NCBI GenBank assembly: GCA_000092065.1
Contig: CP000597.1
DNA from: Ostreococcus lucimarinus
Lineage: Eukaryota
Strand: one strand, 5' to 3'
Length of the DNA: 64,000 nucleotides
Below the pieces are notes generated by a model. The model was not told the origin of the DNA and did not search any database. It was given only the letters and a program-made list of their open reading frames with translations. Both the position numbers and the translations under genes were made by a program. Shown here one piece after another: positions 1 through 64,000 of this stretch (positions are counted from its first letter, which is position 1; each line of letters opens with the position of its first letter).

Positions 1-1
1 G

Positions 2-1744
2 GGCGTCGGACGGTCGATCAAGGGCGTGGGGAATCTGCAGCAGACGCTCATGACGAACATGATGGTGAAGGTCATCGCGGGGGTGTCGGGAACGCTGAGC
101 GGGTTGTTGCTCGCGGGATTGGCGTATAAGGTGGTGGGAGGATATCAAGATGAGATAAAAGAGGCGAGGCGGGAGGTGCAGCGGCAACACCAGGAGAGGA
201 AGGCGCGATTGGCGCAGGTGAGACGATTGCTGAGCGGACCGCTGCGGGCGGCGGCGAAAGATTTGAGAAACAGATTGGAGTTTATATTAAAGGTGCCGCC
301 GAGACGTTCGAGCGGGGAACCGCCGAAGATTCGGGCGAATTATTTTGCGGCGCATTATCCCGATAATCCCAACGAAGCGGTGAATTCGACATTGTTTCGG
401 TTGTGTCGGTATTTGCACTGGGTCGAGCAGTTTCAACGCGGGGTGCAGTTGGAAGGCGTGAGCGAGCAGGACACGTGGCAGTTCGCGTTGGATCAACAGC
501 TTGATCGCGTGGCGATGGAGTTGGAGGTGAGCAACGAGCGCTACGACGCAACTGTACCGACAGAGCGTTTGACTGAGGTTTTCGCGCTCATACACGTTCG
601 TGAGGTGGAGAAGGAGAAGCGAGTCGAGGGCGACGGCGCTGACGACGGCGGAGACGAAGGTGAAAAGTTAGCGAGTAAACGGTCTATTTTTCGCCGAATC
701 GATTCCTCATTGAATGAGAAAACGACGGCAATGGAACCTTTAGAGGCTGCGGATTCGGCACCGAAGCGTCGCGTCGGACTCCTCAGCGCAGAGCCTCAGG
801 AACGTCTCAGTCGATTTCCGATGCGCTTGTTTCGCGACACGCAAGTCGCACTGGCGGAGGTTTTTGGTAAGCTCCACACACTTGAATCCGGCGCTGGTCA
901 GCCTCAACATGAAGGTAAGGTAAACCCGCACATGTTGTACACAGAGTTCGTCATGAAACTCGAAGAGGCGCAAATGCTCTACGAGCGCACCGTGGAAGAA
1001 CAAGCCTCCGAAGGTCTCGTTGATGCAGCCACAGTCTTGGTCGCGCAGCAAGAAAATCTCCAAGCCGATCCGTGGTTTAGATGGATGCTTCCGCTGCAGC
1101 TTCAAATTCGACGCTTGGCCATGCTACAGTCCCAGACGTCCAAGCTGTTAACGAGGAAGGAGGCTCGCGAACTCCTCGCCGCGAGGGCACGTTTGCGCGG
1201 CGTCCTCGACGGCTTGAACGGTTTACTTGACGTGCTCGACAGACGATTGGACGATCCGTTGTTCAACAAGCCCAAACACAATTTAAAGCAAAAGCACTTG
1301 GCGACGGCTAAAATCGCAACGAAGAAGGTAAAGTTGGAGGCGTTGAAGCGCGAAAAGTCACTGGCGCGATGGAACAAGTTGAAACAAGCGATCCCTTACG
1401 TCGCAAAGTATCGCCGCCTTCCACCTCCACCTGCGAGCAAGAGATATATCCGTTTAGTGACAGGAGATGAGTTACTGGCGTTCGTTCGACGGTATAAAGC
1501 GAAAGCCGTGGCGGGCGTCGTCTCTGCGGTGAGCACCGCCGTCGTGAGCACTGTCATCTCGAAAGTTGTCCAGCATCAAAACAAGCGGCCAAAAGCGGTT
1601 GAAATCGTGAAAACCGAGAGCGAAAGCGCTGAAAGCGAAGGCACGACTAAGGAGAAAAAGACGAACGATGAAGCAATCGAAGGTGAATTCGCACCGCCCA
1701 CGAAGACGCGTCCTAGACTTCGCAATAGTGTGAAAGTCAAGTGA
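2..1744 (+). CDS. Hypothetical protein, 5'-partial. It has an N-terminal hydrophobic segment and long Glu/Arg/Leu-rich predicted coiled-coil regions.
   Basis: A 572-aa ORF whose track start is a GTG. The frame stays open upstream to position 2, so the gene probably begins before the window. Codon usage is GC3-rich, like neighbouring genes. No family recognised. Confidence 0.45.
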   Translation, partial: GVGRSIKGVGNLQQTLMTNMMVKVIAGVSGTLSGLLLAGLAYKVVGGYQDEIKEARREVQRQHQERKARLAQVRRLLSGPLRAAAKDLRNRLEFILKVPPRRSSGEPPKIRANYFAAHYPDNPNEAVNSTLFRLCRYLHWVEQFQRGVQLEGVSEQDTWQFALDQQLDRVAMELEVSNERYDATVPTERLTEVFALIHVREVEKEKRVEGDGADDGGDEGEKLASKRSIFRRIDSSLNEKTTAMEPLEAADSAPKRRVGLLSAEPQERLSRFPMRLFRDTQVALAEVFGKLHTLESGAGQPQHEGKVNPHMLYTEFVMKLEEAQMLYERTVEEQASEGLVDAATVLVAQQENLQADPWFRWMLPLQLQIRRLAMLQSQTSKLLTRKEARELLAARARLRGVLDGLNGLLDVLDRRLDDPLFNKPKHNLKQKHLATAKIATKKVKLEALKREKSLARWNKLKQAIPYVAKYRRLPPPPASKRYIRLVTGDELLAFVRRYKAKAVAGVVSAVSTAVVSTVISKVVQHQNKRPKAVEIVKTESESAESEGTTKEKKTNDEAIEGEFAPPTKTRPRLRNSVKVK

Positions 1745-1781
1745 AGTAGCGGCGACCCGCGCGAAATGTGTAATTAAAACG

Positions 1782-1995
1782 TAAAATCGTAAAGTCTTTG
1801 TCGCTCGTTTTCATCCTCCTTTAAGTTCTTCTAAAGTCTTCTTATTCGCAATCTTGGTCGCTCTGTTAATGGCTCCCGCGGCGTAGTATAAAATCGTAAA
1901 GTCTTTGTCGCTCGTTTTCATCCTCCTTTAAGTTCTTCTAAAGTCTTCTTATTCGCAATCTTGGTCGCTCTGTTAATGGCTCCCGCGGCGTAGTA
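1782..1995. repeat. Perfect 107-bp direct tandem duplication: copy A 1782..1888, copy B 1889..1995.
   Basis: The two copies are identical by eye. Copy B carries the last ~26 codons plus stop (1918-1920, minus strand) of the 1918..4362 gene. Copy A duplicates that C-terminal fragment in the 3' flank. Confidence 0.9.
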
Positions 1996-4362
1996 CCACT
2001 CGGCCCACTGTATGACGCCGTCGCCGTTCAAATCAGCCGCTTTGGCAATTTTCTGAACGGTCGCGTTGTGAGAGTCCCACAACTTGGCACCCGGAACGAG
2101 GGTTTCGATGAACATATCAATCGTCTTCGCGAACTGCTCTTGATTGAGGTAGGGGAACGGAAACTTTTCATCCGGATTGGACGCGTTGGCTTCAAACAAC
2201 GCGAAGACCTCTTTGTCGAAATCGATTGCAACCGCCGACCTTGTCTCCGCAGAACCTCCAGCGTTCAAACCAGTGCGAGAGCCGATGGCGAACACATCTT
2301 GCGCGAAAGCTTCGATCGCTGAAACGAGTGATTCGTTCAATGCATCCGTAACCGCCGGCCCTGCAGATTCCATCACAGTCGCTTCGGCTCTTCTACTCAA
2401 ACCCGTGTTGAGTCGATGACCGACGACGGTCACCTCAAAATCAGAAGCTACTTGAGCGACGAAAGCAAGAACAAAAGCGTAAACGTTGCCCATGATCTCT
2501 TGAACCGAAGGGATGTCAGCAAAGTCCTTGGTGATCTCCCTCAACGCTCGCGCGTCCGGACGGAAGCGGCTGAGGTCCTTGACGTCGCGCTTCGGCGCTT
2601 GGCGCACCAGCATTCGGATTCTTCGCCCGAGCATGTCGAGCTCAAAATCGGACAACACTGTAGATAAAATATCCACTATGAGTTCAAAACAGTTAATGTA
2701 CAGCAAACGCTCAATGTTATCGGGAATAGCCTTGACGTTGTACATGGGATCGCGAAGGAGGTAGTCGACAAATTCCGAAATCGCCTCTCGAGTCTGCTTT
2801 TGTGCCTTTTTTCTCGCAGCTCTGCTCGGGTCTTCATCACCGTCGATGCTCACACCCAAAATTTGACGTGCCTCCGAGGCTATGTTGCTAAAGTCGCCTC
2901 TACGAATTTCGTTCCCCATTTGCTGCAGGAGGTCGCGGGCGCTGGGTGTCTTCTTCGCGGCGTCGCCTTCGTCGAATGTCAAGGCGTCGTCGTCGAACGA
3001 CGCTGACACGTTTGCTCCGCTCGACGGACTGAGCACACGCATAGAAATGTTGAAACCCAAGTTACTCAACACGGGCTCTTTTCCTATCTCACCGAACAAG
3101 CCGGTGAGGAGGTTGATGTACGTGTCGCGCTCGATTCGTCGGGGAAGAAACACTGACGAGATGGCCATCGCTCGAGTGTCCATATATTCATCGACGCACA
3201 CTTCGATAAGTTGCTTCACCGCGCGCTGCGTCTCCAAACGATCCTCGTCGGAAAAGGAGATGTTTGCAAACGCCTCTCGAGTATCGTCGTCGTAAGGCTC
3301 TAACGCAAACTCCACGGTGAATCCTTTAATCTTTGCCTCCATCGTGAGCGCCTCGGATAACATACCCACCGCAACCTTGGCGACGTTTTCTTGGAGATGC
3401 GGGAACAGATTTGTCGGTGGCGGGGCTTTGAGCTCTTCGCGCGCAATCTTGCGGAGCGTTTGATTCGACAGATTCGGCACGATGTCTAAGTAGCCGTCGC
3501 CGCTCGCGACGAGCTTAGTCCTTCGCCCTTCCGCCATGCCATCCTCTTCGCTCGACACTTCAAAGACGAATTCCCGGTCGAAAAGTTGCAACTTGAACGT
3601 TTTTAACGTATCTTCGAACACGGTCCATCCCGTGAGCGCGCCGTTCGTGTAGAGCTTCCTTTCGAGCGGCCCGGGTAACAAGACGGGAATCCCGCTCGTT
3701 TCGCCGACGACGTCGCCGATAAACTTTGCGAGCTCCTGCTCCTTGATACCACTCTTTTCCGGAACGTGTCTGGCGTCCAGATAATCGCTCATGATCAGAG
3801 GATGCCCCAAAACGCTCGCTCCGACGAGGTTCTGTCGTAAGTTCTTCATCGCCGACGCGTACGCCGCCTTGCAAACCTCGCGATACACCTCGCTCTCCGC
3901 GAACTCCGGAACGAACGGAATATCGTACGCATCGTTAATAATCTTCGCGTAACGATCCAAAACCTTCGCCTCCGCGGATTTCTTCTTCCCTCTCGACGCC
4001 CTGGCCAGCGCCACCGCGGCGGCCCCTCCCGCGACCGCGACGCCCGCGCCCGCCGCCGCGCTCGCCCCCGCCCCGCGCGTCCCCTCCCGCGCTCGCGCTT
4101 CCGCCGCCGTCGACACCGACGCCACCATCTTCGTCCCATCGCGCGCGCGCGCCGGTCGCAATCCCTCCATCGCGTCCTTCGCCGTCCTCTTCGCGCCCTC
4201 GTCCGTCTTCTTCGCGTTCGCGTTCGCGTTCGCGTTCGCGTTCGCGCGTCCCGCGCCCCGCGCCGGTCGCCCTCGCCGATCGCGCGTCCGTCCGACCCGC
4301 GCGCGCGTCGTCGACCCGCGTCCGCCGGTCGTCGCGCGCGCGCGAGACGCTCGCGTCGCCAT
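1918..4362 (-). CDS. Hypothetical 814-aa protein. Its C-terminus has one canonical EF-hand loop (DLNGDGVIQWAE). Its N-terminus is Arg/Ala-rich and may be a targeting sequence.
   Basis: Long uninterrupted ORF with GC3-rich codons. The EF-hand 12-residue loop consensus D-x-N-x-D-G-x-I-x-x-x-E sits directly before the stop. The ANANANANANA stretch is encoded by the (TTCGCG)6 repeat at 4211..4246. Confidence 0.6.
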   Translation of the reverse strand: MATRASRARATTGGRGSTTRARVGRTRDRRGRPARGAGRANANANANANAKKTDEGAKRTAKDAMEGLRPARARDGTKMVASVSTAAEARAREGTRGAGASAAAGAGVAVAGGAAAVALARASRGKKKSAEAKVLDRYAKIINDAYDIPFVPEFAESEVYREVCKAAYASAMKNLRQNLVGASVLGHPLIMSDYLDARHVPEKSGIKEQELAKFIGDVVGETSGIPVLLPGPLERKLYTNGALTGWTVFEDTLKTFKLQLFDREFVFEVSSEEDGMAEGRRTKLVASGDGYLDIVPNLSNQTLRKIAREELKAPPPTNLFPHLQENVAKVAVGMLSEALTMEAKIKGFTVEFALEPYDDDTREAFANISFSDEDRLETQRAVKQLIEVCVDEYMDTRAMAISSVFLPRRIERDTYINLLTGLFGEIGKEPVLSNLGFNISMRVLSPSSGANVSASFDDDALTFDEGDAAKKTPSARDLLQQMGNEIRRGDFSNIASEARQILGVSIDGDEDPSRAARKKAQKQTREAISEFVDYLLRDPMYNVKAIPDNIERLLYINCFELIVDILSTVLSDFELDMLGRRIRMLVRQAPKRDVKDLSRFRPDARALREITKDFADIPSVQEIMGNVYAFVLAFVAQVASDFEVTVVGHRLNTGLSRRAEATVMESAGPAVTDALNESLVSAIEAFAQDVFAIGSRTGLNAGGSAETRSAVAIDFDKEVFALFEANASNPDEKFPFPYLNQEQFAKTIDMFIETLVPGAKLWDSHNATVQKIAKAADLNGDGVIQWAEWYYAAGAINRATKIANKKTLEELKGG
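4211..4246. repeat. Hexanucleotide microsatellite (TTCGCG)6 inside the coding sequence.
   Basis: Read directly: ttcgcg x6. It encodes (AN)n on the minus strand, in the N-terminal region of the 1918..4362 gene. Confidence 0.85.
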
Positions 4363-4716
4363 CGCGTCCGCGCTCGCCCTTCGTTCGTGCGTTCGTTCGA
4401 GCGATTAATCGATCGATCGGGTCGATGAATCGATCGATTAATCGAGCGGGCGTTCGCGCGCGCGCGCGCTCGATCCGCCGTGTCGTCGCCGCGCGATCGC
4501 GCTCGATCCGCGCGCGCGCGATCGTCCTCGCGCGCGAACGTCTCGAGCTCGCCGCGCGTCCGCGCGGGGGGGAACGATCGCGCGCGACGCGGAAGAGGTC
4601 TGTGTTTTTAGGAGACGTCGATTTTCGACGCGCGACGCGCGCCGCGGAGACCGACGGCGAAACCGCGCGGGTTCGGAATGGATGACGTCGCGCTGTGTAA
4701 AACTGTGACTTTACGA

Positions 4717-4818
4717 AACTTGAAAAGACTTGAAACGCGCGACGACTGGATAAAACTTGAAAAGACTTGAAACGCGCGACGACTGGATAAAACTTGAAAA
4801 GACTTGAAACGCGCGACG
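4717..4818. repeat. 37-bp minisatellite, about 2.8 copies (unit aacttgaaaagacttgaaacgcgcgacgactggataa).
   Basis: Copies at 4717-4753, 4754-4790 and 4791-4818 (the last truncated). It lies in the intergenic spacer between the 3' end of the RCC1-repeat gene and the 5' end of the 1918..4362 gene. Confidence 0.85.
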
Positions 4819-4955
4819 GGCCGCGCCACCGTTTTGTAACCGCGCGCGGTCGTCGGTACGGCTGAAGTTTGTCGCGAGCGCGACGACCTCTTCCATGCAA
4901 ACGCACGACGATGGTATAGCGAGAAGGGCGGTGATTGCGAGGACGACGAGCGCGC

Positions 4956-6086
4956 TCACGTTTGAATAACGATGACTTGCGGCTGTTGCGGCGTAACGGC
5001 GACGGGAGCGCCGCGGGTGGGGATGCCGAGGCGCGCGCGGAGCTTGTCGTCGGCGCGGCGGCGCGACCTGACGCAGAGCCCGATGAGAGTCAAGATGATG
5101 ACGAACGCAATACAACCGACGGCAATACCGGCGATTTCAACGTCGCTCAACGTATCCGCGGAGCGCAACGGAACGATGGTGCCCGGAACGCCGCCGCCAC
5201 CCGAGGAGCCACCCGCGGAGACTGACGTCGTCGTCGTGATGCCCAAAACCTGGACGGGAATATTCGAGCTTGTAGTAGCGTTGTTTCCGAGCTGACCTTT
5301 GTCATTGTAACCCCAGCACTGCACCGTGTCGCCGGCGAGCGTGGCGCAATTGAAGTCGTAACCCGCGGAGACTGACGTCGCCGTCGTGATGTTGGAAACC
5401 TGGACGGGAATATTCGAGCTTGTAGTAGTGCCGTCTCCGAGCTGACTATTGACATTGACACCCCAGCACTGCACCGTGCCGTCGGCGAGCATGGCGCAAT
5501 TGTGGCTGCCACCCGCGGAGACCGACGTCGCCGTCGTGATGCCCGAAACCAGGACAGGAGTAAGTCGGTTTGTCTTAGTGCCGTCTCCGAGCCGACCGTC
5601 GAGATTGTAACCCCAGCACTGCACCGTGCCGTCGGCGAGCATGGCGCACGTGTGGGCGCCACCCGTGGAGACCGACGTCGCCGTCGTGATGCCCGAAACC
5701 AGGACAGGAGTAGGTCGGTGTGTAGTAGTGCCGTCTCCGAGCTGACCTTTGTCATTGTAACCCCAGCACTGCACCGTGCCGTCGGCGAGCGTGGCGCACG
5801 TGTGGCCGCCACCCGCGGAGACTGACGTCGCCGTCGTGATGCCCGAAACCAGGACGGGAGTAAGTCGGTTTGTAGTAGTGCCGTCTCCGAGCTGACCGTT
5901 GGCATTGTAACCCCAGCTCTGCACCGTGCCGTCGGCGAGCAGGGCGCACGTGTGGCTGCCACTCATGGAGCCACCCGCGGAGACTGACGTCGCCGTCGTG
6001 ATGCCCGAAACCAGGACGGGAGTAAGTCGGTATATAGTAGTGCCGTCAGCGAGCTGACCGTCGCCATTGCTACCCCAGCACTGCAC
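4956..6086 (-). CDS. RCC1-repeat (beta-propeller) protein with a C-terminal transmembrane anchor. At least 6 RCC1-like repeats (WGxNxxGQLGDGTTT...HTCAxLADGTVQCWG).
   Basis: The repeat signature is typical of RCC1/HERC blades. The hydrophobic stretch IAGIAVGCIAFVIILTLIGLCV followed by RSRRR looks like a membrane anchor. The ORF begins at a GTG. The same frame continues upstream to an ATG at 6282-6284 and is interrupted only by an in-frame TAG at 6207-6209 (see findings). Confidence 0.7.
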   Translation of the reverse strand: MQCWGSNGDGQLADGTTIYRLTPVLVSGITTATSVSAGGSMSGSHTCALLADGTVQSWGYNANGQLGDGTTTNRLTPVLVSGITTATSVSAGGGHTCATLADGTVQCWGYNDKGQLGDGTTTHRPTPVLVSGITTATSVSTGGAHTCAMLADGTVQCWGYNLDGRLGDGTKTNRLTPVLVSGITTATSVSAGGSHNCAMLADGTVQCWGVNVNSQLGDGTTTSSNIPVQVSNITTATSVSAGYDFNCATLAGDTVQCWGYNDKGQLGNNATTSSNIPVQVLGITTTTSVSAGGSSGGGGVPGTIVPLRSADTLSDVEIAGIAVGCIAFVIILTLIGLCVRSRRRADDKLRARLGIPTRGAPVAVTPQQPQVIVIQT

Positions 6087-6803
6087 CGTGCCGTCGGCGA
6101 GCGTGGCGCACGCGTGGTCGCCGTGTCTCGCGGAGACCGACGTCGCCGTCGTGATGTTGACAACCTGGACGGCGGTATGTCGCTCAACCTTCGACCCGTC
6201 TCCGAGCTAACCGTTGTCATTGATACCCCAGCAATACACCGCGCCGCCGATCTCGACGCACATGCGAGAGTAACCGTTACCCATCGCGCGCGATTCGAAA
6301 ACCCTTCGATCGCCCGCTCGCCCGCGGCTCGTCCGCGCCGCGCGCGTCGCCCGTCGCGCACCGCCCGGGTCTCTCGCGCCGCGCGCGTCGCGATCGGTTC
6401 CTCTCGCACCGACGGTCGCGCGCGCGAGTCCGGCGACGGCGCGCGCGCGACGCGACGCGACGGCGAAAACTCAAAACCCAACGCGGGCGTCCGAGTCCGA
6501 GTCGACGCCCCGTCGACGCGTCGTGTCTGACGCGTAAAATGTTAGAAATCTGAAGAGTAAAATATGACGTATAGCTTTCCCTAGTTAACCTATAATTGTA
6601 ATCATCATCACTCATCGACGCACTAGGCCCGATTGCTCACGATCATATAAGGTATAGCTCGCAAAAACGGGCCTTTTCTGAAACTCGATTTTTGCTAGGG
6701 TTTAGCGACTCCGGTTTTCCGACGGAGGAATTGCGTGCGGGTAGTTCGCATCGTCGGTACTCGTCGACGCCACTCGTCGTTGCGCGAGTTGATCGATATA
6801 CTC

Positions 6804-7085
6804 ATGGGCGCGTGCTTCGGGCGATTCATGGGAGAGACCCAGGCGGAAGAATGGGAACGAAAGCAACGAAAGCTCGAGAAGAAACGAGCCAAGGATGAAC
6901 AGTGCAAACGGGACAACGAAATTTTAAAGGCTGTCTTCAAGGAGGAGGTTCGGGACCTCATCGGTGGCATTCCGGTGCTTCAAAACTTCATCGAGCGACG
7001 GTCGGGGCGAAAAATTACGGCTCGCACAAAAGATGAGAAGATGCGTGACCATGAGGCAGCGCAACGTATAGGGAAGCCCGTTTAA
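6804..7085 (+). CDS. Small hypothetical protein (93 aa from the first ATG) beginning MGACFG, then a charged coiled segment.
   Basis: The ORF sits in an AT-richer island and has lower GC3 than neighbours. The N-terminus fits an N-myristoylation (Gly2) and Cys4 palmitoylation pattern. No homology recognised. The track start at 6735 is a GTG. Confidence 0.25.
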   Translation: MGACFGRFMGETQAEEWERKQRKLEKKRAKDEQCKRDNEILKAVFKEEVRDLIGGIPVLQNFIERRSGRKITARTKDEKMRDHEAAQRIGKPV

Positions 7086-7328
7086 GGCCCGCGGCCTAAC
7101 TGACCGCCAGTAGCTCGCATAAAACGTGACGTGTGATCGCGCGGGGTCGGGTCGAATCCGACGACGCGACGCGCGCGCGAGGCTCGATCGCGCGATTTCT
7201 TCGAAAAAGCGCGCGTTCGGGCGAAAGCGTTCCCCATCGCCGCGCCCCGCGCGCGATAAAAAGAGCAGCATAGGGTTAGGGTTCGGCGACGCCGGCGATC
7301 CGACGATCGCGCGCCGCCGGGCGACGCA

Positions 7329-7352
7329 CGCGCGCGCGCGCGCGCGCGCGGC
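7329..7352. repeat. (CG)n dinucleotide run of about 11-12 units.
   Basis: Read directly as cgcgcgcg... It lies in the 3' flank of the FF-domain gene. Confidence 0.8.
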
Positions 7353-7861
7353 GTCGACGTCGGGCGCGCGCGGTCGAGGCGCGCGCGATCGGATCGCGAC
7401 GAGGTACGGGCGCGCGTGAAGGGACACCTTCGGTGACGCGAGCGTCGAATCGCGATCGCGAACACGCGCCGCGCGGGTCGACGTTCGTTCGACGCGCGCG
7501 GTGCGGCGGAAAATCGGACGACGCGCGACGACCACCGGGCGAAAATCCCCGGGCGCTGCGGCAGAGAGTGTCGGGTCGCGATGACCAGGACCTGGACGCG
7601 CTCGCGCGCGGGAAACCGCGAGCGGGACGTCGAGTAACTCGCCGAGGCACAGTCATGTGTCCACCGCGGAGACAACGCGGGAACTCAACGGGGTTTACTC
7701 TGAACGCTGACGCCCTCCCCAGTCGTGACGATGCGAACAGGACGCGCGAGAAAACGCGAGGGAACGCGCGAAACGCGGCGTTTGTGAACGCCCGCACTCG
7801 ACGAAAGAATTGTTTTTCGGCGAGAGGCAAACTAATTAACGCTCTAAACGCTTCGACGGAG

Positions 7862-8875
7862 CTACTCGGAGACGGCGCCGTCTTCGTCTTCGTCTTCGTC
7901 TTCGTCTTCGCCGTCTTCGACTCGATCGTCGCCGATTTTTACGCCGTGGCGCGATAAAATATCGATCGCGCACTCGGTCCATATTTGTTTTTTGTCGCCG
8001 TCGCTCACGAAGGCGAACAAGACGTCGTCGACGAGCTCGAACTCGTCCTCCGCGGCGCGCGCGTAGGCGAGCGCGCCGTCGAAGATGACGTCCAGCGCGC
8101 TCGCGCGTCTTCGAGCGCGAGCCTCGTTCGCGGCGGTTTCGTCGCTCAACTCTCTCACGACGAGCTTATCTATGATTCTACGCGCCAGTTTTTCAAATTC
8201 CGCCTTCAACGACGCCTCGACGGCGAGTCGATGCGCCTCGTACAGCGTCCTCGCGCGCGCCTCCCCTCCGCGCAATCTCGACACGTCGTCCCGACCCATG
8301 GGATCGCCCACCAAGTCCCGTCGAAACGCTTCGTCGTACGAACGCGCGTACGTCTTCACGCGTTCGGCGCACAACGCCTGAAACGCCGCCTCCGCCTCGT
8401 CGTCCAACAATCGCTCCTTCCGAAACCGCGCCTCGCGTTCATCCCTTCGCCGTCGTTCGCTCGCCTCCGACTCCCTCGCCCTCAACGCTCGCGCCCTCCG
8501 CGCGTCCGCGTCCGCCTCGTCTTCCCCCCGCGCCGCCCTTCGTCTCTTCTCCCCCTCCCTCTTCTCCTCCGCCGCGCGTCGCCGCAGCGCGTCGAACGCC
8601 GCGCGTCGCTCCGAGTGCGTCTTCAGCGCGCGAAACCGCGCGTCGCGCCGCATCTTCATCAGCGCGCGCTCCCAGCGCGCGTCCGCGAGTCCGTCGCCCA
8701 GCCGCGCGCGCACCATCGCCTCGAACGCCTCGACGTCCGCGCGCTTTTCCGTCGTCGCGCGTCGCCACTGCGCGTCGAAATTCGACGATTCGTCGTCGCG
8801 CGTCCCGTCGGTCGCGTCGTCGTCGTACGCGTCCGGGTCGAGGACGACGCCCGCGGCGTCGGCCGCCGTCGCCAT
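7862..8875 (-). CDS. FF-domain-containing protein, likely in the PRP40/TCERG1 family of transcription and splicing factors, with an acidic C-terminal tail (EDEDEDED).
   Basis: Two to three ~55-aa segments match the FF-domain pattern (aromatic...W...RF/RA...F), for example EAFEAMVRARL...WERALMKM...FRALKTHSERRAAFDAL and AEAAFQALCAERVKTYARSYDEAFRRDL. Start taken at the MATAAD ATG (8873-8875). The track start at 8932 is not an ATG-supported N-terminus. Confidence 0.5.
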   Translation of the reverse strand: MATAADAAGVVLDPDAYDDDATDGTRDDESSNFDAQWRRATTEKRADVEAFEAMVRARLGDGLADARWERALMKMRRDARFRALKTHSERRAAFDALRRRAAEEKREGEKRRRAARGEDEADADARRARALRARESEASERRRRDEREARFRKERLLDDEAEAAFQALCAERVKTYARSYDEAFRRDLVGDPMGRDDVSRLRGGEARARTLYEAHRLAVEASLKAEFEKLARRIIDKLVVRELSDETAANEARARRRASALDVIFDGALAYARAAEDEFELVDDVLFAFVSDGDKKQIWTECAIDILSRHGVKIGDDRVEDGEDEDEDEDEDGAVSE

Positions 8876-9071
8876 CGCCGCGGCGCGGAGTGGCGCGCGT
8901 CGCCGCCTCGTCACTGACACCCATACCCACACGTCCGAACACTCTCGATTTATTTATCGGCCCAACATCAAAAAAGCGTCGCTGGATCACGTACGCCGGT
9001 GCGCGCGAACGCGATGAAGGATTCAGGTCAACTCGCTTTTCCCGCGCGCGCGCACACGACGACGCGCGGCG

Positions 9072-11618
9072 ATGTCGCCGCCCGACGCGCGCGCGGGCGC
9101 GCGCCTGCGCGTCGCCACCATGTTCACCGGCGCCGGCGCGATCGACTACGGGTGCGTCGCGCGCGACGCGCGACGGCGCGACGGCGCGGGAAACGCGCGA
9201 AACGCAAAACCGAACGCCGAACGAACGCGAACGACGACGACGACGGATTCGACGCGCGACGACGACGACGACGACGCGCGACGACGCGAGATCGGGACGA
9301 CAAGGGGAGGATGGCGCGCGAAGACGCGAAGGCGCGCGCGACGGGAGCCCCGGGAGGACGAACGCGCGACTGACGAGACGCGAATTCGGGACGCGCGCGC
9401 GACCAGGCTGACGCGGGCGGGGCACGAGGTGACGCTGCAGTGCGAACGCGACGAGCGCGCGCGGGCGGTGCTGGACGCGCGATTTCAGGGCGTGCGACGG
9501 GCGAGGGAAGCGAGCGAGATCGAGGCGCTGCCGAGGGACGTGGACGTGCTGGTGTGCGGATTGATGACGAGGGAGTACGAGGGGTCGTGGCGAGAGTCGT
9601 GGACGAGAGACGGCGCGGCGGGGGCGCTGAAACACGCGCTGAGGCTGGGGGCGAGCGCGCGCGTGCCGTGGTTGGTGATCGAAGCGAGAGGGAAGATATT
9701 AGATCGTGGAGTCGATGGGAGCGAGGCGCCGTTGATTCATGAGTTTGTGAGCGAGCTGGAGCGAGCGGGGTACGCGTGGGCGCATCGCACGGTGGCGGCG
9801 GCGGCGTTCGGGGTGCCGGATGTCGCCGCGCGGGTGTTGCTCGTCGCCAGTAGATGCGGGGATCCGAGAGATGTGTTATTGACAGAAGACGCGGGGGCGT
9901 TGAAAGTCGATGCGAGGGATCCCGCGGATGAGCACACGTTTGTGTTTAATCGGCACCCCGAACGAGGGTTGTGCGCGTACGCCGACGTGTGCGAAGGATT
10001 TCATCCCGAGCCTGAGGCGTGCATGCTCACCGCCGCGGGTGGTTTGATGCCGCTCACCGTGCATGACGCTGAAAGATTGCAAGGATTGCCTCCGGGATGG
10101 ACGATGACGACGAGACCGAGCGTTCAAGGAAGTCAAGGGGAGGAGCTCACGGCGCGTTGGGACGCTTTGGCGAAGACGTACGGATGCGTCCCAAGTTCAT
10201 ATTGGCTGGGAACTCGGTTAGCGGACCCGTATGCTTTGAAATTTTCTGCCGATGCGGTTCCATTTAGAGAGTCTGTGCCGCACGCTTGGCCGGGGGCGGC
10301 GTACAACGTTGGACACGGGCGTGCGAGCGCCTTGTGCTCGCCGTTTGTCCGTGAAATCACGGAGTTGCCGTGTCTCGGCACGTTTATTTCCACGTCCTTT
10401 TTCGAAGGCGGTCCGCTGGTGCCGAAAGAGACCGCCGTGGCGTGCGCGCGCGTGCTTAGAGAGTCTGGCTGGGAGGTCCCTCCCCAGCTAGAGGCTTTGG
10501 AAAACGGCGAGGGAGAGATCGCCGTCGTCGAGCCGCGGGTGAAGAACGAACAGGCGCCTGCGGTCGAGCCACTGACGATAGCGACTCCGGCGGCACGGGC
10601 GCAGACCTCTCGCTACGATGAGTTTGTTTCAGCGCCACCGGCTTTGGTCGAACGCACGTTGCCTTTGATAAAGACGAAGAGCGGACATTTAATCGTCGAC
10701 CAAGACGAGGTGAAACGTTCGTCCAATTTTCCCATCGACATCGAGGCGAAGCGGTACAAGAGAAGCATCACGCCATCGTCGGCGGATATCGAGCCTGGAT
10801 CGCCAGGATCAACTCCGGGAACCATGACGTTCATCGCCGGCGTCGGTTTAGCTGCGCCAAGACGAAACCAGCTCGTTTGGGCCAAGCTCCCAGGTCATCC
10901 ATTTTGGCCGGGATTGCGAGCGGATTTGGACAAGGACTTCATCCCAGCGGATGCTCTCGCGATGGCGAGAGAAAACGAAGTACTCGTCGTGTTCTTTGGA
11001 GAAAATTCATTCGGTTGGCTGCGGGCGGAGCATTGCTTAGATTTTACCGAGCACTACGCATCGAAGAGTCGGGATCCGGCGAGGAACAAGGCGCGCTTCC
11101 AAGCGGCGGTGAAGCAAGCGAACGAGGAGCTGCAAATACGAGAGACGTTGCACGAGCGCGATAGATTACGTAAAATGGCGACGCAAAGTACTGCGCATAA
11201 GTTCCGTTCGCGCGGTGGCTCACCCATGCCCGAATTGAAGGGTTGTACGTGCAAGTCGTGCACGAGCATCTCCGCCGACGGTTCGGAATCGCCCAAGTGC
11301 ATACGTGTAGAAGCCGCCGAGAAGGCTAGTCGAGGTCACACAGGCGCCAAGCTTACGATTCAAGGTAGAACTATCATCGGTAAGCAAATTTTGGTGTTTT
11401 GGCCTCTCGACCGAGCGTCATATCCGGGTAAAATAGTCGATTACGATCCCGTCGAGCTTAGACATTGCGTCGAGTATGCCGAAGACGGCGTTAAAGAATT
11501 CTTGTCGCTGTGGAAGGAAGATGTAACATTACCGCCGGGTGAAAGACTCGGCCCGACTCTTCCAGAAGCAGATGAAGCTGGTGCTGATTTGTTGCTGGGA
11601 CTCACGGCGAGAGGATAA
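9072..11618 (+). CDS. Chromatin protein with an N-terminal DNA (cytosine-5) methyltransferase-like domain, a PWWP domain and a C-terminal Tudor/Agenet-like domain. The DNMT-like domain has non-canonical motifs.
   Basis: C5-MTase motifs I read in the translation: motif I MFTGAGAIDYG (FxGxG), motif IV region DVLVCGLMTREYEG (VCG replaces PCQ), motif VI PWLVIEARG (EAR replaces ENV), motif VIII AFGVPDVAARVLLVASR, and motif IX/X LTVHDAERLQGLPPGWT. PWWP: LVWAKLPGHPFWPGLRADL...VLVVFFGENSFGWL at ~10870-11030. Tudor-like: ILVFWPLDRASYPGKIVDYDP...EFLSLWKEDV at ~11385-11525. Confidence 0.7.
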   Translation: MSPPDARAGARLRVATMFTGAGAIDYGCVARDARRRDGAGNARNAKPNAERTRTTTTTDSTRDDDDDDARRREIGTTRGGWRAKTRRRARREPREDERATDETRIRDARATRLTRAGHEVTLQCERDERARAVLDARFQGVRRAREASEIEALPRDVDVLVCGLMTREYEGSWRESWTRDGAAGALKHALRLGASARVPWLVIEARGKILDRGVDGSEAPLIHEFVSELERAGYAWAHRTVAAAAFGVPDVAARVLLVASRCGDPRDVLLTEDAGALKVDARDPADEHTFVFNRHPERGLCAYADVCEGFHPEPEACMLTAAGGLMPLTVHDAERLQGLPPGWTMTTRPSVQGSQGEELTARWDALAKTYGCVPSSYWLGTRLADPYALKFSADAVPFRESVPHAWPGAAYNVGHGRASALCSPFVREITELPCLGTFISTSFFEGGPLVPKETAVACARVLRESGWEVPPQLEALENGEGEIAVVEPRVKNEQAPAVEPLTIATPAARAQTSRYDEFVSAPPALVERTLPLIKTKSGHLIVDQDEVKRSSNFPIDIEAKRYKRSITPSSADIEPGSPGSTPGTMTFIAGVGLAAPRRNQLVWAKLPGHPFWPGLRADLDKDFIPADALAMARENEVLVVFFGENSFGWLRAEHCLDFTEHYASKSRDPARNKARFQAAVKQANEELQIRETLHERDRLRKMATQSTAHKFRSRGGSPMPELKGCTCKSCTSISADGSESPKCIRVEAAEKASRGHTGAKLTIQGRTIIGKQILVFWPLDRASYPGKIVDYDPVELRHCVEYAEDGVKEFLSLWKEDVTLPPGERLGPTLPEADEAGADLLLGLTARG

Positions 11619-11702
11619 TGATATAGCCGCACGTCACGAACGATACGATCCGAAGATTTTTGTGATAACAAAGCCTGTCTGTACTAAAAGCTTACTTCGC
11701 CG

Positions 11703-13058
11703 CTAAGCTGACGCGGATTCGAAGGTATCGTATATCGAGTCGCTCGATTCGACGTGCTTGAGCGTTTCGTTTACTGTTGTGAAGTGCTCGATTTCGTCGC
11801 TCTGATCGAACGCGGCTGCGCGTTTGACGGAGCTCTCGCTCAATTCAAATGTGTCCAATCGAGAAAGAAACGACGGTGACAAAGAGGTATCGTTCGTCGA
11901 TGGCGACACGATATCATCGGAGACGTGATTCAAGTACGATCGCGTCGCCTTCTGTACGTCCGCTGTGGCTCGCGTCACGCGATCCATGGCATCTATCATC
12001 ACTTTGGCCATCGCGCGACCCTCCTCCGTGGAGACGTCGACAGAGTTGAAAGCCACCATGTTCTCGGGCCTGAGAATCGATGCATTCATAATTTCAGCCA
12101 TATTCTTGCGCATGTCAATAAGCTCGTCTTCGTACTCGCGCGTCACTCGCATTCGCTCCTCGTGCTCAGCCACGAGCTGCTCGCTCAAGTCCCGAATCTT
12201 TGTCTCGTACAAGCGCGTTGACCTCGGCGATGTTGCGCCGCGAAGTCGCTCGATTTCCCTTGCCCGCTCCTCGCTAATCTCATTGATCTTCTCTAATTCC
12301 CATCGAAGTTCTGTAATAGTTTCCCAATCATCGATCGTCATCGTCGCCGGCCGCCCGTCGATCGGCTCGTTCGACTTGCGCTTCTGCTTGGTTTCTCTCG
12401 CGTTTGGCTCGCGCTTCTGCTCAATTTCACTCGCGCTCGCCAAACTCGCTCGACTCGCCTTTCTGCTCGATTTCTTCGCCGCCGTCTCCATCTCCCGTTG
12501 CGCTAGTCGCACCGCGCGCGCGCGCGTCTCCTCGCTCTGACAATACGCCACCGCCCCGGGTCCCAACTTTCTCGCAAACGAAATCGCCGTCGCCGCGCCG
12601 CTCGCCGCATTCGCTCGCACTTCGCACGTCCAATACATCACCGCCAACGCATCAAACGTCGCCTGAAACTCCCCTCGCTCGACACCATCGACCGATATCG
12701 CATTTGCCGGCACCCGCTCTCTCGCTAAAATCCCTCGCAGCGTCTGAAACGGGTGTTTCATCGCCGCGGCGCCGCCGCGCGTCGACGCGCTCGTCCCCGC
12801 TCGCGACGTCCCCGTCAACGCCTCGAACGATTCCGGCCACGCGCGCGCGGCGCACGCCAACGCTCCGACACTACGTTTTAGATCACTCCACACCAGCGCG
12901 CTCGTATCGCTCTCGCCCCCACGCGTCGCGCGCACGGCGTCGACGCTTCGCCGCGCGAACTCGAGCAGTTCAGATTTCCCAACCTCAATCCCCGTCTCCG
13001 TCGTCCGCGCGCGCGTCGACGCGCTGTTCGACGCGCCGTTCGATGCGACGTCGCGCAT
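11703..13058 (-). CDS. Hypothetical 451-aa protein with a central charged coiled-coil region.
   Basis: Uninterrupted ORF with an ATG at 13056-13058. Codon bias matches neighbours. It sits divergent to the megaenzyme gene with a 217-bp spacer. No family recognised. Confidence 0.5.
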   Translation of the reverse strand: MRDVASNGASNSASTRARTTETGIEVGKSELLEFARRSVDAVRATRGGESDTSALVWSDLKRSVGALACAARAWPESFEALTGTSRAGTSASTRGGAAAMKHPFQTLRGILARERVPANAISVDGVERGEFQATFDALAVMYWTCEVRANAASGAATAISFARKLGPGAVAYCQSEETRARAVRLAQREMETAAKKSSRKASRASLASASEIEQKREPNARETKQKRKSNEPIDGRPATMTIDDWETITELRWELEKINEISEERAREIERLRGATSPRSTRLYETKIRDLSEQLVAEHEERMRVTREYEDELIDMRKNMAEIMNASILRPENMVAFNSVDVSTEEGRAMAKVMIDAMDRVTRATADVQKATRSYLNHVSDDIVSPSTNDTSLSPSFLSRLDTFELSESSVKRAAAFDQSDEIEHFTTVNETLKHVESSDSIYDTFESASA

Positions 13059-13275
13059 ACTTTCGATCCGCGCGCTTCGAGCGCCCGAAATCGCCGCGCG
13101 CGCGTCACCGAGTGCGGATTTAACCGGTTTTCGCTTGAAAAAGATGCCATCTAATCTCGGCGATCGCCATCACATCGCGACGTCGCTCGCGCGCGCGACG
13201 CCTGTCGCGCCCCCGCGCGTCGCGATCGCGAAGAAATCGTAAGTTCGCGCTCGTCGACGGTGAGATCGGGACGAC

Positions 13276-16200
13276 ATGGAGTACGTCGACGCGTCAACGC
13301 TGCGAAAACTGTCGACGTCGGGTGACATCATCATCGTCGACGCGAGCTGGGCGATCGCGAACGACGTCGAGCGCGCGCGCGCGGCGCACGAGAGCGAGCG
13401 CATCCCGAACGCGACGTTTTATGATCACGACGAGGTGTGCGACCTGTCGTCGCCGCTGCCGCAGGCGTTCCCGCCGCGGGAAGCGTTCGCGCGAGGCGTC
13501 GGCGGCGGACTCGGGGCGACGAAGACGCGAGACGTGGCGATATACGCGAAAAACGGCGCGTCTTGCGCGGCGGAGGCGTGTGCGTTCGCGTTCTTGGAAT
13601 ATGGACATCGAGGACGGGTGATGGTGCTCAAGGGAGGGATGGAGGCGTGGAAGGCGGAAGGCTACGAGACGGAGGTCGGGGCGGAGACGATGCGCGAGCG
13701 GGCGACGGTGGAGTACGACGAAGACGGATCGAACGGAACGCGCGAGGGGAAGAAATCGGGATTCGTCGACGCGAAAGATTTGTTGACGAACTTGAGCACG
13801 CAGCGGTTGCAAGTGCTGGATTGCCGACAGTCGGAGGTGTTCGCGGGAGGGGCGAGAGACGCGGCGTACGTTCGGATTCAGGATCGAGCGATTCAGTTCG
13901 AGGGCTTCCGCGAAGGGCACATTCCGGGGGCGAAGAATTTACCGTACACGCGGTTGTTCGACGTCGCGGACGAAAACTTGCGAGAAATATTCGAGGGCGC
14001 GGGGTTGGACCTGTCCATGCCCGTGGCCGTGGTCGGTTCGGGGGGCGTCGACGCGGCGCCGATGGTGGCGTCAGCGCTCACGCGCGCCGGGTGCGCCGAC
14101 GCCGTGGTGCTAAAGAACGGTATGTGTGCGTGGTGCACGGCGCAAGGGAGCTCGTATCCGATGTCCATCGCTAGCACTTCTCCGCACGCTTCGCACAACG
14201 AAAAGCGCCTGATCGTTTGGGCGGTGACTCGATCGCGCGGCACCGCGCTCGAACGCTCGTTCTCTATGCACTCCGAGGCGATGGTCATGCACGAGTTACT
14301 CACGGAGCCGTGCTTGAAGGAGAATAATCCGGAAAATTACGCCAAGATTGTCAGTGGACAATCTGAACATCATGTCGCGAGCAGTGGATGCAGCTATGCG
14401 ACGATGTTAGAGGTGATGACGGCGGATTACTCCGCGCAAGGACGTCCATTCTTCTTCTCCAAAGAGCTGTCGTGTTACTTTGACTTGAAGCAAATGAAGT
14501 CGAGCTGGTTAAAACGGTTCACGCACGTGGTGTTGATTCGACAACCGACGGAAACGATAGAGTCATTTTATCGCGTCTCCATTGAACACAAGGAAGGGAG
14601 CTGCTATTATGATCCATCTGAGGCTGGATTTGCGGAAGCTTTTGGTATCGTAAACGCGTTGAAGCGTATCAATGCCAAGGTTATGGTCGTCGACGCTGAC
14701 GCGGATTTGCTGTCGCGACCAGAGGAGACGCTCCAAGAGATGTGTTCGCTGGCAAACGTGAACTTTGAGAGTTCGATGTTGTCATGGAAGCCCGCAGAGT
14801 TGTCAACGTGGATCAAATTTCGCGGTTGGCACGACGATGCGGCGAGATCGAGCGAGTTCAAAGCTGTCGACAAGGCACCGATGCAAAACGTACCGCCGGA
14901 ACTCTGCGTCGATGCGGCGAAGCAACAACCGTATTACGACGCCATAGGGTGGGAGCGCAAAGAAACTTCCAAGCGTTGGCCGTTCTTACGCCAGCTCACG
15001 AATCCGACGCATCGGTTCTCCGTCGTCGTGTGCGCATCGGATGAAGGCGCTATGGATATGTTCCCTCGTCTTGCCGCCGCGCGTCTGAGCGGCGTCAACT
15101 TGTACGAGTTCAAGCCGAGCGAAGTTGATCAGGCGATGAATAAATGCCCGTATATTTTCGACGACCCGATCGTTCTAGTGGGCGCACACGGACCCACGCT
15201 GCACATGGCCGAGGCACTGCGCGAGCGTGCGCAGAAGGACGGAACTTTGTGCATCGTACGCATAGTTCTCGTCGACGCTTCGGCGCATCGCGTTCGACCC
15301 GAAGGATTCGAGCACAGCTGGGTCCCAGAAGATTCGCTCAAGGATCAAACCAGCATGGACGAAGTTTTACAGAGTATTTTAGTCGACATCGAAACGGCAC
15401 AAAGCAAAAGTGCGAAGGAGATGGCGGATGTGAACGCGTTAGCCTCGACGACGACGTCGGCGGCGACGCACTGGCGCTCGGGTTTGGCGACGGCGTTGCA
15501 AGACGCTCGCTCCGACAAACCTTGCGTTACAGATGCGACGAGTACGTACACGATGAAAGAAGTGTACTCGCGTGCGTATCACGTCGCAGATATGCTCACC
15601 GAACGCGGTGCGCTGAACTCTCGTGTGGGTTTGTTTGTGCAAGCCTCCGCGGCGTCGGTGTGGTGCGCCATGGGTTCACTCTTGTGTGAATCTGTGTTTT
15701 GCGAAATCCCCGCGTGGTATCGCGACACCGACCTCGAACGCGTGTTGCGTTTGAACGAGTCGAAAGTCATAATAACTTCTCGTGATCTCGTGCAGTTCGT
15801 ACCCACCGCGTACAGAGACTTGGTCGTGGTCGTCGAGGACATGGAGTACGACGTCGACTTGAGCGGCGAGCTTCATCCGGCGCTGACGCGTCCTGACACT
15901 CCCGATGCCCCCGGGTTCTCCGTACTCACCAGTGGCACTACTGGTGTGAGTAAAATTCTGTGCTGTCCACAATCCGCGCTGACGGACTCGCAATCGGTCA
16001 TTGGGCCACACATGCGTGGCGACGATGTCATGGGGAGCTTTTGGGTCTATTATTACTTCTTCATTCCGCTCCTCGCTGGTCGCACGCTGAGCGTCATCCC
16101 GAACGATTTCTTCCTCAAGCCCCGAGAGTTGATTTCGTATGTGCGAAGTCAAAAAATGACCATGCTTTACCTCAGTCCGAGTATCCTGGAGAGCTGTTTG

Positions 16201-19200
16201 TTGCACTGCACGCCGCAAGAGTTCTCCGAAGGGATGCAAGACGTGCACACAATTTTATTGACCGGTGAACGCGTGCGAAGAGAGACTCGTATGCTTCTCG
16301 CCGAGCGTCTCACCCGTACGCGTTTGATTGACGTGTACAGCACGAACGAAACGGGTGATTTGGCGATATCTGATTACGGTGGAGCGTTCTTCCTGCGTGA
16401 GGGCACGCAAGCGCGCGTGTTGACGGATGACGGCAAGCCAGCTGTTCGCGGCACCGTCGGCCAGCTTCACGTTAAAAAGAGTGGTTTGCTCGTTGGCTTC
16501 TACACGGATAACGGTTACGCGAAGATCGAAAGCGAGTGGTATCCAACTGGCGATCTCGTTCGTTGGTTAGGTCGCAACAGGTTGACTTTTGAATCTCGTC
16601 AAAAGTCGGCATACGTCAAGATTCGTGGCTTCAAGGTTTCGCCGGTCATGGTACAAGACGTCATGCTCAAGATGCCAGTGATTAAACAGGCCATCGTGAG
16701 CACGATCGGACAGTCTGACATTGACCAGCAACTCGTCGCTGCTATCTCCTTCAACAACGGTGCGCGAGCGAAGGAGAGCGAATTGCGGGCACACATGGCA
16801 GCGCACGTGCCGCACTACATGATTCCGTCGACGTTTTACGACCTCGGCAACAAAGTGTCCACAGCTACCTCTGGTAAAGTGGTCAAGCTTGATGTCGATA
16901 GGCTGGACAAAATCACCGATAGTAACGAAGTGCAACTGACTACAAAGCAAAATGAGGTCGTGGAGGTGTGGCGCCAAGTGTTAGATCAACCGGAGAAGAA
17001 CTTCGCGGCGACGGAGAGCTTTTTCGACTACGGCGGAAGCTTGAAATTTGTTGAGCTTGCGGCGGCACTTTCGAAGAAATGGGGGGTGAGTTTGACGGTT
17101 CCCGAAGTCATCGCCAAGCCGACGCTGGCTGAGATGGCCCTACTTATGGAAGATTATAAAAACGCCAAGTTTGAGCCCGAGGTCGAAGTCGCAAAGTATG
17201 ACTTTTCCGAGTTCAAGCGAGCGCCAAAGAAGAATACTGCGGCGGGCAAGAAGAATATTCTCCTTACCGGCGCTACTGGTTTTCTTGGTGCGTACTTGCT
17301 TCAAGAACTCGCCGCAAGCGATGAAATTGATCAGATTTACGCTATCGTGCGCGCAAAAGACAAGTTTGCGGCGCAAAATCGCGTGCTCGATGTCTTCCGT
17401 AAGCGCGGGCTCACGTTTACCGATCAAATAACGCAAAAGACAACGTTCATGTGTGGTGACATGTCAATGCCGTTGTACGACATACCCGAAGCCACGCTCG
17501 CGCCAGTTTTGGAAGTGATTGACGTTGTCATCAGCGGTGGCGCGGAAGTCAATATGGTGAAGTCTTATTCAGCGTTAGAAAAGGTAAACGTCGGAGGAAC
17601 GTTCAACGGGCTCGAGATCGCGTCGCGCGCCGGCGCTAGACACGTTCTCATTTCCACGCAGTATCCGCTTCCGGGTGAAGTTTCAACGGGATACCGACGA
17701 AGTAAAGAGGTCGCGGAGATGCTATGCGAGCGCGCGCAGAAAGAAGTTGGCGTTGAGTCGGCCGTTTTATTGTTTGGTGACATCGGTATTTCTCGTGCCG
17801 TCGGTTCGCTCGCGCCCGACGATGACTACATCGTCATCTTCCTCCGCGCCTGCCTCGCGACAGGTTTCTTCCCACGTACCGAGTGGGCTGTTAGTATCTT
17901 GTGCGTCGATGATTGCGTGAAGATGCTCACGTCAATCTCATTATCCGGCCAAGTCGATCGTTATGCGTTTGACGGCGTCGCGCGTGAAGTAAAGGGTAAA
18001 CTGATGCCGTTTTCTCAACTTTACGAATGGCTCTCCAAGGAGTACGCGTTGCAGCTGTGCAGCTACGATGGCTGGCTCAATGCAGTTAAGGCTGGCGCCG
18101 CCGAAGGCAACACGATCCTTCAGCGCGCGCTCCTGACGATTGATTCCATGGAAGTCGAACTCAGAGCGGAGGGTGAGCACTTCAACTCGCAGGCGGCGTC
18201 AGATGCGCTCTTCTCCGTGGACGAAGCGTGGGGTAAGAACCTCGTCGGTGCGCTAATTCTCGAACTCTACAGCGAACTTCAAAATGACGACAAAGACACC
18301 ACCATCGGCTTCGCCGCGTTGGCGCAAGGCGAAGATTTGGTTCCGTTCAAGTATCGCCTCCCAGACATGACCCCGACGTCTGTCGAGGTGAAGGTCGAGT
18401 ACTGCGGCTTGTGCGGAAGTGATGATCACTTGATCGTGGGTGACTATGGTGAATATGCGGTGTGGCCGCAAGTTTGCGGACACGAAGTCGTGGGTACGGT
18501 CACCCAAGTTGGCACGGCGGTGACGACGCTAAAAGCCGGTCAACGCGTTGGCGTCGGCTGGCAGAGCTCGTCTTGCCACGATTGCGAGTGGTGCGCGCGA
18601 GGCGATGAGCAGCTGTGCTCTAGTGTCGGTTGTACATGCTGCGAAGGTAACAAAGGTGGTTTCGCCGATCGCATGCGCTTAAACGACTCGCAATTCTGCT
18701 ACAAAATCCCAGACGCGCTGTCTTCCGCGGAAGTCGCGCCGTTGCTATGCGGTGGCCAAACCGTTTGGACGCCTTTGAACGAGCAAACGAAGTCTAGCGA
18801 TCGCGTCGGCATTCTCGGCCTCGGTGGACTCGGTCACATGGCCATCAAGTTCGCCAAGGCGCTCGGTCGAGAAGTCACCGCGATTTCGTCTTCGGCGTCG
18901 AAGCGCGCCGACGCCCTGTCGCACGGCGCGTCGCGCTTTTTGGTGCACACCAACCAAGAAGAGATGGATGCCGCCGCCTCATCGCTCGACTTCATCCTAG
19001 TCACCATCGCCACGAATAAAGAGGTGGACTTCGCGAAGTTTTTCCCCTTGTTACGCCCGCGTGGGACGATTTGTTTCGTCGGCATGTGCCCTCCCATCCA
19101 AGCCGACGTCTTCACTCTCGGCTTCACCATGAACAACATCACAACGAGTAACACCGGGGGCAAAAAGGACATGGTTCAAATGCTCGAATTCTGCGCCCGA

Positions 19201-19374
19201 CACAAGATCGGCGCCTCCGTCGCCGTGAGTCCGCTCAGCGAGATCAACACCGCCATCACGGCTTTGCGCACGGGCGAATCCCACTTCCGACACGTCCTCG
19301 TCAACGACGTCTCGAGCGGTAGTCAACACCGTCGCATGGCCAGCGCCTTCGGCAGCGGCTTCCCTTCCCGTTAA
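13276..19374 (+). CDS. Multidomain megaenzyme (2032 aa): rhodanese, rhodanese, sulfotransferase-like, AMP-dependent adenylation, phosphopantetheine carrier, NAD(P)-dependent thioester reductase, and a Zn-dependent MDR alcohol dehydrogenase.
   Basis: Rhodanese 1 (~13276-13680): IIIVDASW...ERIPNATFYD. Rhodanese 2 (~13780-14150): VLDCRQSEVF...GHIPGAKNLP. Sulfotransferase-like (~14210-15300): IVWAVTRSRGT. A-domain core motifs: LTSGTTGVSK (~15927-15950), YSTNETGD, YPTGDL, KIRGFKV. Carrier: FFDYGGSL (~17020-17040). Reductase: LLTGATGFLGAYL (~17263-17300). ADH: CGLCGSD, GHEVVG (~18478-18500), GLGGLGHMAIKFAKALG. One uninterrupted ORF with an ATG at 13276. Confidence 0.85.
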   Translation: MEYVDASTLRKLSTSGDIIIVDASWAIANDVERARAAHESERIPNATFYDHDEVCDLSSPLPQAFPPREAFARGVGGGLGATKTRDVAIYAKNGASCAAEACAFAFLEYGHRGRVMVLKGGMEAWKAEGYETEVGAETMRERATVEYDEDGSNGTREGKKSGFVDAKDLLTNLSTQRLQVLDCRQSEVFAGGARDAAYVRIQDRAIQFEGFREGHIPGAKNLPYTRLFDVADENLREIFEGAGLDLSMPVAVVGSGGVDAAPMVASALTRAGCADAVVLKNGMCAWCTAQGSSYPMSIASTSPHASHNEKRLIVWAVTRSRGTALERSFSMHSEAMVMHELLTEPCLKENNPENYAKIVSGQSEHHVASSGCSYATMLEVMTADYSAQGRPFFFSKELSCYFDLKQMKSSWLKRFTHVVLIRQPTETIESFYRVSIEHKEGSCYYDPSEAGFAEAFGIVNALKRINAKVMVVDADADLLSRPEETLQEMCSLANVNFESSMLSWKPAELSTWIKFRGWHDDAARSSEFKAVDKAPMQNVPPELCVDAAKQQPYYDAIGWERKETSKRWPFLRQLTNPTHRFSVVVCASDEGAMDMFPRLAAARLSGVNLYEFKPSEVDQAMNKCPYIFDDPIVLVGAHGPTLHMAEALRERAQKDGTLCIVRIVLVDASAHRVRPEGFEHSWVPEDSLKDQTSMDEVLQSILVDIETAQSKSAKEMADVNALASTTTSAATHWRSGLATALQDARSDKPCVTDATSTYTMKEVYSRAYHVADMLTERGALNSRVGLFVQASAASVWCAMGSLLCESVFCEIPAWYRDTDLERVLRLNESKVIITSRDLVQFVPTAYRDLVVVVEDMEYDVDLSGELHPALTRPDTPDAPGFSVLTSGTTGVSKILCCPQSALTDSQSVIGPHMRGDDVMGSFWVYYYFFIPLLAGRTLSVIPNDFFLKPRELISYVRSQKMTMLYLSPSILESCLLHCTPQEFSEGMQDVHTILLTGERVRRETRMLLAERLTRTRLIDVYSTNETGDLAISDYGGAFFLREGTQARVLTDDGKPAVRGTVGQLHVKKSGLLVGFYTDNGYAKIESEWYPTGDLVRWLGRNRLTFESRQKSAYVKIRGFKVSPVMVQDVMLKMPVIKQAIVSTIGQSDIDQQLVAAISFNNGARAKESELRAHMAAHVPHYMIPSTFYDLGNKVSTATSGKVVKLDVDRLDKITDSNEVQLTTKQNEVVEVWRQVLDQPEKNFAATESFFDYGGSLKFVELAAALSKKWGVSLTVPEVIAKPTLAEMALLMEDYKNAKFEPEVEVAKYDFSEFKRAPKKNTAAGKKNILLTGATGFLGAYLLQELAASDEIDQIYAIVRAKDKFAAQNRVLDVFRKRGLTFTDQITQKTTFMCGDMSMPLYDIPEATLAPVLEVIDVVISGGAEVNMVKSYSALEKVNVGGTFNGLEIASRAGARHVLISTQYPLPGEVSTGYRRSKEVAEMLCERAQKEVGVESAVLLFGDIGISRAVGSLAPDDDYIVIFLRACLATGFFPRTEWAVSILCVDDCVKMLTSISLSGQVDRYAFDGVAREVKGKLMPFSQLYEWLSKEYALQLCSYDGWLNAVKAGAAEGNTILQRALLTIDSMEVELRAEGEHFNSQAASDALFSVDEAWGKNLVGALILELYSELQNDDKDTTIGFAALAQGEDLVPFKYRLPDMTPTSVEVKVEYCGLCGSDDHLIVGDYGEYAVWPQVCGHEVVGTVTQVGTAVTTLKAGQRVGVGWQSSSCHDCEWCARGDEQLCSSVGCTCCEGNKGGFADRMRLNDSQFCYKIPDALSSAEVAPLLCGGQTVWTPLNEQTKSSDRVGILGLGGLGHMAIKFAKALGREVTAISSSASKRADALSHGASRFLVHTNQEEMDAAASSLDFILVTIATNKEVDFAKFFPLLRPRGTICFVGMCPPIQADVFTLGFTMNNITTSNTGGKKDMVQMLEFCARHKIGASVAVSPLSEINTAITALRTGESHFRHVLVNDVSSGSQHRRMASAFGSGFPSR

Positions 19375-19527
19375 ATCGCGTCATCATCGCACACGTTATT
19401 AATCCACACCTATCGCAGCCCATCGCCGCCGCCCTCCGTCGCGAACGCGTCCCGCTGGAAAATCTCCGGCTGCACTCCACAACCGATCGCGCACCTCACA
19501 TCGCGCCTCGCGCGCGCGTTCGCCGCG

Positions 19528-21192
19528 ATGGCGCCCGAGGACGCGCACGCAAACGACCATTCCGCCGCACGTTCGCAATCTGCCGAACGCGCCCGCGCGC
19601 CCGCGAACGCCGCACCCAAACGCACGAAAAGCAACAAAGGACTGAAGCTGATCAACAAACTCGCGCGAGACGCCGTGGACGACGCCGCCGGTGCGCTCAC
19701 GCGCGGGTTCAGCTTCACCAAACAACGGATTACTAAGCAAATGAAGCGCCTGAACGTCGGACGGGCGAGTCGGCGCACGAAACAAATGCGAAGACTGTGG
19801 ACAAAGGTGCACCGCGGCAACCGGTTGGGGACGGCGGACGGCGACGTGCTGACGAATCATCTCGGATTGTGCCTCCAGTTGGCGTTCACGGCGCAAAGTA
19901 GGGGTGCAAGTGGTGACGCTAGCGGTGGTGGTGAGGCGGCGGAGGAAACGGTGAAGCGGGAAGTGTATGCGGTGAAGAAGATGGAGATGGCGAACGGGGA
20001 GCTGCTGCCGAATTTCTCGTACACGGTGGAGGCGCCGAAGAAGTTCGAGGAGTTGAGGTTGTTGTGGGGAATGGATGCGCACTCGTACAGGAGTGCGTTC
20101 GCGATTCCGGATGTAAGGACGGTTTGTGATGACGTACAGACTCAGAACGGCGAGATCCGCGGGAACATGCGCACGGAAACTGGGAAGTTGGAGGCGACGT
20201 CGACGTCGTTGCGGGTGATTTCGCAGGCGCTCGCGAGCGGCAAGTCGAGGAGTTGGTTCTTTTGTAGCGAAGACGGCACACTGCTGGTGAAGACGTGCAA
20301 CGTAGCGGAAAAACGGACGCTACTGAAAATGTTGCCTGAATACACTGAGTACGTGAGAGAAAACAGCACGGTGAGCATGCTGCCGCAATTTTATGGATTG
20401 TACACGATTAAATTCAACGGCACGCGGCCGTTGTCCTTCATCGTAATGAATTATTGGTTCGCGTCGACGAAAATCATTCAGAAGAGGTTTGATCTCAAAG
20501 GTAGCACGTTCGGTCGGCGCGCAAGCGCGCGCGAGCTCGCCAAGGGCTCGGTGTGTATTTATAAAGACAACGATTTTCGCGAGGAGGACGCCGTGCACAC
20601 GCGACATTCGCAAAATATTTGCGACGTATTGAAGAAGGACAGCGAGTTTCTTGCCAAGAGAAATCTCATAGACTATTCACTAGTATTCGGCGAGTACCAA
20701 GCGGTGACGCCAACAGATATTTTCGAGGCTAACAAGGCGTTTGAAGAGTTTGAGACGGATCATGCGGATTGGAAGGACCAGCGCGCCGCCGCCGTCGCCG
20801 TCGCCGAATCCGACGAAGGCAAGAGCGACACGAATAGCTTGGCGGACAGCGATGCCGTATCCGAAAAAAGCGAAGAGTTCTTGATGTTGGAAAAAGCCTC
20901 GATGTTCACTCCATTCTTGCACGACGTCGCGCGCTTGAACCAGTTGCGCATGGTGAACAAACCCAAGGGCGCGGTGTTTTGCGGCATCATCGACATCTTG
21001 ACTGAGTGGGGACCGAGGAAGAAGTTGGAGCGATTTTTCACCAGCCAAATTTGCTGCGGTCGGGACGTTTCGTGTCAACGACCCGATGTCTACGCGAAGC
21101 GATTCAGCGCTTTCATGAATCAGAATGTCTTCCTCCCCGCGATTGAGCGCGCAACTGCAGACGACGTCGGGTTCACGCTCGCGGAGCGCTGA
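19528..21192 (+). CDS. Phosphatidylinositol phosphate kinase (PIPK-domain) protein.
   Basis: PIPK catalytic-core signatures: GKSRSWFFCSEDGTLLVKT, MLPEYTEYV, FIVMNYWF, RFDLKGSTFGR, LIDYSLVFG, and the C-terminal GIIDILTEW...KKLE motif. ATG at 19528. Confidence 0.75.
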   Translation: MAPEDAHANDHSAARSQSAERARAPANAAPKRTKSNKGLKLINKLARDAVDDAAGALTRGFSFTKQRITKQMKRLNVGRASRRTKQMRRLWTKVHRGNRLGTADGDVLTNHLGLCLQLAFTAQSRGASGDASGGGEAAEETVKREVYAVKKMEMANGELLPNFSYTVEAPKKFEELRLLWGMDAHSYRSAFAIPDVRTVCDDVQTQNGEIRGNMRTETGKLEATSTSLRVISQALASGKSRSWFFCSEDGTLLVKTCNVAEKRTLLKMLPEYTEYVRENSTVSMLPQFYGLYTIKFNGTRPLSFIVMNYWFASTKIIQKRFDLKGSTFGRRASARELAKGSVCIYKDNDFREEDAVHTRHSQNICDVLKKDSEFLAKRNLIDYSLVFGEYQAVTPTDIFEANKAFEEFETDHADWKDQRAAAVAVAESDEGKSDTNSLADSDAVSEKSEEFLMLEKASMFTPFLHDVARLNQLRMVNKPKGAVFCGIIDILTEWGPRKKLERFFTSQICCGRDVSCQRPDVYAKRFSAFMNQNVFLPAIERATADDVGFTLAER

Positions 21193-21266
21193 GAGTAACG
21201 CCATGTTTCGGAAAATCGAACTCGGCATCGTGTGACGACCATACCGCACAACGCCGACCACCCAAA

Positions 21267-21725
21267 ATGCCGAAAGACAATCGCGGCCTAAGCGGCGTTC
21301 GCGCCACGGCCGTCTTCCTACTGCTCCGCGCGTGGTACTGCGAAGCCGCGCGTCCGCTGCGTCCGTACGAAGCGCCGCTGGTCGCGCCTTTCGTCGCGCC
21401 GGAGGCGTTGATCAAATGGCAACCCGCGGAGTGGTCCATCGCGCTCGCCCCGTCGTCCGAAGATCCATACGTTCCATCGACGAACGCCGACGACGCCATC
21501 GTCGCCGAATCACTCGATCTCACCGACGAATCGCTCGATCTCACCGACGTTTCGCGCGTCTCCCACGGCCACGCGGCGCGTCTCTGGCGCGCGTTCGCGA
21601 ATCGCGCCCGCGACGTCTCCATCGAACCCATCGCCGCCGCGGTCGCCATCAAGCGCGAGGGTTGGACCGGCGGCTCGATACAATCTTCCGCTTCGTTCGC
21701 CGTCGTCGACGACGCGCGCGATTGA
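21267..21725 (+). CDS. Hypothetical small protein of very low confidence. It contains a 21-bp tandem duplication encoding SLDLTDE x2.
   Basis: ATG-initiated ORF with GC3-rich codons and a hydrophobic N-terminus. No homology recognised. Arg-rich ORFs on other frames overlap here, so it may be non-coding. Confidence 0.2.
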   Translation: MPKDNRGLSGVRATAVFLLLRAWYCEAARPLRPYEAPLVAPFVAPEALIKWQPAEWSIALAPSSEDPYVPSTNADDAIVAESLDLTDESLDLTDVSRVSHGHAARLWRAFANRARDVSIEPIAAAVAIKREGWTGGSIQSSASFAVVDDARD

Positions 21726-21856
21726 GCGCGTCGTCTCTTAATACCTCTCCGGCGACGCTTCGTCTTTTAATACCTCAGAAGTGCTTCGTCGCGAACCGTC
21801 ACCGACACTCATCGACGCTTCGTCGCGACGCCGGCGCCGTCTTCGTCGCGATCGGC

Positions 21857-22498
21857 ATGCGGCGTCGCGACAGAGACGTCCCGCGCGACGAGAATCCGCG
21901 GCGCGTCATCGACGCGCACTTCGGACGACGCGACGACGACGACGCGCCGCCGCTCCTGGACTCGAGCGAACAGCGCGACGCGCTCCGCGCCTTCGACGAC
22001 GCGATCGCGACGCATCGACGGCGCGCGAGCGCGCTGCTGGGCGCGAGCGGACTCGCGATCGGCGTGGGATGGTTTTGGGGACGGTGCGCGCTCGGCGCGC
22101 TCGGCGGCGGCGACGTGTGGGCGCGGTGCCCGGCGCACCGAAGCGTGTACGGCGAACGCGCGTCGGCCGAGGCGCTGGTGCTCGCGTGCGACGCGCTCGC
22201 GGGCGGGACGTTCGCGCTGTCCGGGGCGGGATGTTGGCGGTTGCGCGTCGGCGACGACGCCGGCGACGCGGCGGCGAGACGCGCGGGACGCGCGGCGACG
22301 CGTTTGGGCGCCGTCGCGGGGGGGCTGTGGGTCGTCGCGGCGATCGCGGCGTCGTCGTCGAGCGGCGCGACGACGTTGCAGGCGGCGGTACCGGTGGTGT
22401 ACGCGTGGCTGTGCGCGTCGGTGGCGTCGGCGACGGCGGAGCAGACGCGAACGATTCGGCGACTGCGAGCTTCGACGTACGCGCACAAAAAGGTGTGA
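21857..22498 (+). CDS. Hypothetical membrane-like protein (Ala/Gly-rich hydrophobic segments). Very low confidence.
   Basis: ATG at 21857 within the longer 21332..22498 frame. The upstream part of that frame is an Arg-rich artefact. No homology recognised. It could be a downstream exon of the 21267 ORF or could be spurious. Confidence 0.2.
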   Translation: MRRRDRDVPRDENPRRVIDAHFGRRDDDDAPPLLDSSEQRDALRAFDDAIATHRRRASALLGASGLAIGVGWFWGRCALGALGGGDVWARCPAHRSVYGERASAEALVLACDALAGGTFALSGAGCWRLRVGDDAGDAAARRAGRAATRLGAVAGGLWVVAAIAASSSSGATTLQAAVPVVYAWLCASVASATAEQTRTIRRLRASTYAHKKV

Positions 22499-22575
22499 GC
22501 CGGCGGAGCGTGCGCGCGTAGAATGATAGAACGTAGATTGTAGAACGATTGACTAAGTGGTGAGCGTTATCGCGT

Positions 22576-23649
22576 TCACGCGAACCCGCCGCCGGGGTTG
22601 GAGAGCAAGCGTTCGACGGCGGCGTGGACGTTGCCGCCCGTCGCCTGCAAGGCGCGAATGTTTTCCTCTTGCGAGAAAAATCCCATGTCGTTCAATTGCG
22701 AGAGTTGCGAAGCGTACACTTCTTCGGGTGGACCCGCCGGTGCGACGGGAGGCGCGAACATCGATCCCCCGAGACCGCCGCCCAATCCACCGCCCGGCAT
22801 CGCGTCGCCGAACAACTGTTGCATTTGCGCCATCGCGCGCAAATTTTCAGGATTCATCATTTGGCGAAGAAATTCCGGATTGGAGAGCGTCTCGCGCATT
22901 TGCGGGTTCGCCTCCATCATTTGACGCGCCTGGGGGTGCATGTTCAGCATGGACTCTAGCATTTGCGGGTTCGACATCACGCTATCCATCGCCGCGCGCA
23001 TTTGCGGATTTTGCATCATCTCCGCCATTTGCTCAATCTGCGAAGCCCCAGCGCCGCCGCCGATACCGCCCATGGAAAATCCCCCGCCCGCGGGCGGCAT
23101 CGCGGCGCCGCCGCCGCCCGCGCCGCCGCCCGCGCCGCCCCACGGGTTCGGCAAAGGCTCATCGGGATTCACCGTCCTCGTCGCCGTCGGCGCCGCGGCG
23201 TCCATATCGCGTTCCGCCGCGCGTTCCATCGGCGCTTGCACATCCGTGTACATCCTTCGCAGCGCGTTAAATCCACCCGGCATCATTTCAATGTTCGACA
23301 TCGCGCGATCGTTATTCCGCATCTGTTCCGCCATCAAAGACGGATTCGTCATCGTATTCATCATCCGCCTCAACGTCTCCGGATCCGTCAACGCGCTCGC
23401 GAGTTCCGGATTCGCCGCCATCGCCTCCCGCATCCCGGGCTGACTCTCCATCATCTCCCTCAACGTCTCCGGCCGCTCGCTCAACAGCGCCTCCATCTGC
23501 GACCGCACGAATGGATTATTCATCAAATCGAGCGCCCCCGAACCGCCGAGCGCCGCGCCGCCGCCGCCGAATCCCCCGAACGGCGCGTCGCTCGCCGTCG
23601 CCGTCCCTCGACCGCCGATCGCCGTCGCCGCCGTCGCCGCCGCGGTCGC

Positions 23650-23700
<51 letters not shown>

Positions 23701-23946
23701 CGTCACGACGTGCACCACGCTCTCGTTCGCGCATCCGCACGCCGCCAGCGTCGCCTCGTCCCTGAGCACGCGCCCCTTAAAGATCAACCGCACGTTCGCG
23801 CTCGCGTCGATCGTCGCGTCGCTCTCGGCGAGTCGCGCGGCGACGCGCGCGCGCGCGTCGCGCACGGTGAGCGTCGTCGCGTCGACGTCCTCGAGCGTGA
23901 TTTTCGCGCCGTTCGCGCGCTTGAAGTGGAGCGCGATCGTCGACAT
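22576..23946 (-). CDS. Ubiquilin / DSK2-like shuttle factor (UBL, STI1 repeats, UBA).
   Basis: N-terminal ubiquitin-like fold: IALHFKRANGAKITLEDVDATTLTVRDARARVAARL...VRLIFKGRVLRDEATL. Repeated STI1-type motifs: NPELASALTDPETLRRMM, NPQMRETLSNPEFLRQMMNPENLRAMAQMQ. C-terminal UBA: EEVYASQLSQLNDMGFFSQEENIRALQATGGNVHAAVERLLS. ATG at 23944-23946. The internal (ACG)11 microsatellite at ~23666-23698 encodes poly-Thr. Confidence 0.85.
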
Positions 23947-24275
23947 GAGGCGCGGTCGAGCGCGTCGCGGTCGCGTCGACGCGTGCGCGCGTCGCGGTGC
24001 GCGGCGACGGCGACGCGCGCGCGCGCGACGCGACGGGGCGATGCGCGGGGTCCTACAGGCAAACAGTGAGAATGCAAATACGAGTCCAGTGGGCTTCGTA
24101 GAGTAATGATGGTGCGAACTCGAGATATAGATACACGGTGTTTGACTTTGATGGTATACGTGTCGAATGTCCGGTAACGTGTGTTTATGTTATCGCGCGC
24201 GCGCGCGACGACGCGCGCCGTCGGCGCGGTAAATCGCGACGCTCGGCGCGCGACGACGGACGACGGACGACGGCG

Positions 24276-25433
24276 ATGTCGATCACCGCGCTCACGAACA
24301 CGGTACGCATCGATTCGCGCGACGCGGCGAGCGAACGGCGCGCGCGTCGCGACGCGCGGACGCGACGCCGCGCGACGTCGCGCGTTACCCTAGGGCTTCG
24401 CGACGACGCGATGACGACGGCGCGCGGCGCGGACGCGGCGCGCGGAAGGGCGGCGCGGGACGCGCGCGCGGCGGGAAAAATTATTGCGGACGCGGCGACG
24501 GGCGATGGGCGACGGCGACGGCGAATCGAGGACGCGCGAGAGGCTGGAACGCACGACTGACGACTGAGGGTACGGCGACGCGACGCAGGTGTCCGCGCTC
24601 TCGTTGAGCTCGCGTGGGAACGCTCGCGGGACGTTCCGGGTGCGCGCGGTGCGACCGACGAAGAGTTTCTCTTCGGCGGTCGTCGCGTCGGATGATGAAC
24701 GATTGCGATTGCACAACTTGAGCCCGCTCAAGGGGTCGCGTCGCGAGAAGAAGCGCATCGGTCGCGGTTACGGCGCGGGTCAAGGTGGCTCTTGCGGCGA
24801 CGGGTAAGTGGTTTTTTTGTTTTTGTGCGCGCGCTGAATCGCGCGCGCGACCTCGTTCGGACATCGCGAGACAACAGTGGATTGTTTTTGCGTGCGCGAC
24901 CTGTCGGGCAAACGCGGAACATCGCGGGACAACTGTGGTTTTTTTGTGCGCGCGACCTCGTCCTGACATCGCGAGACTGACGTACGCCCAAAATCCGGGA
25001 ACTTAGCATGCGCGGTCAACGCGCAAGGAGCGGCCCTGGCGTGCGCCCCGGCTTTGAGGGCGGGCAAACACCCATGTACCGCCGCTTCCCCAAACTCAAG
25101 GGCATCGCCGGCGGCATGGGCGCCGGCAAACCGAAGTTTGTCACTGTGAACGTCGGCGACCTCGAGGCGGCCGTCCAAGCGAAGAAACTCGACGCGAGCG
25201 CCGAGATCACGATCGAAGCGCTCAAGAGCGCCGGCGTGATCAAAGCGACTGGCTACTACAGAAACTTGCCGTTGAAGGTTTTGGGTGAGGGCGAGGTGTC
25301 GGGCTTGAAGGTGAAGGCGGCCTCCTTTTCTCAAAGCGCCTCGGAGAAGCTCACCGCGGCTGGCGGTGCGGCGGAAGTTTTGCCGGCGAAGGAAAAGTGG
25401 AGTCGTCAGGCTGCCGCCGCGGCCAAGGCGTAA
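24276..25433 (+). CDS. Nuclear gene for organellar (bacterial-type) ribosomal protein uL15 with an N-terminal transit peptide. Three exons: 24276..24302, 24589..24803, 25007..25433.
   Basis: Exon 2 plus exon 3 encode [17 protein letters not shown]|[32 protein letters not shown], which aligns with the bacterial L15 core GRGxGSGxGKTxGRGHKGQKSRSG..VRxGFEGGQxPLxRRLPK. Intron 2 (24804..25006) has a GTAAGT donor and TAG|C acceptor and joins in frame. Exon 2 has no in-frame ATG. The 27-nt exon 1 (ATG 24276, MSITALTNT) ends at a GTACGC donor (24303) and joins the CAG|G acceptor at 24587-24588, giving a Ser/Thr/Arg-rich transit peptide. Confidence 0.8.
24804..25006 (+). other. 203-bp intron (GTAAGT...TAG) of the uL15 gene, composed largely of about three imperfect ~55-bp tandem repeats. 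It is introner-like.
   Basis: Repeat units of the form gcgcgacctcgt..gacatcgcgagac..tg(tgg)tttttttgtgc recur three times inside the intron, and T-rich tracts sit next to the donor. Confidence 0.7.
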
Positions 25434-25537
25434 ACGTCTTCGTACGTTTCGTCGAGGTCGAACAATCATTCATCCTGTAGAACTGAGTCGGGCTTAACCC
25501 GCGCGCATTCAATTACAACAACCTAAAAATATCTCAA

Positions 25538-26068
25538 CTACCGACCGTCCAAAACGCTCGCGTCCACGCCGTCGAGGTTCATCTTATTGCGCACCGCCTG
25601 CGCGGGCACGCCCATCTTCAGCATCTTGAAGTAAATGGAGTACTTCGGATCGCTCGCGCGCGCGTTCGTCTCCGGCGTCGCCGCCGTCGCCGCCTCCGCC
25701 GTCGCCGCCTCCGCCGTCGCCGTCGCCGCCGTCGCCGCCGCCGCCGTCGCCGTCGCCGCCTCCGCCGTCGCCGCGTCCGCCGCGTCCGCCGCGTCCGCGC
25801 CCCGACCGTCGTCCTCGCGCGTCGCCGCCTCCGCCGTCGTCGTCGTCGTCGTCGCCGTCCCCGCCTCGAGCGCGCGCTCCAACAGCGCCGTCCTCGCCTC
25901 CGCCTCTCGCAGCGCGCGCGCCGCCGCGCCCAGCTTCGCCTCCGCGCTCGCGCACAGCGCGTCGAGCGTCGTCGCCGTCCGCGCCGCCCGCGCGTTCAGC
26001 GCGCTCGCCATCGCCTGGTCGTTCGCCGCGGGCAAGCGCGCGCGAAGTCTCGCCAGCGCGTCGCCCAT
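25538..26068 (-). CDS. Small coiled-coil protein with a conserved C-terminal KYSIYFKMLKMGVPAQAVRNKMNLDGVD motif. Possibly WASH-complex subunit 3 (CCDC53)-like.
   Basis: The architecture is N-terminal coiled coil, Thr/Ala-rich low-complexity middle, and a conserved C-terminal motif. I recall that motif (YFKMLKMG.P...V..KM.L.G.D) from CCDC53/WASHC3 orthologues, but only from memory. ATG at 26066-26068. The longer track ORF extends into the bidirectional promoter. Confidence 0.4.
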   Translation of the reverse strand: MGDALARLRARLPAANDQAMASALNARAARTATTLDALCASAEAKLGAAARALREAEARTALLERALEAGTATTTTTTAEAATREDDGRGADAADAADAATAEAATATAAAATAATATAEAATAEAATAATPETNARASDPKYSIYFKMLKMGVPAQAVRNKMNLDGVDASVLDGR

Positions 26069-26131
26069 GCGTCGGTCGTCGCGCGCGCGTCGCGACGTGC
26101 GGACGACGCGCGCGTTCGAATTCAAACGCGC

Positions 26132-26188
26132 GCGGCATCGCTCGACGCGCGCGGCATCGCTCGACGCGCGCGGCATCGCTCGACGCGC
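26132..26188. repeat. 19-bp tandem repeat x3 (gcggcatcgctcgacgcgc) in the divergent promoter between the 25538..26068 (minus) and 26238..26930 (plus) genes.
   Basis: Three perfect copies read directly. They lie 64 bp upstream of the minus-gene ATG and 50 bp upstream of the plus-gene ATG. Confidence 0.85.
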
Positions 26189-26237
26189 CGTCTTCGCGCC
26201 GACGCGCGCGTCGGCGGGCGCCATAATACACGTCGCG

Positions 26238-26930
26238 ATGTCGGCGTCGCCGCGATTGAGCGCGGTGCGGCTCGCGGCGAGCGTCGAGGCGCGCATCGAC
26301 GAGACGCGCGAATCGATCGAACACGTGCGAATCGCGTGCGAAGCGGCGACGGAGGCGGCGCGGATCGCCGAACGGGACGCGAGAGGGTCGTCGAAGGCGC
26401 TGCGAGCGAAGGTGGAGGCGCTGTGCGAGCTGAAGCGGGAGAAGCTGGCGCGGGTGGACGCGCTGGAGGCGCTGCGGCGAGAGTACGAGTGCGCGGCGAC
26501 GACGGAGTTTAATTTTGAGGAATACCTGACGAAGAAGACGAAACATTACGCGAGTAAGCGTCGACAAGAGTTGGAATACTTGATAGCGTTCGATGAGGCG
26601 GTGCGGGGGGTGGATGGGGACGATTTGGACGCGGATTTGGTGTTGGACGAAGAAGACGGGACGGCGGGGGCGAGAAACGCGAAGTGTCCGCTGACGGCGA
26701 AACGGATCGAGGCGATCGATGAGCCGGTGGAGGATAAGATGGGATTCATCTACGAGAAGGACGCGATCATGAGGTACATCGGGTCGAAAAAATCGGTGGA
26801 TTGCCCAGAGGCGGGGACGAGGCACAAGGTGAGTAAGGCGGATCTCAAGCCTTCGCGGACGGCGCTCAAGATGAAACAAAGAGCCGAGGGACTGGACGAG
26901 GACGATTCCGGGCAGTTACTGTCGCCGTGA
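26238..26930 (+). CDS. NSE2: NSE2/MMS21-like SUMO E3 ligase (SP-RING, zf-Nse2) of the SMC5/6 complex.
   Basis: C-terminal SP-RING signature: KCPLTAKRIEAIDEPVEDKMGFIYEKDAIMRYIGSKKSVDCPEAGTRHKV (C-x...H...C.P..G). An N-terminal coiled-coil region is also typical of NSE2. ATG at 26238. The upstream part of the track ORF is antisense to the neighbouring gene. Confidence 0.65.
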   Translation: MSASPRLSAVRLAASVEARIDETRESIEHVRIACEAATEAARIAERDARGSSKALRAKVEALCELKREKLARVDALEALRREYECAATTEFNFEEYLTKKTKHYASKRRQELEYLIAFDEAVRGVDGDDLDADLVLDEEDGTAGARNAKCPLTAKRIEAIDEPVEDKMGFIYEKDAIMRYIGSKKSVDCPEAGTRHKVSKADLKPSRTALKMKQRAEGLDEDDSGQLLSP

Positions 26931-27048
26931 GCGAGCGCGCGAGCGAGCGAGCACGAAACGATGTACGACCGATCGCGCGACCACATAGGAGAGGAAAAAT
27001 ATGTTATTAGATGTGATTATTACCGAGAACAGAAAAATTCACGCCCCA

Positions 27049-28773
27049 CTAATAAAGACCGATCACCTTCCACCAAAGACCGCCGAAGACGAGCCAGATG
27101 AGAACGTTGGCGACGCCACAGATGGCGCCGATGCGGAAGTAATCCTTAAGCTCGACGAAGCCGGCGCCGAAGTAGCACGCGGATTGCCCCGAGGCGTAGT
27201 GCGTGATGCCGCCGAAGAGGTTGGTGTGGAAAGCCATGGTGAGGCCGACCAATATGGGCGGCGCGCCGGCAGCCATCATCATCGCCATGAACGCCGTGGA
27301 AAGCGCGGCGACTTGCGCGGTTTGAGACGCGAACAAGTAGTGAATGGAAAAGTAGCAACCGTGGAGCAAAAGCATGACTTGCGGCCACGCCAAGTTGGCC
27401 GCCGTCAATGCGCCGGCGACGGTGGTGGAGAGATAATCGATGAAACCCAGGGCGTTGAGCTGACCAGACATACCGATCAAGACGGCGAACCACAACAACG
27501 TATCCCAAGCGCCCTTTTCGTTCAAGCACTCGGCCCAGGAAATGACGCCGGAGATGAGTTGAAGGGACATCCCGAACATGGCGGCGACGACGGGCGCGAT
27601 GCCAAAGGGTTGGAAAATCCACATGAACACCGTGATGCTCATCGTAGCGACGACCATGAGCTCATCTTGAGACAAAGGACCGAGTTCTTTCAGCTTTGCC
27701 GCCGCCTCCGCGGGAGCGTCGGGCGTGCTTTGCACCTCCGGTGGGTACAACTTGTACACCAAGAGCGGGGTGACGAGCAAACCGATGATCGCCGGGACGC
27801 ACGCCGCCTTGAACCACGTGATCCACGGCGAAGCGACGATGATGCCGAGAGAAGCCGCGAGCTTGAGACTCAACAAGTTTTGAGCCGCCGCGGTCATGCA
27901 CATCGCGCTCGAGTGTCCGCTCGATTGCAGTTGCGTTTGCACCAAAAACGCCCCGAGCTTGCGCGACGTCGGCCCCGGCTCTGACCCCGCCTGCTTGGCG
28001 AGGGACGTGATGATGGGCAAGTACACCCCACCCGCGCGCGCCGTCGTGGACGGCATCGCGGGCGCGAGCAAAGCCTCAGAGATGGTCAGACCGTAAGACA
28101 GACCGAGCGTAGACTTGCCGAGCGCGCGCACGAACATCGTCGCCACGCGGTCGCCCAACCCCGTGCGCACGAAACCGCGCGCGAAGAAGAACGCGAGCAC
28201 GATGAGCCAAATCACATCATTCGTCATCGCTCCGAACGCCGCTTGAAAGCTCAGCGTCTTCGTCACCACCGCCGTGGTCAACCCGACGAACGCCCACGCC
28301 CCCACCGGCAACGGCCCCAACACGAGCCCGCAAATCGTCGACAAAAAAATGCTCAACAGCGCCCACGCCTGCGGCACGACCGCCTCCGGTCGCGGCACAA
28401 TAAAGTTCACCACCAACCCCACGCCCACGGACGCGGCGAGCGGGACCAAATTCGCTCCCTTCCACACGAACGGCGTCGCCGCCGCGCTCGCGTTCGCCGC
28501 GCGCGCCGCGCCCGCGACCACCGCCTCTCGCCGTCGCGCTCGCGTCGCGCCCGCCGCGCCTCGCGCGCTCGCGCACGTCGCACACGCGCACGCGCGCGCG
28601 TGCGCGTCTCCGCGCGTCGTCGGCAGCGCCATCGTCGTCGCCGTCGTCGTCGTTCGCGCGCGTCGTCCCGTCGTCGTCGTCGTCGTTCGCGCGCGTCGTC
28701 CCTTCGTCGCGCCGTCGCGCGCGCGCGCGTCGACGCGCGCGCCGATCGCTCTCGCGCTCATCACCGCGCGCAT
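27049..28773 (-). CDS. Plastid dicarboxylate (2-oxoglutarate/malate) translocator of the DiT1/DiT2 type, DASS family, with an N-terminal transit peptide.
   Basis: About 12 hydrophobic segments and the DASS/DiT signature ISEALLAPAMPSTTARAGGVYLPI. The N-terminus (MRAVMSARAIGARVDARARDG...TTTTT...) is Ser/Thr/Arg/Ala-rich. Start taken at the ATG at 28771-28773. The upstream 190 codons of the track ORF cross an AT-rich promoter-like region (~28860-28930) and are rejected. Confidence 0.8.
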   Translation of the reverse strand: MRAVMSARAIGARVDARARDGATKGRRARTTTTTTGRRARTTTTATTMALPTTRGDAHARACACATCASARGAAGATRARRREAVVAGAARAANASAAATPFVWKGANLVPLAASVGVGLVVNFIVPRPEAVVPQAWALLSIFLSTICGLVLGPLPVGAWAFVGLTTAVVTKTLSFQAAFGAMTNDVIWLIVLAFFFARGFVRTGLGDRVATMFVRALGKSTLGLSYGLTISEALLAPAMPSTTARAGGVYLPIITSLAKQAGSEPGPTSRKLGAFLVQTQLQSSGHSSAMCMTAAAQNLLSLKLAASLGIIVASPWITWFKAACVPAIIGLLVTPLLVYKLYPPEVQSTPDAPAEAAAKLKELGPLSQDELMVVATMSITVFMWIFQPFGIAPVVAAMFGMSLQLISGVISWAECLNEKGAWDTLLWFAVLIGMSGQLNALGFIDYLSTTVAGALTAANLAWPQVMLLLHGCYFSIHYLFASQTAQVAALSTAFMAMMMAAGAPPILVGLTMAFHTNLFGGITHYASGQSACYFGAGFVELKDYFRIGAICGVANVLIWLVFGGLWWKVIGLY

Positions 28774-29022
28774 CGTTCGCGTCGAGCGTCGCGCGCGCGC
28801 GTGTGCGGCGTCGCGCGCGTCGAGGTCGTTAGGGCAAATCGAGGCCCCCTCGGAGATAAATGCCGGGAATCGCGTATTCGACGCGTTCGAACGCCGTGTA
28901 TATATATCCGAATGTCCGAATTCATACATCACCGCGCACTGAATGCCCACACGAAGGCGCGCCGACGTCGCCCGCCCCCGCGCCGCGCGCGCGCGCGTCG
29001 CCACACGTCGACGCCCGTCGAC

Positions 29023-30001
29023 ATGTTCACGCTCGCGACGCGCCCGACGACGACGCGCGCGACGCGCGTCCCGACCGCGAGCCGACGCCGCTCGACCGCC
29101 GTCGCGCTGACGATGCGCGCGTCGACGACGCCGAACGCGCTCGCGCTCGGCGACACGCCGCGCCGAGTCGCGCTGCAGCGCCGACGGATGACGACGACGA
29201 CGGCGGCGGCGCCGCGAGGCGTCGTCGCGGCGACGGAGGTGCGCGCGCGCGAGCGATGCGATCGACAAAAATTTGCGCGAGCGATCGGGGAGGCGCGGGA
29301 GGCGCGGAGACGCGCGCGGCGCGCGGGGGGGGGCGAGACGACGCGCGAACAAACCCTGGATGGGGTTTCGAGGCGTCGCGCGCGATGGCGCGATGGCGCG
29401 GTGACGCGCGCGGGGGGGGCGACGCGGACGCGCGCGCGCGGTGGAGAAGAAACGAGCGCATCGCGCGGGCGATGCGGGGGACGACGCGCGCGCGAGGAAG
29501 GGGTGGGAGGCGCGAGAGAACGAGAAGGCGATAGGGTTGGCGCTCGGCGGCGAGGACGGCGAGGACGCGGGCGCGAGGGGCGCGCGCGCGATGGACGCGC
29601 GTGGGATATGGAGTACTGACGATGTGTTGATGTTTTACCGCGCGTAGGTTGAAGCCGAGAAGAAGGAGGCGGTGTGCTACTTGCGAGGCGTGCGCATGTC
29701 GGCGTCGAAGATTCGTCGCGTGTTGGACGTCATTCGCGGGAAGAGCTACGAGGAGTGCTTGATCATGCTTGAATTCATGCCGTACCGCTCGTGCGAACCG
29801 ATTCTTAACGCGCTGTTCTCTTGCGCGTCGAACGCGAAGAACAACATGGGGATGAACAAGGCGAAGCTGTACGTCTCGGAGTGCTACGCGGACGGCGGGG
29901 CGACGATGAAGCGTTTCCGCCCGCGCGCGCAAGGGCGTCCGTTCTCCATCCGTAAGCGCACGGCGAGCATCACGCTTAAGATGGCTGAGCGTGAAGATTG
30001 A
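29023..30001 (+). CDS. Nuclear gene for organellar bacterial-type ribosomal protein uL22. Proposed two exons: 29023..29238 (transit peptide) and 29648..30001.
   Basis: Exon 2 encodes VEAEKKEAVCYLRGVRMSASKIRRVLDVIRGKSYEECLIMLEFMPYRSCEPILNALFSCASNAKNNMGMNKAKLYVSECYADGGATMKRFRPRAQGRPFSIRKRTASITLKMAE, a clear L22 fold signature (RxSxxKxRxVxDxIRGK...NA.NN...L.V......G...KR...RA.GR...I.KRTSHIT). Its 5' end coincides with a TAG|G acceptor at 29646-29647. The in-frame upstream exon MFTLATRPTTTRATRVPTASRRRSTAVALTMRASTTPNA... is transit-peptide-like and ends at a GAG|GTGCGC donor (29239). The exon-1 model is tentative. Exon 2 alone has confidence ~0.8. Confidence 0.55.
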
Positions 30002-30304
30002 GCGAACACACATTTATTTGGCATGAGACGTTAGTAGGCTTAGCAACGAACACACCTTAAAATCCGCGAGCGCGCTCGCGTTGTAACGCACGACGCGCGT
30101 TCATTGAATCGATCGAACGAATCACCGAATCGCCGCACCTCCGACGCCATCGCCCGAGCACGCTTCCGCGCGCGCAACCGTCTACATATTTCATTACATC
30201 ACGACGCCGCGCGACGCGCTCGCGCGCCGACGACGCGTCCTCGCCCGCGCCGCTCCGTCGCGTCGCGTCGATCGCCGCCCGACGTCCCGGCGCCGTCCTC
30301 GCGC

Positions 30305-30475
30305 CTACCGCGCGCCCTTCGCCTTGGCCTCGCGTCGCTCGATCGCGACGTCCATCTCGTCCTTTCGCACCTTCATCACGGTGTACCAGTACGCCGCCCC
30401 GCAAAACGTCAACAGCGCCCCCGCGATCGCGGCGTTCCCCGTCGCGCGCGCCGCGTGTCGCTCGCTGAACGCCAT
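30305..30475 (-). CDS. Possible small single-pass membrane protein (56 aa): MAFSERHAARATGNAAIAGALLTFCGAAYWYTVMKVRKDEMDVAIERREAKAKGAR.
   Basis: ATG-initiated C-terminal part of a longer Arg-rich ORF, with one clear hydrophobic helix. No homology recognised. It could be spurious. Confidence 0.2.
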   Translation of the reverse strand: MAFSERHAARATGNAAIAGALLTFCGAAYWYTVMKVRKDEMDVAIERREAKAKGAR

Positions 30476-33053
30476 CTCGCGCGCGCGCGTCGAGCGATGC
30501 TTCGCGCGTGTCGACGCGCCGCGCGCCGCGGACGCCGTCGCGCGACGCGAGCGACCGTCGCGCGCGTGGGAGTGGCGCGAACCGGGCTTCGTTCGTCGGA
30601 CGGCGAACGTCAGTCGTCGTCGCGCGGCGCGACGCGCGGCGCGACGCGCGGAGGCGATCGTTCGACGCGAAAAAATGTTTCGGTGCGTTCGACGCGCGCG
30701 AGGGCGCGTCGAGGACGTCGCGCGAGGTGGACGAGGGGTGAATGCGGCGACGCGCGAACGCATCCGCGCCGCCGGACGACGCGCGAATGAACGGCGTGAC
30801 GACCACACATGCCGCCCCAGTCAGACGACGTTTCGGCGTACGTGGTGATTGGTTTAAGTATACAGTCATGCACGCATGATCGGACCGTTCGTTCGCGACG
30901 TCGGCGCGGAAGGGGCGCGAGGATGGAGAGGTGGAGATGGAGGCGGCGACGACGCGGCGGCGCGGCGGCGCGGCGCGTTTTTCGTTCGTTCGTTCGTTCG
31001 TCATCTGAGCTCGGGAACGCGCGATGCGCGTCGTGAAGAATCGCGAGGAAGATCGAACGCTATTAACCCAGCTCGCTTTGAGCCTCGGCTTTGAAGAGAC
31101 TTGTTCCAAACTACACGACAATTGTCTGAGCGAAATTCGCGCCGACCCGCGCGCGGGAACGAGGAAGATGACGAACGGACGAATGAATGCATCGATGAAC
31201 GCGGGAGATGAGACGGGATGAAGTTTGTTTGTTTCGCGCACTGACGTTGGATTCGGTCGTCGCGAATTCGCGAAATCGCAGAGAACGAACGCGCTCGGAG
31301 ACGCAGAGGCGGGTGGACGTTTGTTTGGTTAAATGAGGTGCGTCTCGGACGTTCTTGTGTTTTCTCTCTTCTTCGCCGAAAAGCGAATCGTTACGGAAAT
31401 GAGGACCTCTCTTTCCCCAATTGATCGAAGATGAAAAGCATATAGAAGGCCGGTGCCACCGGCTATACTTGCCAGTATTATCTGATCCGTCAACGATTCG
31501 CCGAACGCATTCGGCGAAGAATGGTTTTTCTTTTTTCTGTGACCGAACGAGGGACGACGCGGACGACGACGCGGGCGCGACGAGCGCGCCCAAAGATTCT
31601 CTGGGGCGTCGCGCGAGTGGAGATGAGGAAATTGATGGTCCGTGTTTACGAATTACGGTGATGAGACAACAAACATCGGGTGTGACAACCCAGTTCCGAT
31701 CTGTTTACGTTCTCGAAGGCCCCCATTGGTCGATGCGTCGTCATCGTCGTCCACGTTATTCGCGTTTTCACATCACTCGTTTGTTTGCTTCGCTAAGTTG
31801 GGCACTTTACTCCGTCAGTGTTTCTTTGCCCCGTTCCCTAGAAGCTAGAACGATAGGTCGGCCCGTTGAATCGAAGCTTCGGGTTCGGTCGCGCAACTGG
31901 TTTCTCGCTATGTTTATTCGCTGCTTACCGCGGGTAAATACATTGAGGCCAGACATCTATCGATGCATTTACGATGACCATTTCGTCGCGCGGGATCGCC
32001 GAGTGGTTTGCGGGCTGTTACTTCAGGCAGCCGGGCGTGGAATCCCATCCATGTTTGGCGTTAATCAGCCCGTAAAGTAACGAGCTCGCATTCTGAGCGG
32101 CCGCGGGGAAGTTACTTACTATCTCGGCCCCGATGCAGTTTGCTCTGGAAACCGGGCTTACACCTACTTCTGCCTTACCTCTGTTTTCGAATCTCTCATC
32201 TCGCGCGTTTTCTCGGTCACTCACCGAGTTGTTTAATTTTCCCATCGCAGAAATCGCTAGCGTCGAGCTTTCCAAGACGACGCGAGCGTACACGGGTAGA
32301 AGTTTTATAGGTGCGTGCATCGTCGAACGGCGCGAATGTTTCGTTTATTTTCTATGGATGCGCGTCATGGCGAGAGTGATGAAATGGTGATGATTGCGAT
32401 GATTATAACCTCGAGGCTGTTTGTTAGAAGGCCATGTGCCTGTGCGCTCAATCACTTCAAAAACGACTTCTCCTTTCGCTGAGCAATCATCACTTCAATG
32501 TTAAGAACTCTCGTCGGCACAGCCGATGATGCAGCAATTTCGTGTGCAGCGCAGTACGTCGTCGGGGAATCTGGATTTCCAGGCGAACCTTCCTCGATCG
32601 CGGCGTATGAGAATCCGTTCTCGGCTTGGCACAAATCGCGCGGTTACGCCGCTGTCTGAGGCTTGTCGCTGACCATCTTTTTTCTTTACTCGTGGCGAAC
32701 AAATTTCACCATACTGACCCCGATCGTTTGGGTTTGCGCTCCACTCAGTACACATAGGATATAGACGGTTAGATGCATAGATGATTAGAGATTTGGTTAC
32801 GACTCGAGCGCGAACGACTTCGCGAGCGGCGCAAGGACATGACGAAATACCATTGTTTCACGACGGTCTTCTGATGCCTCGGTTTTGATGACTTGCATGG
32901 TGCTAGTACTCCGATCCTTTCTGTCGCTCGCACGTCGTTCGTACGACGAATCATTAGCGCGCGCGCGCACCGTTTGTAAAAATAACGTCGCGCACAAAAA
33001 AACTTGTCTGGCAATTTAGCGCAAAGCCGCGTCTCGTGTTACAAAAAAACTAA

Positions 33054-33668
33054 TCAAGGACACATCAAACTCAGCGCCGTGATGTTCCCAGTCACCGGAT
33101 TCTCCCCATCAGCCACCTTACACAGTCCCGTCAGCACATCCTTTCGCACGATCACATCCGACCAGTCACTATTCGTAAGCTTCACCTCGTCCAACTGCGC
33201 GCTGCTCACGATGGCGCCGCTAAGAATCGCGTTCGTGAAATCCGCTCCCGTCAGGTTCGCCTGCCCCAGGTTTGCGTTGCTCAAATTCGCGTTCACAAAC
33301 GTCGCGTTGGATAAATCCGCCCCGAACAGCGTGATTCCGGTCAAATTCGCGTCGTTGAAGTTCGCGCGCTTGAGCGACCCCTTCGTGAAGTACTCGCCGG
33401 TGCCCTCGAAGTTCTTCCCGCTGTAGTCGTACCCATCGCACGAGTTCGTCGCGCACTCGCTCGTCTGCGGGATCGCCAGCGCGACGGGCGCCGCGGACGC
33501 GCTCATCGCGAGCGCGGCGAGCGCGGCGACGAGCGCGGGCGCGGCGTCGGACCGCGGTGACGTCGTCGGGACGGCGCGCGGCGGGACAGCGCGCGCGCGC
33601 GGCGCGGTGACGCGGTGCGCGGGCGCGCGGGCGATGGGAGCGAACGTCGTCGTCGCGGTGGCGCGCAT
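33054..33668 (-). CDS. Pentapeptide-repeat protein with a bipartite, thylakoid-lumen-type targeting sequence.
   Basis: Tandem A(D/N)LxG pentapeptides: ANFNDANLTGITLFGADLSNATFVNANLSNANLGQANLTGADFTNAILSGA. The N-terminus is Ser/Thr/Arg/Ala-rich, followed by the hydrophobic AAPALVAALAALAMSASAAP...ALA, which looks like a cleavage site. ATG at 33666-33668. The track start at 33743 is a TTG. Confidence 0.8.
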   Translation of the reverse strand: MRATATTTFAPIARAPAHRVTAPRARAVPPRAVPTTSPRSDAAPALVAALAALAMSASAAPVALAIPQTSECATNSCDGYDYSGKNFEGTGEYFTKGSLKRANFNDANLTGITLFGADLSNATFVNANLSNANLGQANLTGADFTNAILSGAIVSSAQLDEVKLTNSDWSDVIVRKDVLTGLCKVADGENPVTGNITALSLMCP

Positions 33669-33746
33669 TCGGCGAGCGTGGGGCGGTGCGCGCGGAGATG
33701 TGAGGTGGTTTAAAGAATCGGTGAGTTGGAGTAAAAAATGCAAGCG

Positions 33747-35132
33747 TCAACGTCGCCGCTTGACGCCGTGGATGATGGAGGCGTACAAATCGAACTGAAA
33801 GCTCGCGGCGACGTCGTCAGCGAATGGATAAGGCGCACCACAGCGGTACGCGGCGACGAGACCGGAAATGATGGCGATCTCGTGCGTGTTGACCGAAGTG
33901 TACGAGCCGGCGTAGAGCGTACGACGCTTGTTTTGGACGAAACGCCAAAAAGGTACGGCGCGCGTGAAATGCCGAACCGTGTGGCCGAATTGTCGCCACC
34001 ACTTGACGAGTAAAACGCGATTTGGGTCGATTTCGTCGCGAGTCCATCGCGATTTGTCTTTTGCGGCGTTCAAGAAGATGGATTGATACACTCGCTCGCC
34101 GTTCGCGCCCTTGGCGAACGGTTGGTACGCCGTCAGGTCGAAGCTCATCTCGCACAGCGACGGATCATCGTCGTAAGATTTGATAAAGTACATATCGCGC
34201 ACGTCTTCCGCGACTTCGTAGTGCTTCTTCATGTAAGCCTCATCGGAATGCGTGACGGAGACGTCGTCAAAGTACTCGATGTTGTTGAAAATGTGGCGCT
34301 CCATCATCGACGTCCCCGTGCCCGCATCGAGCATCGCCTTCGACTGCTCGGTGTTACACGCGAAAATCACGCGATCGCACTCTCGCACCTCGATCGCCCC
34401 TTCGGCGTTTTCAAAGTGCACTCGAACGCACTTTTTCTCGCGCTCAACCTTGACCACGCGCGCGTTCAACGTCACCCGACCCCCGTGACTCGTTATGTCC
34501 TCCCCGATCCGACGATACATCTCCGAAAACTTTGGAAACGCAAACATTTTCGGCGCTTCGCTCATAAACCGCACGGGATCGTAATCATACAACCGCAATC
34601 GATCATCGTTGAACACGCGCGCGAGCACGATGCTGCTCACCTTGCGCGTGCAGTTCCCCGTCCCAAAAAACAACGCCGTCGTCGCGTACACCATCCGATC
34701 CCGAAACGCCTTCGAGTGTCCGTGCCATCGCAGCGCTCGCTCCACGCTCACGAACGCGTACAGCGCCTCGAACCGTTTTATGCGTTTCAGCGTCTTTTCA
34801 AACCTCGCGATGTCGTCTCGCAGCGCTCGCGTCAGCGCCGTCGCCTCCCCGTGATTCCGCCAGTGCGCCTCTCCTCGCCCGAAGCTCACTCGGACGTCCA
34901 CCCAATGCGGCGTCTCCGTCCCGCACGCCTCCATGATCGCTCGCGCGTTCGCGTAGCTCGTCGCGCCGCCCTGCACGCCGTCGTTGATGGTCGTCCCGCC
35001 CACGACCTCGCTCGTCGCGACGCCGCCGAGCGCGTCGCCGCGCTCGAGCGTCTCCACGTCCGCGCCCGCGCGCGCGAGCGCGAACGACGCCGCGCACCCG
35101 GCCGCGCCGCCGCCGACGACGACGACGCGCAT
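33747..35132 (-). CDS. FAD/NAD(P)-binding oxidoreductase of the amine-oxidase/desaturase-like flavoprotein superfamily.
   Basis: N-terminal dinucleotide-binding motif VVVVGGGAAGCAASFALARAGADVETLERGDALGG (GxGxxG plus an acidic residue at the end of beta-2). The size is 460 aa. ATG at 35130-35132. It lies only 78 bp upstream of the pentapeptide gene on the same strand. Confidence 0.7.
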   Translation of the reverse strand: MRVVVVGGGAAGCAASFALARAGADVETLERGDALGGVATSEVVGGTTINDGVQGGATSYANARAIMEACGTETPHWVDVRVSFGRGEAHWRNHGEATALTRALRDDIARFEKTLKRIKRFEALYAFVSVERALRWHGHSKAFRDRMVYATTALFFGTGNCTRKVSSIVLARVFNDDRLRLYDYDPVRFMSEAPKMFAFPKFSEMYRRIGEDITSHGGRVTLNARVVKVEREKKCVRVHFENAEGAIEVRECDRVIFACNTEQSKAMLDAGTGTSMMERHIFNNIEYFDDVSVTHSDEAYMKKHYEVAEDVRDMYFIKSYDDDPSLCEMSFDLTAYQPFAKGANGERVYQSIFLNAAKDKSRWTRDEIDPNRVLLVKWWRQFGHTVRHFTRAVPFWRFVQNKRRTLYAGSYTSVNTHEIAIISGLVAAYRCGAPYPFADDVAASFQFDLYASIIHGVKRRR

Positions 35133-35318
35133 CGCGCGCGTCGCTCGCGCGTCGGCGTGTCCCGACGGTTCGCGTCGCGTGACGTCACCCCGCACACGAC
35201 GACGCGCGCGCGCGCGCGCGATCGCGCGCGCGCGACGGCGGCGAGGCGCGCGCGACCGACGCGCGGCGACCGACGCGCGGCGAACGCGCGCGACGCGACG
35301 CGCGCGCGAGCGAGAGAG

Positions 35319-36767
35319 ATGGATTCGTTGGTGAATGATGACGCGGCGGCGGCGGCGGCGGCGATGACGCGCGAGGACGACGCGACGGCGGCGATCGACG
35401 GCGCGGAGACGCGCGAGACGGGCGATGGCGGTGACATCGACGCACCGCGCGCGGACGAAGCGCGGAAACCGCCGACGAATCCGAATAAGAAACGGAAGTG
35501 CGCGGTGACGTTTGCCTACGTCGGCGCCGGGTACGCGGGCATGCAGCGAAACCCGGGCGTGCGGACGATCGAGGGGGAGCTGGAGGGCGCGATCGCGCGC
35601 GCGGGAGGGATATCCGATGCGAATGCGGGCGATTTCGCGAAAGTGCAGTGGACGCGGGCGGCGAGGACGGATAAGGGGGTGTCGGCGGTGGGGCAGGTGG
35701 TGGCGCTGAAGATGGTGTTGGAACCGAGCGGGATGGTGGAGAGGATTAACGCGGCTTTGCCGGAGCGATTTGAGGTGTTTGGGATCGATCGAGTCACCGG
35801 GGGGTTTAACGCGAAGACGATGTGCGATCGGCGACGGTATGAGTACGTGATACCGACGCGGGCGTTTGATCCGAATCTCGGCGCCGAGGGCGCGGCGGAG
35901 GCGTTCGCGTTTACGGAGGAGACGCGCTCGCGGGTGGACGGTGTGCTAAAAAATTACTGCGGGACGCATAATTTTCATAACTATACGGTTAAGGTGAAAC
36001 CAACGGACGCGCAAGCGAAGCGCTACATCATAAGCTTCGAATGCTCGGCGCCGTTTGAGGTGGAGGGCGAGCAATTCGTTCGGTGCCAAGTCGTCGGGCA
36101 GTCGTTCATGTTGCACCAGATTCGCAAGCTCATCGGCACCATGCTCGCCGTCGTTCGAGGTGAGCTGACCGAGGACGACCAGAAATTTGCACTGCTCACG
36201 CACGAATTCGTGCCGACGCCCATGGCGCCCGAACTCGGGCTCTTCCTTTGCGAGTGCATCTACAAGGCGTACAACGACAAATTCGGCGGCGTGCACGAAA
36301 ACTTTGAACTGGCCAAGTACAGCGAGCGAAGCGAGTCGTTCAAGCAAACGCACGTGTACCCGCACATCGCGAAACAAGAGCGAGAGGAATCAACCATGCA
36401 AAACTGGATCCGCGACGTCCTCTGCGGGCGCGATTTACGCGACCAATTCGACGCCGCCATGGCCGCCTCGCTCGCCCGAGACGAAACCCTCGACGTCTCG
36501 CGCGTCGGCCACAGACAATCAAAGAAGCGTCAATCCCTCGAGGATTCCCGCGCCGCGCGCGCCGACGCCGACGCCTTTCGAGACGTCCTCCTCGCCGGCG
36601 CCGATCGCGCCAAGTCTCGCAAGCTCTCCGTTCGTTTCAACGACAGGAGCGCCGAAATCGACCGCGCCGCGTCCGCCGCGCGCGTCGTCCCCATCGCGCC
36701 CCCCCCGCCCCCGACTTCTCGCGCTCGCGCGCTCGACGACGCCGAGCTCAGCGACGGTTCGCTGTAA
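35319..36767 (+). CDS. PUS1: tRNA pseudouridine synthase of the TruA/PUS1 family.
   Basis: KRKCAVTFAYVGAGYAGMQRNPGVRTIEGELEGAIARAG followed by the catalytic-Asp motif RTDKGVSAVGQVV matches TruA/Pus1 motifs I and II. YCGTHNFHNYT and FMLHQIRKLIG are also typical. ATG at 35319. The upstream 1.2 kb of the track ORF is antisense to the oxidoreductase gene. Confidence 0.85.
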   Translation: MDSLVNDDAAAAAAAMTREDDATAAIDGAETRETGDGGDIDAPRADEARKPPTNPNKKRKCAVTFAYVGAGYAGMQRNPGVRTIEGELEGAIARAGGISDANAGDFAKVQWTRAARTDKGVSAVGQVVALKMVLEPSGMVERINAALPERFEVFGIDRVTGGFNAKTMCDRRRYEYVIPTRAFDPNLGAEGAAEAFAFTEETRSRVDGVLKNYCGTHNFHNYTVKVKPTDAQAKRYIISFECSAPFEVEGEQFVRCQVVGQSFMLHQIRKLIGTMLAVVRGELTEDDQKFALLTHEFVPTPMAPELGLFLCECIYKAYNDKFGGVHENFELAKYSERSESFKQTHVYPHIAKQEREESTMQNWIRDVLCGRDLRDQFDAAMAASLARDETLDVSRVGHRQSKKRQSLEDSRAARADADAFRDVLLAGADRAKSRKLSVRFNDRSAEIDRAASAARVVPIAPPPPPTSRARALDDAELSDGSL

Positions 36768-36950
36768 CGCCCATCGACGCCCATTTTCATCGCTTCGCCT
36801 CCCTCGCGCCTCGCGTCCCGCGTCCGTCGCTCCCGCCTAACCACCCCTGACGAGTCGTGACCCATCGGGACCCCCGTCGAGTTTAAACCGTGCGCGCGAG
36901 CCGCGGGCGGTCGCGCACTTCGCGACGCGCCGTCGCGCGCTACGACGCGC

Positions 36951-39900
36951 ATGCGGCTCGACGACGGCGACGACGCGCGACGAAGGGACGCGCGCGCGGT
37001 TCGAGCGCGCGCGACGCGGACGCCGACGCGCGCGGCGACCACGCGCGGCGATGTCGTCGACGCCGCTGCCGCCGATGATGACATCGACGACGACGCCGTC
37101 GCGCGACCGGACGCGACGCGACGACGACGACGCGACGACGACGCGACGACGACGACGCGCGATGATGAGACGACGCGCGCGCGAGAGGGCGCGAGCGGAC
37201 GCCGGCGAGCGCGGGAACGAGGGAGAGCGACGAGGCGTCGTCGACGGCTCGGGACGGCGGCGGCGGCGGCGGCGACGGCGGCGTTGGCGGCGACGGTCGA
37301 GCGCGTCGGCGTGGACGCGTCGACGGCGCTCACGAAGGGGGTGGCGAGGAATGGTTTCGTGTCGTCGAGCGGGTATAAGTACTATAAGGTGAATGTGGCG
37401 TGCGTGGAGGCGGCGCAGCCGCTGACGTTGGAGCTGACGACGAGCAACGGGGACGCGAACTTGTACGTGTCTCGATCGGCGCAGCCGACGACTTCGTCGT
37501 ACGAACAGCGGAGCGTGAACGTTGGAAATGCGTTGGATTCGGTGACGATCACGAGTCCGGTGAATGGGTACTATTACGTGAGCGTGTACGGCGCGCTGTC
37601 CAGCACGTACAAGCTTCGAGCGCTCACGACGATGTTTACCGGGAAACATCCGTGCACGGGATTTCGAATCACCGATAGCGACGTCTCGAGCGTTGGCTCG
37701 GGATCTGGAAATCAGTTCATACTGCAAGAAGCGCTCACCGCGAGCGCGGCGGCGGGATTCACCGCGGATGTGTCCGTCGACGGCGACGTCATCCTCGGCG
37801 ACGCGTACACCGATTCGGTGACGGCGAAAGGAGAGCTCAAGCTCGGCGTGACGGACAGTACGTACTACGCCATCACGCGACAATCGCCGAGCGCACCGAG
37901 CAGCAACCCGGGCGGCGCTTTGTCGATCGTCGGCGCGAACGCGACCTATCAGGGGGGATCGGTAAAGATTCTCGGCGGAACGGGCGGTTCGGGGGCGGGC
38001 GGCGACGTCGTGATCGAGGCGGGGTCGGCGTCTGGCGGCAACGGTGGCGATTTGAAGTTACGTGGCGGCACGTCGAACTCAGGAACGGGCGGCGACGTCG
38101 TCATAGATGCCGGAGATAGCACGACACAAGCATCTTCGTACGAGGGCATCATTCACATAGGTCCAACTTCTGCGTCGTTTGTGCGCGTCGGCGAGAGTTC
38201 AAATAAGCAAGTTCAAACCGATATTTTCGGCGACTTGACGGTGCACGGAAATCTCTTGACAACGAATGATGTGGTGTACGCGAACAGCTACACGAGTTAC
38301 GTGCAGGTTTCAACCTCTCAAGACGGCATGTTTCATCAAGAAGTGCGCGCGCCAAAGATTACAGGTCTGGACGCGGAGGACATCACGGGCACTCCAACGA
38401 GCACGTTGACTTTAGACGCTGGCATGCGAGGGAGTCAGCAACACGTCGTGATCGCTCCGAGCGAGGCAACGGCGGTTTACATAGGTAGCAGCACATCCAC
38501 GATTCCGGTCTCGATAAGGCAAGGCGCGAACGCAGGAGACGTGCGAGTGCACGCTGATGGCAGCGGCGCGCTGTCCGTGACTTCGGCCGCAGGGCAGGAC
38601 CTGACGCTCGCGTCCGGCGACGACGTGGTGGTGACCACCGCGGCGAGTAAGACGCTCGCGCTGAAGCAGGACTCGACGAGCATTTTGAGCTGGGACGCGG
38701 CCGGCGCTGTGACTGTGAACTCCGTGAGCGGGCAGGACCTGACGCTGAGCACGGGCGGTAGCGCGGCCGTGACTGTGGACTCGACCGGGCAGGTGGGCAT
38801 CGGGACGACGACGCCGGGGAAGACGCTGGACGTCACCGGGACGGCGCGCGTGAGTGGCGCGACGACGCTGAGTAGCACGCTTGACGTGACTGGCGCTACG
38901 ACGCTCGCATCCGTGGGCGTGACCGGTGCGGCCACCGTCGGCGGGACTTTAGGTGTGACTGGCGCTACGACGCTCGCATCCGTGGGCGTGACCGGCGCGG
39001 CCACCGTCGGCGGGACTTTAGGTGTGACTGGCGCTACGACGCTCGCATCCGTGGGCGTGACCGGCGCGGCCACCGTCGGCACGACGCTCGGCGTGACTGG
39101 CGCTACGACGCTCACCGGCGACGTGACGATGAGCAACGACTTGACCGTGAGCGGTGCGCTTACTGTGACATCTGATGCCGCTGTGAGTTTGACCTCTGCA
39201 AGTGGTTCGGACGTGAGCTTGACGAGCGCCGGTACGGGTGGCATCGTGTTGACGTCGACGGACGACATCACGCTCGATGCTGCCGATGATGTGACGATCG
39301 ATGCCGCCGGTGCTTTGTCTTTGGAGCAGGGCGGGACGAGTATTTTGAGCTGGACCGACACCGGCGCTGTGACTTTGAACTCCTTAGGCGGGCAGACCCT
39401 GAGCGTGTCGAGCCTCAGCTCGGCCGGGAACGCGGGCGCCGTGAGCGTGTCCGGCGGCACGACGACTGGGACGTCCTCGAACACCGGCGGCGACTTGACG
39501 CTGCAATCTGGCGGCGCGCCCGCTGGCAGCGTGAACGGTGACGTTCTGGTGGACTCGGCCACTGGTCTAGGCACCGCCGGCTCGATCACGCTTCGCCAGG
39601 GGGTGGGCGGTGAGCGTGTTTCTGTGGACGCGAACGGCGCCGTGAGTCTGGACACGCACTCCGGGCAGGACCTGACGCTGAGCACGGGCGGTAGCGCGGC
39701 CGTGACTGTGGACTCGACCGGGCAGGTGGGCATCGGGACGACGACGCCGGGGAAGACGCTGGACGTCACCGGGACGGCGCGCGTGAGTGGCGCGACGACG
39801 CTGAGTAGCACGCTTGGCGTGACTGGCGCTACGACGCTCGCATCCGTGGGCGTGACCGGTGCGGCCACCGTCGGCGGGACTTTAGGTGTGACTGGCGCTA

Positions 39901-42900
39901 CGACGCTCGCATCCGTGGGCGTGACCGGCGCGGCCACCGTCGGCACGACGCTCGGCGTGACTGGCGCTACGACGCTCACCGGCGACGTGACGATGAGCAA
40001 CGACTTGACCGTGAGCGGTGCGCTTACTGTGACATCTGATGCCGCTGTGAGTTTGACCTCTGCAAGTGGTTCGGACGTGAGCTTGACGAGCGCCGGTACG
40101 GGTGGCATCGTGTTGACGTCGACGGACGACATCACGCTCGATGCTGCCGATGATGTGACGATCGATGCCGCCGGTGCTTTGTCTTTGGAGCAGGGCGGGA
40201 CGAGTATTTTGAGCTGGACCGACACCGGCGCTGTGACTTTGAACTCCTTAGGCGGGCAGACCCTGAGCGTGTCGAGCCTCAGCTCGGCCGGGAACGCGGG
40301 CGCCGTGAGCGTGTCCGGCGGCACGACGACTGGGACGTCCTCGAACACCGGCGGCGACTTGACGCTGCAATCTGGCGGCGCGCCCGCTGGCAGCGTGAAC
40401 GGTGACGTTCTGGTGGACTCGGCCACTGGTCTAGGCACCGCCGGCTCGATCACGCTTCGCCAGGGGGTGGGCGGTGAGCGTGTTTCTGTGGACGCGAACG
40501 GCGCCGTGAGTCTGGACACGCACTCCGGGCAGGACCTGACGCTGAGCACGGGCGGTAGCGCGGCCGTGACTGTGGACTCGACCGGGCAGGTGGGCATCGG
40601 GACGACGACGCCGGGGAAGACGCTGGACGTCACCGGGACGGCGCGCGTGAGTGGCGCGACGACGCTGAGTAGCACGCTTGGCGTGACTGGCGCTACGACG
40701 CTCGCATCCGTGGGCGTGACCGGTGCGGCCACCGTCGGCGGGACTTTAGGTGTGACTGGCGCTACGACGCTCGGCGGGACTTTAGGTGTGACTGGCGCTA
40801 CGACGCTCGCATCCGTGGGCGTGACCGGCGCGGCCACCGTCGGCACGACGCTTGGCGTGACTGGCGCTACGACGCTCGGCGGGACTTTAGGTGTGACTGG
40901 CGCTACGACGCTCGCATCCGTGGGCGTGACCGGCGCGGCCACCGTCGGCACGACGCTCGGCGTGACTGGCGCTACGACGCTCGCATCTGTGGGCGTGACC
41001 GGTGCGGCCACCGTCGGCGGGACTTTAGGTGTGACTGGCGCTACGACGCTCACCGGCGACGTGACGATGAGCAACGACTTGACCGTGAGCGGTGCGCTTA
41101 CTGTGACATCTGATGCCGCTGTGAGTTTGACCTCTGCAAGTGGTTCGGACGTGAGCTTGACGAGCGCCGGTACGGGTGGCATCGTGTTGACGTCGACGGA
41201 CGACATCACGCTCGATGCTGCCGATGATGTGACGATCGATGCCGCCGGTGCTTTGTCTTTGGAGCAGGGCGGGACGAGTATTTTGAGCTGGACCGACACC
41301 GGCGCTGTGACTTTGAACTCCTTAGGCGGGCAGACCCTGAGCGTGTCGAGCCTCAGCTCGGCCGGGAACGCGGGCGCCGTGAGCGTGTCCGGCGGCACGA
41401 CGACTGGGACGTCCTCGAACACCGGCGGCGACTTGACGCTGCAATCTGGCGGCGCGCCCGCTGGCAGCGTGAACGGTGACGTTCTGGTGGACTCGGCCAC
41501 TGGTCTAGGCACCGCCGGCTCGATCACGCTTCGCCAGGGGGTGGGCGGTGAGCGTGTTTCTGTGGACGCGAACGGCGCCGTGAGTCTGGACACGCACTCC
41601 GGGCAGGACCTGACGCTGAGCACGGGCGGTAGCGCGGCCGTGACTGTGGACTCGACCGGGCAGGTGGGCATCGGGACGACGACGCCGGGGAAGACGCTGG
41701 ACGTCACCGGGACGGCGCGCGTGAGTGGCGCGACGACGCTGAGTAGCACGCTTGGCGTGACTGGCGCTACGACGCTCGCATCCGTGGGCGTGACCGGTGC
41801 GGCCACCGTCGGCGGGACTTTAGGTGTGACTGGCGCTACGACGCTCGGCGGGACTTTAGGTGTGACTGGCGCTACGACGCTCGCATCCGTGGGCGTGACC
41901 GGTGCGGCCACCGTCGGCGGGACTTTAGGTGTGACTGGCGCTACGACGCTCGGCACGACGCTCGGCGTGACTGGCGCTACGACGCTCGCATCCGTGGGCG
42001 TGACCGGCGCGGCCACCGTCGGCACGACGCTCGGCGTGACTGGCGCTACGACGCTCACCGGCGACGTGACGATGAGCAACGACTTGACCGTGAGCGGTGC
42101 GCTTACTGTGACATCTGATGCCGCTGTGAGTTTGACCTCTGCAAGTGGTTCGGACGTGAGCTTGACGAGCGCCGGTACGGGTGGCATCGTGTTGACGTCG
42201 ACGGACGACATCACGCTCGATGCTGCCGATGATGTGACGATCGATGCCGCCGGTGCTTTGTCTTTGGAGCAGGGCGGGACGAGTATTTTGAGCTGGACCG
42301 ACACCGGCGCTGTGACTTTGAACTCCTTAGGCGGGCAGACCCTGAGCGTGTCGAGCCTCAGCTCGGCCGGGAACGCGGGCGCCGTGAGCGTGTCCGGCGG
42401 CACGACGACTGGGACGTCCTCGAACACCGGCGGCGACTTGACGCTGCAATCTGGCGGCGCGCCCGCTGGCAGCGTGAACGGTGACGTTCTGGTGGACTCG
42501 GCCACTGGTCTAGGCACCGCCGGCTCGATCACGCTTCGCCAGGGGGTGGGCGGTGAGCGTGTTTCTGTGGACGCGAACGGCGCCGTGAGTCTGGACACGC
42601 ACTCCGGGCAGGACCTGACGCTGAGCACGGGCGGTAGCGCGGCCGTGACTGTGGACTCGACCGGGCAGGTGGGCATCGGGACGACGACGCCGGGGAAGAC
42701 GCTGGACGTCACCGGGACGGCGCGCGTGAGTGGCGCGACGACGCTGAGTAGCACGCTTGGCGTGACTGGCGCTACGACGCTCGGCGGGACTTTAGGTGTG
42801 ACTGGCGCTACGACGCTCGCATCCGTGGGCGTGACCGGCGCGGCCACCGTCGGCACGACGCTCGGCGTGACTGGCGCTACGACGCTCGCATCCGTGGGCG

Positions 42901-45900
42901 TGACCGGCGCGGCCACCGTCGGCACGACGCTCGGCGTGACTGGCGCTACGACGCTCACCGGCGACGTGACGATGAGCAACGACTTGACCGTGAGCGGTGC
43001 GCTTACTGTGACATCTGATGCCGCTGTGAGTTTGACCTCTGCAAGTGGTTCGGACGTGAGCTTGACGAGCGCCGGTACGGGTGGCATCGTGTTGACGTCG
43101 ACGGACGACATCACGCTCGATGCTGCCGATGATGTGACGATCGATGCCGCCGGTGCTTTGTCTTTGGAGCAGGGCGGGACGAGTATTTTGAGCTGGACCG
43201 ACACCGGCGCTGTGACTTTGAACTCCTTAGGCGGGCAGACCCTGAGCGTGTCGAGCCTCAGCTCGGCCGGGAACGCGGGCGCCGTGAGCGTGTCCGGCGG
43301 CACGACGACTGGGACGTCCTCGAACACCGGCGGCGACTTGACGCTGCAATCTGGCGGCGCGCCCGCTGGCAGCGTGAACGGTGACGTTCTGGTGGACTCG
43401 GCCACTGGTCTAGGCACCGCCGGCTCGATCACGCTTCGCCAGGGGGTGGGCGGTGAGCGTGTTTCTGTGGACGCGAACGGCGCCGTGAGTCTGGACACGC
43501 ACTCCGGGCAGGACCTGACGCTGAGCACGGGCGGTAGCGCGGCCGTGACTGTGGACTCGACCGGGCAGGTGGGCATCGGGACGACGACGCCGGGGAAGAC
43601 GCTGGACGTCACCGGGACGGCGCGCGTGAGTGGCGCGACGACGCTGAGTAGCACGCTTGGCGTGACTGGCGCTACGACGCTCGCATCCGTGGGCGTGACC
43701 GGTGCGGCCACCGTCGGCGGGACTTTAGGTGTGACTGGCGCTACGACGCTCGCATCCGTGGGCGTGACCGGCGCGGCCACCGTCGGCACGACGCTCGGCG
43801 TGACTGGCGCTACGACGCTCGCATCCGTGGGCGTGACCGGCGCGGCCACCGTCGGCACGACGCTTGGCGTGACTGGCGCTACGACGCTCGGCGGGACTTT
43901 AGGTGTGACTGGCGCTACGACGCTCGCATCCGTGGGCGTGACCGGCGCGGCCACCGTCGGCACGACGCTCGGCGTGACTGGCGCTACGACGCTCGCATCT
44001 GTGGGCGTGACCGGTGCGGCCACCGTCGGCGGGACTTTAGGTGTGACTGGCGCTACGACGCTCACCGGCGACGTGACGATGAGCAACGACTTGACCGTGA
44101 GCGGTGCGCTTACTGTGACATCTGATGCCGCTGTGAGTTTGACCTCTGCAAGTGGTTCGGACGTGAGCTTGACGAGCGCCGGTACGGGTGGCATCGTGTT
44201 GACGTCGACGGACGACATCACGCTCGATGCTGCCGATGATGTGACGATCGATGCCGCCGGTGCTTTGTCTTTGGAGCAGGGCGGGACGAGTATTTTGAGC
44301 TGGACCGACACCGGCGCTGTGACTTTGAACTCCTTAGGCGGGCAGACCCTGAGCGTGTCGAGCCTCAGCTCGGCCGGGAACGCGGGCGCCGTGAGCGTGT
44401 CCGGCGGCACGACGACTGGGACGTCCTCGAACACCGGCGGCGACTTGACGCTGCAATCTGGCGGCGCGCCCGCTGGCAGCGTGAACGGTGACGTTCTGGT
44501 GGACTCGGCCACTGGTCTAGGCACCGCCGGCTCGATCACGCTTCGCCAGGGGGTGGGCGGTGAGCGTGTTTCTGTGGACGCGAACGGCGCCGTGAGTCTG
44601 GACACGCACTCCGGGCAGGACCTGACGCTGAGCACGGGCGGTAGCGCGGCCGTGACTGTGGACTCGACCGGGCAGGTGGGCATCGGGACGACGACGCCGG
44701 GGAAGACGCTGGACGTCACCGGGACGGCGCGCGTGAGTGGCGCGACGACGCTGAGTAGCACGCTTGACGTGACTGGCGTTACGACGCTCGCATCCGTGGG
44801 CGTGACCGGTGCGGCCACCGTCGGCACGACGCTCGGCGTGACTGGCGCTACGACGCTCGCATCCGTGGGCGTGACCGGTGCGGCCACCGTCGGCGGGACT
44901 TTAGGTGTGACTGGCGCTACGACGCTCGGCACGACGCTCGGCGTGACTGGCGCTACGACGCTCGCATCCGTGGGCGTGACCGGCGCGGCCACCGTCGGCA
45001 CGACGCTCGGCGTGACTGGCGCTACGACGCTCACCGGCGACGTGAGCGTCGGGACTTCCTCGGCTTTGAGTTTTGGTTCTGCAACCCGGCAGATGATCAA
45101 CTTATATGGAACAAACAACGCCATCGGCGTGCAATCGTCCACGATGTATTTTCGTAGTGCTTATAACTTTGCCTTTTTTGAAGGCGGCGTGTACACCAAC
45201 ACAGAGCTCGATCCGGGTTCGGGTGGCACTTTGCGCATGATGATTCAGAAAACCACGGGCAACGTCGGTATCGGGACGGCGAGTCCAGATTATGAACTCG
45301 ACGTGGTAGGCGATATCAACTTTTCTGGGAATCTCTATCAGGGTGGTTCGCTGTTTGCCTCCCCCTGGACGGAGAGCAGCGGTAACGTGTATCGCAGTAG
45401 CGGTAACGTCGGCATCGGGCTGACGAATCCGACCTACAATCTGCACGTTGCTGGAACGGGGCGCGTTAGTACGACGCTATCGGTGGGTCAAGATTTAACC
45501 ATCGACACGGCTGGCGACTTGAACTTTGCGGCGACGCATCGTCAGATGATCAACCTCCGCGTCGGCGCCGAGGGTTTCGGGATCGGGACGCAGATGGACA
45601 CGACGTACTTTCGCTCTCCGGGCCACTTTGCGTTCTACGAAGACGGAACGCACAGCACCACTGACTTGGACGCGAACGGTGGCACCGCGCGTCTGGTGAT
45701 CAGGAGCGGCGGGAAGGTGGGCATCGGGCGGACGAATCCGAGCTATGATCTCGACGTGGTAGGCGATATCAACTTTTCTGGGAATCTCTATCAGGGCGGT
45801 TCTCTGTTCCCGTCCCCCTCCCCCTGGACGGAGAGCGGCAGTAACGTGTATCGTAGTAGCGGTAACGTCGGCATCGGGCTGACGAATCCGAGCTACAAAC

Positions 45901-47045
45901 TGGACGTCACTGGAACAGGACACTTCACGGGCGCGACGACGATCGATGACCAACTCACCGTTGGCGGTAACGTATTGATCCAAAGTACAACCAATAAGAT
46001 TTCGTTTGGCAGCACAGCGCGTCAGTTTATTGAAACGAATAACGGTGGAATCGGAACGCAGTCAAAGACGCTGTATTTTCGTTCACAGGATTTTTTCGGC
46101 TTTTACAAAAATGGCGGTCACAACAGCGCCGATCTGAACCCAGGCGGAAGCGGGACTCTCCTTGTCGCCATTCGCGGTGACATCTCTGGTGCTCGAATGG
46201 CGATTGGATCTTCAGACACAGATAGTGGCTACGCTTTTAAGGTCACCGGGTCGGCGCAAGCGACCGCTGCGCTCGACGTAGGCACGACGCTTAATGTGGC
46301 GTCGTACGCGACAATTCGCGGCGACTTGCGCCTCAATACCGGTACTCAGCAAATAAATTTTGGTACCCAGCACCGTCAGGTTGCTGCGCTCGCGACTGGC
46401 GGCATCGGAACGCAGTCGAACACTGTATACTTTCGTTCACAGGACTTGTTTGGCTTTTATAAAGGTGGCGGCCATAGCTCTACCGCTCTTGATCCAGGCG
46501 GAAGCGGGACTCTCCTTGTCACCATTCGCGGTGACGTCTCTGGTCCTCGATTAGGAGTCGGAGTCACGAATCCCTCCTACGCTCTCGAAGTCAATGGAGC
46601 GGCGCACGTGTCTGGCGCACTGAGCAAGGGAAGTGGCTCTTTCAAGATCGATCATCCACTTCCTGAAATGAAAGACACGCATAATTTGTATCACTCCTTC
46701 ATCGAGGGACCACGGGCGGATCTCATCTACAGAGGCAAGGTTCGTTTGCAGAACGGTAGGGCGATGATAGACATCGATGCCGCATCAAACATGACGACAG
46801 GGACATTTGAAGCACTCAATCGCGACGTGCAGTCGTTCACGTCAAATGAAAGCGACTGGGACCCCGTCCGAGGTTCTGTCGTGGGCAACGTCCTCACCAT
46901 TGAGTGTCAAAACCCCACTTCGACGGCACTCATCAGCTGGCTTGTCATCGGTGAGCGTCACGATCAGCACATGTACGACACAGATTGGACCGATGAAAAC
47001 GGTCGTGTCGTTCCGGAACAATTGAAAAAGAGTGCGACGACGTGA
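36951..47045 (+). CDS. Giant (3364-aa) repetitive fibre-like protein with a PPC-type beta-sandwich domain, about 7 near-identical 0.86-1.1 kb tandem repeats, four VGIG-motif repeats of ~130 aa, and a conserved ~150-aa C-terminal domain. The 5' end is uncertain.
   Basis: PPC (pre-peptidase C-terminal)-like domain at ~37355-37630: YKYYKVNVACVEAAQPLTLELTTSNGDANLYVS...GYYYVSVYGALSSTYKLRAL. Repeat units start at 38733, 39663, 40527, 41601, 42606, 43506 and 44613, all in frame and rich in GVTGATTLASV/GVTGAATVGGTL sub-repeats. The region 45040-46560 has four repeats carrying G(N/K)VGIGTxxPxYxLDVxG and YFRSxxxFxFxxxG motifs. The C-terminal domain SFKIDHPLPEMKDTHNLYHSFIEGPRADLIYRGKVRLQNGRAMIDID resembles the conserved C-terminal domain of bacterial and phage tail-fibre-like proteins (recalled from memory). 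ATG at 36951, but the first ~100 aa are Arg/Asp-rich low complexity. Confidence 0.7.
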   Translation: MRLDDGDDARRRDARAVRARATRTPTRAATTRGDVVDAAAADDDIDDDAVARPDATRRRRRDDDATTTTRDDETTRAREGASGRRRARERGRATRRRRRLGTAAAAAATAALAATVERVGVDASTALTKGVARNGFVSSSGYKYYKVNVACVEAAQPLTLELTTSNGDANLYVSRSAQPTTSSYEQRSVNVGNALDSVTITSPVNGYYYVSVYGALSSTYKLRALTTMFTGKHPCTGFRITDSDVSSVGSGSGNQFILQEALTASAAAGFTADVSVDGDVILGDAYTDSVTAKGELKLGVTDSTYYAITRQSPSAPSSNPGGALSIVGANATYQGGSVKILGGTGGSGAGGDVVIEAGSASGGNGGDLKLRGGTSNSGTGGDVVIDAGDSTTQASSYEGIIHIGPTSASFVRVGESSNKQVQTDIFGDLTVHGNLLTTNDVVYANSYTSYVQVSTSQDGMFHQEVRAPKITGLDAEDITGTPTSTLTLDAGMRGSQQHVVIAPSEATAVYIGSSTSTIPVSIRQGANAGDVRVHADGSGALSVTSAAGQDLTLASGDDVVVTTAASKTLALKQDSTSILSWDAAGAVTVNSVSGQDLTLSTGGSAAVTVDSTGQVGIGTTTPGKTLDVTGTARVSGATTLSSTLDVTGATTLASVGVTGAATVGGTLGVTGATTLASVGVTGAATVGGTLGVTGATTLASVGVTGAATVGTTLGVTGATTLTGDVTMSNDLTVSGALTVTSDAAVSLTSASGSDVSLTSAGTGGIVLTSTDDITLDAADDVTIDAAGALSLEQGGTSILSWTDTGAVTLNSLGGQTLSVSSLSSAGNAGAVSVSGGTTTGTSSNTGGDLTLQSGGAPAGSVNGDVLVDSATGLGTAGSITLRQGVGGERVSVDANGAVSLDTHSGQDLTLSTGGSAAVTVDSTGQVGIGTTTPGKTLDVTGTARVSGATTLSSTLGVTGATTLASVGVTGAATVGGTLGVTGATTLASVGVTGAATVGTTLGVTGATTLTGDVTMSNDLTVSGALTVTSDAAVSLTSASGSDVSLTSAGTGGIVLTSTDDITLDAADDVTIDAAGALSLEQGGTSILSWTDTGAVTLNSLGGQTLSVSSLSSAGNAGAVSVSGGTTTGTSSNTGGDLTLQSGGAPAGSVNGDVLVDSATGLGTAGSITLRQGVGGERVSVDANGAVSLDTHSGQDLTLSTGGSAAVTVDSTGQVGIGTTTPGKTLDVTGTARVSGATTLSSTLGVTGATTLASVGVTGAATVGGTLGVTGATTLGGTLGVTGATTLASVGVTGAATVGTTLGVTGATTLGGTLGVTGATTLASVGVTGAATVGTTLGVTGATTLASVGVTGAATVGGTLGVTGATTLTGDVTMSNDLTVSGALTVTSDAAVSLTSASGSDVSLTSAGTGGIVLTSTDDITLDAADDVTIDAAGALSLEQGGTSILSWTDTGAVTLNSLGGQTLSVSSLSSAGNAGAVSVSGGTTTGTSSNTGGDLTLQSGGAPAGSVNGDVLVDSATGLGTAGSITLRQGVGGERVSVDANGAVSLDTHSGQDLTLSTGGSAAVTVDSTGQVGIGTTTPGKTLDVTGTARVSGATTLSSTLGVTGATTLASVGVTGAATVGGTLGVTGATTLGGTLGVTGATTLASVGVTGAATVGGTLGVTGATTLGTTLGVTGATTLASVGVTGAATVGTTLGVTGATTLTGDVTMSNDLTVSGALTVTSDAAVSLTSASGSDVSLTSAGTGGIVLTSTDDITLDAADDVTIDAAGALSLEQGGTSILSWTDTGAVTLNSLGGQTLSVSSLSSAGNAGAVSVSGGTTTGTSSNTGGDLTLQSGGAPAGSVNGDVLVDSATGLGTAGSITLRQGVGGERVSVDANGAVSLDTHSGQDLTLSTGGSAAVTVDSTGQVGIGTTTPGKTLDVTGTARVSGATTLSSTLGVTGATTLGGTLGVTGATTLASVGVTGAATVGTTLGVTGATTLASVGVTGAATVGTTLGVTGATTLTGDVTMSNDLTVSGALTVTSDAAVSLTSASGSDVSLTSAGTGGIVLTSTDDITLDAADDVTIDAAGALSLEQGGTSILSWTDTGAVTLNSLGGQTLSVSSLSSAGNAGAVSVSGGTTTGTSSNTGGDLTLQSGGAPAGSVNGDVLVDSATGLGTAGSITLRQGVGGERVSVDANGAVSLDTHSGQDLTLSTGGSAAVTVDSTGQVGIGTTTPGKTLDVTGTARVSGATTLSSTLGVTGATTLASVGVTGAATVGGTLGVTGATTLASVGVTGAATVGTTLGVTGATTLASVGVTGAATVGTTLGVTGATTLGGTLGVTGATTLASVGVTGAATVGTTLGVTGATTLASVGVTGAATVGGTLGVTGATTLTGDVTMSNDLTVSGALTVTSDAAVSLTSASGSDVSLTSAGTGGIVLTSTDDITLDAADDVTIDAAGALSLEQGGTSILSWTDTGAVTLNSLGGQTLSVSSLSSAGNAGAVSVSGGTTTGTSSNTGGDLTLQSGGAPAGSVNGDVLVDSATGLGTAGSITLRQGVGGERVSVDANGAVSLDTHSGQDLTLSTGGSAAVTVDSTGQVGIGTTTPGKTLDVTGTARVSGATTLSSTLDVTGVTTLASVGVTGAATVGTTLGVTGATTLASVGVTGAATVGGTLGVTGATTLGTTLGVTGATTLASVGVTGAATVGTTLGVTGATTLTGDVSVGTSSALSFGSATRQMINLYGTNNAIGVQSSTMYFRSAYNFAFFEGGVYTNTELDPGSGGTLRMMIQKTTGNVGIGTASPDYELDVVGDINFSGNLYQGGSLFASPWTESSGNVYRSSGNVGIGLTNPTYNLHVAGTGRVSTTLSVGQDLTIDTAGDLNFAATHRQMINLRVGAEGFGIGTQMDTTYFRSPGHFAFYEDGTHSTTDLDANGGTARLVIRSGGKVGIGRTNPSYDLDVVGDINFSGNLYQGGSLFPSPSPWTESGSNVYRSSGNVGIGLTNPSYKLDVTGTGHFTGATTIDDQLTVGGNVLIQSTTNKISFGSTARQFIETNNGGIGTQSKTLYFRSQDFFGFYKNGGHNSADLNPGGSGTLLVAIRGDISGARMAIGSSDTDSGYAFKVTGSAQATAALDVGTTLNVASYATIRGDLRLNTGTQQINFGTQHRQVAALATGGIGTQSNTVYFRSQDLFGFYKGGGHSSTALDPGGSGTLLVTIRGDVSGPRLGVGVTNPSYALEVNGAAHVSGALSKGSGSFKIDHPLPEMKDTHNLYHSFIEGPRADLIYRGKVRLQNGRAMIDIDAASNMTTGTFEALNRDVQSFTSNESDWDPVRGSVVGNVLTIECQNPTSTALISWLVIGERHDQHMYDTDWTDENGRVVPEQLKKSATT
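38733..45035. repeat. Coding macrosatellite: about 7 tandem copies of a 864-1107-bp unit, each built from 33/36-bp sub-repeats. Copies are near-identical at the DNA level.
   Basis: Stretches of several hundred bp are letter-identical between copies, for example 39121-39660 versus 39961-40500. Unit lengths differ by multiples of the ~69-bp sub-repeat pair. Confidence 0.9.
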
Positions 47046-47163
47046 ACGCGCGTCAGTGTAACACTGACAAACGAGTCGCCGAAACACGCACCTTGAAAAC
47101 GCACGCACGATCAACGGCAAAACGTTACGGCTGTGTGGCGCATTGAGTCTTAATATTGTAAAT

Positions 47164-50100
47164 CTATAGTCTAAAAGATAGCTTTGCGAACTCTCCGTCG
47201 GACACCGCGTCGCTCGTCTGCCCCCCCGTCGCGCCGTCATCGCTCGTTTCGCTTCCGAGCAACGAAGACGCCTTTCGCCGGCGCTCAGGCGAATCGTCCG
47301 CGTCCCGAAAATCGTAGAGATAATCGCTATGCCTTGCATAATGCACCCGCGTCGCTTCTTCTCCTGAGGCATTAAATCTATACGACTCGGGAGAAAATGA
47401 TGACTGAGCGAATCTGTCCTCATCTGACGCGCTCTCTTCGGCGTCGTACGATTCACCCATGGAATACGCCAGTTCGCTCGGTTCACGTTCACTCAGTCCA
47501 TCATTCGGTGTATTCAGCCCTGGTTGGCGTCCACTAGATGGGTCTTTCATCTCAAACGCGTAATGATCGTCATCCGAGTCAGCATCCGTGGAAGATGCGT
47601 AAGCACGCCGCGACTCAAACCTGTTCTCACCAAAAAATGCGGCGCCGCGTAGAGGTTCCGGTGGTTCCAGTTCTAGTTCGGGTTCCGGTTCCGGTCGCAC
47701 TTCCCGTTCTGCTGTCACATCCGTCTCTGGTGCGAGATCTAAGATGGACTGGTTCCGTCCGGGCACGACGTTACCCTGCTCTCCATTCGTCTCGAATGCG
47801 GCGAGCGTCGCGACGTGATCGCGAGCGACACTCCCGCCTCGGTGACCCTTTACGACGGCACGTTCTTCCTGAGCGCTGTGGGTGAATCTCTCAATCACGC
47901 TACGCGCTTTGGTTGATGCGTCAAATAACGCGCCACCAGGTTCGCGCGACCGCACGACTTTCTTTTTAATTCTGATTGCGAGTCGTCGAAGCTGAATCGT
48001 GTGCTTGATAATTTCCACCACCTCCTCGGTGTCGTACAGTCCCTCGTCGTCCGCTGATACTGAGAATCTTTCGAGAATGATCGCCACAAATAAATTTCCG
48101 AGCAAAAATATAGAGATGATGACAAATGATATAAAGTATGGGACCGCAGCAGCGTTATACGAGCAGTCGATGCTGGATTCCAACATGAACGGTGCTTCTG
48201 TGCGTAAGCACGCCTCTGTTTGGTACACCTCGCCGAACGTGCCAACCCAGCCACCCGTGTACACCCCGATGAGAGATGAGCAAGCTGTGGTGAATCGTTG
48301 AAAGTTCGAGTACTTCGATAGCACGCCGCCTTCGAAAGGGCCGGTTTCATCGCCGAAAAGTGAAACACCCATGATGGCGTACGAAAAGATCGCGAGGGAC
48401 GATAGCGCGGCGACGTTTCCGACACCCGGAAGACTCATTATGAACGTGTTGAAGAGCGACCGCAGCCCAGAATGTGCCTTTACCAGTTTCAGTAATCTCA
48501 ACAATCTCACCAATTGTAGGTAATTCATGACACCGCCTGCGTTTAGACTTTGTCCGATCGCCTGTACGATGGAAACTACGACGACGAAGGCGTCCAGCCA
48601 ATTCCAATAATTCCTAAAGTAACGCGTCCGACCTTGCGCCATGAGCAAAAGCATCATTTCCAAAGAGTACACCGCAGTGAACGCGATAGACATGCAGAAG
48701 TGAGCATATTCTGCTGAACTGCTCATATTCGCCGTTTGTGTCAAGAGCTCGATTAAATTTGCGCACACTACCACGAGGATGAAGTACGCAAACTTTTTCG
48801 GCTTTGAGATATGATGCGCAAGTAGACGAGCTCGCGACCAAAGGCTTTTGCCTGGCGGCGGTACGATTCTGCGCCATGCCTCTGAATCTTGCGTGCTTGC
48901 ACGTAGTATAGCCTGCTGCCAGCGCCGCTGCGCTGGGGTGACAAACGTAAGCTTGTCTTGCGAAGCCATCTTGTTAAAGTTGTCCACGAGCGCCGTGACT
49001 AATAAATTCAACCAAAAGAAATTCCCGATGGCGACCGTCAATACAAAATAAAGAGCGGCGGCTTGGTTGTTATCTGTTTTCAAGCCGGTCCCGACGCCTG
49101 TGGTATCCATGGCGACCCACATGATTTCTTGCCAGTCATCGCCGGCGTGCAGTAGAAACGTCGATAAAAGTGCAGCGCCAAAGTTATCAAAGTTGAACTT
49201 TGCATTTCGCCACTTTCCTCCCGCTGCCTCGCACGTTGCTTGTGTAGTGTAGCTACTCGCATCATTCACCACTCGACACGACCAAAACTTACCCATAAAG
49301 AGCTCCATACCAAGAAGTGCGAAAATTGACATGGAAACTAAACCGATGAAGCACACGTAACTTACGGCTGGGATCGCGGAAAGTACAGTGTTAACGACAA
49401 GGCGGAGACCAGGGAAACGACGAATGGATCGAAGCGGGCGCATGATTCGCAAAAGTCGAAGTGCTCGCACGCTTCCGCTGCCATCGTCTGCCGCGGTGAG
49501 CGAAATGATTGATGTAAAGACGACGACGCCATCGAGAATGTTGAAGGAATTCTTCAGATACGCAGTCGGTCGCTCGTACAACCCGTAGGCGAATAACTTT
49601 AATACCATCTCTGCGCCAAATAAAGTCGTAAAAGTAATATCAACCGCGGTGTACACTTTTGCAGTATGAGATCCCGCCACTGGCCAAGTCTTTGTTTCTG
49701 TCGCGAGTAACACGCTACCAGCGATGATCATGCATAGAATGGCGTTCTCAAAGAGGTTGTGTGAAACAATTTTGTGCACCAAGTATTTGTATCTCTCGAC
49801 GGGAATCGTATCGTCGTACAGCGGTATAAAGTCGCCATCTTTTGTGACGATCACGCCCGGTATCTCTGACGACTGTTTCTTCACGCGTGAGGAGATGGAT
49901 CTCGTGATTGTCGCCGCCCAAGGACCGTGCGCGTCAAAGACGACATGCTCGTCTTCCTTACTCTTATCCTCGATGCTTAAACGATTGTTTTGCGCCGCAA
50001 ATCTTTTCGTCATACTGTGCCTAATAGAACTTTTGATAGAGCTAGTCACCCCGAACGCTTTGTCTTGATAGTCTTGATACTCCACAAACTTTGGCGTCAG

Positions 50101-52740
50101 GCGAAGTTGAGCCTCCTTAAGAGCGTGCTCGCTTATGGTCAGTACTTGCGCCGGTGTCTTCAACTTGAATCCGATCGAATCTAGAAATATCCTGCACGCA
50201 GCAACATCTTCGACTGTTTGCTTTCTCAAGCGGTCCTTCTTGACCTGCGCGAGCTTGCCACCGTGATCCGGAGGCTTTAATGCTGCGAGTACGGATGAAA
50301 TCGCCGTAGGCGTACTGCCATCGGCCGTCTTTAAACTCTTTTTCGCTTGCGATTGTATTGCTTGTTCGGCACATTCTTGTTTCCTGGCCGCATCCAAAAG
50401 ATTAAACTTGAAGCTCGTATCACCTCTGTCTTTTATCGAGTCGCCGCGCTTGCTGCGCGCATGTTTTCGCAACGTACTCCTGAATGCGTTCGCCGCGAAT
50501 GTCATGTTTTGCAGTACCCGTTTCGCTTTCCGATTCGGATCTAGCACGATATCACCCGCACGTTCGATGGCAGACCTCAGTCTGCCATCTTCAAGCTCGT
50601 CTTGCGCGCGTTGCTCTTCCTCGATGTCGACGAGCGAACACGAGTCGATTAAAATCCCGAGCACGAGCGACAAGATGACGGTGGATAAAAAAATCCACGC
50701 GATGGTGTACAGAACGACGACGTCGTTACCGGACGCTACCATAGTATTCCACGCGACAACAAACGAGTCCTCTCCCGTGGCGACAACAAACAGCGTCAAC
50801 GCGCTGCGCAAAAAGTTCCTAAACGTCAAGCGCTCGTCGTCGAGCGCTCCTAACCCGGTGAAGAGTTGAAATCCGTAAATGGCAAATATGACTTGAAATA
50901 ATAGCCAAACGATCAAAAACGGCCACATGTCTTGGAAACCGAGATACGCGCTTGAAATGATCTTCCTAAATTCTCTGTTGTTTCTGATGACGCGAAACGT
51001 TCGCAGCGCCCTTCCTATTCGCAAGAGACGAATGAATGACGCGCTCACGCCTTGACTCGTCACCGCCGTACTGATGACACCGGTAAACACGATCAACCCA
51101 TCGACAACGTTTTGCTTTGAGCTCCAGTATCCTCTAAAGCCGTATCCGATGTGTTTAATCGCCATTTCTACAGCAAAACATCCGAGGAAAACATATTCTA
51201 AAATTTCAGAAGCCTTGACGAATCCCGACGACGCCGCGTGATGCTGCGACATCATCAAAATTGTATTAAATATAATAACCACCGTGATGCTGGCATCAAA
51301 ACGTCGGTCTTCAGCGATTTTCCAGCACATTTGACGCGTTGCATCAGACACAAAGAGACGAAAAAAACGCTCACCATTCTTGTGAAAGTTGTTTCCGCGT
51401 CCATCGCTTTCGCCGCGACTGAGCGCCGTCTCGTCGTCCAAGCTTTCTAGTACTTTCTCTGTCTTCGCCTGGCTCGAGTCTTCGGGCGCTTCGTCTTCGT
51501 CGCGAATACCCATTTGCGTCAACGTCGCGCAAATGACGGATGTAAAGAGTTCCATCATAAAAAACCCACCCATCAGAACGACGACGATGAACCAAAGAAA
51601 CGCCGCGGGATAGCCAACCGCGTACGCCGTGGGATTGAGCAACTCATTCCAACCGTCGATGGTCATTCCATTTAACGCGACAATTGAACTTCTCCCAGCG
51701 TTCGCAAAGCTCAGAAATCCGTCATACGGCTCGATGCCCGAATCACAGCACCACTCCGTCGCGCTTCTGTTTGTGTTCCATTCCTTGTAGTTGCACGTGC
51801 TGTCGTACTCATTTGGGTACGTTCCTTCGGCGCCCAACGCGAGAGCGCCCATCCACGCGCCGACCAAGTTCGCACACGTCTCACTCCCCGTCCCCACGGG
51901 AAACACGTAGCTCGCGTTCGTCGCTTGATCCGGCGGCGTCCCGTACCACCGTCCCGTCATCCGACCGCCGAACATCGTCACGCCGCTCACCGCGAAGAAT
52001 ATTAAAAACCACAGCAAAAACAACAGCACGTCCCCCAACAACGGCAGCGCTCGAGCGATCGTTTTCATCGCCAACCTCGCGCTGCGGTACTTCGCGAACA
52101 ACTTGAACGCGTACAACGACCGCAACAGTCGCACCGTCACCACCTGCGAGCCTCCGATCGGCATCAACATCAACGACAGCACGACGAGCGTGAAATCGAA
52201 CCGATGCCAATTCGTCGTCAAGTACGCCCCCTCGCCCAGCGCGAATCCCAGCGCCACGCTCTTCACCAGCGCCTCCGCCGCGAACACCCCCGCGACGACG
52301 TAATTCGCCGCCGTCGCCGCCGTCGCCTCCGCCGCGCCATCCCTCGCCGGTTTCACCACCGCGACGATCGCGCTCGAGCCCACGACGCACATCGCGACGA
52401 CGGCGTGAAACGCGCGCGCCTCGATCGCGCGCGCGCAGAACCGTCGCGTCGCGCCGTCGCGCCGGAACATCAACAGCGACGCGTCGTTCGCGCGCCATCG
52501 CTCGAGCGTCCTCGCGACGCGTCGCGTCACCGCGCCTCCCGCGTCGTCGTCGCCGTCGCGCGCGTCGTCGTCGTCGTCGTCGCGCGCGCGCGCGCCGTCG
52601 CGCGCGTCGCGCGCGTCGCCGTCGTCGTCGTCGTCGTCGCTCGTCGAGCTCGCGCGCGCGCTGTCGTCCACCTTCCGCGCGCGCGCCTCGCGCGCGTCGC
52701 GCGCGCGCGACACGAACGCGTCCGTGAACTGAAAGTTCAT
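47164..52740 (-). CDS. Four-domain voltage-gated cation channel (Cav/Nav superfamily), 1858 aa.
   Basis: Four homologous 6-TM domains, each with an S4 segment of Arg/Lys at every third position (e.g. VRALRLLRIMRPLRSIRRF, LRTFRVIRNNREFRKII) and four pore loops (TIDGWNE, ATGEDSF, HAGDDWQE, YTGGWVG). Uninterrupted ORF with an ATG at 52738-52740. The N-terminal poly-Asp is encoded by (GTC)n. Confidence 0.9.
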   Translation of the reverse strand: MNFQFTDAFVSRARDAREARARKVDDSARASSTSDDDDDDGDARDARDGARARDDDDDDARDGDDDAGGAVTRRVARTLERWRANDASLLMFRRDGATRRFCARAIEARAFHAVVAMCVVGSSAIVAVVKPARDGAAEATAATAANYVVAGVFAAEALVKSVALGFALGEGAYLTTNWHRFDFTLVVLSLMLMPIGGSQVVTVRLLRSLYAFKLFAKYRSARLAMKTIARALPLLGDVLLFLLWFLIFFAVSGVTMFGGRMTGRWYGTPPDQATNASYVFPVGTGSETCANLVGAWMGALALGAEGTYPNEYDSTCNYKEWNTNRSATEWCCDSGIEPYDGFLSFANAGRSSIVALNGMTIDGWNELLNPTAYAVGYPAAFLWFIVVVLMGGFFMMELFTSVICATLTQMGIRDEDEAPEDSSQAKTEKVLESLDDETALSRGESDGRGNNFHKNGERFFRLFVSDATRQMCWKIAEDRRFDASITVVIIFNTILMMSQHHAASSGFVKASEILEYVFLGCFAVEMAIKHIGYGFRGYWSSKQNVVDGLIVFTGVISTAVTSQGVSASFIRLLRIGRALRTFRVIRNNREFRKIISSAYLGFQDMWPFLIVWLLFQVIFAIYGFQLFTGLGALDDERLTFRNFLRSALTLFVVATGEDSFVVAWNTMVASGNDVVVLYTIAWIFLSTVILSLVLGILIDSCSLVDIEEEQRAQDELEDGRLRSAIERAGDIVLDPNRKAKRVLQNMTFAANAFRSTLRKHARSKRGDSIKDRGDTSFKFNLLDAARKQECAEQAIQSQAKKSLKTADGSTPTAISSVLAALKPPDHGGKLAQVKKDRLRKQTVEDVAACRIFLDSIGFKLKTPAQVLTISEHALKEAQLRLTPKFVEYQDYQDKAFGVTSSIKSSIRHSMTKRFAAQNNRLSIEDKSKEDEHVVFDAHGPWAATITRSISSRVKKQSSEIPGVIVTKDGDFIPLYDDTIPVERYKYLVHKIVSHNLFENAILCMIIAGSVLLATETKTWPVAGSHTAKVYTAVDITFTTLFGAEMVLKLFAYGLYERPTAYLKNSFNILDGVVVFTSIISLTAADDGSGSVRALRLLRIMRPLRSIRRFPGLRLVVNTVLSAIPAVSYVCFIGLVSMSIFALLGMELFMGKFWSCRVVNDASSYTTQATCEAAGGKWRNAKFNFDNFGAALLSTFLLHAGDDWQEIMWVAMDTTGVGTGLKTDNNQAAALYFVLTVAIGNFFWLNLLVTALVDNFNKMASQDKLTFVTPAQRRWQQAILRASTQDSEAWRRIVPPPGKSLWSRARLLAHHISKPKKFAYFILVVVCANLIELLTQTANMSSSAEYAHFCMSIAFTAVYSLEMMLLLMAQGRTRYFRNYWNWLDAFVVVVSIVQAIGQSLNAGGVMNYLQLVRLLRLLKLVKAHSGLRSLFNTFIMSLPGVGNVAALSSLAIFSYAIMGVSLFGDETGPFEGGVLSKYSNFQRFTTACSSLIGVYTGGWVGTFGEVYQTEACLRTEAPFMLESSIDCSYNAAAVPYFISFVIISIFLLGNLFVAIILERFSVSADDEGLYDTEEVVEIIKHTIQLRRLAIRIKKKVVRSREPGGALFDASTKARSVIERFTHSAQEERAVVKGHRGGSVARDHVATLAAFETNGEQGNVVPGRNQSILDLAPETDVTAEREVRPEPEPELELEPPEPLRGAAFFGENRFESRRAYASSTDADSDDDHYAFEMKDPSSGRQPGLNTPNDGLSEREPSELAYSMGESYDAEESASDEDRFAQSSFSPESYRFNASGEEATRVHYARHSDYLYDFRDADDSPERRRKASSLLGSETSDDGATGGQTSDAVSDGEFAKLSFRL

Positions 52741-52976
52741 CGAATCCCGGCGCGTCGCGCGCCGCGCGTCGCGCGCGCGCGCCGCTGTGCCGACGAATCG
52801 AATCGAAACCGCATTCGCATTCGCGAATCGCGCGCGTCAGAGCGCCGCGCGACACGCCGCTCGACGCGACGCGCCGCGTCGCGACGCGCGACGCCGCGCT
52901 CGACGCGCGCGCGCGCGCGCGACGCGCTGAAAACGACGCGACGCGCTGAAAACGGCGCGTTCGATCGCGCGCGGGC
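52741..52976. promoter_or_regulatory. 236-bp bidirectional promoter region shared by the channel gene (minus) and the calmodulin gene (plus). It contains a 15-bp direct repeat gacgcgctgaaaacg x2 (52921-52935, 52940-52954).
   Basis: Divergent ATGs at 52740 and 52977. The repeat is read directly and sits 22 bp upstream of the calmodulin ATG. The regulatory function is inferred only. Confidence 0.4.
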
Positions 52977-53468
52977 ATGTCGCGGAAACACCTCACGGAC
53001 GAGGAGCTCGCGAGCGCGTGGCCGTACCTCACGCGCGCGCAGGTGCAGGAGTTCAAGGAGGCGTTCGATATATTCGACGTCGACGGCGGCGGGACGATCA
53101 CGGCGGAGGAGCTCGGGGAGGTGATGAAGTCGCTCGGGCAGAAACCGACGAGGGCGCAGCTGGAGGCGATGGTGCGGGAGATCGACGCGGACGGGGACGG
53201 GGCGATCGATTTTCCAGAGTTTTTGACGATGATGCTGCGGAAGATGAACGAGGGTGATCCGGAGAGGGAGCTCAGGGACGTGTTCACGGTGTTCGATAAG
53301 GATCAGAGCGGGACGATTAGCGCGGATGAGCTGAAGAGCGTGATGAAGGTCATCGGGGAGAAACTGACGGAGCAAGAGATCGAGGACGCGATTCGGTTGG
53401 CGGATACCACGGGAGACGGAGAGGTTGATTACGATGAGTTCATCGCGTTCGTGCTGTCGTCGAATTAA
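52977..53468 (+). CDS. Calmodulin / calmodulin-like protein (4 EF-hands, 163 aa).
   Basis: Near-canonical calmodulin sequence: [65 protein letters not shown]...[54 protein letters not shown]. Four DxDxDG loops. Intronless, with an ATG at 52977. Confidence 0.9.
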
Positions 53469-53633
53469 GATGAAGCGGCGGTGGCGAGCGCGGGGAAAGC
53501 GTTGAGCTAACGACGAACGCGGAGACGCGTTCGTCGGTGTAATGGTATTCTATTGTCTTGAGCTACTCGCGCGCGCGCCCGCGCGCGCTTCTAAATCGCT
53601 AACGACGCGTTCGCGCCTCGCTTCGTCGTCGCG

Positions 53634-54038
53634 CTACGGCGCGTCACCACCACCTCGTCGCCGTCGGTCCTCGCGAAACGCCTCGACGCTCCGCTCGTAC
53701 TCGCGAGGAACGACGTACAAGAACAGGAACCACCACGCCAGGACGGCGGCGCCGACGATGGTGGTGGATAGCGTTCCGAACCAGCCGGCGACGCGCTCGT
53801 CGAGGTGGAGCACGTTCACTGGCGTCGCGGTGGCGAGCACGCCAGTGGCCACGATTGAGTACGGCTGGCACCACGCGGGTTTCGTCTTCCACATATCTGT
53901 CGGCAGATCGTCGTCGCCCTGGGACGACGCGCGAGCAGGGATGGAAACGATACGACGGTGCGCGCGCGTTCCCGGCGCACGCGCGCGGCAACGAAGCCCC
54001 GCTCGCGTGGGCGCCGGTGGGCGCGCGACGCCGCGCAT
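53634..54038 (-). CDS. Hypothetical small membrane protein with an Arg-rich N-terminal presequence and one or two hydrophobic helices (…WFGTLSTTIVGAAVLAWWFLFLYVVP…).
   Basis: 134-aa ORF with GC3-rich codons. No family recognised. It lies 63 bp downstream of the CK1-family kinase gene on the same strand. Confidence 0.3.
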   Translation of the reverse strand: MRGVARPPAPTRAGLRCRARAPGTRAHRRIVSIPARASSQGDDDLPTDMWKTKPAWCQPYSIVATGVLATATPVNVLHLDERVAGWFGTLSTTIVGAAVLAWWFLFLYVVPREYERSVEAFREDRRRRGGGDAP

Positions 54039-54101
54039 GGCGCTGCTAATTGTGAGGCCAACCCGGCTTCGGTTCGGTGGTGAAAGGTTCGGTGATGATT
54101 A

Positions 54102-55676
54102 TCAATTCGAGCGTCGTTGCTGCTTGCTTCTATTTTCCTGCGGGTCGTTGGCTCCTTTGTCCCCTTTATCCCCATCGCGGTGATGACGCTCGCCGCCGAA
54201 CCGCCGCTCGCCGTCGCCGCGCCCTCCTCTGCCCGCGCGCCCGCCGTCGCCGCGCCCGCCCCTGCCGCCGCGCCCGCCGTCGCCGCGCCCGCCGCCTTGG
54301 CGAAACTTACTCGGCTGGCTCAGTTTGTAATTACCATCCCTCCACATATCGCTTCGATGAATTTCGCCGATGCCTTCGAATATGATTTCTCGAAGCTCGA
54401 CGAAGTTTCGCTCGACGAGCGGTAGCGGATACTTTTCGGCGCCTTCGAGCGCATTCTCTAGCACGAAAGCTGCAGCACCGGAGGCGATCGCGAGAGCTTC
54501 TTCGGCCGAAAACTTGAAACAAATATTCCGCACGGTGTCCGCGATGTGCGGCGGTAAACTGCTCGGCTCAAAACGCGCGGCGCGAACCAACTGACCGGGC
54601 GGCAACGGCGGCGGCGCTTGGTCTCGCTCTCGCTTATGACCCGTAATTTTTGCATCAGCATTCGCCGCCGCGACGGCGGCGTACGTCGTCACCGGTGGCG
54701 GTGGTGGCGCTCCCTTGGTCGTTTGCAGCGACGGCGGCGGCGCCGCGCCCGCTTCCCAGTCCAAAGGCGTGTCGCCGGCGTTGCGCACGACGTCTTCAAA
54801 CGGCGCCCGCAGCGCGGCGTAATCTGGGGTTTGCCCATACTCCAACGTCGCGATCGCGCGTGCGAAAGTTTCTATGGCTGTCGGGCACCCGTGTTTCGGG
54901 CACAACAACGCCGGATTCTTCACGCATTTCTTCTTTTCGCGCTCGACGTTTTGCTTGCTCATCTTTTCTTCGCCCGCCTTCCAGGGCAAAACACCCTCGT
55001 GTGCTTCGACCAAGACGTACAAAGCGCTAAACAAGTCGTCACGCGCGCTCTGTTCCTTGTTTTCGTGCGCGTACACGCTCGCGTACGTCGTCGTCCCTCG
55101 AAACGTCGCGTCGTCCCGCTCCGGCAACACGTTTCCGTCGTCGTCGGTGAACTTGCGCGCCAAACCGAAATCGATCAAATACAACCGCTTCATCCCCTCT
55201 TTACCGTTCCCCACGCACACGTTCCCTGGTTTAATATCTCTGTGCACGTATCCCGCGCCGTGCATGCTCTCCAGCGCGTCCAGCATCGCGATCGCGATCG
55301 CGCACGTCGTCCTCGGCCCGAACCGTCCGCCCCGCGCGCGACTTCGCAAATCCGCCAAATTCTCCCCCACCAGTTCCATCGCCAGGAACGGCTTCCCCTC
55401 GTGCGACGATTCCAGCAGTAACTCCGCGAAGTGTTCCTTCCCCGCCATCGCTCGCATCACCCGCGCCTCTCGCGCGCTCGTCCTGTGTTCGCTCTCCACC
55501 TTGACCGCGACGCGCGCGCCGTCCCGCGTCGCGTCGTTCGCCGCGTACACCTCCGCGAACTGTCCTCGTCCCAGCTTCGGCGCCGACGCCACCGTGAACC
55601 GTCCGTCCGCGCCCAATCGCGCGCCCGGTTTCAGCAGATTGTGCGGCTGCGCGAACTGCGTCGTCGATTTGCTCAT
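54102..55676 (-). CDS. CK1-family Ser/Thr protein kinase (casein kinase 1 / TTBK-like) with a C-terminal RGG/GRGD low-complexity tail.
   Basis: Kinase subdomains: glycine loop LGRGQFAEVYAA, VAVK, catalytic loop HRDIKPGNVCVG, DFGLARKF, and a CK1-type GTTTYASV activation segment in place of APE. ATG at 55674-55676. Confidence 0.85.
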   Translation of the reverse strand: MSKSTTQFAQPHNLLKPGARLGADGRFTVASAPKLGRGQFAEVYAANDATRDGARVAVKVESEHRTSAREARVMRAMAGKEHFAELLLESSHEGKPFLAMELVGENLADLRSRARGGRFGPRTTCAIAIAMLDALESMHGAGYVHRDIKPGNVCVGNGKEGMKRLYLIDFGLARKFTDDDGNVLPERDDATFRGTTTYASVYAHENKEQSARDDLFSALYVLVEAHEGVLPWKAGEEKMSKQNVEREKKKCVKNPALLCPKHGCPTAIETFARAIATLEYGQTPDYAALRAPFEDVVRNAGDTPLDWEAGAAPPPSLQTTKGAPPPPPVTTYAAVAAANADAKITGHKRERDQAPPPLPPGQLVRAARFEPSSLPPHIADTVRNICFKFSAEEALAIASGAAAFVLENALEGAEKYPLPLVERNFVELREIIFEGIGEIHRSDMWRDGNYKLSQPSKFRQGGGRGDGGRGGRGGRGDGGRAGRGGRGDGERRFGGERHHRDGDKGDKGANDPQENRSKQQRRSN

Positions 55677-56101
55677 CGCGACGCGAATCGCTCGACCGTC
55701 GGCGATCCCGTCCCGTCGCGCCCCGTCGCGTCGCGCCCGCGTCCCGCGTCGCGTCGCGTCGCGCGCGTCGCGCGTCCGCGTTCGCTCGCGCGTCGCGCGT
55801 CGCTCGCGCGGGCGTCGCTCGCGCGGGCGTCGGATTCTGTCGTCACTCCGCGCCGCTCGGTCCGACCGTCATGAGCGACAATCCCGCGATGACGATCGTC
55901 GTCGTCTGCGTCGCGGTCACGGTGACGTTCCTCGCCGCGTGCGTCGCGCTGTTCGCGCGCGCCGAGCGCGCGCGACCGACGCCGAGGCCGAGGAAGAGGC
56001 TGAGCGCGAAGAAGCGCGCGCGCGAGCTCAAGCGACGCTCGACGCGCGAGATCGGGTGACGCGCGCGCGAAGAGCGACGACGCATGGTCGATATCGATCG
56101 A

Positions 56102-57892
56102 TTAATCATCGGCGTCGGAGGGGACGTCGTCGTCGCCGGAGGAGGAGGACGGACGGGAGGAGGCGCGCGCGCGGACGACGAAGGAAGCGTCGCGACGAGC
56201 GACGGCGTCGGGAGCGTCGCGAAGCCGGAGGACGAGGGCGAGGGAGGCGGACGCGGCGAGGGCGCCGATGAGGAAGGTGAAGGGTAAATTCCCGGCGCGG
56301 GGGGTCTGGATCCAGACGTAGACGCCGGATTTCGTGTGGAGGACGAGGTCGGTGAAACCGTCGCCGTCGACGTCTCGAGCGACGAGCGGAGCCGCGGGAG
56401 GGGAGGGGAGCTCGATCGGTGCCGTCGCGCGGTAGCCCTTGGAGTTGACGATGACCATCGAACTCGCGCCGGTGGCGATGGCGAGGTCCAAGTATCCATC
56501 GACGCGTATGGGGAACGACGTCAGCGACGGTTTGACGACGTCGTCGCTCGGCGTCCAATCCGCGGTGGTGCGAATTTGCCAACGCTTTTGCTCACCGTCT
56601 CGCGCGTTGTAACACGTCATCTCACCGCGACTGTTGAGAAAAATCGCGTCCCTTCCCATGCGATCGAGCGGTTTCGCGAGCTCGCTCGATGTTTCCGGTA
56701 ACCTGCGAAGCGAAATCGGCGAAACGACTTCGACGGCGCGAATGTCTCGCCCCGCGGCTTGCGCGGCGCGATGACCGGCCAAGCCGCTCCCGCCTCTGCA
56801 AATACTCGCACTGAGCGTGCGTCCCTCGTCGGGCACTCCCGACGTCACGGTCGCCCAACAGTGCGGAATGTCCTCGGCGCTGCGTAAGTTTCGGCCGTGC
56901 GCCTCGACGTGGTCGACGACGCCGTCGCCGTCGAGATCGACGTGCAATCCCGGACTCTTCAATTTCATTTCGCACACCTTGACGCCCGAGTACAAGTGCA
57001 ACACGTCGATGCCCTCGGCGTGATGTGAGACGACGACGTTCGGTGGTTCTCGTTTTCTCACGCGCCGCGCGTGCGTCGACGCGTGCGGCGGATGCGCGTC
57101 GTCGTCGTCGAGTCTACGTTTCGACTCGCCTTTCAGCGCGTCCAACGCGCGTCCGAACGCGCGCGTCGCCGCGTTCGACGGCACGGCTTTCGCCGCCGCC
57201 GCGCCGCGTTTGCGTTTGCCCGCGCTCGCCTTGTCGCGCGCCATCGCGTTTGCGCGAGATTTGTGTCGTCTAAAGTGCGCCAAACGCATCTTCGTATCCA
57301 CCGGGTGCCGCCACAGATGCGGTAGCCCATCCTGCACGATGCTCTCTCTAAAATCTCGACACGCGCGCTCCACGGCGCCGTCGATCTCGTCGTCGTCCAA
57401 GTTTCTCAGGCTCAACCTCGCGCGCGCGCGCCGACGGTGTTCGTCCTCGCCGCTCGTCTCCGTCCAACGCCTCGCGCCCGTGCGAGCGTCGAACGCGTAA
57501 TATTCAAACTCTCCGCCCTCCTCGTCCTCGAGAACCTCGCGCTCGACCTCATCCACCGCGTCGACCCCCCCGAATCCCCGCGTTCGTCCCCGTCGCGTCT
57601 CCATCGTCATCCGCCGCAGCGCCTCGTCGCTCAACCCGCGTCTCGCCCGTCTCTCGCGCCGCACGCCCACGACGACCAGCCCATCGTCCCCTACCTCCGT
57701 GCCCTCGTTCGTCACGACGATCGACGCCTCCGTCGCTCGCCATCGTCCCGTCGGCGCCGTCTCCGCGCGCCACAGCTCGCGCAGCCCGTCGTCGAACGCC
57801 ACCGCGCGCGCGTCTCGCGTCGCCGCCACGACGATCCCGCGCTTCTCTCGCCCCCGTCCGACGATCCCACGCTCGATGACGATCGCGCCGTA

Positions 57893-57933
<41 letters not shown>

Positions 57934-58267
57934 GCGCCAGACTCGCCGTCGCGCGCGTCGACCGCGTCCGACCAACCACCCCTCCGTACTGTTTACCCAT
58001 ACGTCTTCGCCCAAGCGCGTCCTCCCGCGCCTCGCGCGTCACGCCCTCGCGAATCCGCGCGCCCGCGACGTACGCGTGCGTCCGCGACATCGCCGGCGCG
58101 ACGCCCGCGATCGCGCGCCCCCGTTCGTCGCGTCCCGCGCCTCGGCGCGCGCCGAATCCGTCGTCGAATCGCGCGCTCGGCGCGAACGTCACGCCCTCCC
58201 GCGCGCGCGCGGCGACGAAGCACGCGAGCGCGGCGACGCACAGCGCGAGGACGTCCCTCGCGAGCAT
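56102..58267 (-). CDS. Type-I membrane protein with FG-GAP/integrin-alpha-like repeats (ITFG1/TIP-like), a signal peptide, a C-terminal transmembrane helix and a poly-Asp insert.
   Basis: Signal-peptide-like MLARDVLALCVAALACFVAARA. FG-GAP Ca-binding loop motifs DLDGDGVVD and DVDGDGFTDLV. C-terminal transmembrane helix FTFLIGALAASASLALVLRL. Start taken at the ATG at 58265-58267. The upstream 230 codons of the track ORF (Ser/Arg-rich, antisense to the KH gene region) are rejected. The (GTC)12 repeat at 57895-57931 encodes D12. Confidence 0.6.
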
Positions 58268-58379
58268 CGCCGCGCGCGCGCGGCGCGATTCGACGCGCGT
58301 CGACGCGCCGGCGCGTCGCGATGTGATTTCGCGCGCGCGACCGACGACGCGCGCGACGCGCGATTTCGCGACGCGCGCG

Positions 58380-58653
58380 ATGCGCGAGCGCCGCGCGTCG
58401 ACGCGAAGCGACGACGACGACGACGACGCGTGCGGCGCGAAGGCGAGCGCGGGCGACGCGGTGACGGACGCGGAAACGGCGCCGACGCGCGAAGATTCGG
58501 ATTCGGCGCGCGACGGCGCGACGACGACGCGCGACGCGCGAGCGCGCGACGACGCGCGCGACGACGACGGCGACGACGACGGCGAGGTCGCGGACGCGCG
58601 GACGCGGAAACGGCGACGCGCGGACGCGCGGGAGGGGCGGGAGGCGAGACGAC

Positions 58654-58715
<62 letters not shown>

Positions 58716-59666
58716 GCGCGGACGACGCGACGCGACGACGAGGCGGAGGACTCGGTGATCGGGGAAGACCCCGCGGTGACGGCGGCGAAAAACGCGGCGC
58801 GCGCGGGACCGACGGCGGCGGAGGCGGCGGCGGCGGCGGAGGCGGAGGCGGCGCGAAGACGCGCGGAGGAGGCGGCGAACGCGCTCGTCACGCGGACGAT
58901 CGATTGTCCGCAGAGCATGGTGGGGAGAATAATCGGTCGGGGTGGGGAGACGATCAAGGGGCTGCAAGCGTCGTCGGGAGCGCACGTCGCGATCGATCAA
59001 AACGTCGGCGAGGGCGAACCGAGGAAGATTACGATCGCGGGCGCGGCGGCGTGCGTGGACGTCGCGAGCGAGTTGGTGGAGAATTTGCTCCTGGGCACGG
59101 GCGTGGGAGGCGGGTTGTTGGTCACCCCGGGACAGATCACGCGGTCGATCGAGTGCCCGAAGGAATCGGTGGGGAAACTCATCGGGCGCGGCGGCGAGAC
59201 GATTCGCGGGATACAAACAGCCACCGGCGCGCGCATGCAAATCGATCAGACCCGTCAGCCGTGTCAGGTCATCCTCGCCGGTTCCGAGGCGTGCGTGGAA
59301 GCTGGCGCGCAGGTGGTTCAAGAAATCATCGACGGCGGCTCGACGGCGGTGTTTAACGAAATCGCTCGAGGCGGTCAAGGATTCGGCGGTCAAGGATTCG
59401 GCGGTCAAGGATACGGCGCGCAAGCCGCCGGTTGGGGCGCGCCTCAAGCGCAAGCCGCCGCCTACGCCAATCCCGCGGCGTACGCGCAGCAACAAGCGAT
59501 GTACGCGCAAATGTACGCGCAGCACTACGGGCAGCAGTACGCCGCCGTCGCCCCCGTCGCCGCCGCCAACCCGTGGCGCGCGCTCGACGACGGCAAGGGC
59601 AACGTCTACTACTACAACGCCCTCACCGGTGTGTCCCAGTGGGAGAAACCGAGCGAATTGACTTGA
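58380..59666 (+). CDS. RNA-binding protein with two KH domains and a C-terminal WW domain. Its N-terminus is acidic, with poly-Asp19 from (GAC)19 at 58656-58713.
   Basis: KH GxxG loops: IGRGGETIKGLQ and IGRGGETIRGIQ. QGFGG repeats. WW domain: PWRALDDGKGNVYYYNALTGVSQWEKP. The in-frame ATG at 58380 is taken as the start. The upstream part of the track ORF is antisense to the FG-GAP gene. Confidence 0.65.
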
Positions 59667-59832
59667 TTTATAGACGGTGTAATCGATGCCTCGCATCGCG
59701 CGACGGGTCCGACTCGACTTTTTCCTTCGCCGTCGCGAGTCGCCGCACTTCGCGCCTCGCGCCGCGTCGCCGCGCTCGCGCGGCGCGCGCCGATCGCCGC
59801 GCGGCGCCGCCTCTCGCGCGCGCGCATCGCGC

Positions 59833-60958
59833 ATGCGCGTCTCCTCGCGCGCGCTCGCGCCGCGCGACACCGCGCGCGGCGCGCGAGCGCGTCGAAAGCG
59901 CGTCGGCGGCGGCGCCGTCCGCGCGGTGTCGCGCTCGACCGCGCGCGAAAACCGCCGCGAGGAGCTCGTGTGCTACTGGGATTTAGATAACATGCGACCG
60001 CCGTGCGGCGTGGAGGTGCGTCGACGCCTCGCGCGCGGTTCGTCGACGCGTTTCGTTTGGCTCGTCGCGCGCGCGCCCGGCTTACCAGCTCCACGTTCCG
60101 AACCGAATGAACCGCGAGTTAAACGGCCGGGCAACATCGACGTCGATCATCAGAAGCTCGCTCGTCCTTTTCCGTGGGTGAATGAGTTCATGAGGTCGCG
60201 ACATTCCATCTTTGACGCGCTCGGCGCGACGCGCTCGGCGCGACGAATTTCTTCGAGCCGACGCGCGCGAACGAATTACTGACGCGCGCTTTCACTCGCA
60301 GGCGCTTTGGGCGGCGAGAATAGTCGAAGCGTCGAAATCGTTCGCGAAGAAGTGCGTGGTTCGCGCGTACGCGAATAAGACGACGCTCTCCGCGCCGCGA
60401 TTGCGCGAACGGTTGACGCGCGCCGGCGTCGACATCGTGGAAGTGAGCGACGTCTCGCAGGCGGCGGATGAGAGGTTAATGAGCGACGTATACGTTCGCG
60501 CGCGAGACGCGAATGACGCCGGCGTGGCGAACGAGCTCGCGACGATGGTGATGACGTGCGACGCGCGATTGTCGATTTGCGTAGAACAGAGCCGCGTTCG
60601 CGGGTTGCTCACTATCGCTCTCTCGGATTATCTGCGAACGTGGCGCTCGAGACCAGAGTTCAGACACTTGTTTCAAAAGTTTGCCAAAGTCCACGCGTTG
60701 TATGACGCCAGCTCCTACGAGCGCGCTTTGCAGACGATCGCGCGGAACGGGAAGATGTTCTCACAGAGCAAACTCGCCAAATCCGCCGACGTCGCCCTGG
60801 TGTGGGATCCACGTCGCGTCATGACAGTGACGCCCGCCGAACTCAAGGTCCACAACCGAGTGCACGAGCGCGGCGACGACGATTTCGGTTCCCCCGTGGC
60901 GGCGCCCGGCGGCGTCGTCGGCACCCTTCTCGACGGCGCCATCGTGGTTTGGGCGTAA
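59833..60958 (+). CDS. NYN/PIN-like (LabA/MARF1-type) domain protein. Two exons with a GTGCGT intron: exon 1 ends at 60015, intron 60016..60301, exon 2 60302..60958.
   Basis: Exon 1 ends …ELVCYWDLDNMRPPCGVE. Exon 2 begins ALWAARIVEASKSFAKKCVVRAYANKTT…VEVSDVSQAADERLMSDV…. When joined they align without gaps to the NYN-domain start (vFWDiEN..P.G.....V...I…v..Y.n). The donor GAG|GTGCGT and acceptor CAG|G are both phase 0. The 5' end is uncertain: either the ATG at 59833 or the one at 59686. Confidence 0.45.
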
Positions 60959-61172
60959 CGCGCGACGAATCGAGCGTCGCTTCGGCAACGACCGCGCGCG
61001 CAAAAACGAAACATTCATTCATTCGCTCACCGATTGTTCGATTCTTCTGTATGCTGCCATGTATTCATTTGTTTGTATTGCTAAAAGTACGAAATGTAAA
61101 ATGTATAAACGCGCGACCTCGCGTCGACGAAACCGCGTCCCTCGCGCGTCCCACCCGCGTCCCTCGCGTCCC

Positions 61173-61658
61173 TCAATTCAACGTGTACAACCCGATCGCC
61201 GGTCCGATGAACCTGAACACCACCCAAAAAAATGCCAATCCTCCCGCGCCGTACAGCGACGCTTGATTCATCCAGTACATCCATCCTTTCTCTCCCGTCC
61301 ACACCGTCCACGCGCGTTCGCCCGCGGGCGTCTCTTCCCACGCCGCCGGGTCCGCCTCCCACATCGCGTACTGCCCGTTCGCTCCCGCGCGCACGCGATT
61401 CTTCTTCGCCGCGGTGTCCAGGTACCCGAACGCGGGATTCGCGCCTCGCGCGCGCGCGTCGCGCGCGTCCGCCGTCGTTTTCGCGTTCGCGCGCTTCGGT
61501 TTCAGTCTCGCCTCGAGGGCTTCGATCGAGTCTCGGTCGTCGCTCGACGCGCGGACGCGCGCGCGGGACGCGCGCGCGGACGCGCGAGACTCTTTACGCG
61601 CGCGGGGACGCGCGAGCGCGGCGCGCGGCGCGGACGGCGCGATGGAGGACGGCGACAT
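61173..61658 (-). CDS. Hypothetical small membrane protein with an N-terminal presequence-like region and a C-terminal hydrophobic helix (LYGAGGLAFFWVVFRFIGPAIGLYTLN).
   Basis: ATG at 61656-61658. It has a Trp-rich segment (WEADPAAWEETPAGERAWTVWTGEKGWMYWM). No family recognised. It lies 62 bp downstream of the stop of the CCDC93-like gene on the same strand. Confidence 0.4.
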   Translation of the reverse strand: MSPSSIAPSAPRAALARPRARKESRASARASRARVRASSDDRDSIEALEARLKPKRANAKTTADARDARARGANPAFGYLDTAAKKNRVRAGANGQYAMWEADPAAWEETPAGERAWTVWTGEKGWMYWMNQASLYGAGGLAFFWVVFRFIGPAIGLYTLN

Positions 61659-61720
61659 GTCGCGGCGAGGCGATAAGTGCGGGGTCGGGCGGAACGCGAG
61701 ACGCGAATACGAATACAAAG

Positions 61721-63643
61721 TCACGAAGACGGCGCGAGCGCGGCGCTGAGCTCGCGCTCGCGAGCGACGGCGTCGCGAAGCTCCTTGACGAGGGCGACGT
61801 ATTGACGCTGAAGACGGACGGCGTCGTCGTGACGCGCGCGACATTCGGCCTCGGCGTCGCGCTCGGATTTGAGCTTGGCGTCGACGAGCTTGATGTTCGC
61901 CGTGACGCCGTCCTGAATCGCGGCTAGGGCGGTGACGAGGGACGATTTCCCGGATAACGTCTCCAACGCCGGCGCGACTTGCTGCTGGACGGAGTTCAGG
62001 AGGGAGATTTCTTTTCGAAGATACTTTTTCGTGTCGGCGAGGACGTTGTACGCGGCAAAGTACTTGCGCGTTTCCTTGAGCTTGGCCTGCACGGTGTCGT
62101 AGAGCTCTTCGAAGCGACGTTCGTATTGAATCAACTCCGGACGCGTTGGGATGTCCTCGAGCTTGCGCCGCAGGAGCGCCACCGCGCGCGAGCGTTTGTT
62201 CAGCATCGCGCGTTCGCCTTCAAATTTTTCCCGTTCGCGGCGGTGCGTCGCGTCCACTTCTTCAATCTGCGCGCGCTCTTCCTCGGTGAGCGTGTGCTCG
62301 CCGCCGCGTTCGATTTCGTCTTTAAGCTCGAGCATGCGCTTTTTACACTCGGCTTTGAACTCTTTTTCGTCCGCCTTGGTGCTCGACGCTCTCTTTATCA
62401 GCGCCATGACGCGCTCGACGGATGCGCGTTGCCCGGGATCGGCGACGGATTCCATGAGACTTTTAGTCTCCGTCTCGCACTTGTCGTTGTACGCCGTCAC
62501 CTTTTCTAACTCTTCCAGCGCGGCGACGACCTCGGCTTGCGCGGCTTCGGCGCGTTGACGCGCCTCGCTCGCCGCCGCGGTCTCCGCCGCGAGCTTGCGC
62601 TCCATGGCGGCGATTTTCCGCTCCACCGCGAGCATCTTCCCCACCGTCCCACCGATCGCGATCTCCCCCCCGAACTTCTCCGCCGCCGCTAAAATTTCCT
62701 CGCCACCGCGCGCGCCTAAAATCGCGCGCGCGACGGCGCTCGAAAGCGTATCCTCGCCGTCCGCGACGGCGAGTTCGGATTCCAAATCCCGCAACGCGTT
62801 CAATTCGCTCACCGCCGCCTCGTCCTCCTCCTCGTCGTCCTCGTCCCCCCCCGCCCCCCCCGCTCCCGGCGCGACGACGAGCGCGCTCACCTTGCTCACC
62901 AACGACGCCGCGCCCTCTCGCCCGCCCTCTCCCGCCTCGCTCGCCCGCGTCGCTCCCGCCGCCTTACCCGCCCGCGTCCTCCGCCTCCATCGAGTCGCCG
63001 CCAACACCGCCGTCGCCGCGCTCGCGAACGCCTCCAACCCCGCGAGTTTATGCCCGTACTCCATCATCACCGATTTCGCCCACCGCGACGCGTTCTCTCG
63101 CGGCGGTTCCTTCCCCGCCGCGCGCTTGTACCGCCGTCTCGCGCCGTACTCTTCGCGCAGCGCGCGTCTCGCTCTCGCCGCCCGCTCGCGCGTCCGCGCC
63201 GTCCCCAGCGCCTCCCGTCCGCACGTTCGTTTGTACGCATACATCGCCCGCGCTCTCGCGTCCCGTTTTCGCCGCTCGCGCGTCTCCAACACCCGCGTTA
63301 TCAACCACCGCGCCGTCGGCAGCAGCGCGTCCGCGTCCAGTCCCCCGATCTGGTGCGCCCTGAGCGCGCCCGGCGCGCCCATGTCCCGCAGCGCGCGCTC
63401 GATCGCCTCGCACGCGCGCAATCGCTCGCCCATCGTCGCGTACAGCGCGTCGGCGTCGACGTCGTCCAGCGCGCCGTCCGCCGCGCGCACCGCCCACGCG
63501 AGCGCGCCGAGCACGCGGTCGAACGGCGCGAGCGACGCGAAGCGCGCGCGGTGGCACCCGGCGGCGACGAACAGGTCGGTGATCTCGTCGACGCGGCTCG
63601 CGTCCGTCGCGCGCGACGCCGCGATCGCGTCGTCGACCGTCAT
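61721..63643 (-). CDS. Coiled-coil protein, possibly CCDC93/CCDC22-like (Commander/CCC complex family). 640 aa from the ATG at 63643.
   Basis: Long C-terminal coiled coils. The segment PELIQYERRFEELYDTVQAKLKETRKYFAAYNVLADTKKYLRKEISLLNS resembles the conserved C-terminal region of CCDC93 (…QYQ.RF.ELYNQ…KETKQ.F.LYNTLDDKK.YLEKEISL…), recalled from memory. An AT-rich promoter-like tract (ttttaattttaatgtaattcg) lies immediately upstream of the ATG. Confidence 0.45.
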   Translation of the reverse strand: MTVDDAIAASRATDASRVDEITDLFVAAGCHRARFASLAPFDRVLGALAWAVRAADGALDDVDADALYATMGERLRACEAIERALRDMGAPGALRAHQIGGLDADALLPTARWLITRVLETRERRKRDARARAMYAYKRTCGREALGTARTRERAARARRALREEYGARRRYKRAAGKEPPRENASRWAKSVMMEYGHKLAGLEAFASAATAVLAATRWRRRTRAGKAAGATRASEAGEGGREGAASLVSKVSALVVAPGAGGAGGDEDDEEEDEAAVSELNALRDLESELAVADGEDTLSSAVARAILGARGGEEILAAAEKFGGEIAIGGTVGKMLAVERKIAAMERKLAAETAAASEARQRAEAAQAEVVAALEELEKVTAYNDKCETETKSLMESVADPGQRASVERVMALIKRASSTKADEKEFKAECKKRMLELKDEIERGGEHTLTEEERAQIEEVDATHRREREKFEGERAMLNKRSRAVALLRRKLEDIPTRPELIQYERRFEELYDTVQAKLKETRKYFAAYNVLADTKKYLRKEISLLNSVQQQVAPALETLSGKSSLVTALAAIQDGVTANIKLVDAKLKSERDAEAECRARHDDAVRLQRQYVALVKELRDAVARERELSAALAPSS

Positions 63644-63706
63644 CGTTTTAATTTTAATGTAATTCGCATCCGATTCGCGCCGCGCCGCACTGTGACGCGC
63701 CTCGCG

Positions 63707-64000
63707 ATGCGCGACGTCGCGATGCGCCCGCGCGCGATCGCCAAGGCGGTCTCGCACGCGCTCGCGCACCCGACGCGCGAGTGCGCGGGCGCGCTGCTCG
63801 TCGACGCGCGCGCGATGGACGACGACGCGCGCGCGGTCGTCGACGCGCAACCGCTGTTCCACGGCGACCGCGCCGCGACGGCGTACGAGGAGATCGCGCT
63901 GGAACAGACGGCGCGGTGCGCGGCGACGCGCGGACGCGTCGTCGTCGGGACGTATCGCGCGCGCGCGCGACGAGGCGACAACGAGGACGCGACGACGAGC
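63707..64000 (+). CDS. ER membrane protein complex subunit 8/9-like (UPF0172, MPN-like), 3'-partial at the window end.
   Basis: MRDVAMRPRAIAKAVSHALAHPTRECAGALLVD...AQPLFHGDRAATAYEEIALEQTARCAATRGRVVVGTYRA matches the EMC8/9 pattern (…KM.LHA.KYPH…G.LLG….V.D.VPLFH…L.P.LE.AL.QI…C…GL.IVGYY.AN). ATG at 63707. It continues past position 64000. Confidence 0.5.
   Translation, partial: MRDVAMRPRAIAKAVSHALAHPTRECAGALLVDARAMDDDARAVVDAQPLFHGDRAATAYEEIALEQTARCAATRGRVVVGTYRARARRGDNEDATTS

What the first reader, a model, noticed from the sequence alone, without database searches (positions are those of the whole stretch)
36951..47045. 10-kb gene for a giant fibre-like protein with bacterial/phage-type domains, built from near-identical ~1-kb tandem repeats
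The protein combines three elements: a PPC-type beta-sandwich typical of bacterial secreted proteases, long G/T/A/V-rich beta-strand-like repeats, and four repeats with the G-x-V-G-I-G-T-x-x-P-x-Y-x-L-D-V motif followed by a conserved C-terminal domain (SFKIDHPL…IYRGKV…). I associate the last two with bacterial and phage tail-fibre or adhesin proteins. That composition is unexpected in a nuclear gene of a picoalga, even though its GC content and codon usage are host-like. It points to horizontal acquisition from a bacterium, phage or giant virus, or to a cell-surface adhesin or scale protein. The 864-1107-bp DNA repeats are almost letter-identical, which implies very recent amplification or ongoing concerted evolution, and probably copy-number polymorphism between strains. 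It is also a likely assembly-collapse hotspot.
Basis: partly seen in the sequence, partly recalled or inferred. Interest (0 to 1): 0.8.

Follow-up and report, generated by a model that had tools for sequence, protein, structure and literature searches.

The report
Giant virus-tipped fibre gene in picoalga
A tiny marine green alga (Ostreococcus) carries a conserved 10-kb nuclear gene for a very long fibre protein whose far end is the same module found on tail fibres of marine phages and on fibre proteins of giant viruses of related algae, and whose repeated stalk differs completely between strains.

Summary
The ORF at 36951-47045 (+) encodes 3364 aa with a Pfam-significant PPC domain. It has six large repeats, each holding a 699-nt block with zero mismatches between copies, separated by variable 12/23-aa tracts. 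It ends in four tail-fibre-type modules and a 134-aa tip. The window is Ostreococcus (lucimarinus-like) nuclear DNA.

The gene lies in the same gene order in a second Ostreococcus species. It has paralogues at other loci, host-like GC3, and evolves under purifying selection (omega 0.08-0.20).

Only the C-terminal ~660 aa is phage/virus-like. The tip is modelled with high confidence as a beta-sandwich like the C-terminal domains of tailspikes and fibres. In a tree the algal tips are monophyletic (98%) and group with Bathycoccus prasinovirus proteins such as BpV1_052 (87%; ~72% identity), inside marine-phage diversity. Bacterial copies are ~36% identical. The PPC-stalk part is restricted to the algal lineage.

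Another strain has 99.7%-identical flanks but an entirely different stalk array. Short-read assemblies collapse or break there.

Best reading: a secreted or surface-anchored trimeric fibre adhesin (MAT/tail-fibre-like) with an old, domesticated viral-type tip and a fast-changing stalk. Function is inferred and expression is untested. It is a new variant of a known kind.

The parts
36951..37247 (+). N-terminal 99 codons of charged low-complexity sequence (R/D/T/A-rich) encoded by a CGA-type microsatellite. It is uncertain whether this is translated, a cytoplasmic tail, or 5' leader.
   Evidence: Paralogues P0009 and P0178 lack it and begin with a short signal-peptide-like sequence. It is conserved with a single aa difference in L006/L007.
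37248..37298 (+). Hydrophobic Ala/Leu-rich segment (aa 100-116, LGTAAAAAATAALAATV) preceded by RRRRR. Candidate signal peptide or signal-anchor.
   Evidence: Kyte-Doolittle 17-aa maximum of 1.61. It occupies the position of the short hydrophobic N-termini of P0009 (MLALTLCVARA|VDGST) and P0178. No signal-peptide predictor was available.
37374..37592 (+). PPC (bacterial pre-peptidase C-terminal) beta-sandwich domain, aa 142-214.
   Evidence: PF04151 E=1.4e-9, 39.1 bits against 25.9. PDB metalloprotease PPC 2luw E=0.003. The AF2 model has beta-strands here with pLDDT 55-74.
37593..38777 (+). Lineage-restricted N-terminal stalk module (aa 215-609) with G-G-x-G-G-D-V-x-I-x-A-G type repeats and a strongly conserved core (…EGIIHIGPTSASFVRIGES…TDIFGDLTVHG…).
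   Evidence: Only 12 homologues in 5.8 billion proteins; the only named one is an Ostreococcus tauri fragment, the rest are unnamed metagenome proteins. No viral relatives. omega=0.089 against the paralogue L005. The AF2 model is uninformative (pLDDT 45).
38778..45050 (+). Stalk repeat array: seven capping-loop anchors (GQVGIGTTTPGKTLDV at 38787, 39720, 40584, 41658, 42663, 43563, 44670), six identical 699-nt blocks and seven variable tracts of 12/23-aa units.
   Evidence: The capping loop matches Bdellovibrio MAT structures 8OJN/8OL4 (E=4.7e-6) and PHROGs 5070/7964. The rest of the block has no homologue apart from one 122-aa fragment.
39114..39812 (+). Constant block copy 1 (233 aa). Identical copies lie at 39978-40676, 41052-41750, 42057-42755, 42957-43655 and 44064-44762.
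   Evidence: 0 mismatches in all pairwise comparisons. 97.7% identical copy in paralogue L005. 99.7% identical in independent contig L169.
45051..46640 (+). Four tail-fibre/MAT-type beta-helix modules (YFRS…F[AG]F[FY] at aa 2733, 2886, 3042, 3160) separated by capping loops (45258, 45402, 45711, 45861).
   Evidence: phrog_9942 tail fiber E=4e-14. Bd2133 8OND E=1.4e-4. Cyanophage and Thermus phage tail-fibre proteins at 25-40% identity. Metagenomic relatives cover 67-91% of the query. omega=0.20 against L002 over the whole C-terminal alignment, which includes the tip.
46641..47042 (+). C-terminal tip domain, 134 aa, starting F-K-I-D-H-P. A beta-sandwich of the tailspike/tail-fibre C-terminal type. 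Stop codon at 47043-47045.
38477..45142 (-). Antisense 2221-aa ORF. A shadow of the GC3-rich repeated sense frame, not a gene.
   Evidence: Confined to the array, V/P/A/T-rich, its third codon positions coincide with sense third positions (GC3 0.788), and it has no Pfam hit above threshold.

Best explanation
This is a functional Ostreococcus nuclear gene. It belongs to a small gene family that encodes very long, probably trimeric, secreted or surface-anchored fibres.

The predicted layout runs from N- to C-terminus as follows. First comes a hydrophobic signal or anchor. Next is a PPC beta-sandwich base, followed by a lineage-specific beta-rich stalk. Then comes a stalk extension made of tandem units that are kept nearly identical by unequal recombination or gene conversion. 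After that are four tail-fibre/MAT-type beta-helix modules with capping loops. The protein ends in a distal 134-aa beta-sandwich tip.

The C-terminal ~660 aa derives from the marine phage and prasinovirus fibre pool. It was acquired long ago and is now maintained by purifying selection.

By analogy with phage fibres and Bdellovibrio MAT adhesins, the tip would nucleate trimer assembly and/or bind a surface glycan. That would place a binding site roughly 125-130 nm from the cell, scaling from Bd2133. The ligand could be on particles, bacteria, other cells or virions.

Shown: the architecture, homology, synteny, selective constraint and allelic array turnover. Inferred: secretion, trimer formation, orientation, length and binding function.
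For: Host gene. The neighbours are eukaryotic: a 4-domain Ion_trans channel, PIP5K, PWWP and a kinase. The organism is Ostreococcus lucimarinus-like. The fibre-channel-EF-hand-DUF6737 order is kept in L002, a different species whose channel is 67% identical at the protein level, and in same-species contigs L001, L006 and L007. No NCLDV hallmark gene lies in the window.

Constraint. omega is 0.08 for the tip, 0.20 for the C-terminal 535 codons and 0.09 for the N-terminal module against a paralogue, with dS>1. GC3 of the gene is 0.60-0.79 against 0.63-0.78 for neighbours, while viral contigs have overall GC of 0.37-0.40.

Family. Paralogue L005 lies in a different context (isoamylase, prefoldin) and has PPC, repeats and tip. 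P0009 and P0178 are shorter PPC-bearing members; P0009 also carries the tip, and both have signal-peptide-like starts. There is an O. tauri fragment, P0185. L180 is a member from a GC-0.64 lineage.

Fibre nature. PHROG tail-fibre hits, capping-loop matches to MAT crystal structures 8OND/8OJN/8OL4, and the MAT architecture as described in PMC10769870. The tip fold matches tailspike and fibre C-terminal domains.

Viral link. There are 383 viral relatives at up to 76% identity. 28 of the best 35 lie beside an NCLDV capsid and/or DUF5767 gene. The L008 protein is in the BpV1_052 cluster. In the tree, Ostreococcus is monophyletic in 98% of replicates and groups with the NCLDV clade in 87%.

Array turnover. 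The L007 allele has a different array between 99.7%-identical flanks.
Against: There is no expression, localisation or binding data. The ATG at 36951 precedes 99 codons of low-complexity sequence, so the true N-terminus and the signal-peptide call are uncertain. The hydrophobic segment is only borderline (KD 1.61). Trimer formation could not be modelled, and the monomer model of the N-terminal module failed (pLDDT 45). The tip is 66-73% conserved among viruses of unrelated hosts. That fits a folding or trimerisation role better than a specific receptor-binding role, so 'adhesin' may overstate what the tip does. No fibres on Ostreococcus cells were found in the searchable literature.
Confidence: 0.6

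Rival explanations
1. Antiviral or virus-interaction fibre. The host displays a fibre whose tip is the same module used on prasinovirus and phage fibres. It would either occupy or compete for the ligand those viral fibres recognise (receptor interference, as with domesticated retroviral env genes), or bind and entangle virions before they reach the membrane. Stalk hypervariability would then reflect an arms race or length tuning.
For: The tip groups with prasinovirus (BpV) tips. The viral counterparts sit in the capsid-flanked hypervariable region that encodes host-attachment proteins under diversifying selection (PMC12906663; context). The stalk arrays differ radically between strains with near-identical flanks. 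The estimated fibre length of ~125-130 nm is similar to prasinovirus capsid size (established knowledge).
Against: The named viral relative infects Bathycoccus, not Ostreococcus, and no OtV/OlV copy could be shown. The tip is highly conserved across viruses of unrelated hosts, which argues against host-specific recognition. There is no hit to known defence families, although PADLOC is prokaryote-centred. The gene is not on a low-GC outlier region. The papers found do not mention it.
Confidence: 0.12
2. The tip is mainly a C-terminal folding and trimerisation nucleus, functionally like the S74 intramolecular chaperone or tailspike 'caudal' domains, and may be removed after assembly. Any binding specificity would then lie elsewhere in the fibre or be absent, and the protein would be a structural surface coat or spacer.
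For: Homologous fibres carry Peptidase_S74, C1q or collar domains at the same position. Fold matches include the C-terminal domains of Sf6, K1-lyase and Pam1 tailspikes. The SKGSGSF-x-IDHP junction is extremely conserved. Conservation is high across viruses of unrelated hosts.
Against: There is no S74 Pfam hit and no SDxxxK motif. Fold matches also include genuine receptor-binding feet (R2 pyocin, Oekolampad RBP) and H-type lectins. No cleavage evidence exists.
Confidence: 0.15
3. A decaying endogenous viral or phage insertion, or a contaminant, rather than a working host gene.
For: The C-terminal part has viral and phage affinity. The N-terminal 99 codons are odd.
Against: The 10-kb ORF is intact. 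Synteny holds across species, selection is purifying, GC3 is host-like, the neighbours are eukaryotic on both sides within one contig in several assemblies, and no viral hallmark genes are present.
Confidence: 0.03
4. The array as written (six perfect copies) is partly an assembly or polishing artefact. The real locus could have a different copy number or less identical units.
For: Short-read assemblies collapse the locus to 1329 aa or break at its edges. The full protein sequence is not in a 15-billion-protein collection. Zero mismatches over 6 x 699 nt is what consensus polishing of repeats can produce.
Against: The tracts between blocks differ in length and unit order, which a simple collapse or expansion would not create. 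The window-type block occurs in the independent contig L169 and in paralogue L005, and the window-type 3' junction occurs in the P0001/P0175 contigs. The independent long contigs L007 and L005 show the same kind of near-identical arrays.
Confidence: 0.1

Closest known systems
Bdellovibrio bacteriovorus MAT (mosaic adhesive trimer) fibres, NS74 subgroup such as Bd2133 (PDB 8OND; Caulton et al. 2024, PMC10769870)
   Same: Cell-encoded (not virion) phage-like fibre. N-terminal secretion signal followed by a beta-rich base domain, a long beta-helical stalk punctuated by the same G-x-x-G-I-G-T-x-x-P capping-loop motif, and a non-S74 beta-sandwich tip. It forms a family of paralogues with swapped tips and stalks.
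Prasinovirus hypervariable-region fibre proteins, e.g. BpV1_052 of Bathycoccus sp. RCC1105 virus BpV1 (YP_004061482.1); HVR described in Thomy et al. 2026 (PMC12906663)
   Same: The same capping loop plus tip at ~70-74% identity, and large fibre-like proteins (1254-1834 aa). The group is the closest phylogenetic neighbour of the algal tips.
   Different: The viral proteins have unrelated N-terminal parts, a single capping loop before the tip rather than four modules, low GC (0.37-0.40), and sit between capsid-protein paralogues in the virus genome. The papers read do not mention a host homologue.
T4-like cyanophage tail-fibre-like / virion structural proteins (P-SSM2 Q58M60; S-TIM5, S-TIM66, S-TIM54)
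   Same: The tip domain is 49-54% identical at the C-terminus of proteins annotated as tail fibre or virion structural. The pre-tip modules resemble Synechococcus phage tail-fibre proteins.
   Different: These are virion components of bacteriophages. They have no PPC domain and no kilobase repeat array.
C-terminal domains of phage tailspikes and fibres with solved structures (cyanophage Pam1 tailspike 7EEA; R2 pyocin fibre 6CU2/6CL6; Klebsiella K1 lyase 7W1C; Sf6 tailspike)
   Different: Sequence identity is only 11-18%. The scores are moderate, so this is fold-level resemblance only.
MYRF (myelin regulatory factor) intramolecular-chaperone domain: a eukaryotic co-option of a phage tailspike C-terminal module (recalled from established literature, not tested here)
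   Same: A precedent for a phage fibre or tailspike C-terminal trimerisation module domesticated in a eukaryotic nuclear gene.
   Different: MYRF uses the Peptidase_S74 domain for trimerisation and self-cleavage of a transcription factor. The algal protein lacks S74 and keeps a fibre architecture.

Membership tests
[quoted passage not shown] | Profile match above the curated gathering score | tested here: met
   E=1.4e-9, 39.1 bits against a cut-off of 25.9, aa 142-214, profile positions 2-70 of 70. Precomputed PF04151 hits are also recorded for homologues P0009, P0177, P0178 and the L006/L007 gene products.
Peptidase_S74 / intramolecular chaperone of endosialidase (PF13884) | Profile match to PF13884 at the C-terminus | tested here: not met
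   No Pfam hit at E<=0.1 in the C-terminal 664 aa, although several homologous fibres carry PF13884.
Peptidase_S74 / intramolecular chaperone of endosialidase (PF13884) | Catalytic S-D-x-x-x-K motif (as cited in PMC10769870) | tested here: not met
   No SDxxxK anywhere in the 3364 aa.
MAT (mosaic adhesive trimer) superfamily, Bdellovibrio | Beta-helix stalk with capping-loop motif | tested here: met
   phmmer hits to 8OND (E=1.4e-4), 8OJN (E=5e-4 and 4.7e-6) and 8OL4, aligned through the G-x-V-G-I-G-T-x-x-P loops. 11 strict motif copies.
MAT (mosaic adhesive trimer) superfamily, Bdellovibrio | Signal peptide followed by the conserved ~130-aa beta-rich N-terminal domain shared by all 21 MATs | tested here: inconclusive
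   A hydrophobic segment followed by a PPC beta-sandwich is present. No MAT N-domain sequence was available for comparison, and the start codon is uncertain.
MAT (mosaic adhesive trimer) superfamily, Bdellovibrio | Trimeric fibre displayed on the cell surface | not testable with these tools
   No multimer prediction or experiment was possible. The monomer model of the stalk failed.
MAT (mosaic adhesive trimer) superfamily, Bdellovibrio | C-terminal S74 chaperone or alternative beta-sandwich tip | tested here: met
Phage tail fibre / virion structural protein | Homology to tail-fibre families | tested here: met
   phrog_9942 E=4e-14. Cyanophage tail-fibre proteins at 49-54% identity over the tip. 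Pre-tip modules 25-40% identical to phage fibres.
Phage tail fibre / virion structural protein | Encoded in a viral genome or prophage among virion genes | tested here: not met
   The flanks are eukaryotic housekeeping genes, syntenic across species. No capsid homologue in the window.
Prasinovirus HVR fibre proteins (BpV1_052-like) | Shared tip domain and closest phylogenetic position | tested here: met
   ~72% mean identity. Ostreococcus groups with the NCLDV clade in 87% of 500 NJ bootstraps. Cluster membership with YP_004061482.1.
Prasinovirus HVR fibre proteins (BpV1_052-like) | Homology over the rest of the protein, and location between capsid paralogues | tested here: not met
   No viral relatives for the N-terminal 500 aa. 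Only the capping loop of the block matches viral contigs. The context is a host chromosome.
Known anti-phage defence proteins (PADLOC) | Profile match to any of the PADLOC-DB models | tested here: not met
   No hit at E<=0.01 for three segments. The library is prokaryotic, so this says little about eukaryotic antiviral roles.

The most novel reading that the evidence does not exclude
A eukaryotic alga has domesticated the tip module of viral attachment fibres and displays it on its own ~125-130-nm fibres as part of its interaction with viruses. This could work by receptor interference, as a decoy, or as a virion trap. The strain-specific, rapidly turning-over stalk arrays would be the host-side counterpart of the prasinovirus hypervariable region.
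Probability: 0.12. Interest if true: 0.85.

Novelty: new variant of a known kind. Interest (0 to 1): 0.64.

Why it matters
Phage-type fibres encoded by cells rather than viruses were only recently recognised in a predatory bacterium (MAT proteins). Fibre and adhesin genes of bacterial or phage type were only recently highlighted in the hypervariable islands of prasinoviruses. This locus shows that the algal host lineage itself keeps a conserved, selected gene family built on the same principle. Its tip is sister to the viral tips, and its stalk differs completely between strains of one species.

If the protein is on the cell surface, it is a candidate for how a naked, wall-less 1-µm alga makes specific contacts with bacteria, particles, mates or viruses. 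It would also give a concrete, testable host-side partner for studies of prasinovirus adsorption and resistance.

On the practical side, it marks a locus that short-read assemblies systematically collapse. It also points to a very large tail-fibre tip domain family (over 13,000 cluster representatives) that has no Pfam or NCBIfam model.

Tried and rejected
- **Peptidase_S74 at the C-terminus:** no Pfam hit and no catalytic motif.
- **NCBIfam:** nothing meaningful.
- **PADLOC:** nothing.
- **AFDB50 fold search:** the library was not available.
- **Exact 51-mer of the constant block in JGI metagenome contigs:** no match. A degenerate motif scan then found four contigs.
- **Constant block against 5.8 billion proteins:** only one 122-aa fragment. 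The search also missed the visibly related O. tauri fragment P0185, so sensitivity for this composition is poor.
- **O. tauri locus look-up for P0185:** not on record.
- **Naming the divergent NCLDV contigs L249 and L199, to test for Ostreococcus viruses:** only unnamed environmental clusters. Prasinovirus genomes are not in the annotated 'phages' collection.
- **P0003 (81% aa):** first taken as a second species, then shown to be the same species in an indel-rich assembly (93% nt over 11.9 kb). Cross-species synteny therefore rests on L002.
- **Minus-strand 2221-aa ORF:** rejected as a frame shadow.
- **Endogenous giant-virus element:** rejected.
- **Literature searches for a described host gene or for surface fibres on Ostreococcus:** nothing found.
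Full report
**1. The observation**

The + strand ORF 36951-47045 encodes 3364 aa. Pfam finds a PPC domain at aa 142-214 above its curated threshold (E=1.4e-9).

The centre of the gene is a repeat array. Seven identical 'DSTGQVGIGTTTPGKTLDVTG…' anchors are spaced 933, 864, 1074, 1005, 900 and 1107 nt apart. Between them lie six copies of a 699-nt block with no mismatch in any of the 15 pairwise comparisons. Each block is followed by a tract of 55-136 aa built from 12- and 23-aa units, corresponding to the 36-, 69- and 105-nt periods.

The C-terminal 664 aa is not repetitive at the DNA level. It contains four 'YFRS…FAFY' modules and four canonical G-x-V-G-I-G-x-x-x-P…L-x-V loops, and it ends in a 134-aa domain starting FKIDHP. 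The motif also occurs once in every array unit.

The long antisense ORF (38477-45142) is confined to the array. It shares third codon positions with the sense frame and has no significant domain hit, so it is a frame shadow.

**2. Where the window comes from, and whether this is a host gene**

Flanking ORFs encode a pseudouridine synthase, an amine oxidase, a four-domain voltage-gated-type cation channel, PIP5K, a PWWP protein and a tau-tubulin-type kinase. Exact-sequence look-ups place these in clusters that include Ostreococcus lucimarinus CCE9901 proteins.

The same order (fibre gene, channel on the opposite strand, EF-hand, DUF6737, kinase) is seen in independent contigs of the same species: L001, L006 and L007. 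It is also seen in L002, a different species whose channel is 67% identical at the protein level and whose fibre C-terminus is 59-68% identical.

Between these lineages dS exceeds 1 while omega stays low:
- 0.08 for the tip
- 0.20 for the C-terminal 535 codons
- 0.09 for the N-terminal module compared with a paralogue

GC3 of the gene (0.60-0.79) falls in the range of its neighbours (0.63-0.78). No giant-virus capsid or DUF5767 homologue lies in the window. This is a maintained host gene, not a contaminant or a decaying insertion.

**3. A gene family**

- **L005** comes from a different chromosomal context (isoamylase, prefoldin, PMSR). It carries an ~8-kb member with a PPC N-terminus (76% nt identity), a different repeated unit and the same tip.
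- **P0009 and P0178** are shorter PPC-bearing members (723-778 aa). P0009 also carries the tip. They begin with short hydrophobic, signal-peptide-like sequences directly before the PPC domain.
- **P0185** is an O. tauri fragment containing block-like sequence and the tip.
- **L180** comes from a GC-0.64 lineage. Its N-terminal module, ~50% identical to the window's, is itself repeated at least six times.

In the window gene the equivalent hydrophobic segment (aa 100-116) follows 99 codons of charged low-complexity sequence encoded by a CGA microsatellite. The true start is therefore uncertain.

**4. Which parts are phage/virus-like**

The N-terminal 500 aa has only 12 homologues among 5.8 billion proteins. 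The only named one is an Ostreococcus tauri fragment, the rest are unnamed metagenome proteins, and there are no viral relatives. The constant block has essentially no homologue apart from its capping loop.

In contrast, the C-terminal 664 aa has 1419 hits. It matches PHROG tail-fibre families, the Bdellovibrio MAT fibre structures through the capping loops, and tail-fibre proteins of cultured cyanophages and Thermus phages.

The tip alone defines a very large family: 13,863 cluster representatives at E<=1e-3. In the 150 best hits listed, the match ends at or close to the C-terminus of the protein. No Pfam or NCBIfam model covers it.

**5. The tip**

With a 30-sequence alignment, AF2 models the last ~135 residues at pLDDT 94-98 as a beta-sandwich.

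- R2 pyocin tail fibre (7.3)
- Klebsiella K1 lyase and depolymerases (~7)
- the Oekolampad receptor-binding protein (6.9)
- H-type lectins, lower in the list

Foldseek agrees. BFVD returns the P-SSM2 tail-fibre-like protein and an unnamed entry at 71% identity. There is no S74 chaperone.

**6. The viral connection**

In IMG/VR the tip has 383 relatives, the best at 57-76% identity. In one genome per bacterial species it has 261 relatives. These are at 32-46% identity, apart from one 3.4-kb MAG contig at 62%.

Of the 35 best viral loci, 28 carry an NCLDV major-capsid paralogue and/or a DUF5767 gene within 6 kb. The 1832-aa protein of L008 belongs to the same 90% cluster as BpV1_052 of Bathycoccus virus BpV1. 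The adjacent capsid paralogue clusters with BpV2_062. This context matches the capsid-flanked hypervariable region of prasinoviruses, which encodes attachment and fibre proteins (PMC12906663). That paper, in the passages searched, and the others checked do not mention a host counterpart.

In an NJ tree with 500 bootstraps:
- the Ostreococcus tips are monophyletic in 98% of replicates
- the NCLDV tips form a clade in 77%
- the two groups join in 87%, with or without the phage-like contig L033
- this joint group is nested among other, mostly phage-type, viral sequences, and the bacterial copies are distant

Mean identities from Ostreococcus are 72% to NCLDV copies, 66% to other viral copies and 36% to bacterial copies.

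The direction of transfer between alga and virus is not resolved. The algal protein keeps four phage-type pre-tip modules, whereas the BpV-type proteins have only one capping loop before the tip. A simple BpV-to-host transfer of the whole C-terminus is therefore unlikely. I could not show the tip in a named Ostreococcus virus.

**7. Array dynamics**

L006 and L007 are the same locus in another strain. The first 1773 nt are 99.7% identical and the last ~1790 nt are 99% identical. Their array is built from other units: 45-aa sub-repeats plus a ~120-aa block only distantly related to part of the window's block. It lacks capping loops, the 23-aa tracts and the first C-terminal module.

L007 has at least 13 copies of its 358-nt block at 99.2-100% identity. 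Spacing ranges from 498 to 1173 nt, and the gene exceeds 13 kb. The short-read contig L006 collapses this to 1329 aa. Other contigs end at the array edges.

The window-type block recurs at 97.7% identity in paralogue L005. It recurs at 99.7% at the end of L169, whose flanks are only ~91% identical. The L005 case suggests exchange between paralogues. The L169 case could equally be a chimeric contig end.

Across the family, different stalk segments have been amplified in different lineages.

**8. Interpretation**

The architecture parallels the Bdellovibrio MAT fibres: signal, beta-rich base domain, trimeric beta-helix stalk with capping loops, and a beta-sandwich or S74 tip.

I therefore read the product as a secreted or surface-anchored trimeric fibre with the tip distal. 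Scaling from Bd2133 (370 residues per 142-150 Å) gives roughly 125-130 nm.

Secretion, trimerisation, orientation, length and ligand binding are all inferences. The high conservation of the tip among viruses of unrelated hosts favours a role in trimer nucleation and perhaps generic glycan binding.

A role in virus-host conflict remains an attractive minority reading. A scale protein is unlikely because Ostreococcus has no scales (established knowledge).

**9. Verdict**

Three points are new beyond it:
- The phage/virus-type part is limited to the C-terminus, and the tip is closest to prasinovirus (BpV) tips.
- The gene is an old, selected, multi-copy host family.
- The stalk array is allelically hypervariable.

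This is a new variant of a known kind (cell-encoded phage-like fibres), not a new category.

Noticed in passing
window 13276-19374 (+): A 2032-aa fusion protein: two rhodanese domains, sulfotransferase, AMP-binding, PP-binding, NAD_binding_4 reductase and a zinc-type alcohol dehydrogenase. This resembles an NRPS-like carboxylate reductase fused to an ADH. In the same 90% cluster, the NCBI O. lucimarinus model (ABP00417.1) is only 408 aa, so the reference gene model looks truncated.
   Followed up: partly
window 46641-47042 and homologues: The ~134-aa tail-fibre tip domain (F-x-I-D-H-P…HSFIEGPxADxIYRG…) is a very large family: 13,863 50%-identity cluster representatives at E<=1e-3 and 2,946 at E<=1e-30. 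It has no Pfam or NCBIfam model, which makes it a candidate for a new curated family.
   Followed up: partly
L169:1-606 versus L169:4138-14882: The independent NCBI contig JACLAB010012343.1 starts with the window-type block at 99.7% identity, while its channel-side flank is only 91% identical to the window. This is either recent exchange of stalk blocks between diverged lineages or a chimeric contig end.
   Followed up: no
L180:9600-21854: A 527-kb contig at GC 0.64, beside a BRR2 helicase gene, carries a family member. Its N-terminal stalk module (equivalent to aa 335-555) is tandemly repeated at least six times with a period of ~1.66 kb. The frame is broken in several places.
   Followed up: partly
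L040:402-12312: A 280,878-bp IMG/VR contig (locus GC 0.32) encodes a 753-aa tip-bearing protein next to a collagen-repeat protein, a GT1 glycosyltransferase and an RmlD-HAD fusion. This is probably a different giant-virus lineage that also uses the tip.
   Followed up: no
window 35200-35431 and 36923-37296: CG/CGA-type microsatellites. The second one encodes the odd charged N-terminal extension of the fibre ORF.
   Followed up: partly
window 34083-36767 (+) versus 33747-35195 (-): The 894-aa + ORF overlaps the amine-oxidase gene on the other strand. Only its 3' part (PseudoU_synth_1, aa 623-727) has a domain hit, and the called gene in L006 is 487 aa. The long ORF is therefore mostly a GC-rich frame shadow.
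   Followed up: partly
window 46000-52000: A GC trough (0.50-0.54 against ~0.62-0.68 nearby) coincides with the 1858-aa four-domain Ion_trans channel gene and the 3' end of the fibre gene.
   Followed up: no
L003/L004: A phage contig whose structural module carries three alternative fibre C-termini in neighbouring genes: Peptidase_S74, C1q and the FxIDHP tip. This illustrates modular tip swapping in this fibre family.
   Followed up: no

Follow-up and report, generated by a model that had tools for sequence, protein, structure and literature searches.

A four-domain channel gene and a calmodulin-like gene placed head-to-head in Ostreococcus lucimarinus

A four-domain channel gene and a gene for a calmodulin-like EF-hand protein, OlCaM1, lie head-to-head in a 64,000-nucleotide stretch of Ostreococcus lucimarinus DNA (here called the window). 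The original prediction took the two to be a co-regulated pair of channel and sensor. Our analysis does not support that reading: the channel has no IQ motif, the neighbor is calmodulin-like (CML) and not calmodulin (CaM), the genes are unlinked in related algae, neither the spacer nor the repeat within it is conserved, and codon bias differs between the two genes. Nothing that we found in the sequence points to specific co-regulation or to a dedicated channel-sensor partnership. We conclude that the two are probably ordinary nuclear genes that are independent of each other. They would have been brought head-to-head by a rearrangement in the Ostreococcus stem lineage and would have stayed adjacent since through the general collinearity of a very compact genome.

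Identity and pore of the channel

The channel open reading frame (positions 47164 to 52740, minus strand) is intron-free and encodes 1858 amino acids with four Pfam Ion_trans repeats (PF00520; E = 5e-171). It lies on O. lucimarinus chromosome 17. Its S4 strings are those listed for Ostrel3 in Table S2 of Pozdnyakov et al. 2018 (PMC5824947), which identifies the channel as Ostrel3 (XP_001422214.1). That study catalogs the four-domain channels of Mamiellophyceae (Ostrel1 to Ostrel3 and Micros1 to Micros8) and tabulates the S4 segments, inactivation gate, and IQ status of Ostrel3; its text covers R/H-containing prasinophyte filters, and the D/E/D/G filter and the genomic context are absent from it. 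Our literature search found neither a discussion of a D/E/D/G filter nor a report of this channel/CML gene pair. The gene is an already cataloged one, and its sequence places it in a Mamiellophyceae-specific clade. Low GC3 is common to all orthologues of the channel. An outlier-chromosome origin was considered for this low-GC gene and rejected, both on that ground and because the locus is on chromosome 17.

The channel has the features of the FVCC (Cav/Nav/NALCN) superfamily: four six-transmembrane repeats, full-length alignment to Cav and Nav chains, and Arg/Lys-rich S4 sensors. R/K recurs at every third position in domains II to IV, with 4 to 7 regularly spaced Arg/Lys in each S4; the domain I S4 is poorer in charge, having R204 and R207 (adjacent and regularly spaced) and then Y210. 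The best relatives of solved structure were Cav3.2 (8e-130), Cav1.2 (3e-108), and Nav1.2 (5e-106), and the bit score was 438 for Cav3, followed by Cav1 and Nav at ~360. NALCN matched at only 1e-32, over a partial stretch. Unlike the E/E/K/E-type NALCN/Cch1 channels, with their charge-poor S4, the channel has no Lys in its filter.

The III-IV linker carries a TFVT motif (residues 1265 to 1268; positions 48937 to 48948, minus strand) that resembles the Nav-type inactivation particle and is the most conserved cytoplasmic segment (0.92 identical in 9 orthologues). The I-II linker (residues ~410 to 480) is short, with conservation of only 0.18 to 0.34. PMC5824947 gives "TFVT" as the inactivation gate of Ostrel3, with T/N/N as the docking site, and takes the particle to be ancestral to FVCCs, so that it is not diagnostic of Nav.

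We assigned the selectivity filter by HMMER alignment to solved Cav3, Cav1, and Nav chains. The pore motifs begin at residues 360 (TIDGW), 655 (TGEDS), 1200 (GDDW), and 1495 (TGGW), and all four filter codons are on the minus strand. In domain I, D362 of TIDGW (positions 51655 to 51657) fell on the Glu that forms part of the filter in Cav3.3, Cav3.1, and Cav1.1. The counterpart of E657 in domain II (TGEDSF; 50770 to 50772) was the TGEDW Glu of Cav1.1 and Cav1.3; this channel loop lacks the conserved Trp, and its n+2 position is Ser (S659). D1201 in domain III (AGDDW; 49138 to 49140) fell on the Asp of SKDGW in Cav3.3 and Cav3.2, in a segment with an E value of 2e-34; the Cav3.2 domain III pore module scored 5e-63. 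The domain IV position is G1496 (YTGGW; 48253 to 48255), in a loop one residue shorter than those of Cav and Nav. Against Cav3, HMMER opened a gap at the filter Asp ("ytg.gw" against "stgdnw"); against Nav1.5, it set G1496 on Ala ("yt.ggw" against "tsagw"). Because the loop is one residue short, the "G" of domain IV depends on anchoring to the conserved Trp. Profile alignment thus upheld the predicted D-E-D-G filter, which is neither EEEE nor DEKA, and refined it with the short domain IV loop and the Trp-less domain II loop.

D362, D1201, and T655/G656/E657 are invariant in 13 homologues, and G1496 is nearly invariant across homologues. Extra acidic residues occupy the n+1 positions of domains II and III, and the ring and n+1 carboxylates are invariant or nearly so. 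All orthologues keep D/E/D/G, as do deeper relatives within the Mamiellophyceae; among 150 representatives drawn from 1.84 billion proteins, it was confined to the ~16 nearest clusters, with Mantoniella antarctica in one of them. Global pairwise alignment gave "EEEG" in most of 161 homologues, which proved to be an artifact of the one-residue domain IV deletion in the query. When the filter survey was re-anchored on the conserved Trp, EEEE, EEDD, and other filters were recovered.

The filter had also been predicted to be closest to the DEEA/DEES type. The likeness holds for the pattern of residues: as in the invertebrate Nav2/DSC1/BSC1 channels ("Cav4"; D/E/E/A), the order is Asp, Glu, an acidic residue, and a small residue, with no Lys. 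It does not hold for kinship, since the best scores are to Cav3, and DEEA-type representatives (P0339 and P0341; ~1e-100) rank behind many EEEE and EEDD channels (1e-127 for the EEEE type). The channel falls outside the Nav2/Cav4 clade and differs from it in the domain III Asp, the domain IV Gly, and the one-residue-shorter loop, and the comparisons gave no evidence of common descent. Nav2/DSC1/BSC1 channels are Ca2+ permeable or Ca2+ selective.

Cav3 (T-type) channels, the best-scoring solved relatives, likewise have Asp in domain III and lack the AID and an IQ motif. Membership in Cav3 was considered because of these scores and ruled out by features of the filter and linkers. The Cav3 filter is E/E/D/D, whereas the channel has D/E/D/G, with a gap at the domain IV Asp and no domain II Trp. 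The Cav3 gating brake, a helix-loop-helix in the proximal I-II linker, was not evident at the sequence level in the short, poorly conserved linker of the channel, and the channel, unlike Cav3, carries the Nav-type TFVT particle. Published trees do not settle the position of protist clades with respect to Cav3. With Nav1 (D/E/K/A), the channel shares the inactivation particle (a hydrophobic triplet plus Thr) and not the domain III Lys, whose position is taken by D1201.

We regard the pore as a moderately interesting and uncharacterized variant, in which a D/E/D ring is combined with a side-chain-free, one-residue-shortened domain IV loop. We infer that the protein is a depolarization-activated, fast-inactivating cation channel that would pass Ca2+. 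Alternatively, the altered loops could leave the filter wider or nonfunctional, and voltage sensing could be weakened by the charge-poor S4 of domain I; the protein would then be a weakly selective leak- or sensor-type channel and not a voltage-gated path for Ca2+ entry. In favor of such a reading are the one-residue deletion in the domain IV P-loop, the replacement of the domain II Trp by Ser, and a domain I S4 with only two adjacent, regularly spaced Arg before Tyr. We nevertheless consider it very unlikely, given the 4 to 7 regularly spaced Arg/Lys in each of the other S4 segments, the conservation of the III-IV inactivation linker above all other cytoplasmic segments, the near or complete invariance of three ring and two n+1 carboxylates, and a similarity to NALCN far below that to Cav and Nav. 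If the pore signature confers a distinct selectivity, the channel would bring a natural D/E/D/G-with-deletion case to the few filters from which the evolution of Ca2+ versus Na+ selectivity in four-domain channels is argued. It would also address the role of a fast-inactivating voltage-gated channel in a nonmotile 1-µm alga. Ostreococcus is the smallest free-living eukaryote.

The channel C terminus and OlCaM1

A search for an IQ motif in the channel C terminus, proposed along with the original prediction, was negative. The regular expression [FILV]Qxxx[RK]Gxxx[RK] and relaxed forms of it had no match in this region, and the pre-IQ and IQ motifs of Ostrel3 are both given as "Not identified" in PMC5824947. 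The sole match of the scan lies in the II-III linker and is irrelevant. Immediately after IVS6, residues 1568 to 1600 (LYDTEEVVEIIKHTIQLRRLAIRIKKKVVRSRE; positions 47941 to 48039, minus strand) make up a predicted basic amphipathic helix with a net charge of +4 and an IQ-like sequence (IQLRRLAIRIKKKV), which we regard solely as a candidate site for regulation or CaM binding. Conservation of this helix is 0.72 to 0.80, compared to 0.2 to 0.5 in the remaining C terminus. The IQLRRL segment after IVS6 fails the IQ expression because the basic residue at position 6 is missing.

We ran AlphaFold2 on residues 1300 to 1858 with a 12-sequence alignment (mean pLDDT, 50). The resulting model can be relied on for just two points, the voltage sensor and the absence of a confident C-terminal fold. 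It has a helix at residues 1571 to 1599 with a low pLDDT of 51 to 58 and coil at residues 1627 to 1847 (pLDDT of about 30); the channel tail is thus predicted, with low confidence, to be mostly disordered.

The EF-hand open reading frame (positions 52977 to 53468, plus strand; 163 amino acids) matches NCBI and UniProt records exactly (XP_001422109.1 and A4S9Q9). It is OlCaM1, mapped to Chr_17:148977..149468 in the supplement of PMC5291997. The original prediction called this protein calmodulin, as do automated annotations. Like canonical calmodulin, it has four EF-hands (Pfam) and calmodulin-length helices, and all of its top PDB matches are calmodulin (~1e-53). Canonical calmodulins are about 149 amino acids long, and their identity to animal and plant CaM is some 85% or higher. 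OlCaM1, in contrast, shares only 57% identity with vertebrate CaM, is extended by 14 residues at its N terminus, and differs at EF1 loop position 5 (Gly) and EF4 loop position 3 (Thr). Its four EF-hands, CaM size, moderate identity to CaM, and lack of any other domain are those of a CML. A separate 149-amino-acid CaM, OlCaM5, is encoded on chromosome 1 (PMC5291997). OlCaM1 belongs to a conserved green-algal family of its own (78% identity in Mesostigma and 73% in Klebsormidium) that is far wider than the channel clade. Judged from these comparisons, OlCaM1 is a divergent calmodulin paralogue of an old green-algal family and not the canonical calmodulin of the cell.

With the IQ calmodulation of HVA Cav and Nav channels, the pair has in common a four-domain channel and a calmodulin-family protein, but here pre-IQ and IQ motifs are missing, no folded C-terminal domain is predicted, and the neighbor is a 57%-identical paralogue. 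OlCaM1 might still be the Ca2+ sensor of the channel, replacing a lost IQ calmodulation by way of the post-IVS6 helix or another conserved cytoplasmic segment; the head-to-head rearrangement would then have been retained because it matches the expression of both genes. The conservation, charge, and IQ-like sequence of the helix are consistent with this proposal, as is the strong constraint on the EF-hand protein, which is 82 to 90% identical where the channels are 51 to 62% identical. However, the channel has no canonical IQ or pre-IQ motif, and the helix is also conserved in Micromonas-like relatives, in which the genes are unlinked. Judged by its position, the helix could just as well be where a degenerate C-terminal domain starts, as helix 1 of that domain, and the CML family reaches Mesostigma and Klebsormidium, beyond the channel clade. 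We consider such a dedicated sensor unlikely. A combined scenario, in which D/E/D/G, with the short domain IV loop and the Trp-less domain II loop, is a functionally new selectivity class and the ancient green-algal CaM paralogue, its gene having come to lie head-to-head with that of the channel, has become a dedicated sensor at the post-IVS6 helix in Ostreococcus after loss of IQ calmodulation, seems quite unlikely. Were OlCaM1 to regulate the channel, the case would be one of calmodulation that dispenses with an IQ motif and goes with a gene juxtaposition particular to one lineage. CaM-like proteins bind segments of the type seen here, a strongly conserved basic amphipathic helix right behind IVS6, and this counts against the independence of the two genes.

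Linkage, spacer, and codon bias

We derived linkage and orthology from metagenomic contigs. The channel and CML genes are linked in 24 of 24 informative Ostreococcus-type loci, always within a collinear block (KH/WW, FG-GAP, kinase, DUF6737, CML, channel, PseudoU synthase, and DAO), and the pair is retained in at least six Ostreococcus lineages whose channels have diverged to 51 to 62% identity. Linkage was absent from Bathycoccus-like and Micromonas/Mantoniella-like loci, though both genes are present; in these relatives, the CML orthologue adjoins dynein heavy chain or PIG-Y. The original prediction was to fall if the genes proved to be unlinked in related species, and in these relatives they are. 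Bathycoccus-like and Micromonas-like channel loci have PLDc_2 and Spore_III_AA/PTPase neighbors in common, which indicates that the juxtaposition in Ostreococcus is the derived state. Linkage did not extend beyond the range of general synteny: wherever the pair is linked, the entire block is collinear too.

The chance expectation for a four-domain channel gene adjoining a CaM/CML gene is ~0.003 (3 channels with 2 neighbors each, 4 CaM/CML genes, and 7796 genes). Both this rarity and the linkage in all informative Ostreococcus-type loci speak for OlCaM1 as a dedicated sensor. The rarity and the retention of the pair in at least six lineages also count against two independent genes kept together by collinearity.

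The head-to-head open reading frames and the 236-bp spacer between their start codons (positions 52741 to 52976) are as originally predicted. The spacer is CG-rich and presumably includes the core promoter and the 5′ UTR of each gene; the layout is divergent, with <1 kb between 5′ ends. A direct repeat of 15 bp had been predicted within it. The repeat is present and is longer than that, with 18 nt exact (CGCGACGCGCTGAAAACG) in a 19-bp tandem unit: two copies of 19 bp occupy positions 52918 to 52936 and 52937 to 52955 (52918 to 52955, plus strand; period, 19 bp). Two matches were found in 0 of 100 dinucleotide-preserving shuffles of the window. The repeat core, GCTGAAAACG, has no other occurrence within the window and none in 17 related loci, and the tandem repeat appears to be species-specific. 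The spacer could not be aligned with those of five relatives (mean column identity, 40%; no conserved block), and we detected no conserved cis-elements across these six lineages. The distance between start codons is 188 to 292 bp in most lineages; in one lineage, the spacer is at least 764 bp long and contains microsatellites.

Codon bias in the EF-hand gene is strong (GC3, 0.85; Nc, 33), and that in the channel gene (GC3, 0.63; Nc, 52.6) is the weakest among 15 gene entries measured in the window. This contrast suggests very different expression levels of the channel and OlCaM1, and it bears on level only, not on pattern. The difference in codon bias further weakens the case for OlCaM1 as a dedicated sensor, as do the lack of spacer conservation and the microsatellite-containing spacer of at least 764 bp. 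The products of the two independent genes that we favor would have no functional coupling.

In other eukaryotes, co-expression is frequent among divergent gene pairs with spacers of <300 bp, which is a point against the independence of the two genes. Bidirectional promoters commonly yield correlated expression. The channel and OlCaM1 probably have a bidirectional promoter region in common, as do roughly half of Ostreococcus genes. A true bidirectional promoter could place the two genes under a common cue (light/dark or stress) while their proteins act in separate pathways, and the divergent arrangement with 188 to 292 bp between start codons in most lineages is consistent with this possibility. 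We consider it doubtful: there is no conserved motif in the spacer, the tandem repeat seems to be species-specific, the steady-state expression levels implied by codon bias are far apart, and any of the ~2288 Ostreococcus bidirectional pairs would qualify equally. The main value of the analysis so far is negative, in that adjacency in this genome is weak evidence of partnership; both genes were already cataloged. Genes arranged head-to-head across a short spacer are nothing out of the ordinary in this genome, and the pair is structurally undistinguished. In O. tauri, 2288 bidirectional pairs (3884 transcripts) have been described. Divergent junctions made up 17 of 42 in the relatives (about 40%), with a median spacer of 154 bp, and within the local spacer distribution, 236 bp falls in the upper half.

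Layout and identity of the two genes

The original prediction placed a four-domain channel gene and a calmodulin gene head to head, and every feature that it described (both ORFs, the spacer, the repeat and the pore motifs) was present. The channel is a 1858-aa ORF with four Ion_trans repeats (47164-52740, - strand). Its S4 strings identified it as Ostrel3 (XP_001422214.1) in the four-domain channel survey of Pozdnyakov et al. 2018 (PMC5824947). The EF-hand ORF (52977-53468, + strand; 163 aa) exactly matches XP_001422109.1/A4S9Q9 of Ostreococcus lucimarinus CCE9901 and is listed in a published gene table as OlCaM1 (492 nt, 163 aa, intron-free, Chr_17:148977..149468; PMC5291997 supplement). These coordinates place the window at about 96001-160000 of chromosome 17, which is not one of the outlier chromosomes but a normal one. 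Both genes are already catalogued in publications; we found no report of an Ostreococcus-specific juxtaposition of the two in the searchable literature. They diverge from a CG-rich spacer of 236 bp (52741-52976). Long antisense or overlapping ORFs at 38477-45142 (-, 2221 aa), 51881-53287 (-, 468 aa) and 52204-53124 (+, 306 aa) cover the spacer and the starts of both genes; we rejected them as genes, as by-products of repeats and of GC-rich, stop-poor sequence.

Selectivity filter and gating of the channel

The pore motifs TIDGW, TGEDS, GDDW and TGGW begin at residues 360, 655, 1200 and 1495. We aligned each pore module on its own with all solved structures, using HMMER. In domain I, "mtidgw" aligned with "itlegw" of Cav3 and "itmegw" of Cav1.1, identifying D362 as the filter residue. 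Similarly, "atgedsf" of domain II aligned with "ltgedwn" of Cav1, and "agddw" of domain III with "skdgw" of Cav3, identifying E657 and D1201; position n+2 of domain II is Ser, where Trp is usually invariant. The domain IV loop has one residue fewer than its Cav and Nav counterparts, and HMMER either left a single residue, the Cav3 filter Asp, unpaired ("ytg.gw" versus "stgdnw") or set G1496 opposite the Ala of Nav1.5. Together, the four alignments give a ring of D/E/D plus one position without a side chain, so the predicted D-E-D-G filter was correct as judged against solved Cav and Nav structures. The n+1 positions of domains II and III are acidic as well.

Nine Ostreococcus-type orthologues (51-63% identical) keep the signature TIDGW / TGE[DN][ST]F / GD[DN]W / [TS]G[GN]W unchanged or almost so, as do deeper, GC-rich relatives. 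We also compared domains III-IV with 1.84 billion representative proteins, reading filters with the Trp as an anchor. Only the ~16 closest clusters carried the D/E/D/G signature, and a Mantoniella antarctica protein belongs to one of them; other matches were mostly EEEE (42), EEDD (10) and EDEE (9), with a few DEEA and DEKA. As read from these alignments, D/E/D/G is a clade character of the Mamiellophyceae. The clade-wide signature with its deletion was not found as such in the searchable literature.

A second D/E/D/G-family paralogue (29-34% identical; domain IV loop [LM]SGNW) seemingly occurs beside a 40-43% orthologue in each GC class of relatives' contigs (loci L044-L049, L054 and L085, GC 0.52-0.57; L048-L066, GC 0.44-0.46; L067-L084, GC 0.65-0.69), which suggests an old duplication within the Mamiellophyceae.

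The S4 segments are classic in domains II-IV, and that of domain I is charge-poorer. The III-IV linker is the best-conserved cytoplasmic segment of the channel (0.92) and carries TFVT, scored in Ostrel3 as an inactivation gate of the Nav type whose docking residues are T/N/N (PMC5824947). The channel is a member of the Cav/Nav-type four-domain superfamily and would work like other members; however, its D/E/D/G filter is not the one that defines Cav3, Nav1, Nav2 or NALCN. Most likely, it is a cation channel that opens on depolarisation, inactivates fast and is permeable to Ca2+. This reading draws on the three ring and two n+1 carboxylates, the lack of Lys, and the behavior of DEEA channels. 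A leak or sensor-type channel seems improbable.

The EF-hand neighbor and its linkage to the channel

The EF-hand protein has four EF-hands, and its top solved relatives are all calmodulin (~1e-53). However, its identity to vertebrate calmodulin is only 57% (for a reference sequence that agrees with the alignment to solved calmodulin). It has a 14-residue N-terminal extension, Gly at position 5 of the EF1 loop and Thr at position 3 of the EF4 loop. The O. lucimarinus gene table has a second calmodulin, OlCaM5 (149 aa, Chr_1, N-terminus MAADLT), and two calmodulin-like proteins (CMLs) (PMC5291997 supplement). Given the 57% identity and the separate OlCaM5, the channel's neighbor is a paralogue, a CML rather than the canonical sensor originally proposed. 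It is strongly constrained, with 82-90% identity between lineages whose channels are 51-62% identical. CMLs of 162-163 aa with the N-terminal extension also occur in streptophyte algae (Mesostigma, 78% identity; Klebsormidium, 73%) and in Pyramimonas (64%) (P0174, P0184, P0200), a range far wider than the channel clade, and identity among green algae exceeds similarity to calmodulin. By these comparisons, the protein is apparently an old green-algal paralogue of calmodulin that has no name yet. It is probably a general-purpose calmodulin-like sensor.

Look-up of individual homologues showed that Ostreococcus-type contigs (GC 0.55-0.60) also carry this divergent pair, always within one collinear block that the window shares: KH/WW protein, FG-GAP protein, kinase, DUF6737, CML, channel, PseudoU synthase and DAO. 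We then considered 73 loci from a metagenome scan, using the EF-hand protein as a tblastn query. The EF-hand gene lay upstream on the opposite strand in all 24 loci with a channel ≥51% identical and >1.3 kb of upstream flank; four loci with such a channel and no EF-hand match had <1.1 kb of flank. All remaining loci lacked a match. Among contigs classed by GC content and identity only, there was thus no tblastn match in Bathycoccus-like contigs (GC 0.44-0.47; 40%-identical orthologue or 32-33% paralogue), in Micromonas/Mantoniella-like contigs (GC 0.64-0.69), or beside a 33% channel paralogue in contigs of GC 0.52-0.57. A six-frame scan of five further loci detected no EF-loops, and positive controls worked. 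True CML orthologues with the same extension occur in GC-rich contigs, adjoining a dynein heavy chain gene or between DUF6737 and PIG-Y, with no channel adjacent. In Micromonas-like GC-rich contigs, the orthologue is convergent with the very large dynein gene, ~60 bp apart (L012 3676-13164; L013 2691-12179).

The genes are thus unlinked in Bathycoccus-like and Micromonas/Mantoniella-like loci, which argues against linkage as a sign of a channel-sensor pair. Both classes of channel locus have PLDc_2 and Spore_III_AA/PTPase neighbors, so that neighborhood is older, and it was in the Ostreococcus stem that the CML and channel genes came to lie side by side. The pair would have been retained within Ostreococcus because the block is collinear. 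We consider it probable that an Ostreococcus-specific rearrangement brought the genes head to head as an ordinary bidirectional pair. With three four-domain channels, two neighbors each, and four CaM/CML genes among 7796, ~0.003 channel-CaM/CML adjacencies are expected, or perhaps 0.1 when every Ca2+-related channel and every EF-hand protein is counted. This low expectation is the only genuine point in favor of significance; the argument is post hoc and concerns a single rearrangement event.

The original prediction also invoked gating through a C-terminal IQ region. Pattern scans of the channel C-terminus found no IQ motif, in agreement with the survey table, where pre-IQ and IQ are both "Not identified" for Ostrel3 and an IQ motif is present in another O. 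lucimarinus channel, Ostrel2 (PMC5824947). In this the channel differs from calmodulated channels. Homology to Cav and Nav stops just past IVS6. Beyond it, the sole conserved element apart from a C-terminal end block is a basic amphipathic helix (residues 1568-1600, …IIKHTIQLRRLAIRIKKKVV…; conservation, 0.72-0.80; net charge, +4). A dedicated sensor partnership through this helix is quite unlikely, since the channel lacks IQ and pre-IQ motifs and the helix is also kept in relatives whose channel and CML are unlinked. The remaining tail is poorly conserved and is coil in a low-confidence AlphaFold2 model. At its end lies a conserved block, SSLLG…D..FA..S.RL, whose terminus is -[SF]RL (window 47167-47178; channel homologue alignment A1); this block could be a trafficking or PDZ-type signal.

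Intergenic spacer and surrounding sequence

The spacer contains a tandem repeat (52918-52936 and 52937-52955, + strand; 18 nt exact, 19-bp period), and two matches occurred in 0 of 100 shuffles of the window. Its core was absent from the rest of the window and from 17 related loci. Spacers of six lineages were not alignable (mean column identity, 40%) and had no conserved block; in one lineage the spacer is at least 764 bp and contains microsatellites. Among five relatives, 17 of 42 junctions were divergent (median spacer, 154 bp), and in O. tauri 3884 transcripts form 2288 bidirectional pairs (PMC4035068). A head-to-head arrangement with a ~200-bp spacer is the default here. Co-regulation without interaction is unlikely, given that neither spacer nor repeat is conserved.

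In the Ostreococcus-type lineage of L002/L003, a 172-aa ORF (5483-6001) directly adjoins the start codon of the channel. The distance to the EF-hand gene measures 764 bp there and takes in (GA)n and (TA)n microsatellites; either the spacer or the N-terminus of the channel has been remodelled.

Codon bias differs between the genes (EF-hand gene, GC3 0.85, Nc 33; channel, GC3 0.63, Nc 52.6, the weakest of 15 gene entries measured in the window), from which we infer a highly expressed sensor beside a weakly expressed channel. GC is ~0.50 in the channel body (window 47164-52000) versus 0.62-0.65 in its flanks, and low body GC is common to all orthologues, in every Ostreococcus-type lineage (L001, L002, L004, L007). 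We take it as a putative sign of weak codon bias in a membrane protein expressed at a low level. GC is 0.73 in the first ~100 codons, and the N-terminus that they specify is of low complexity and rich in D/R/A.

A highly repetitive 3364-aa ORF (36951-47045, + strand), with "GVTGATTLASVGVTGAATVGGTL" units inside ~430-aa super-repeats, separates PseudoU synthase/DAO from the channel. PseudoU synthase directly abuts the channel in every Ostreococcus-type relative examined, so the ORF is a ~10-kb O. lucimarinus-specific insertion. It matches a bacterial PPC domain (Pfam), and its C-terminal 848 aa match the phage tail-fibre PHROG phrog_9942 (4e-12) and, weakly, Bdellovibrio fibre bd2133. On these matches, the ORF may be a fibre or adhesin gene gained by horizontal transfer.
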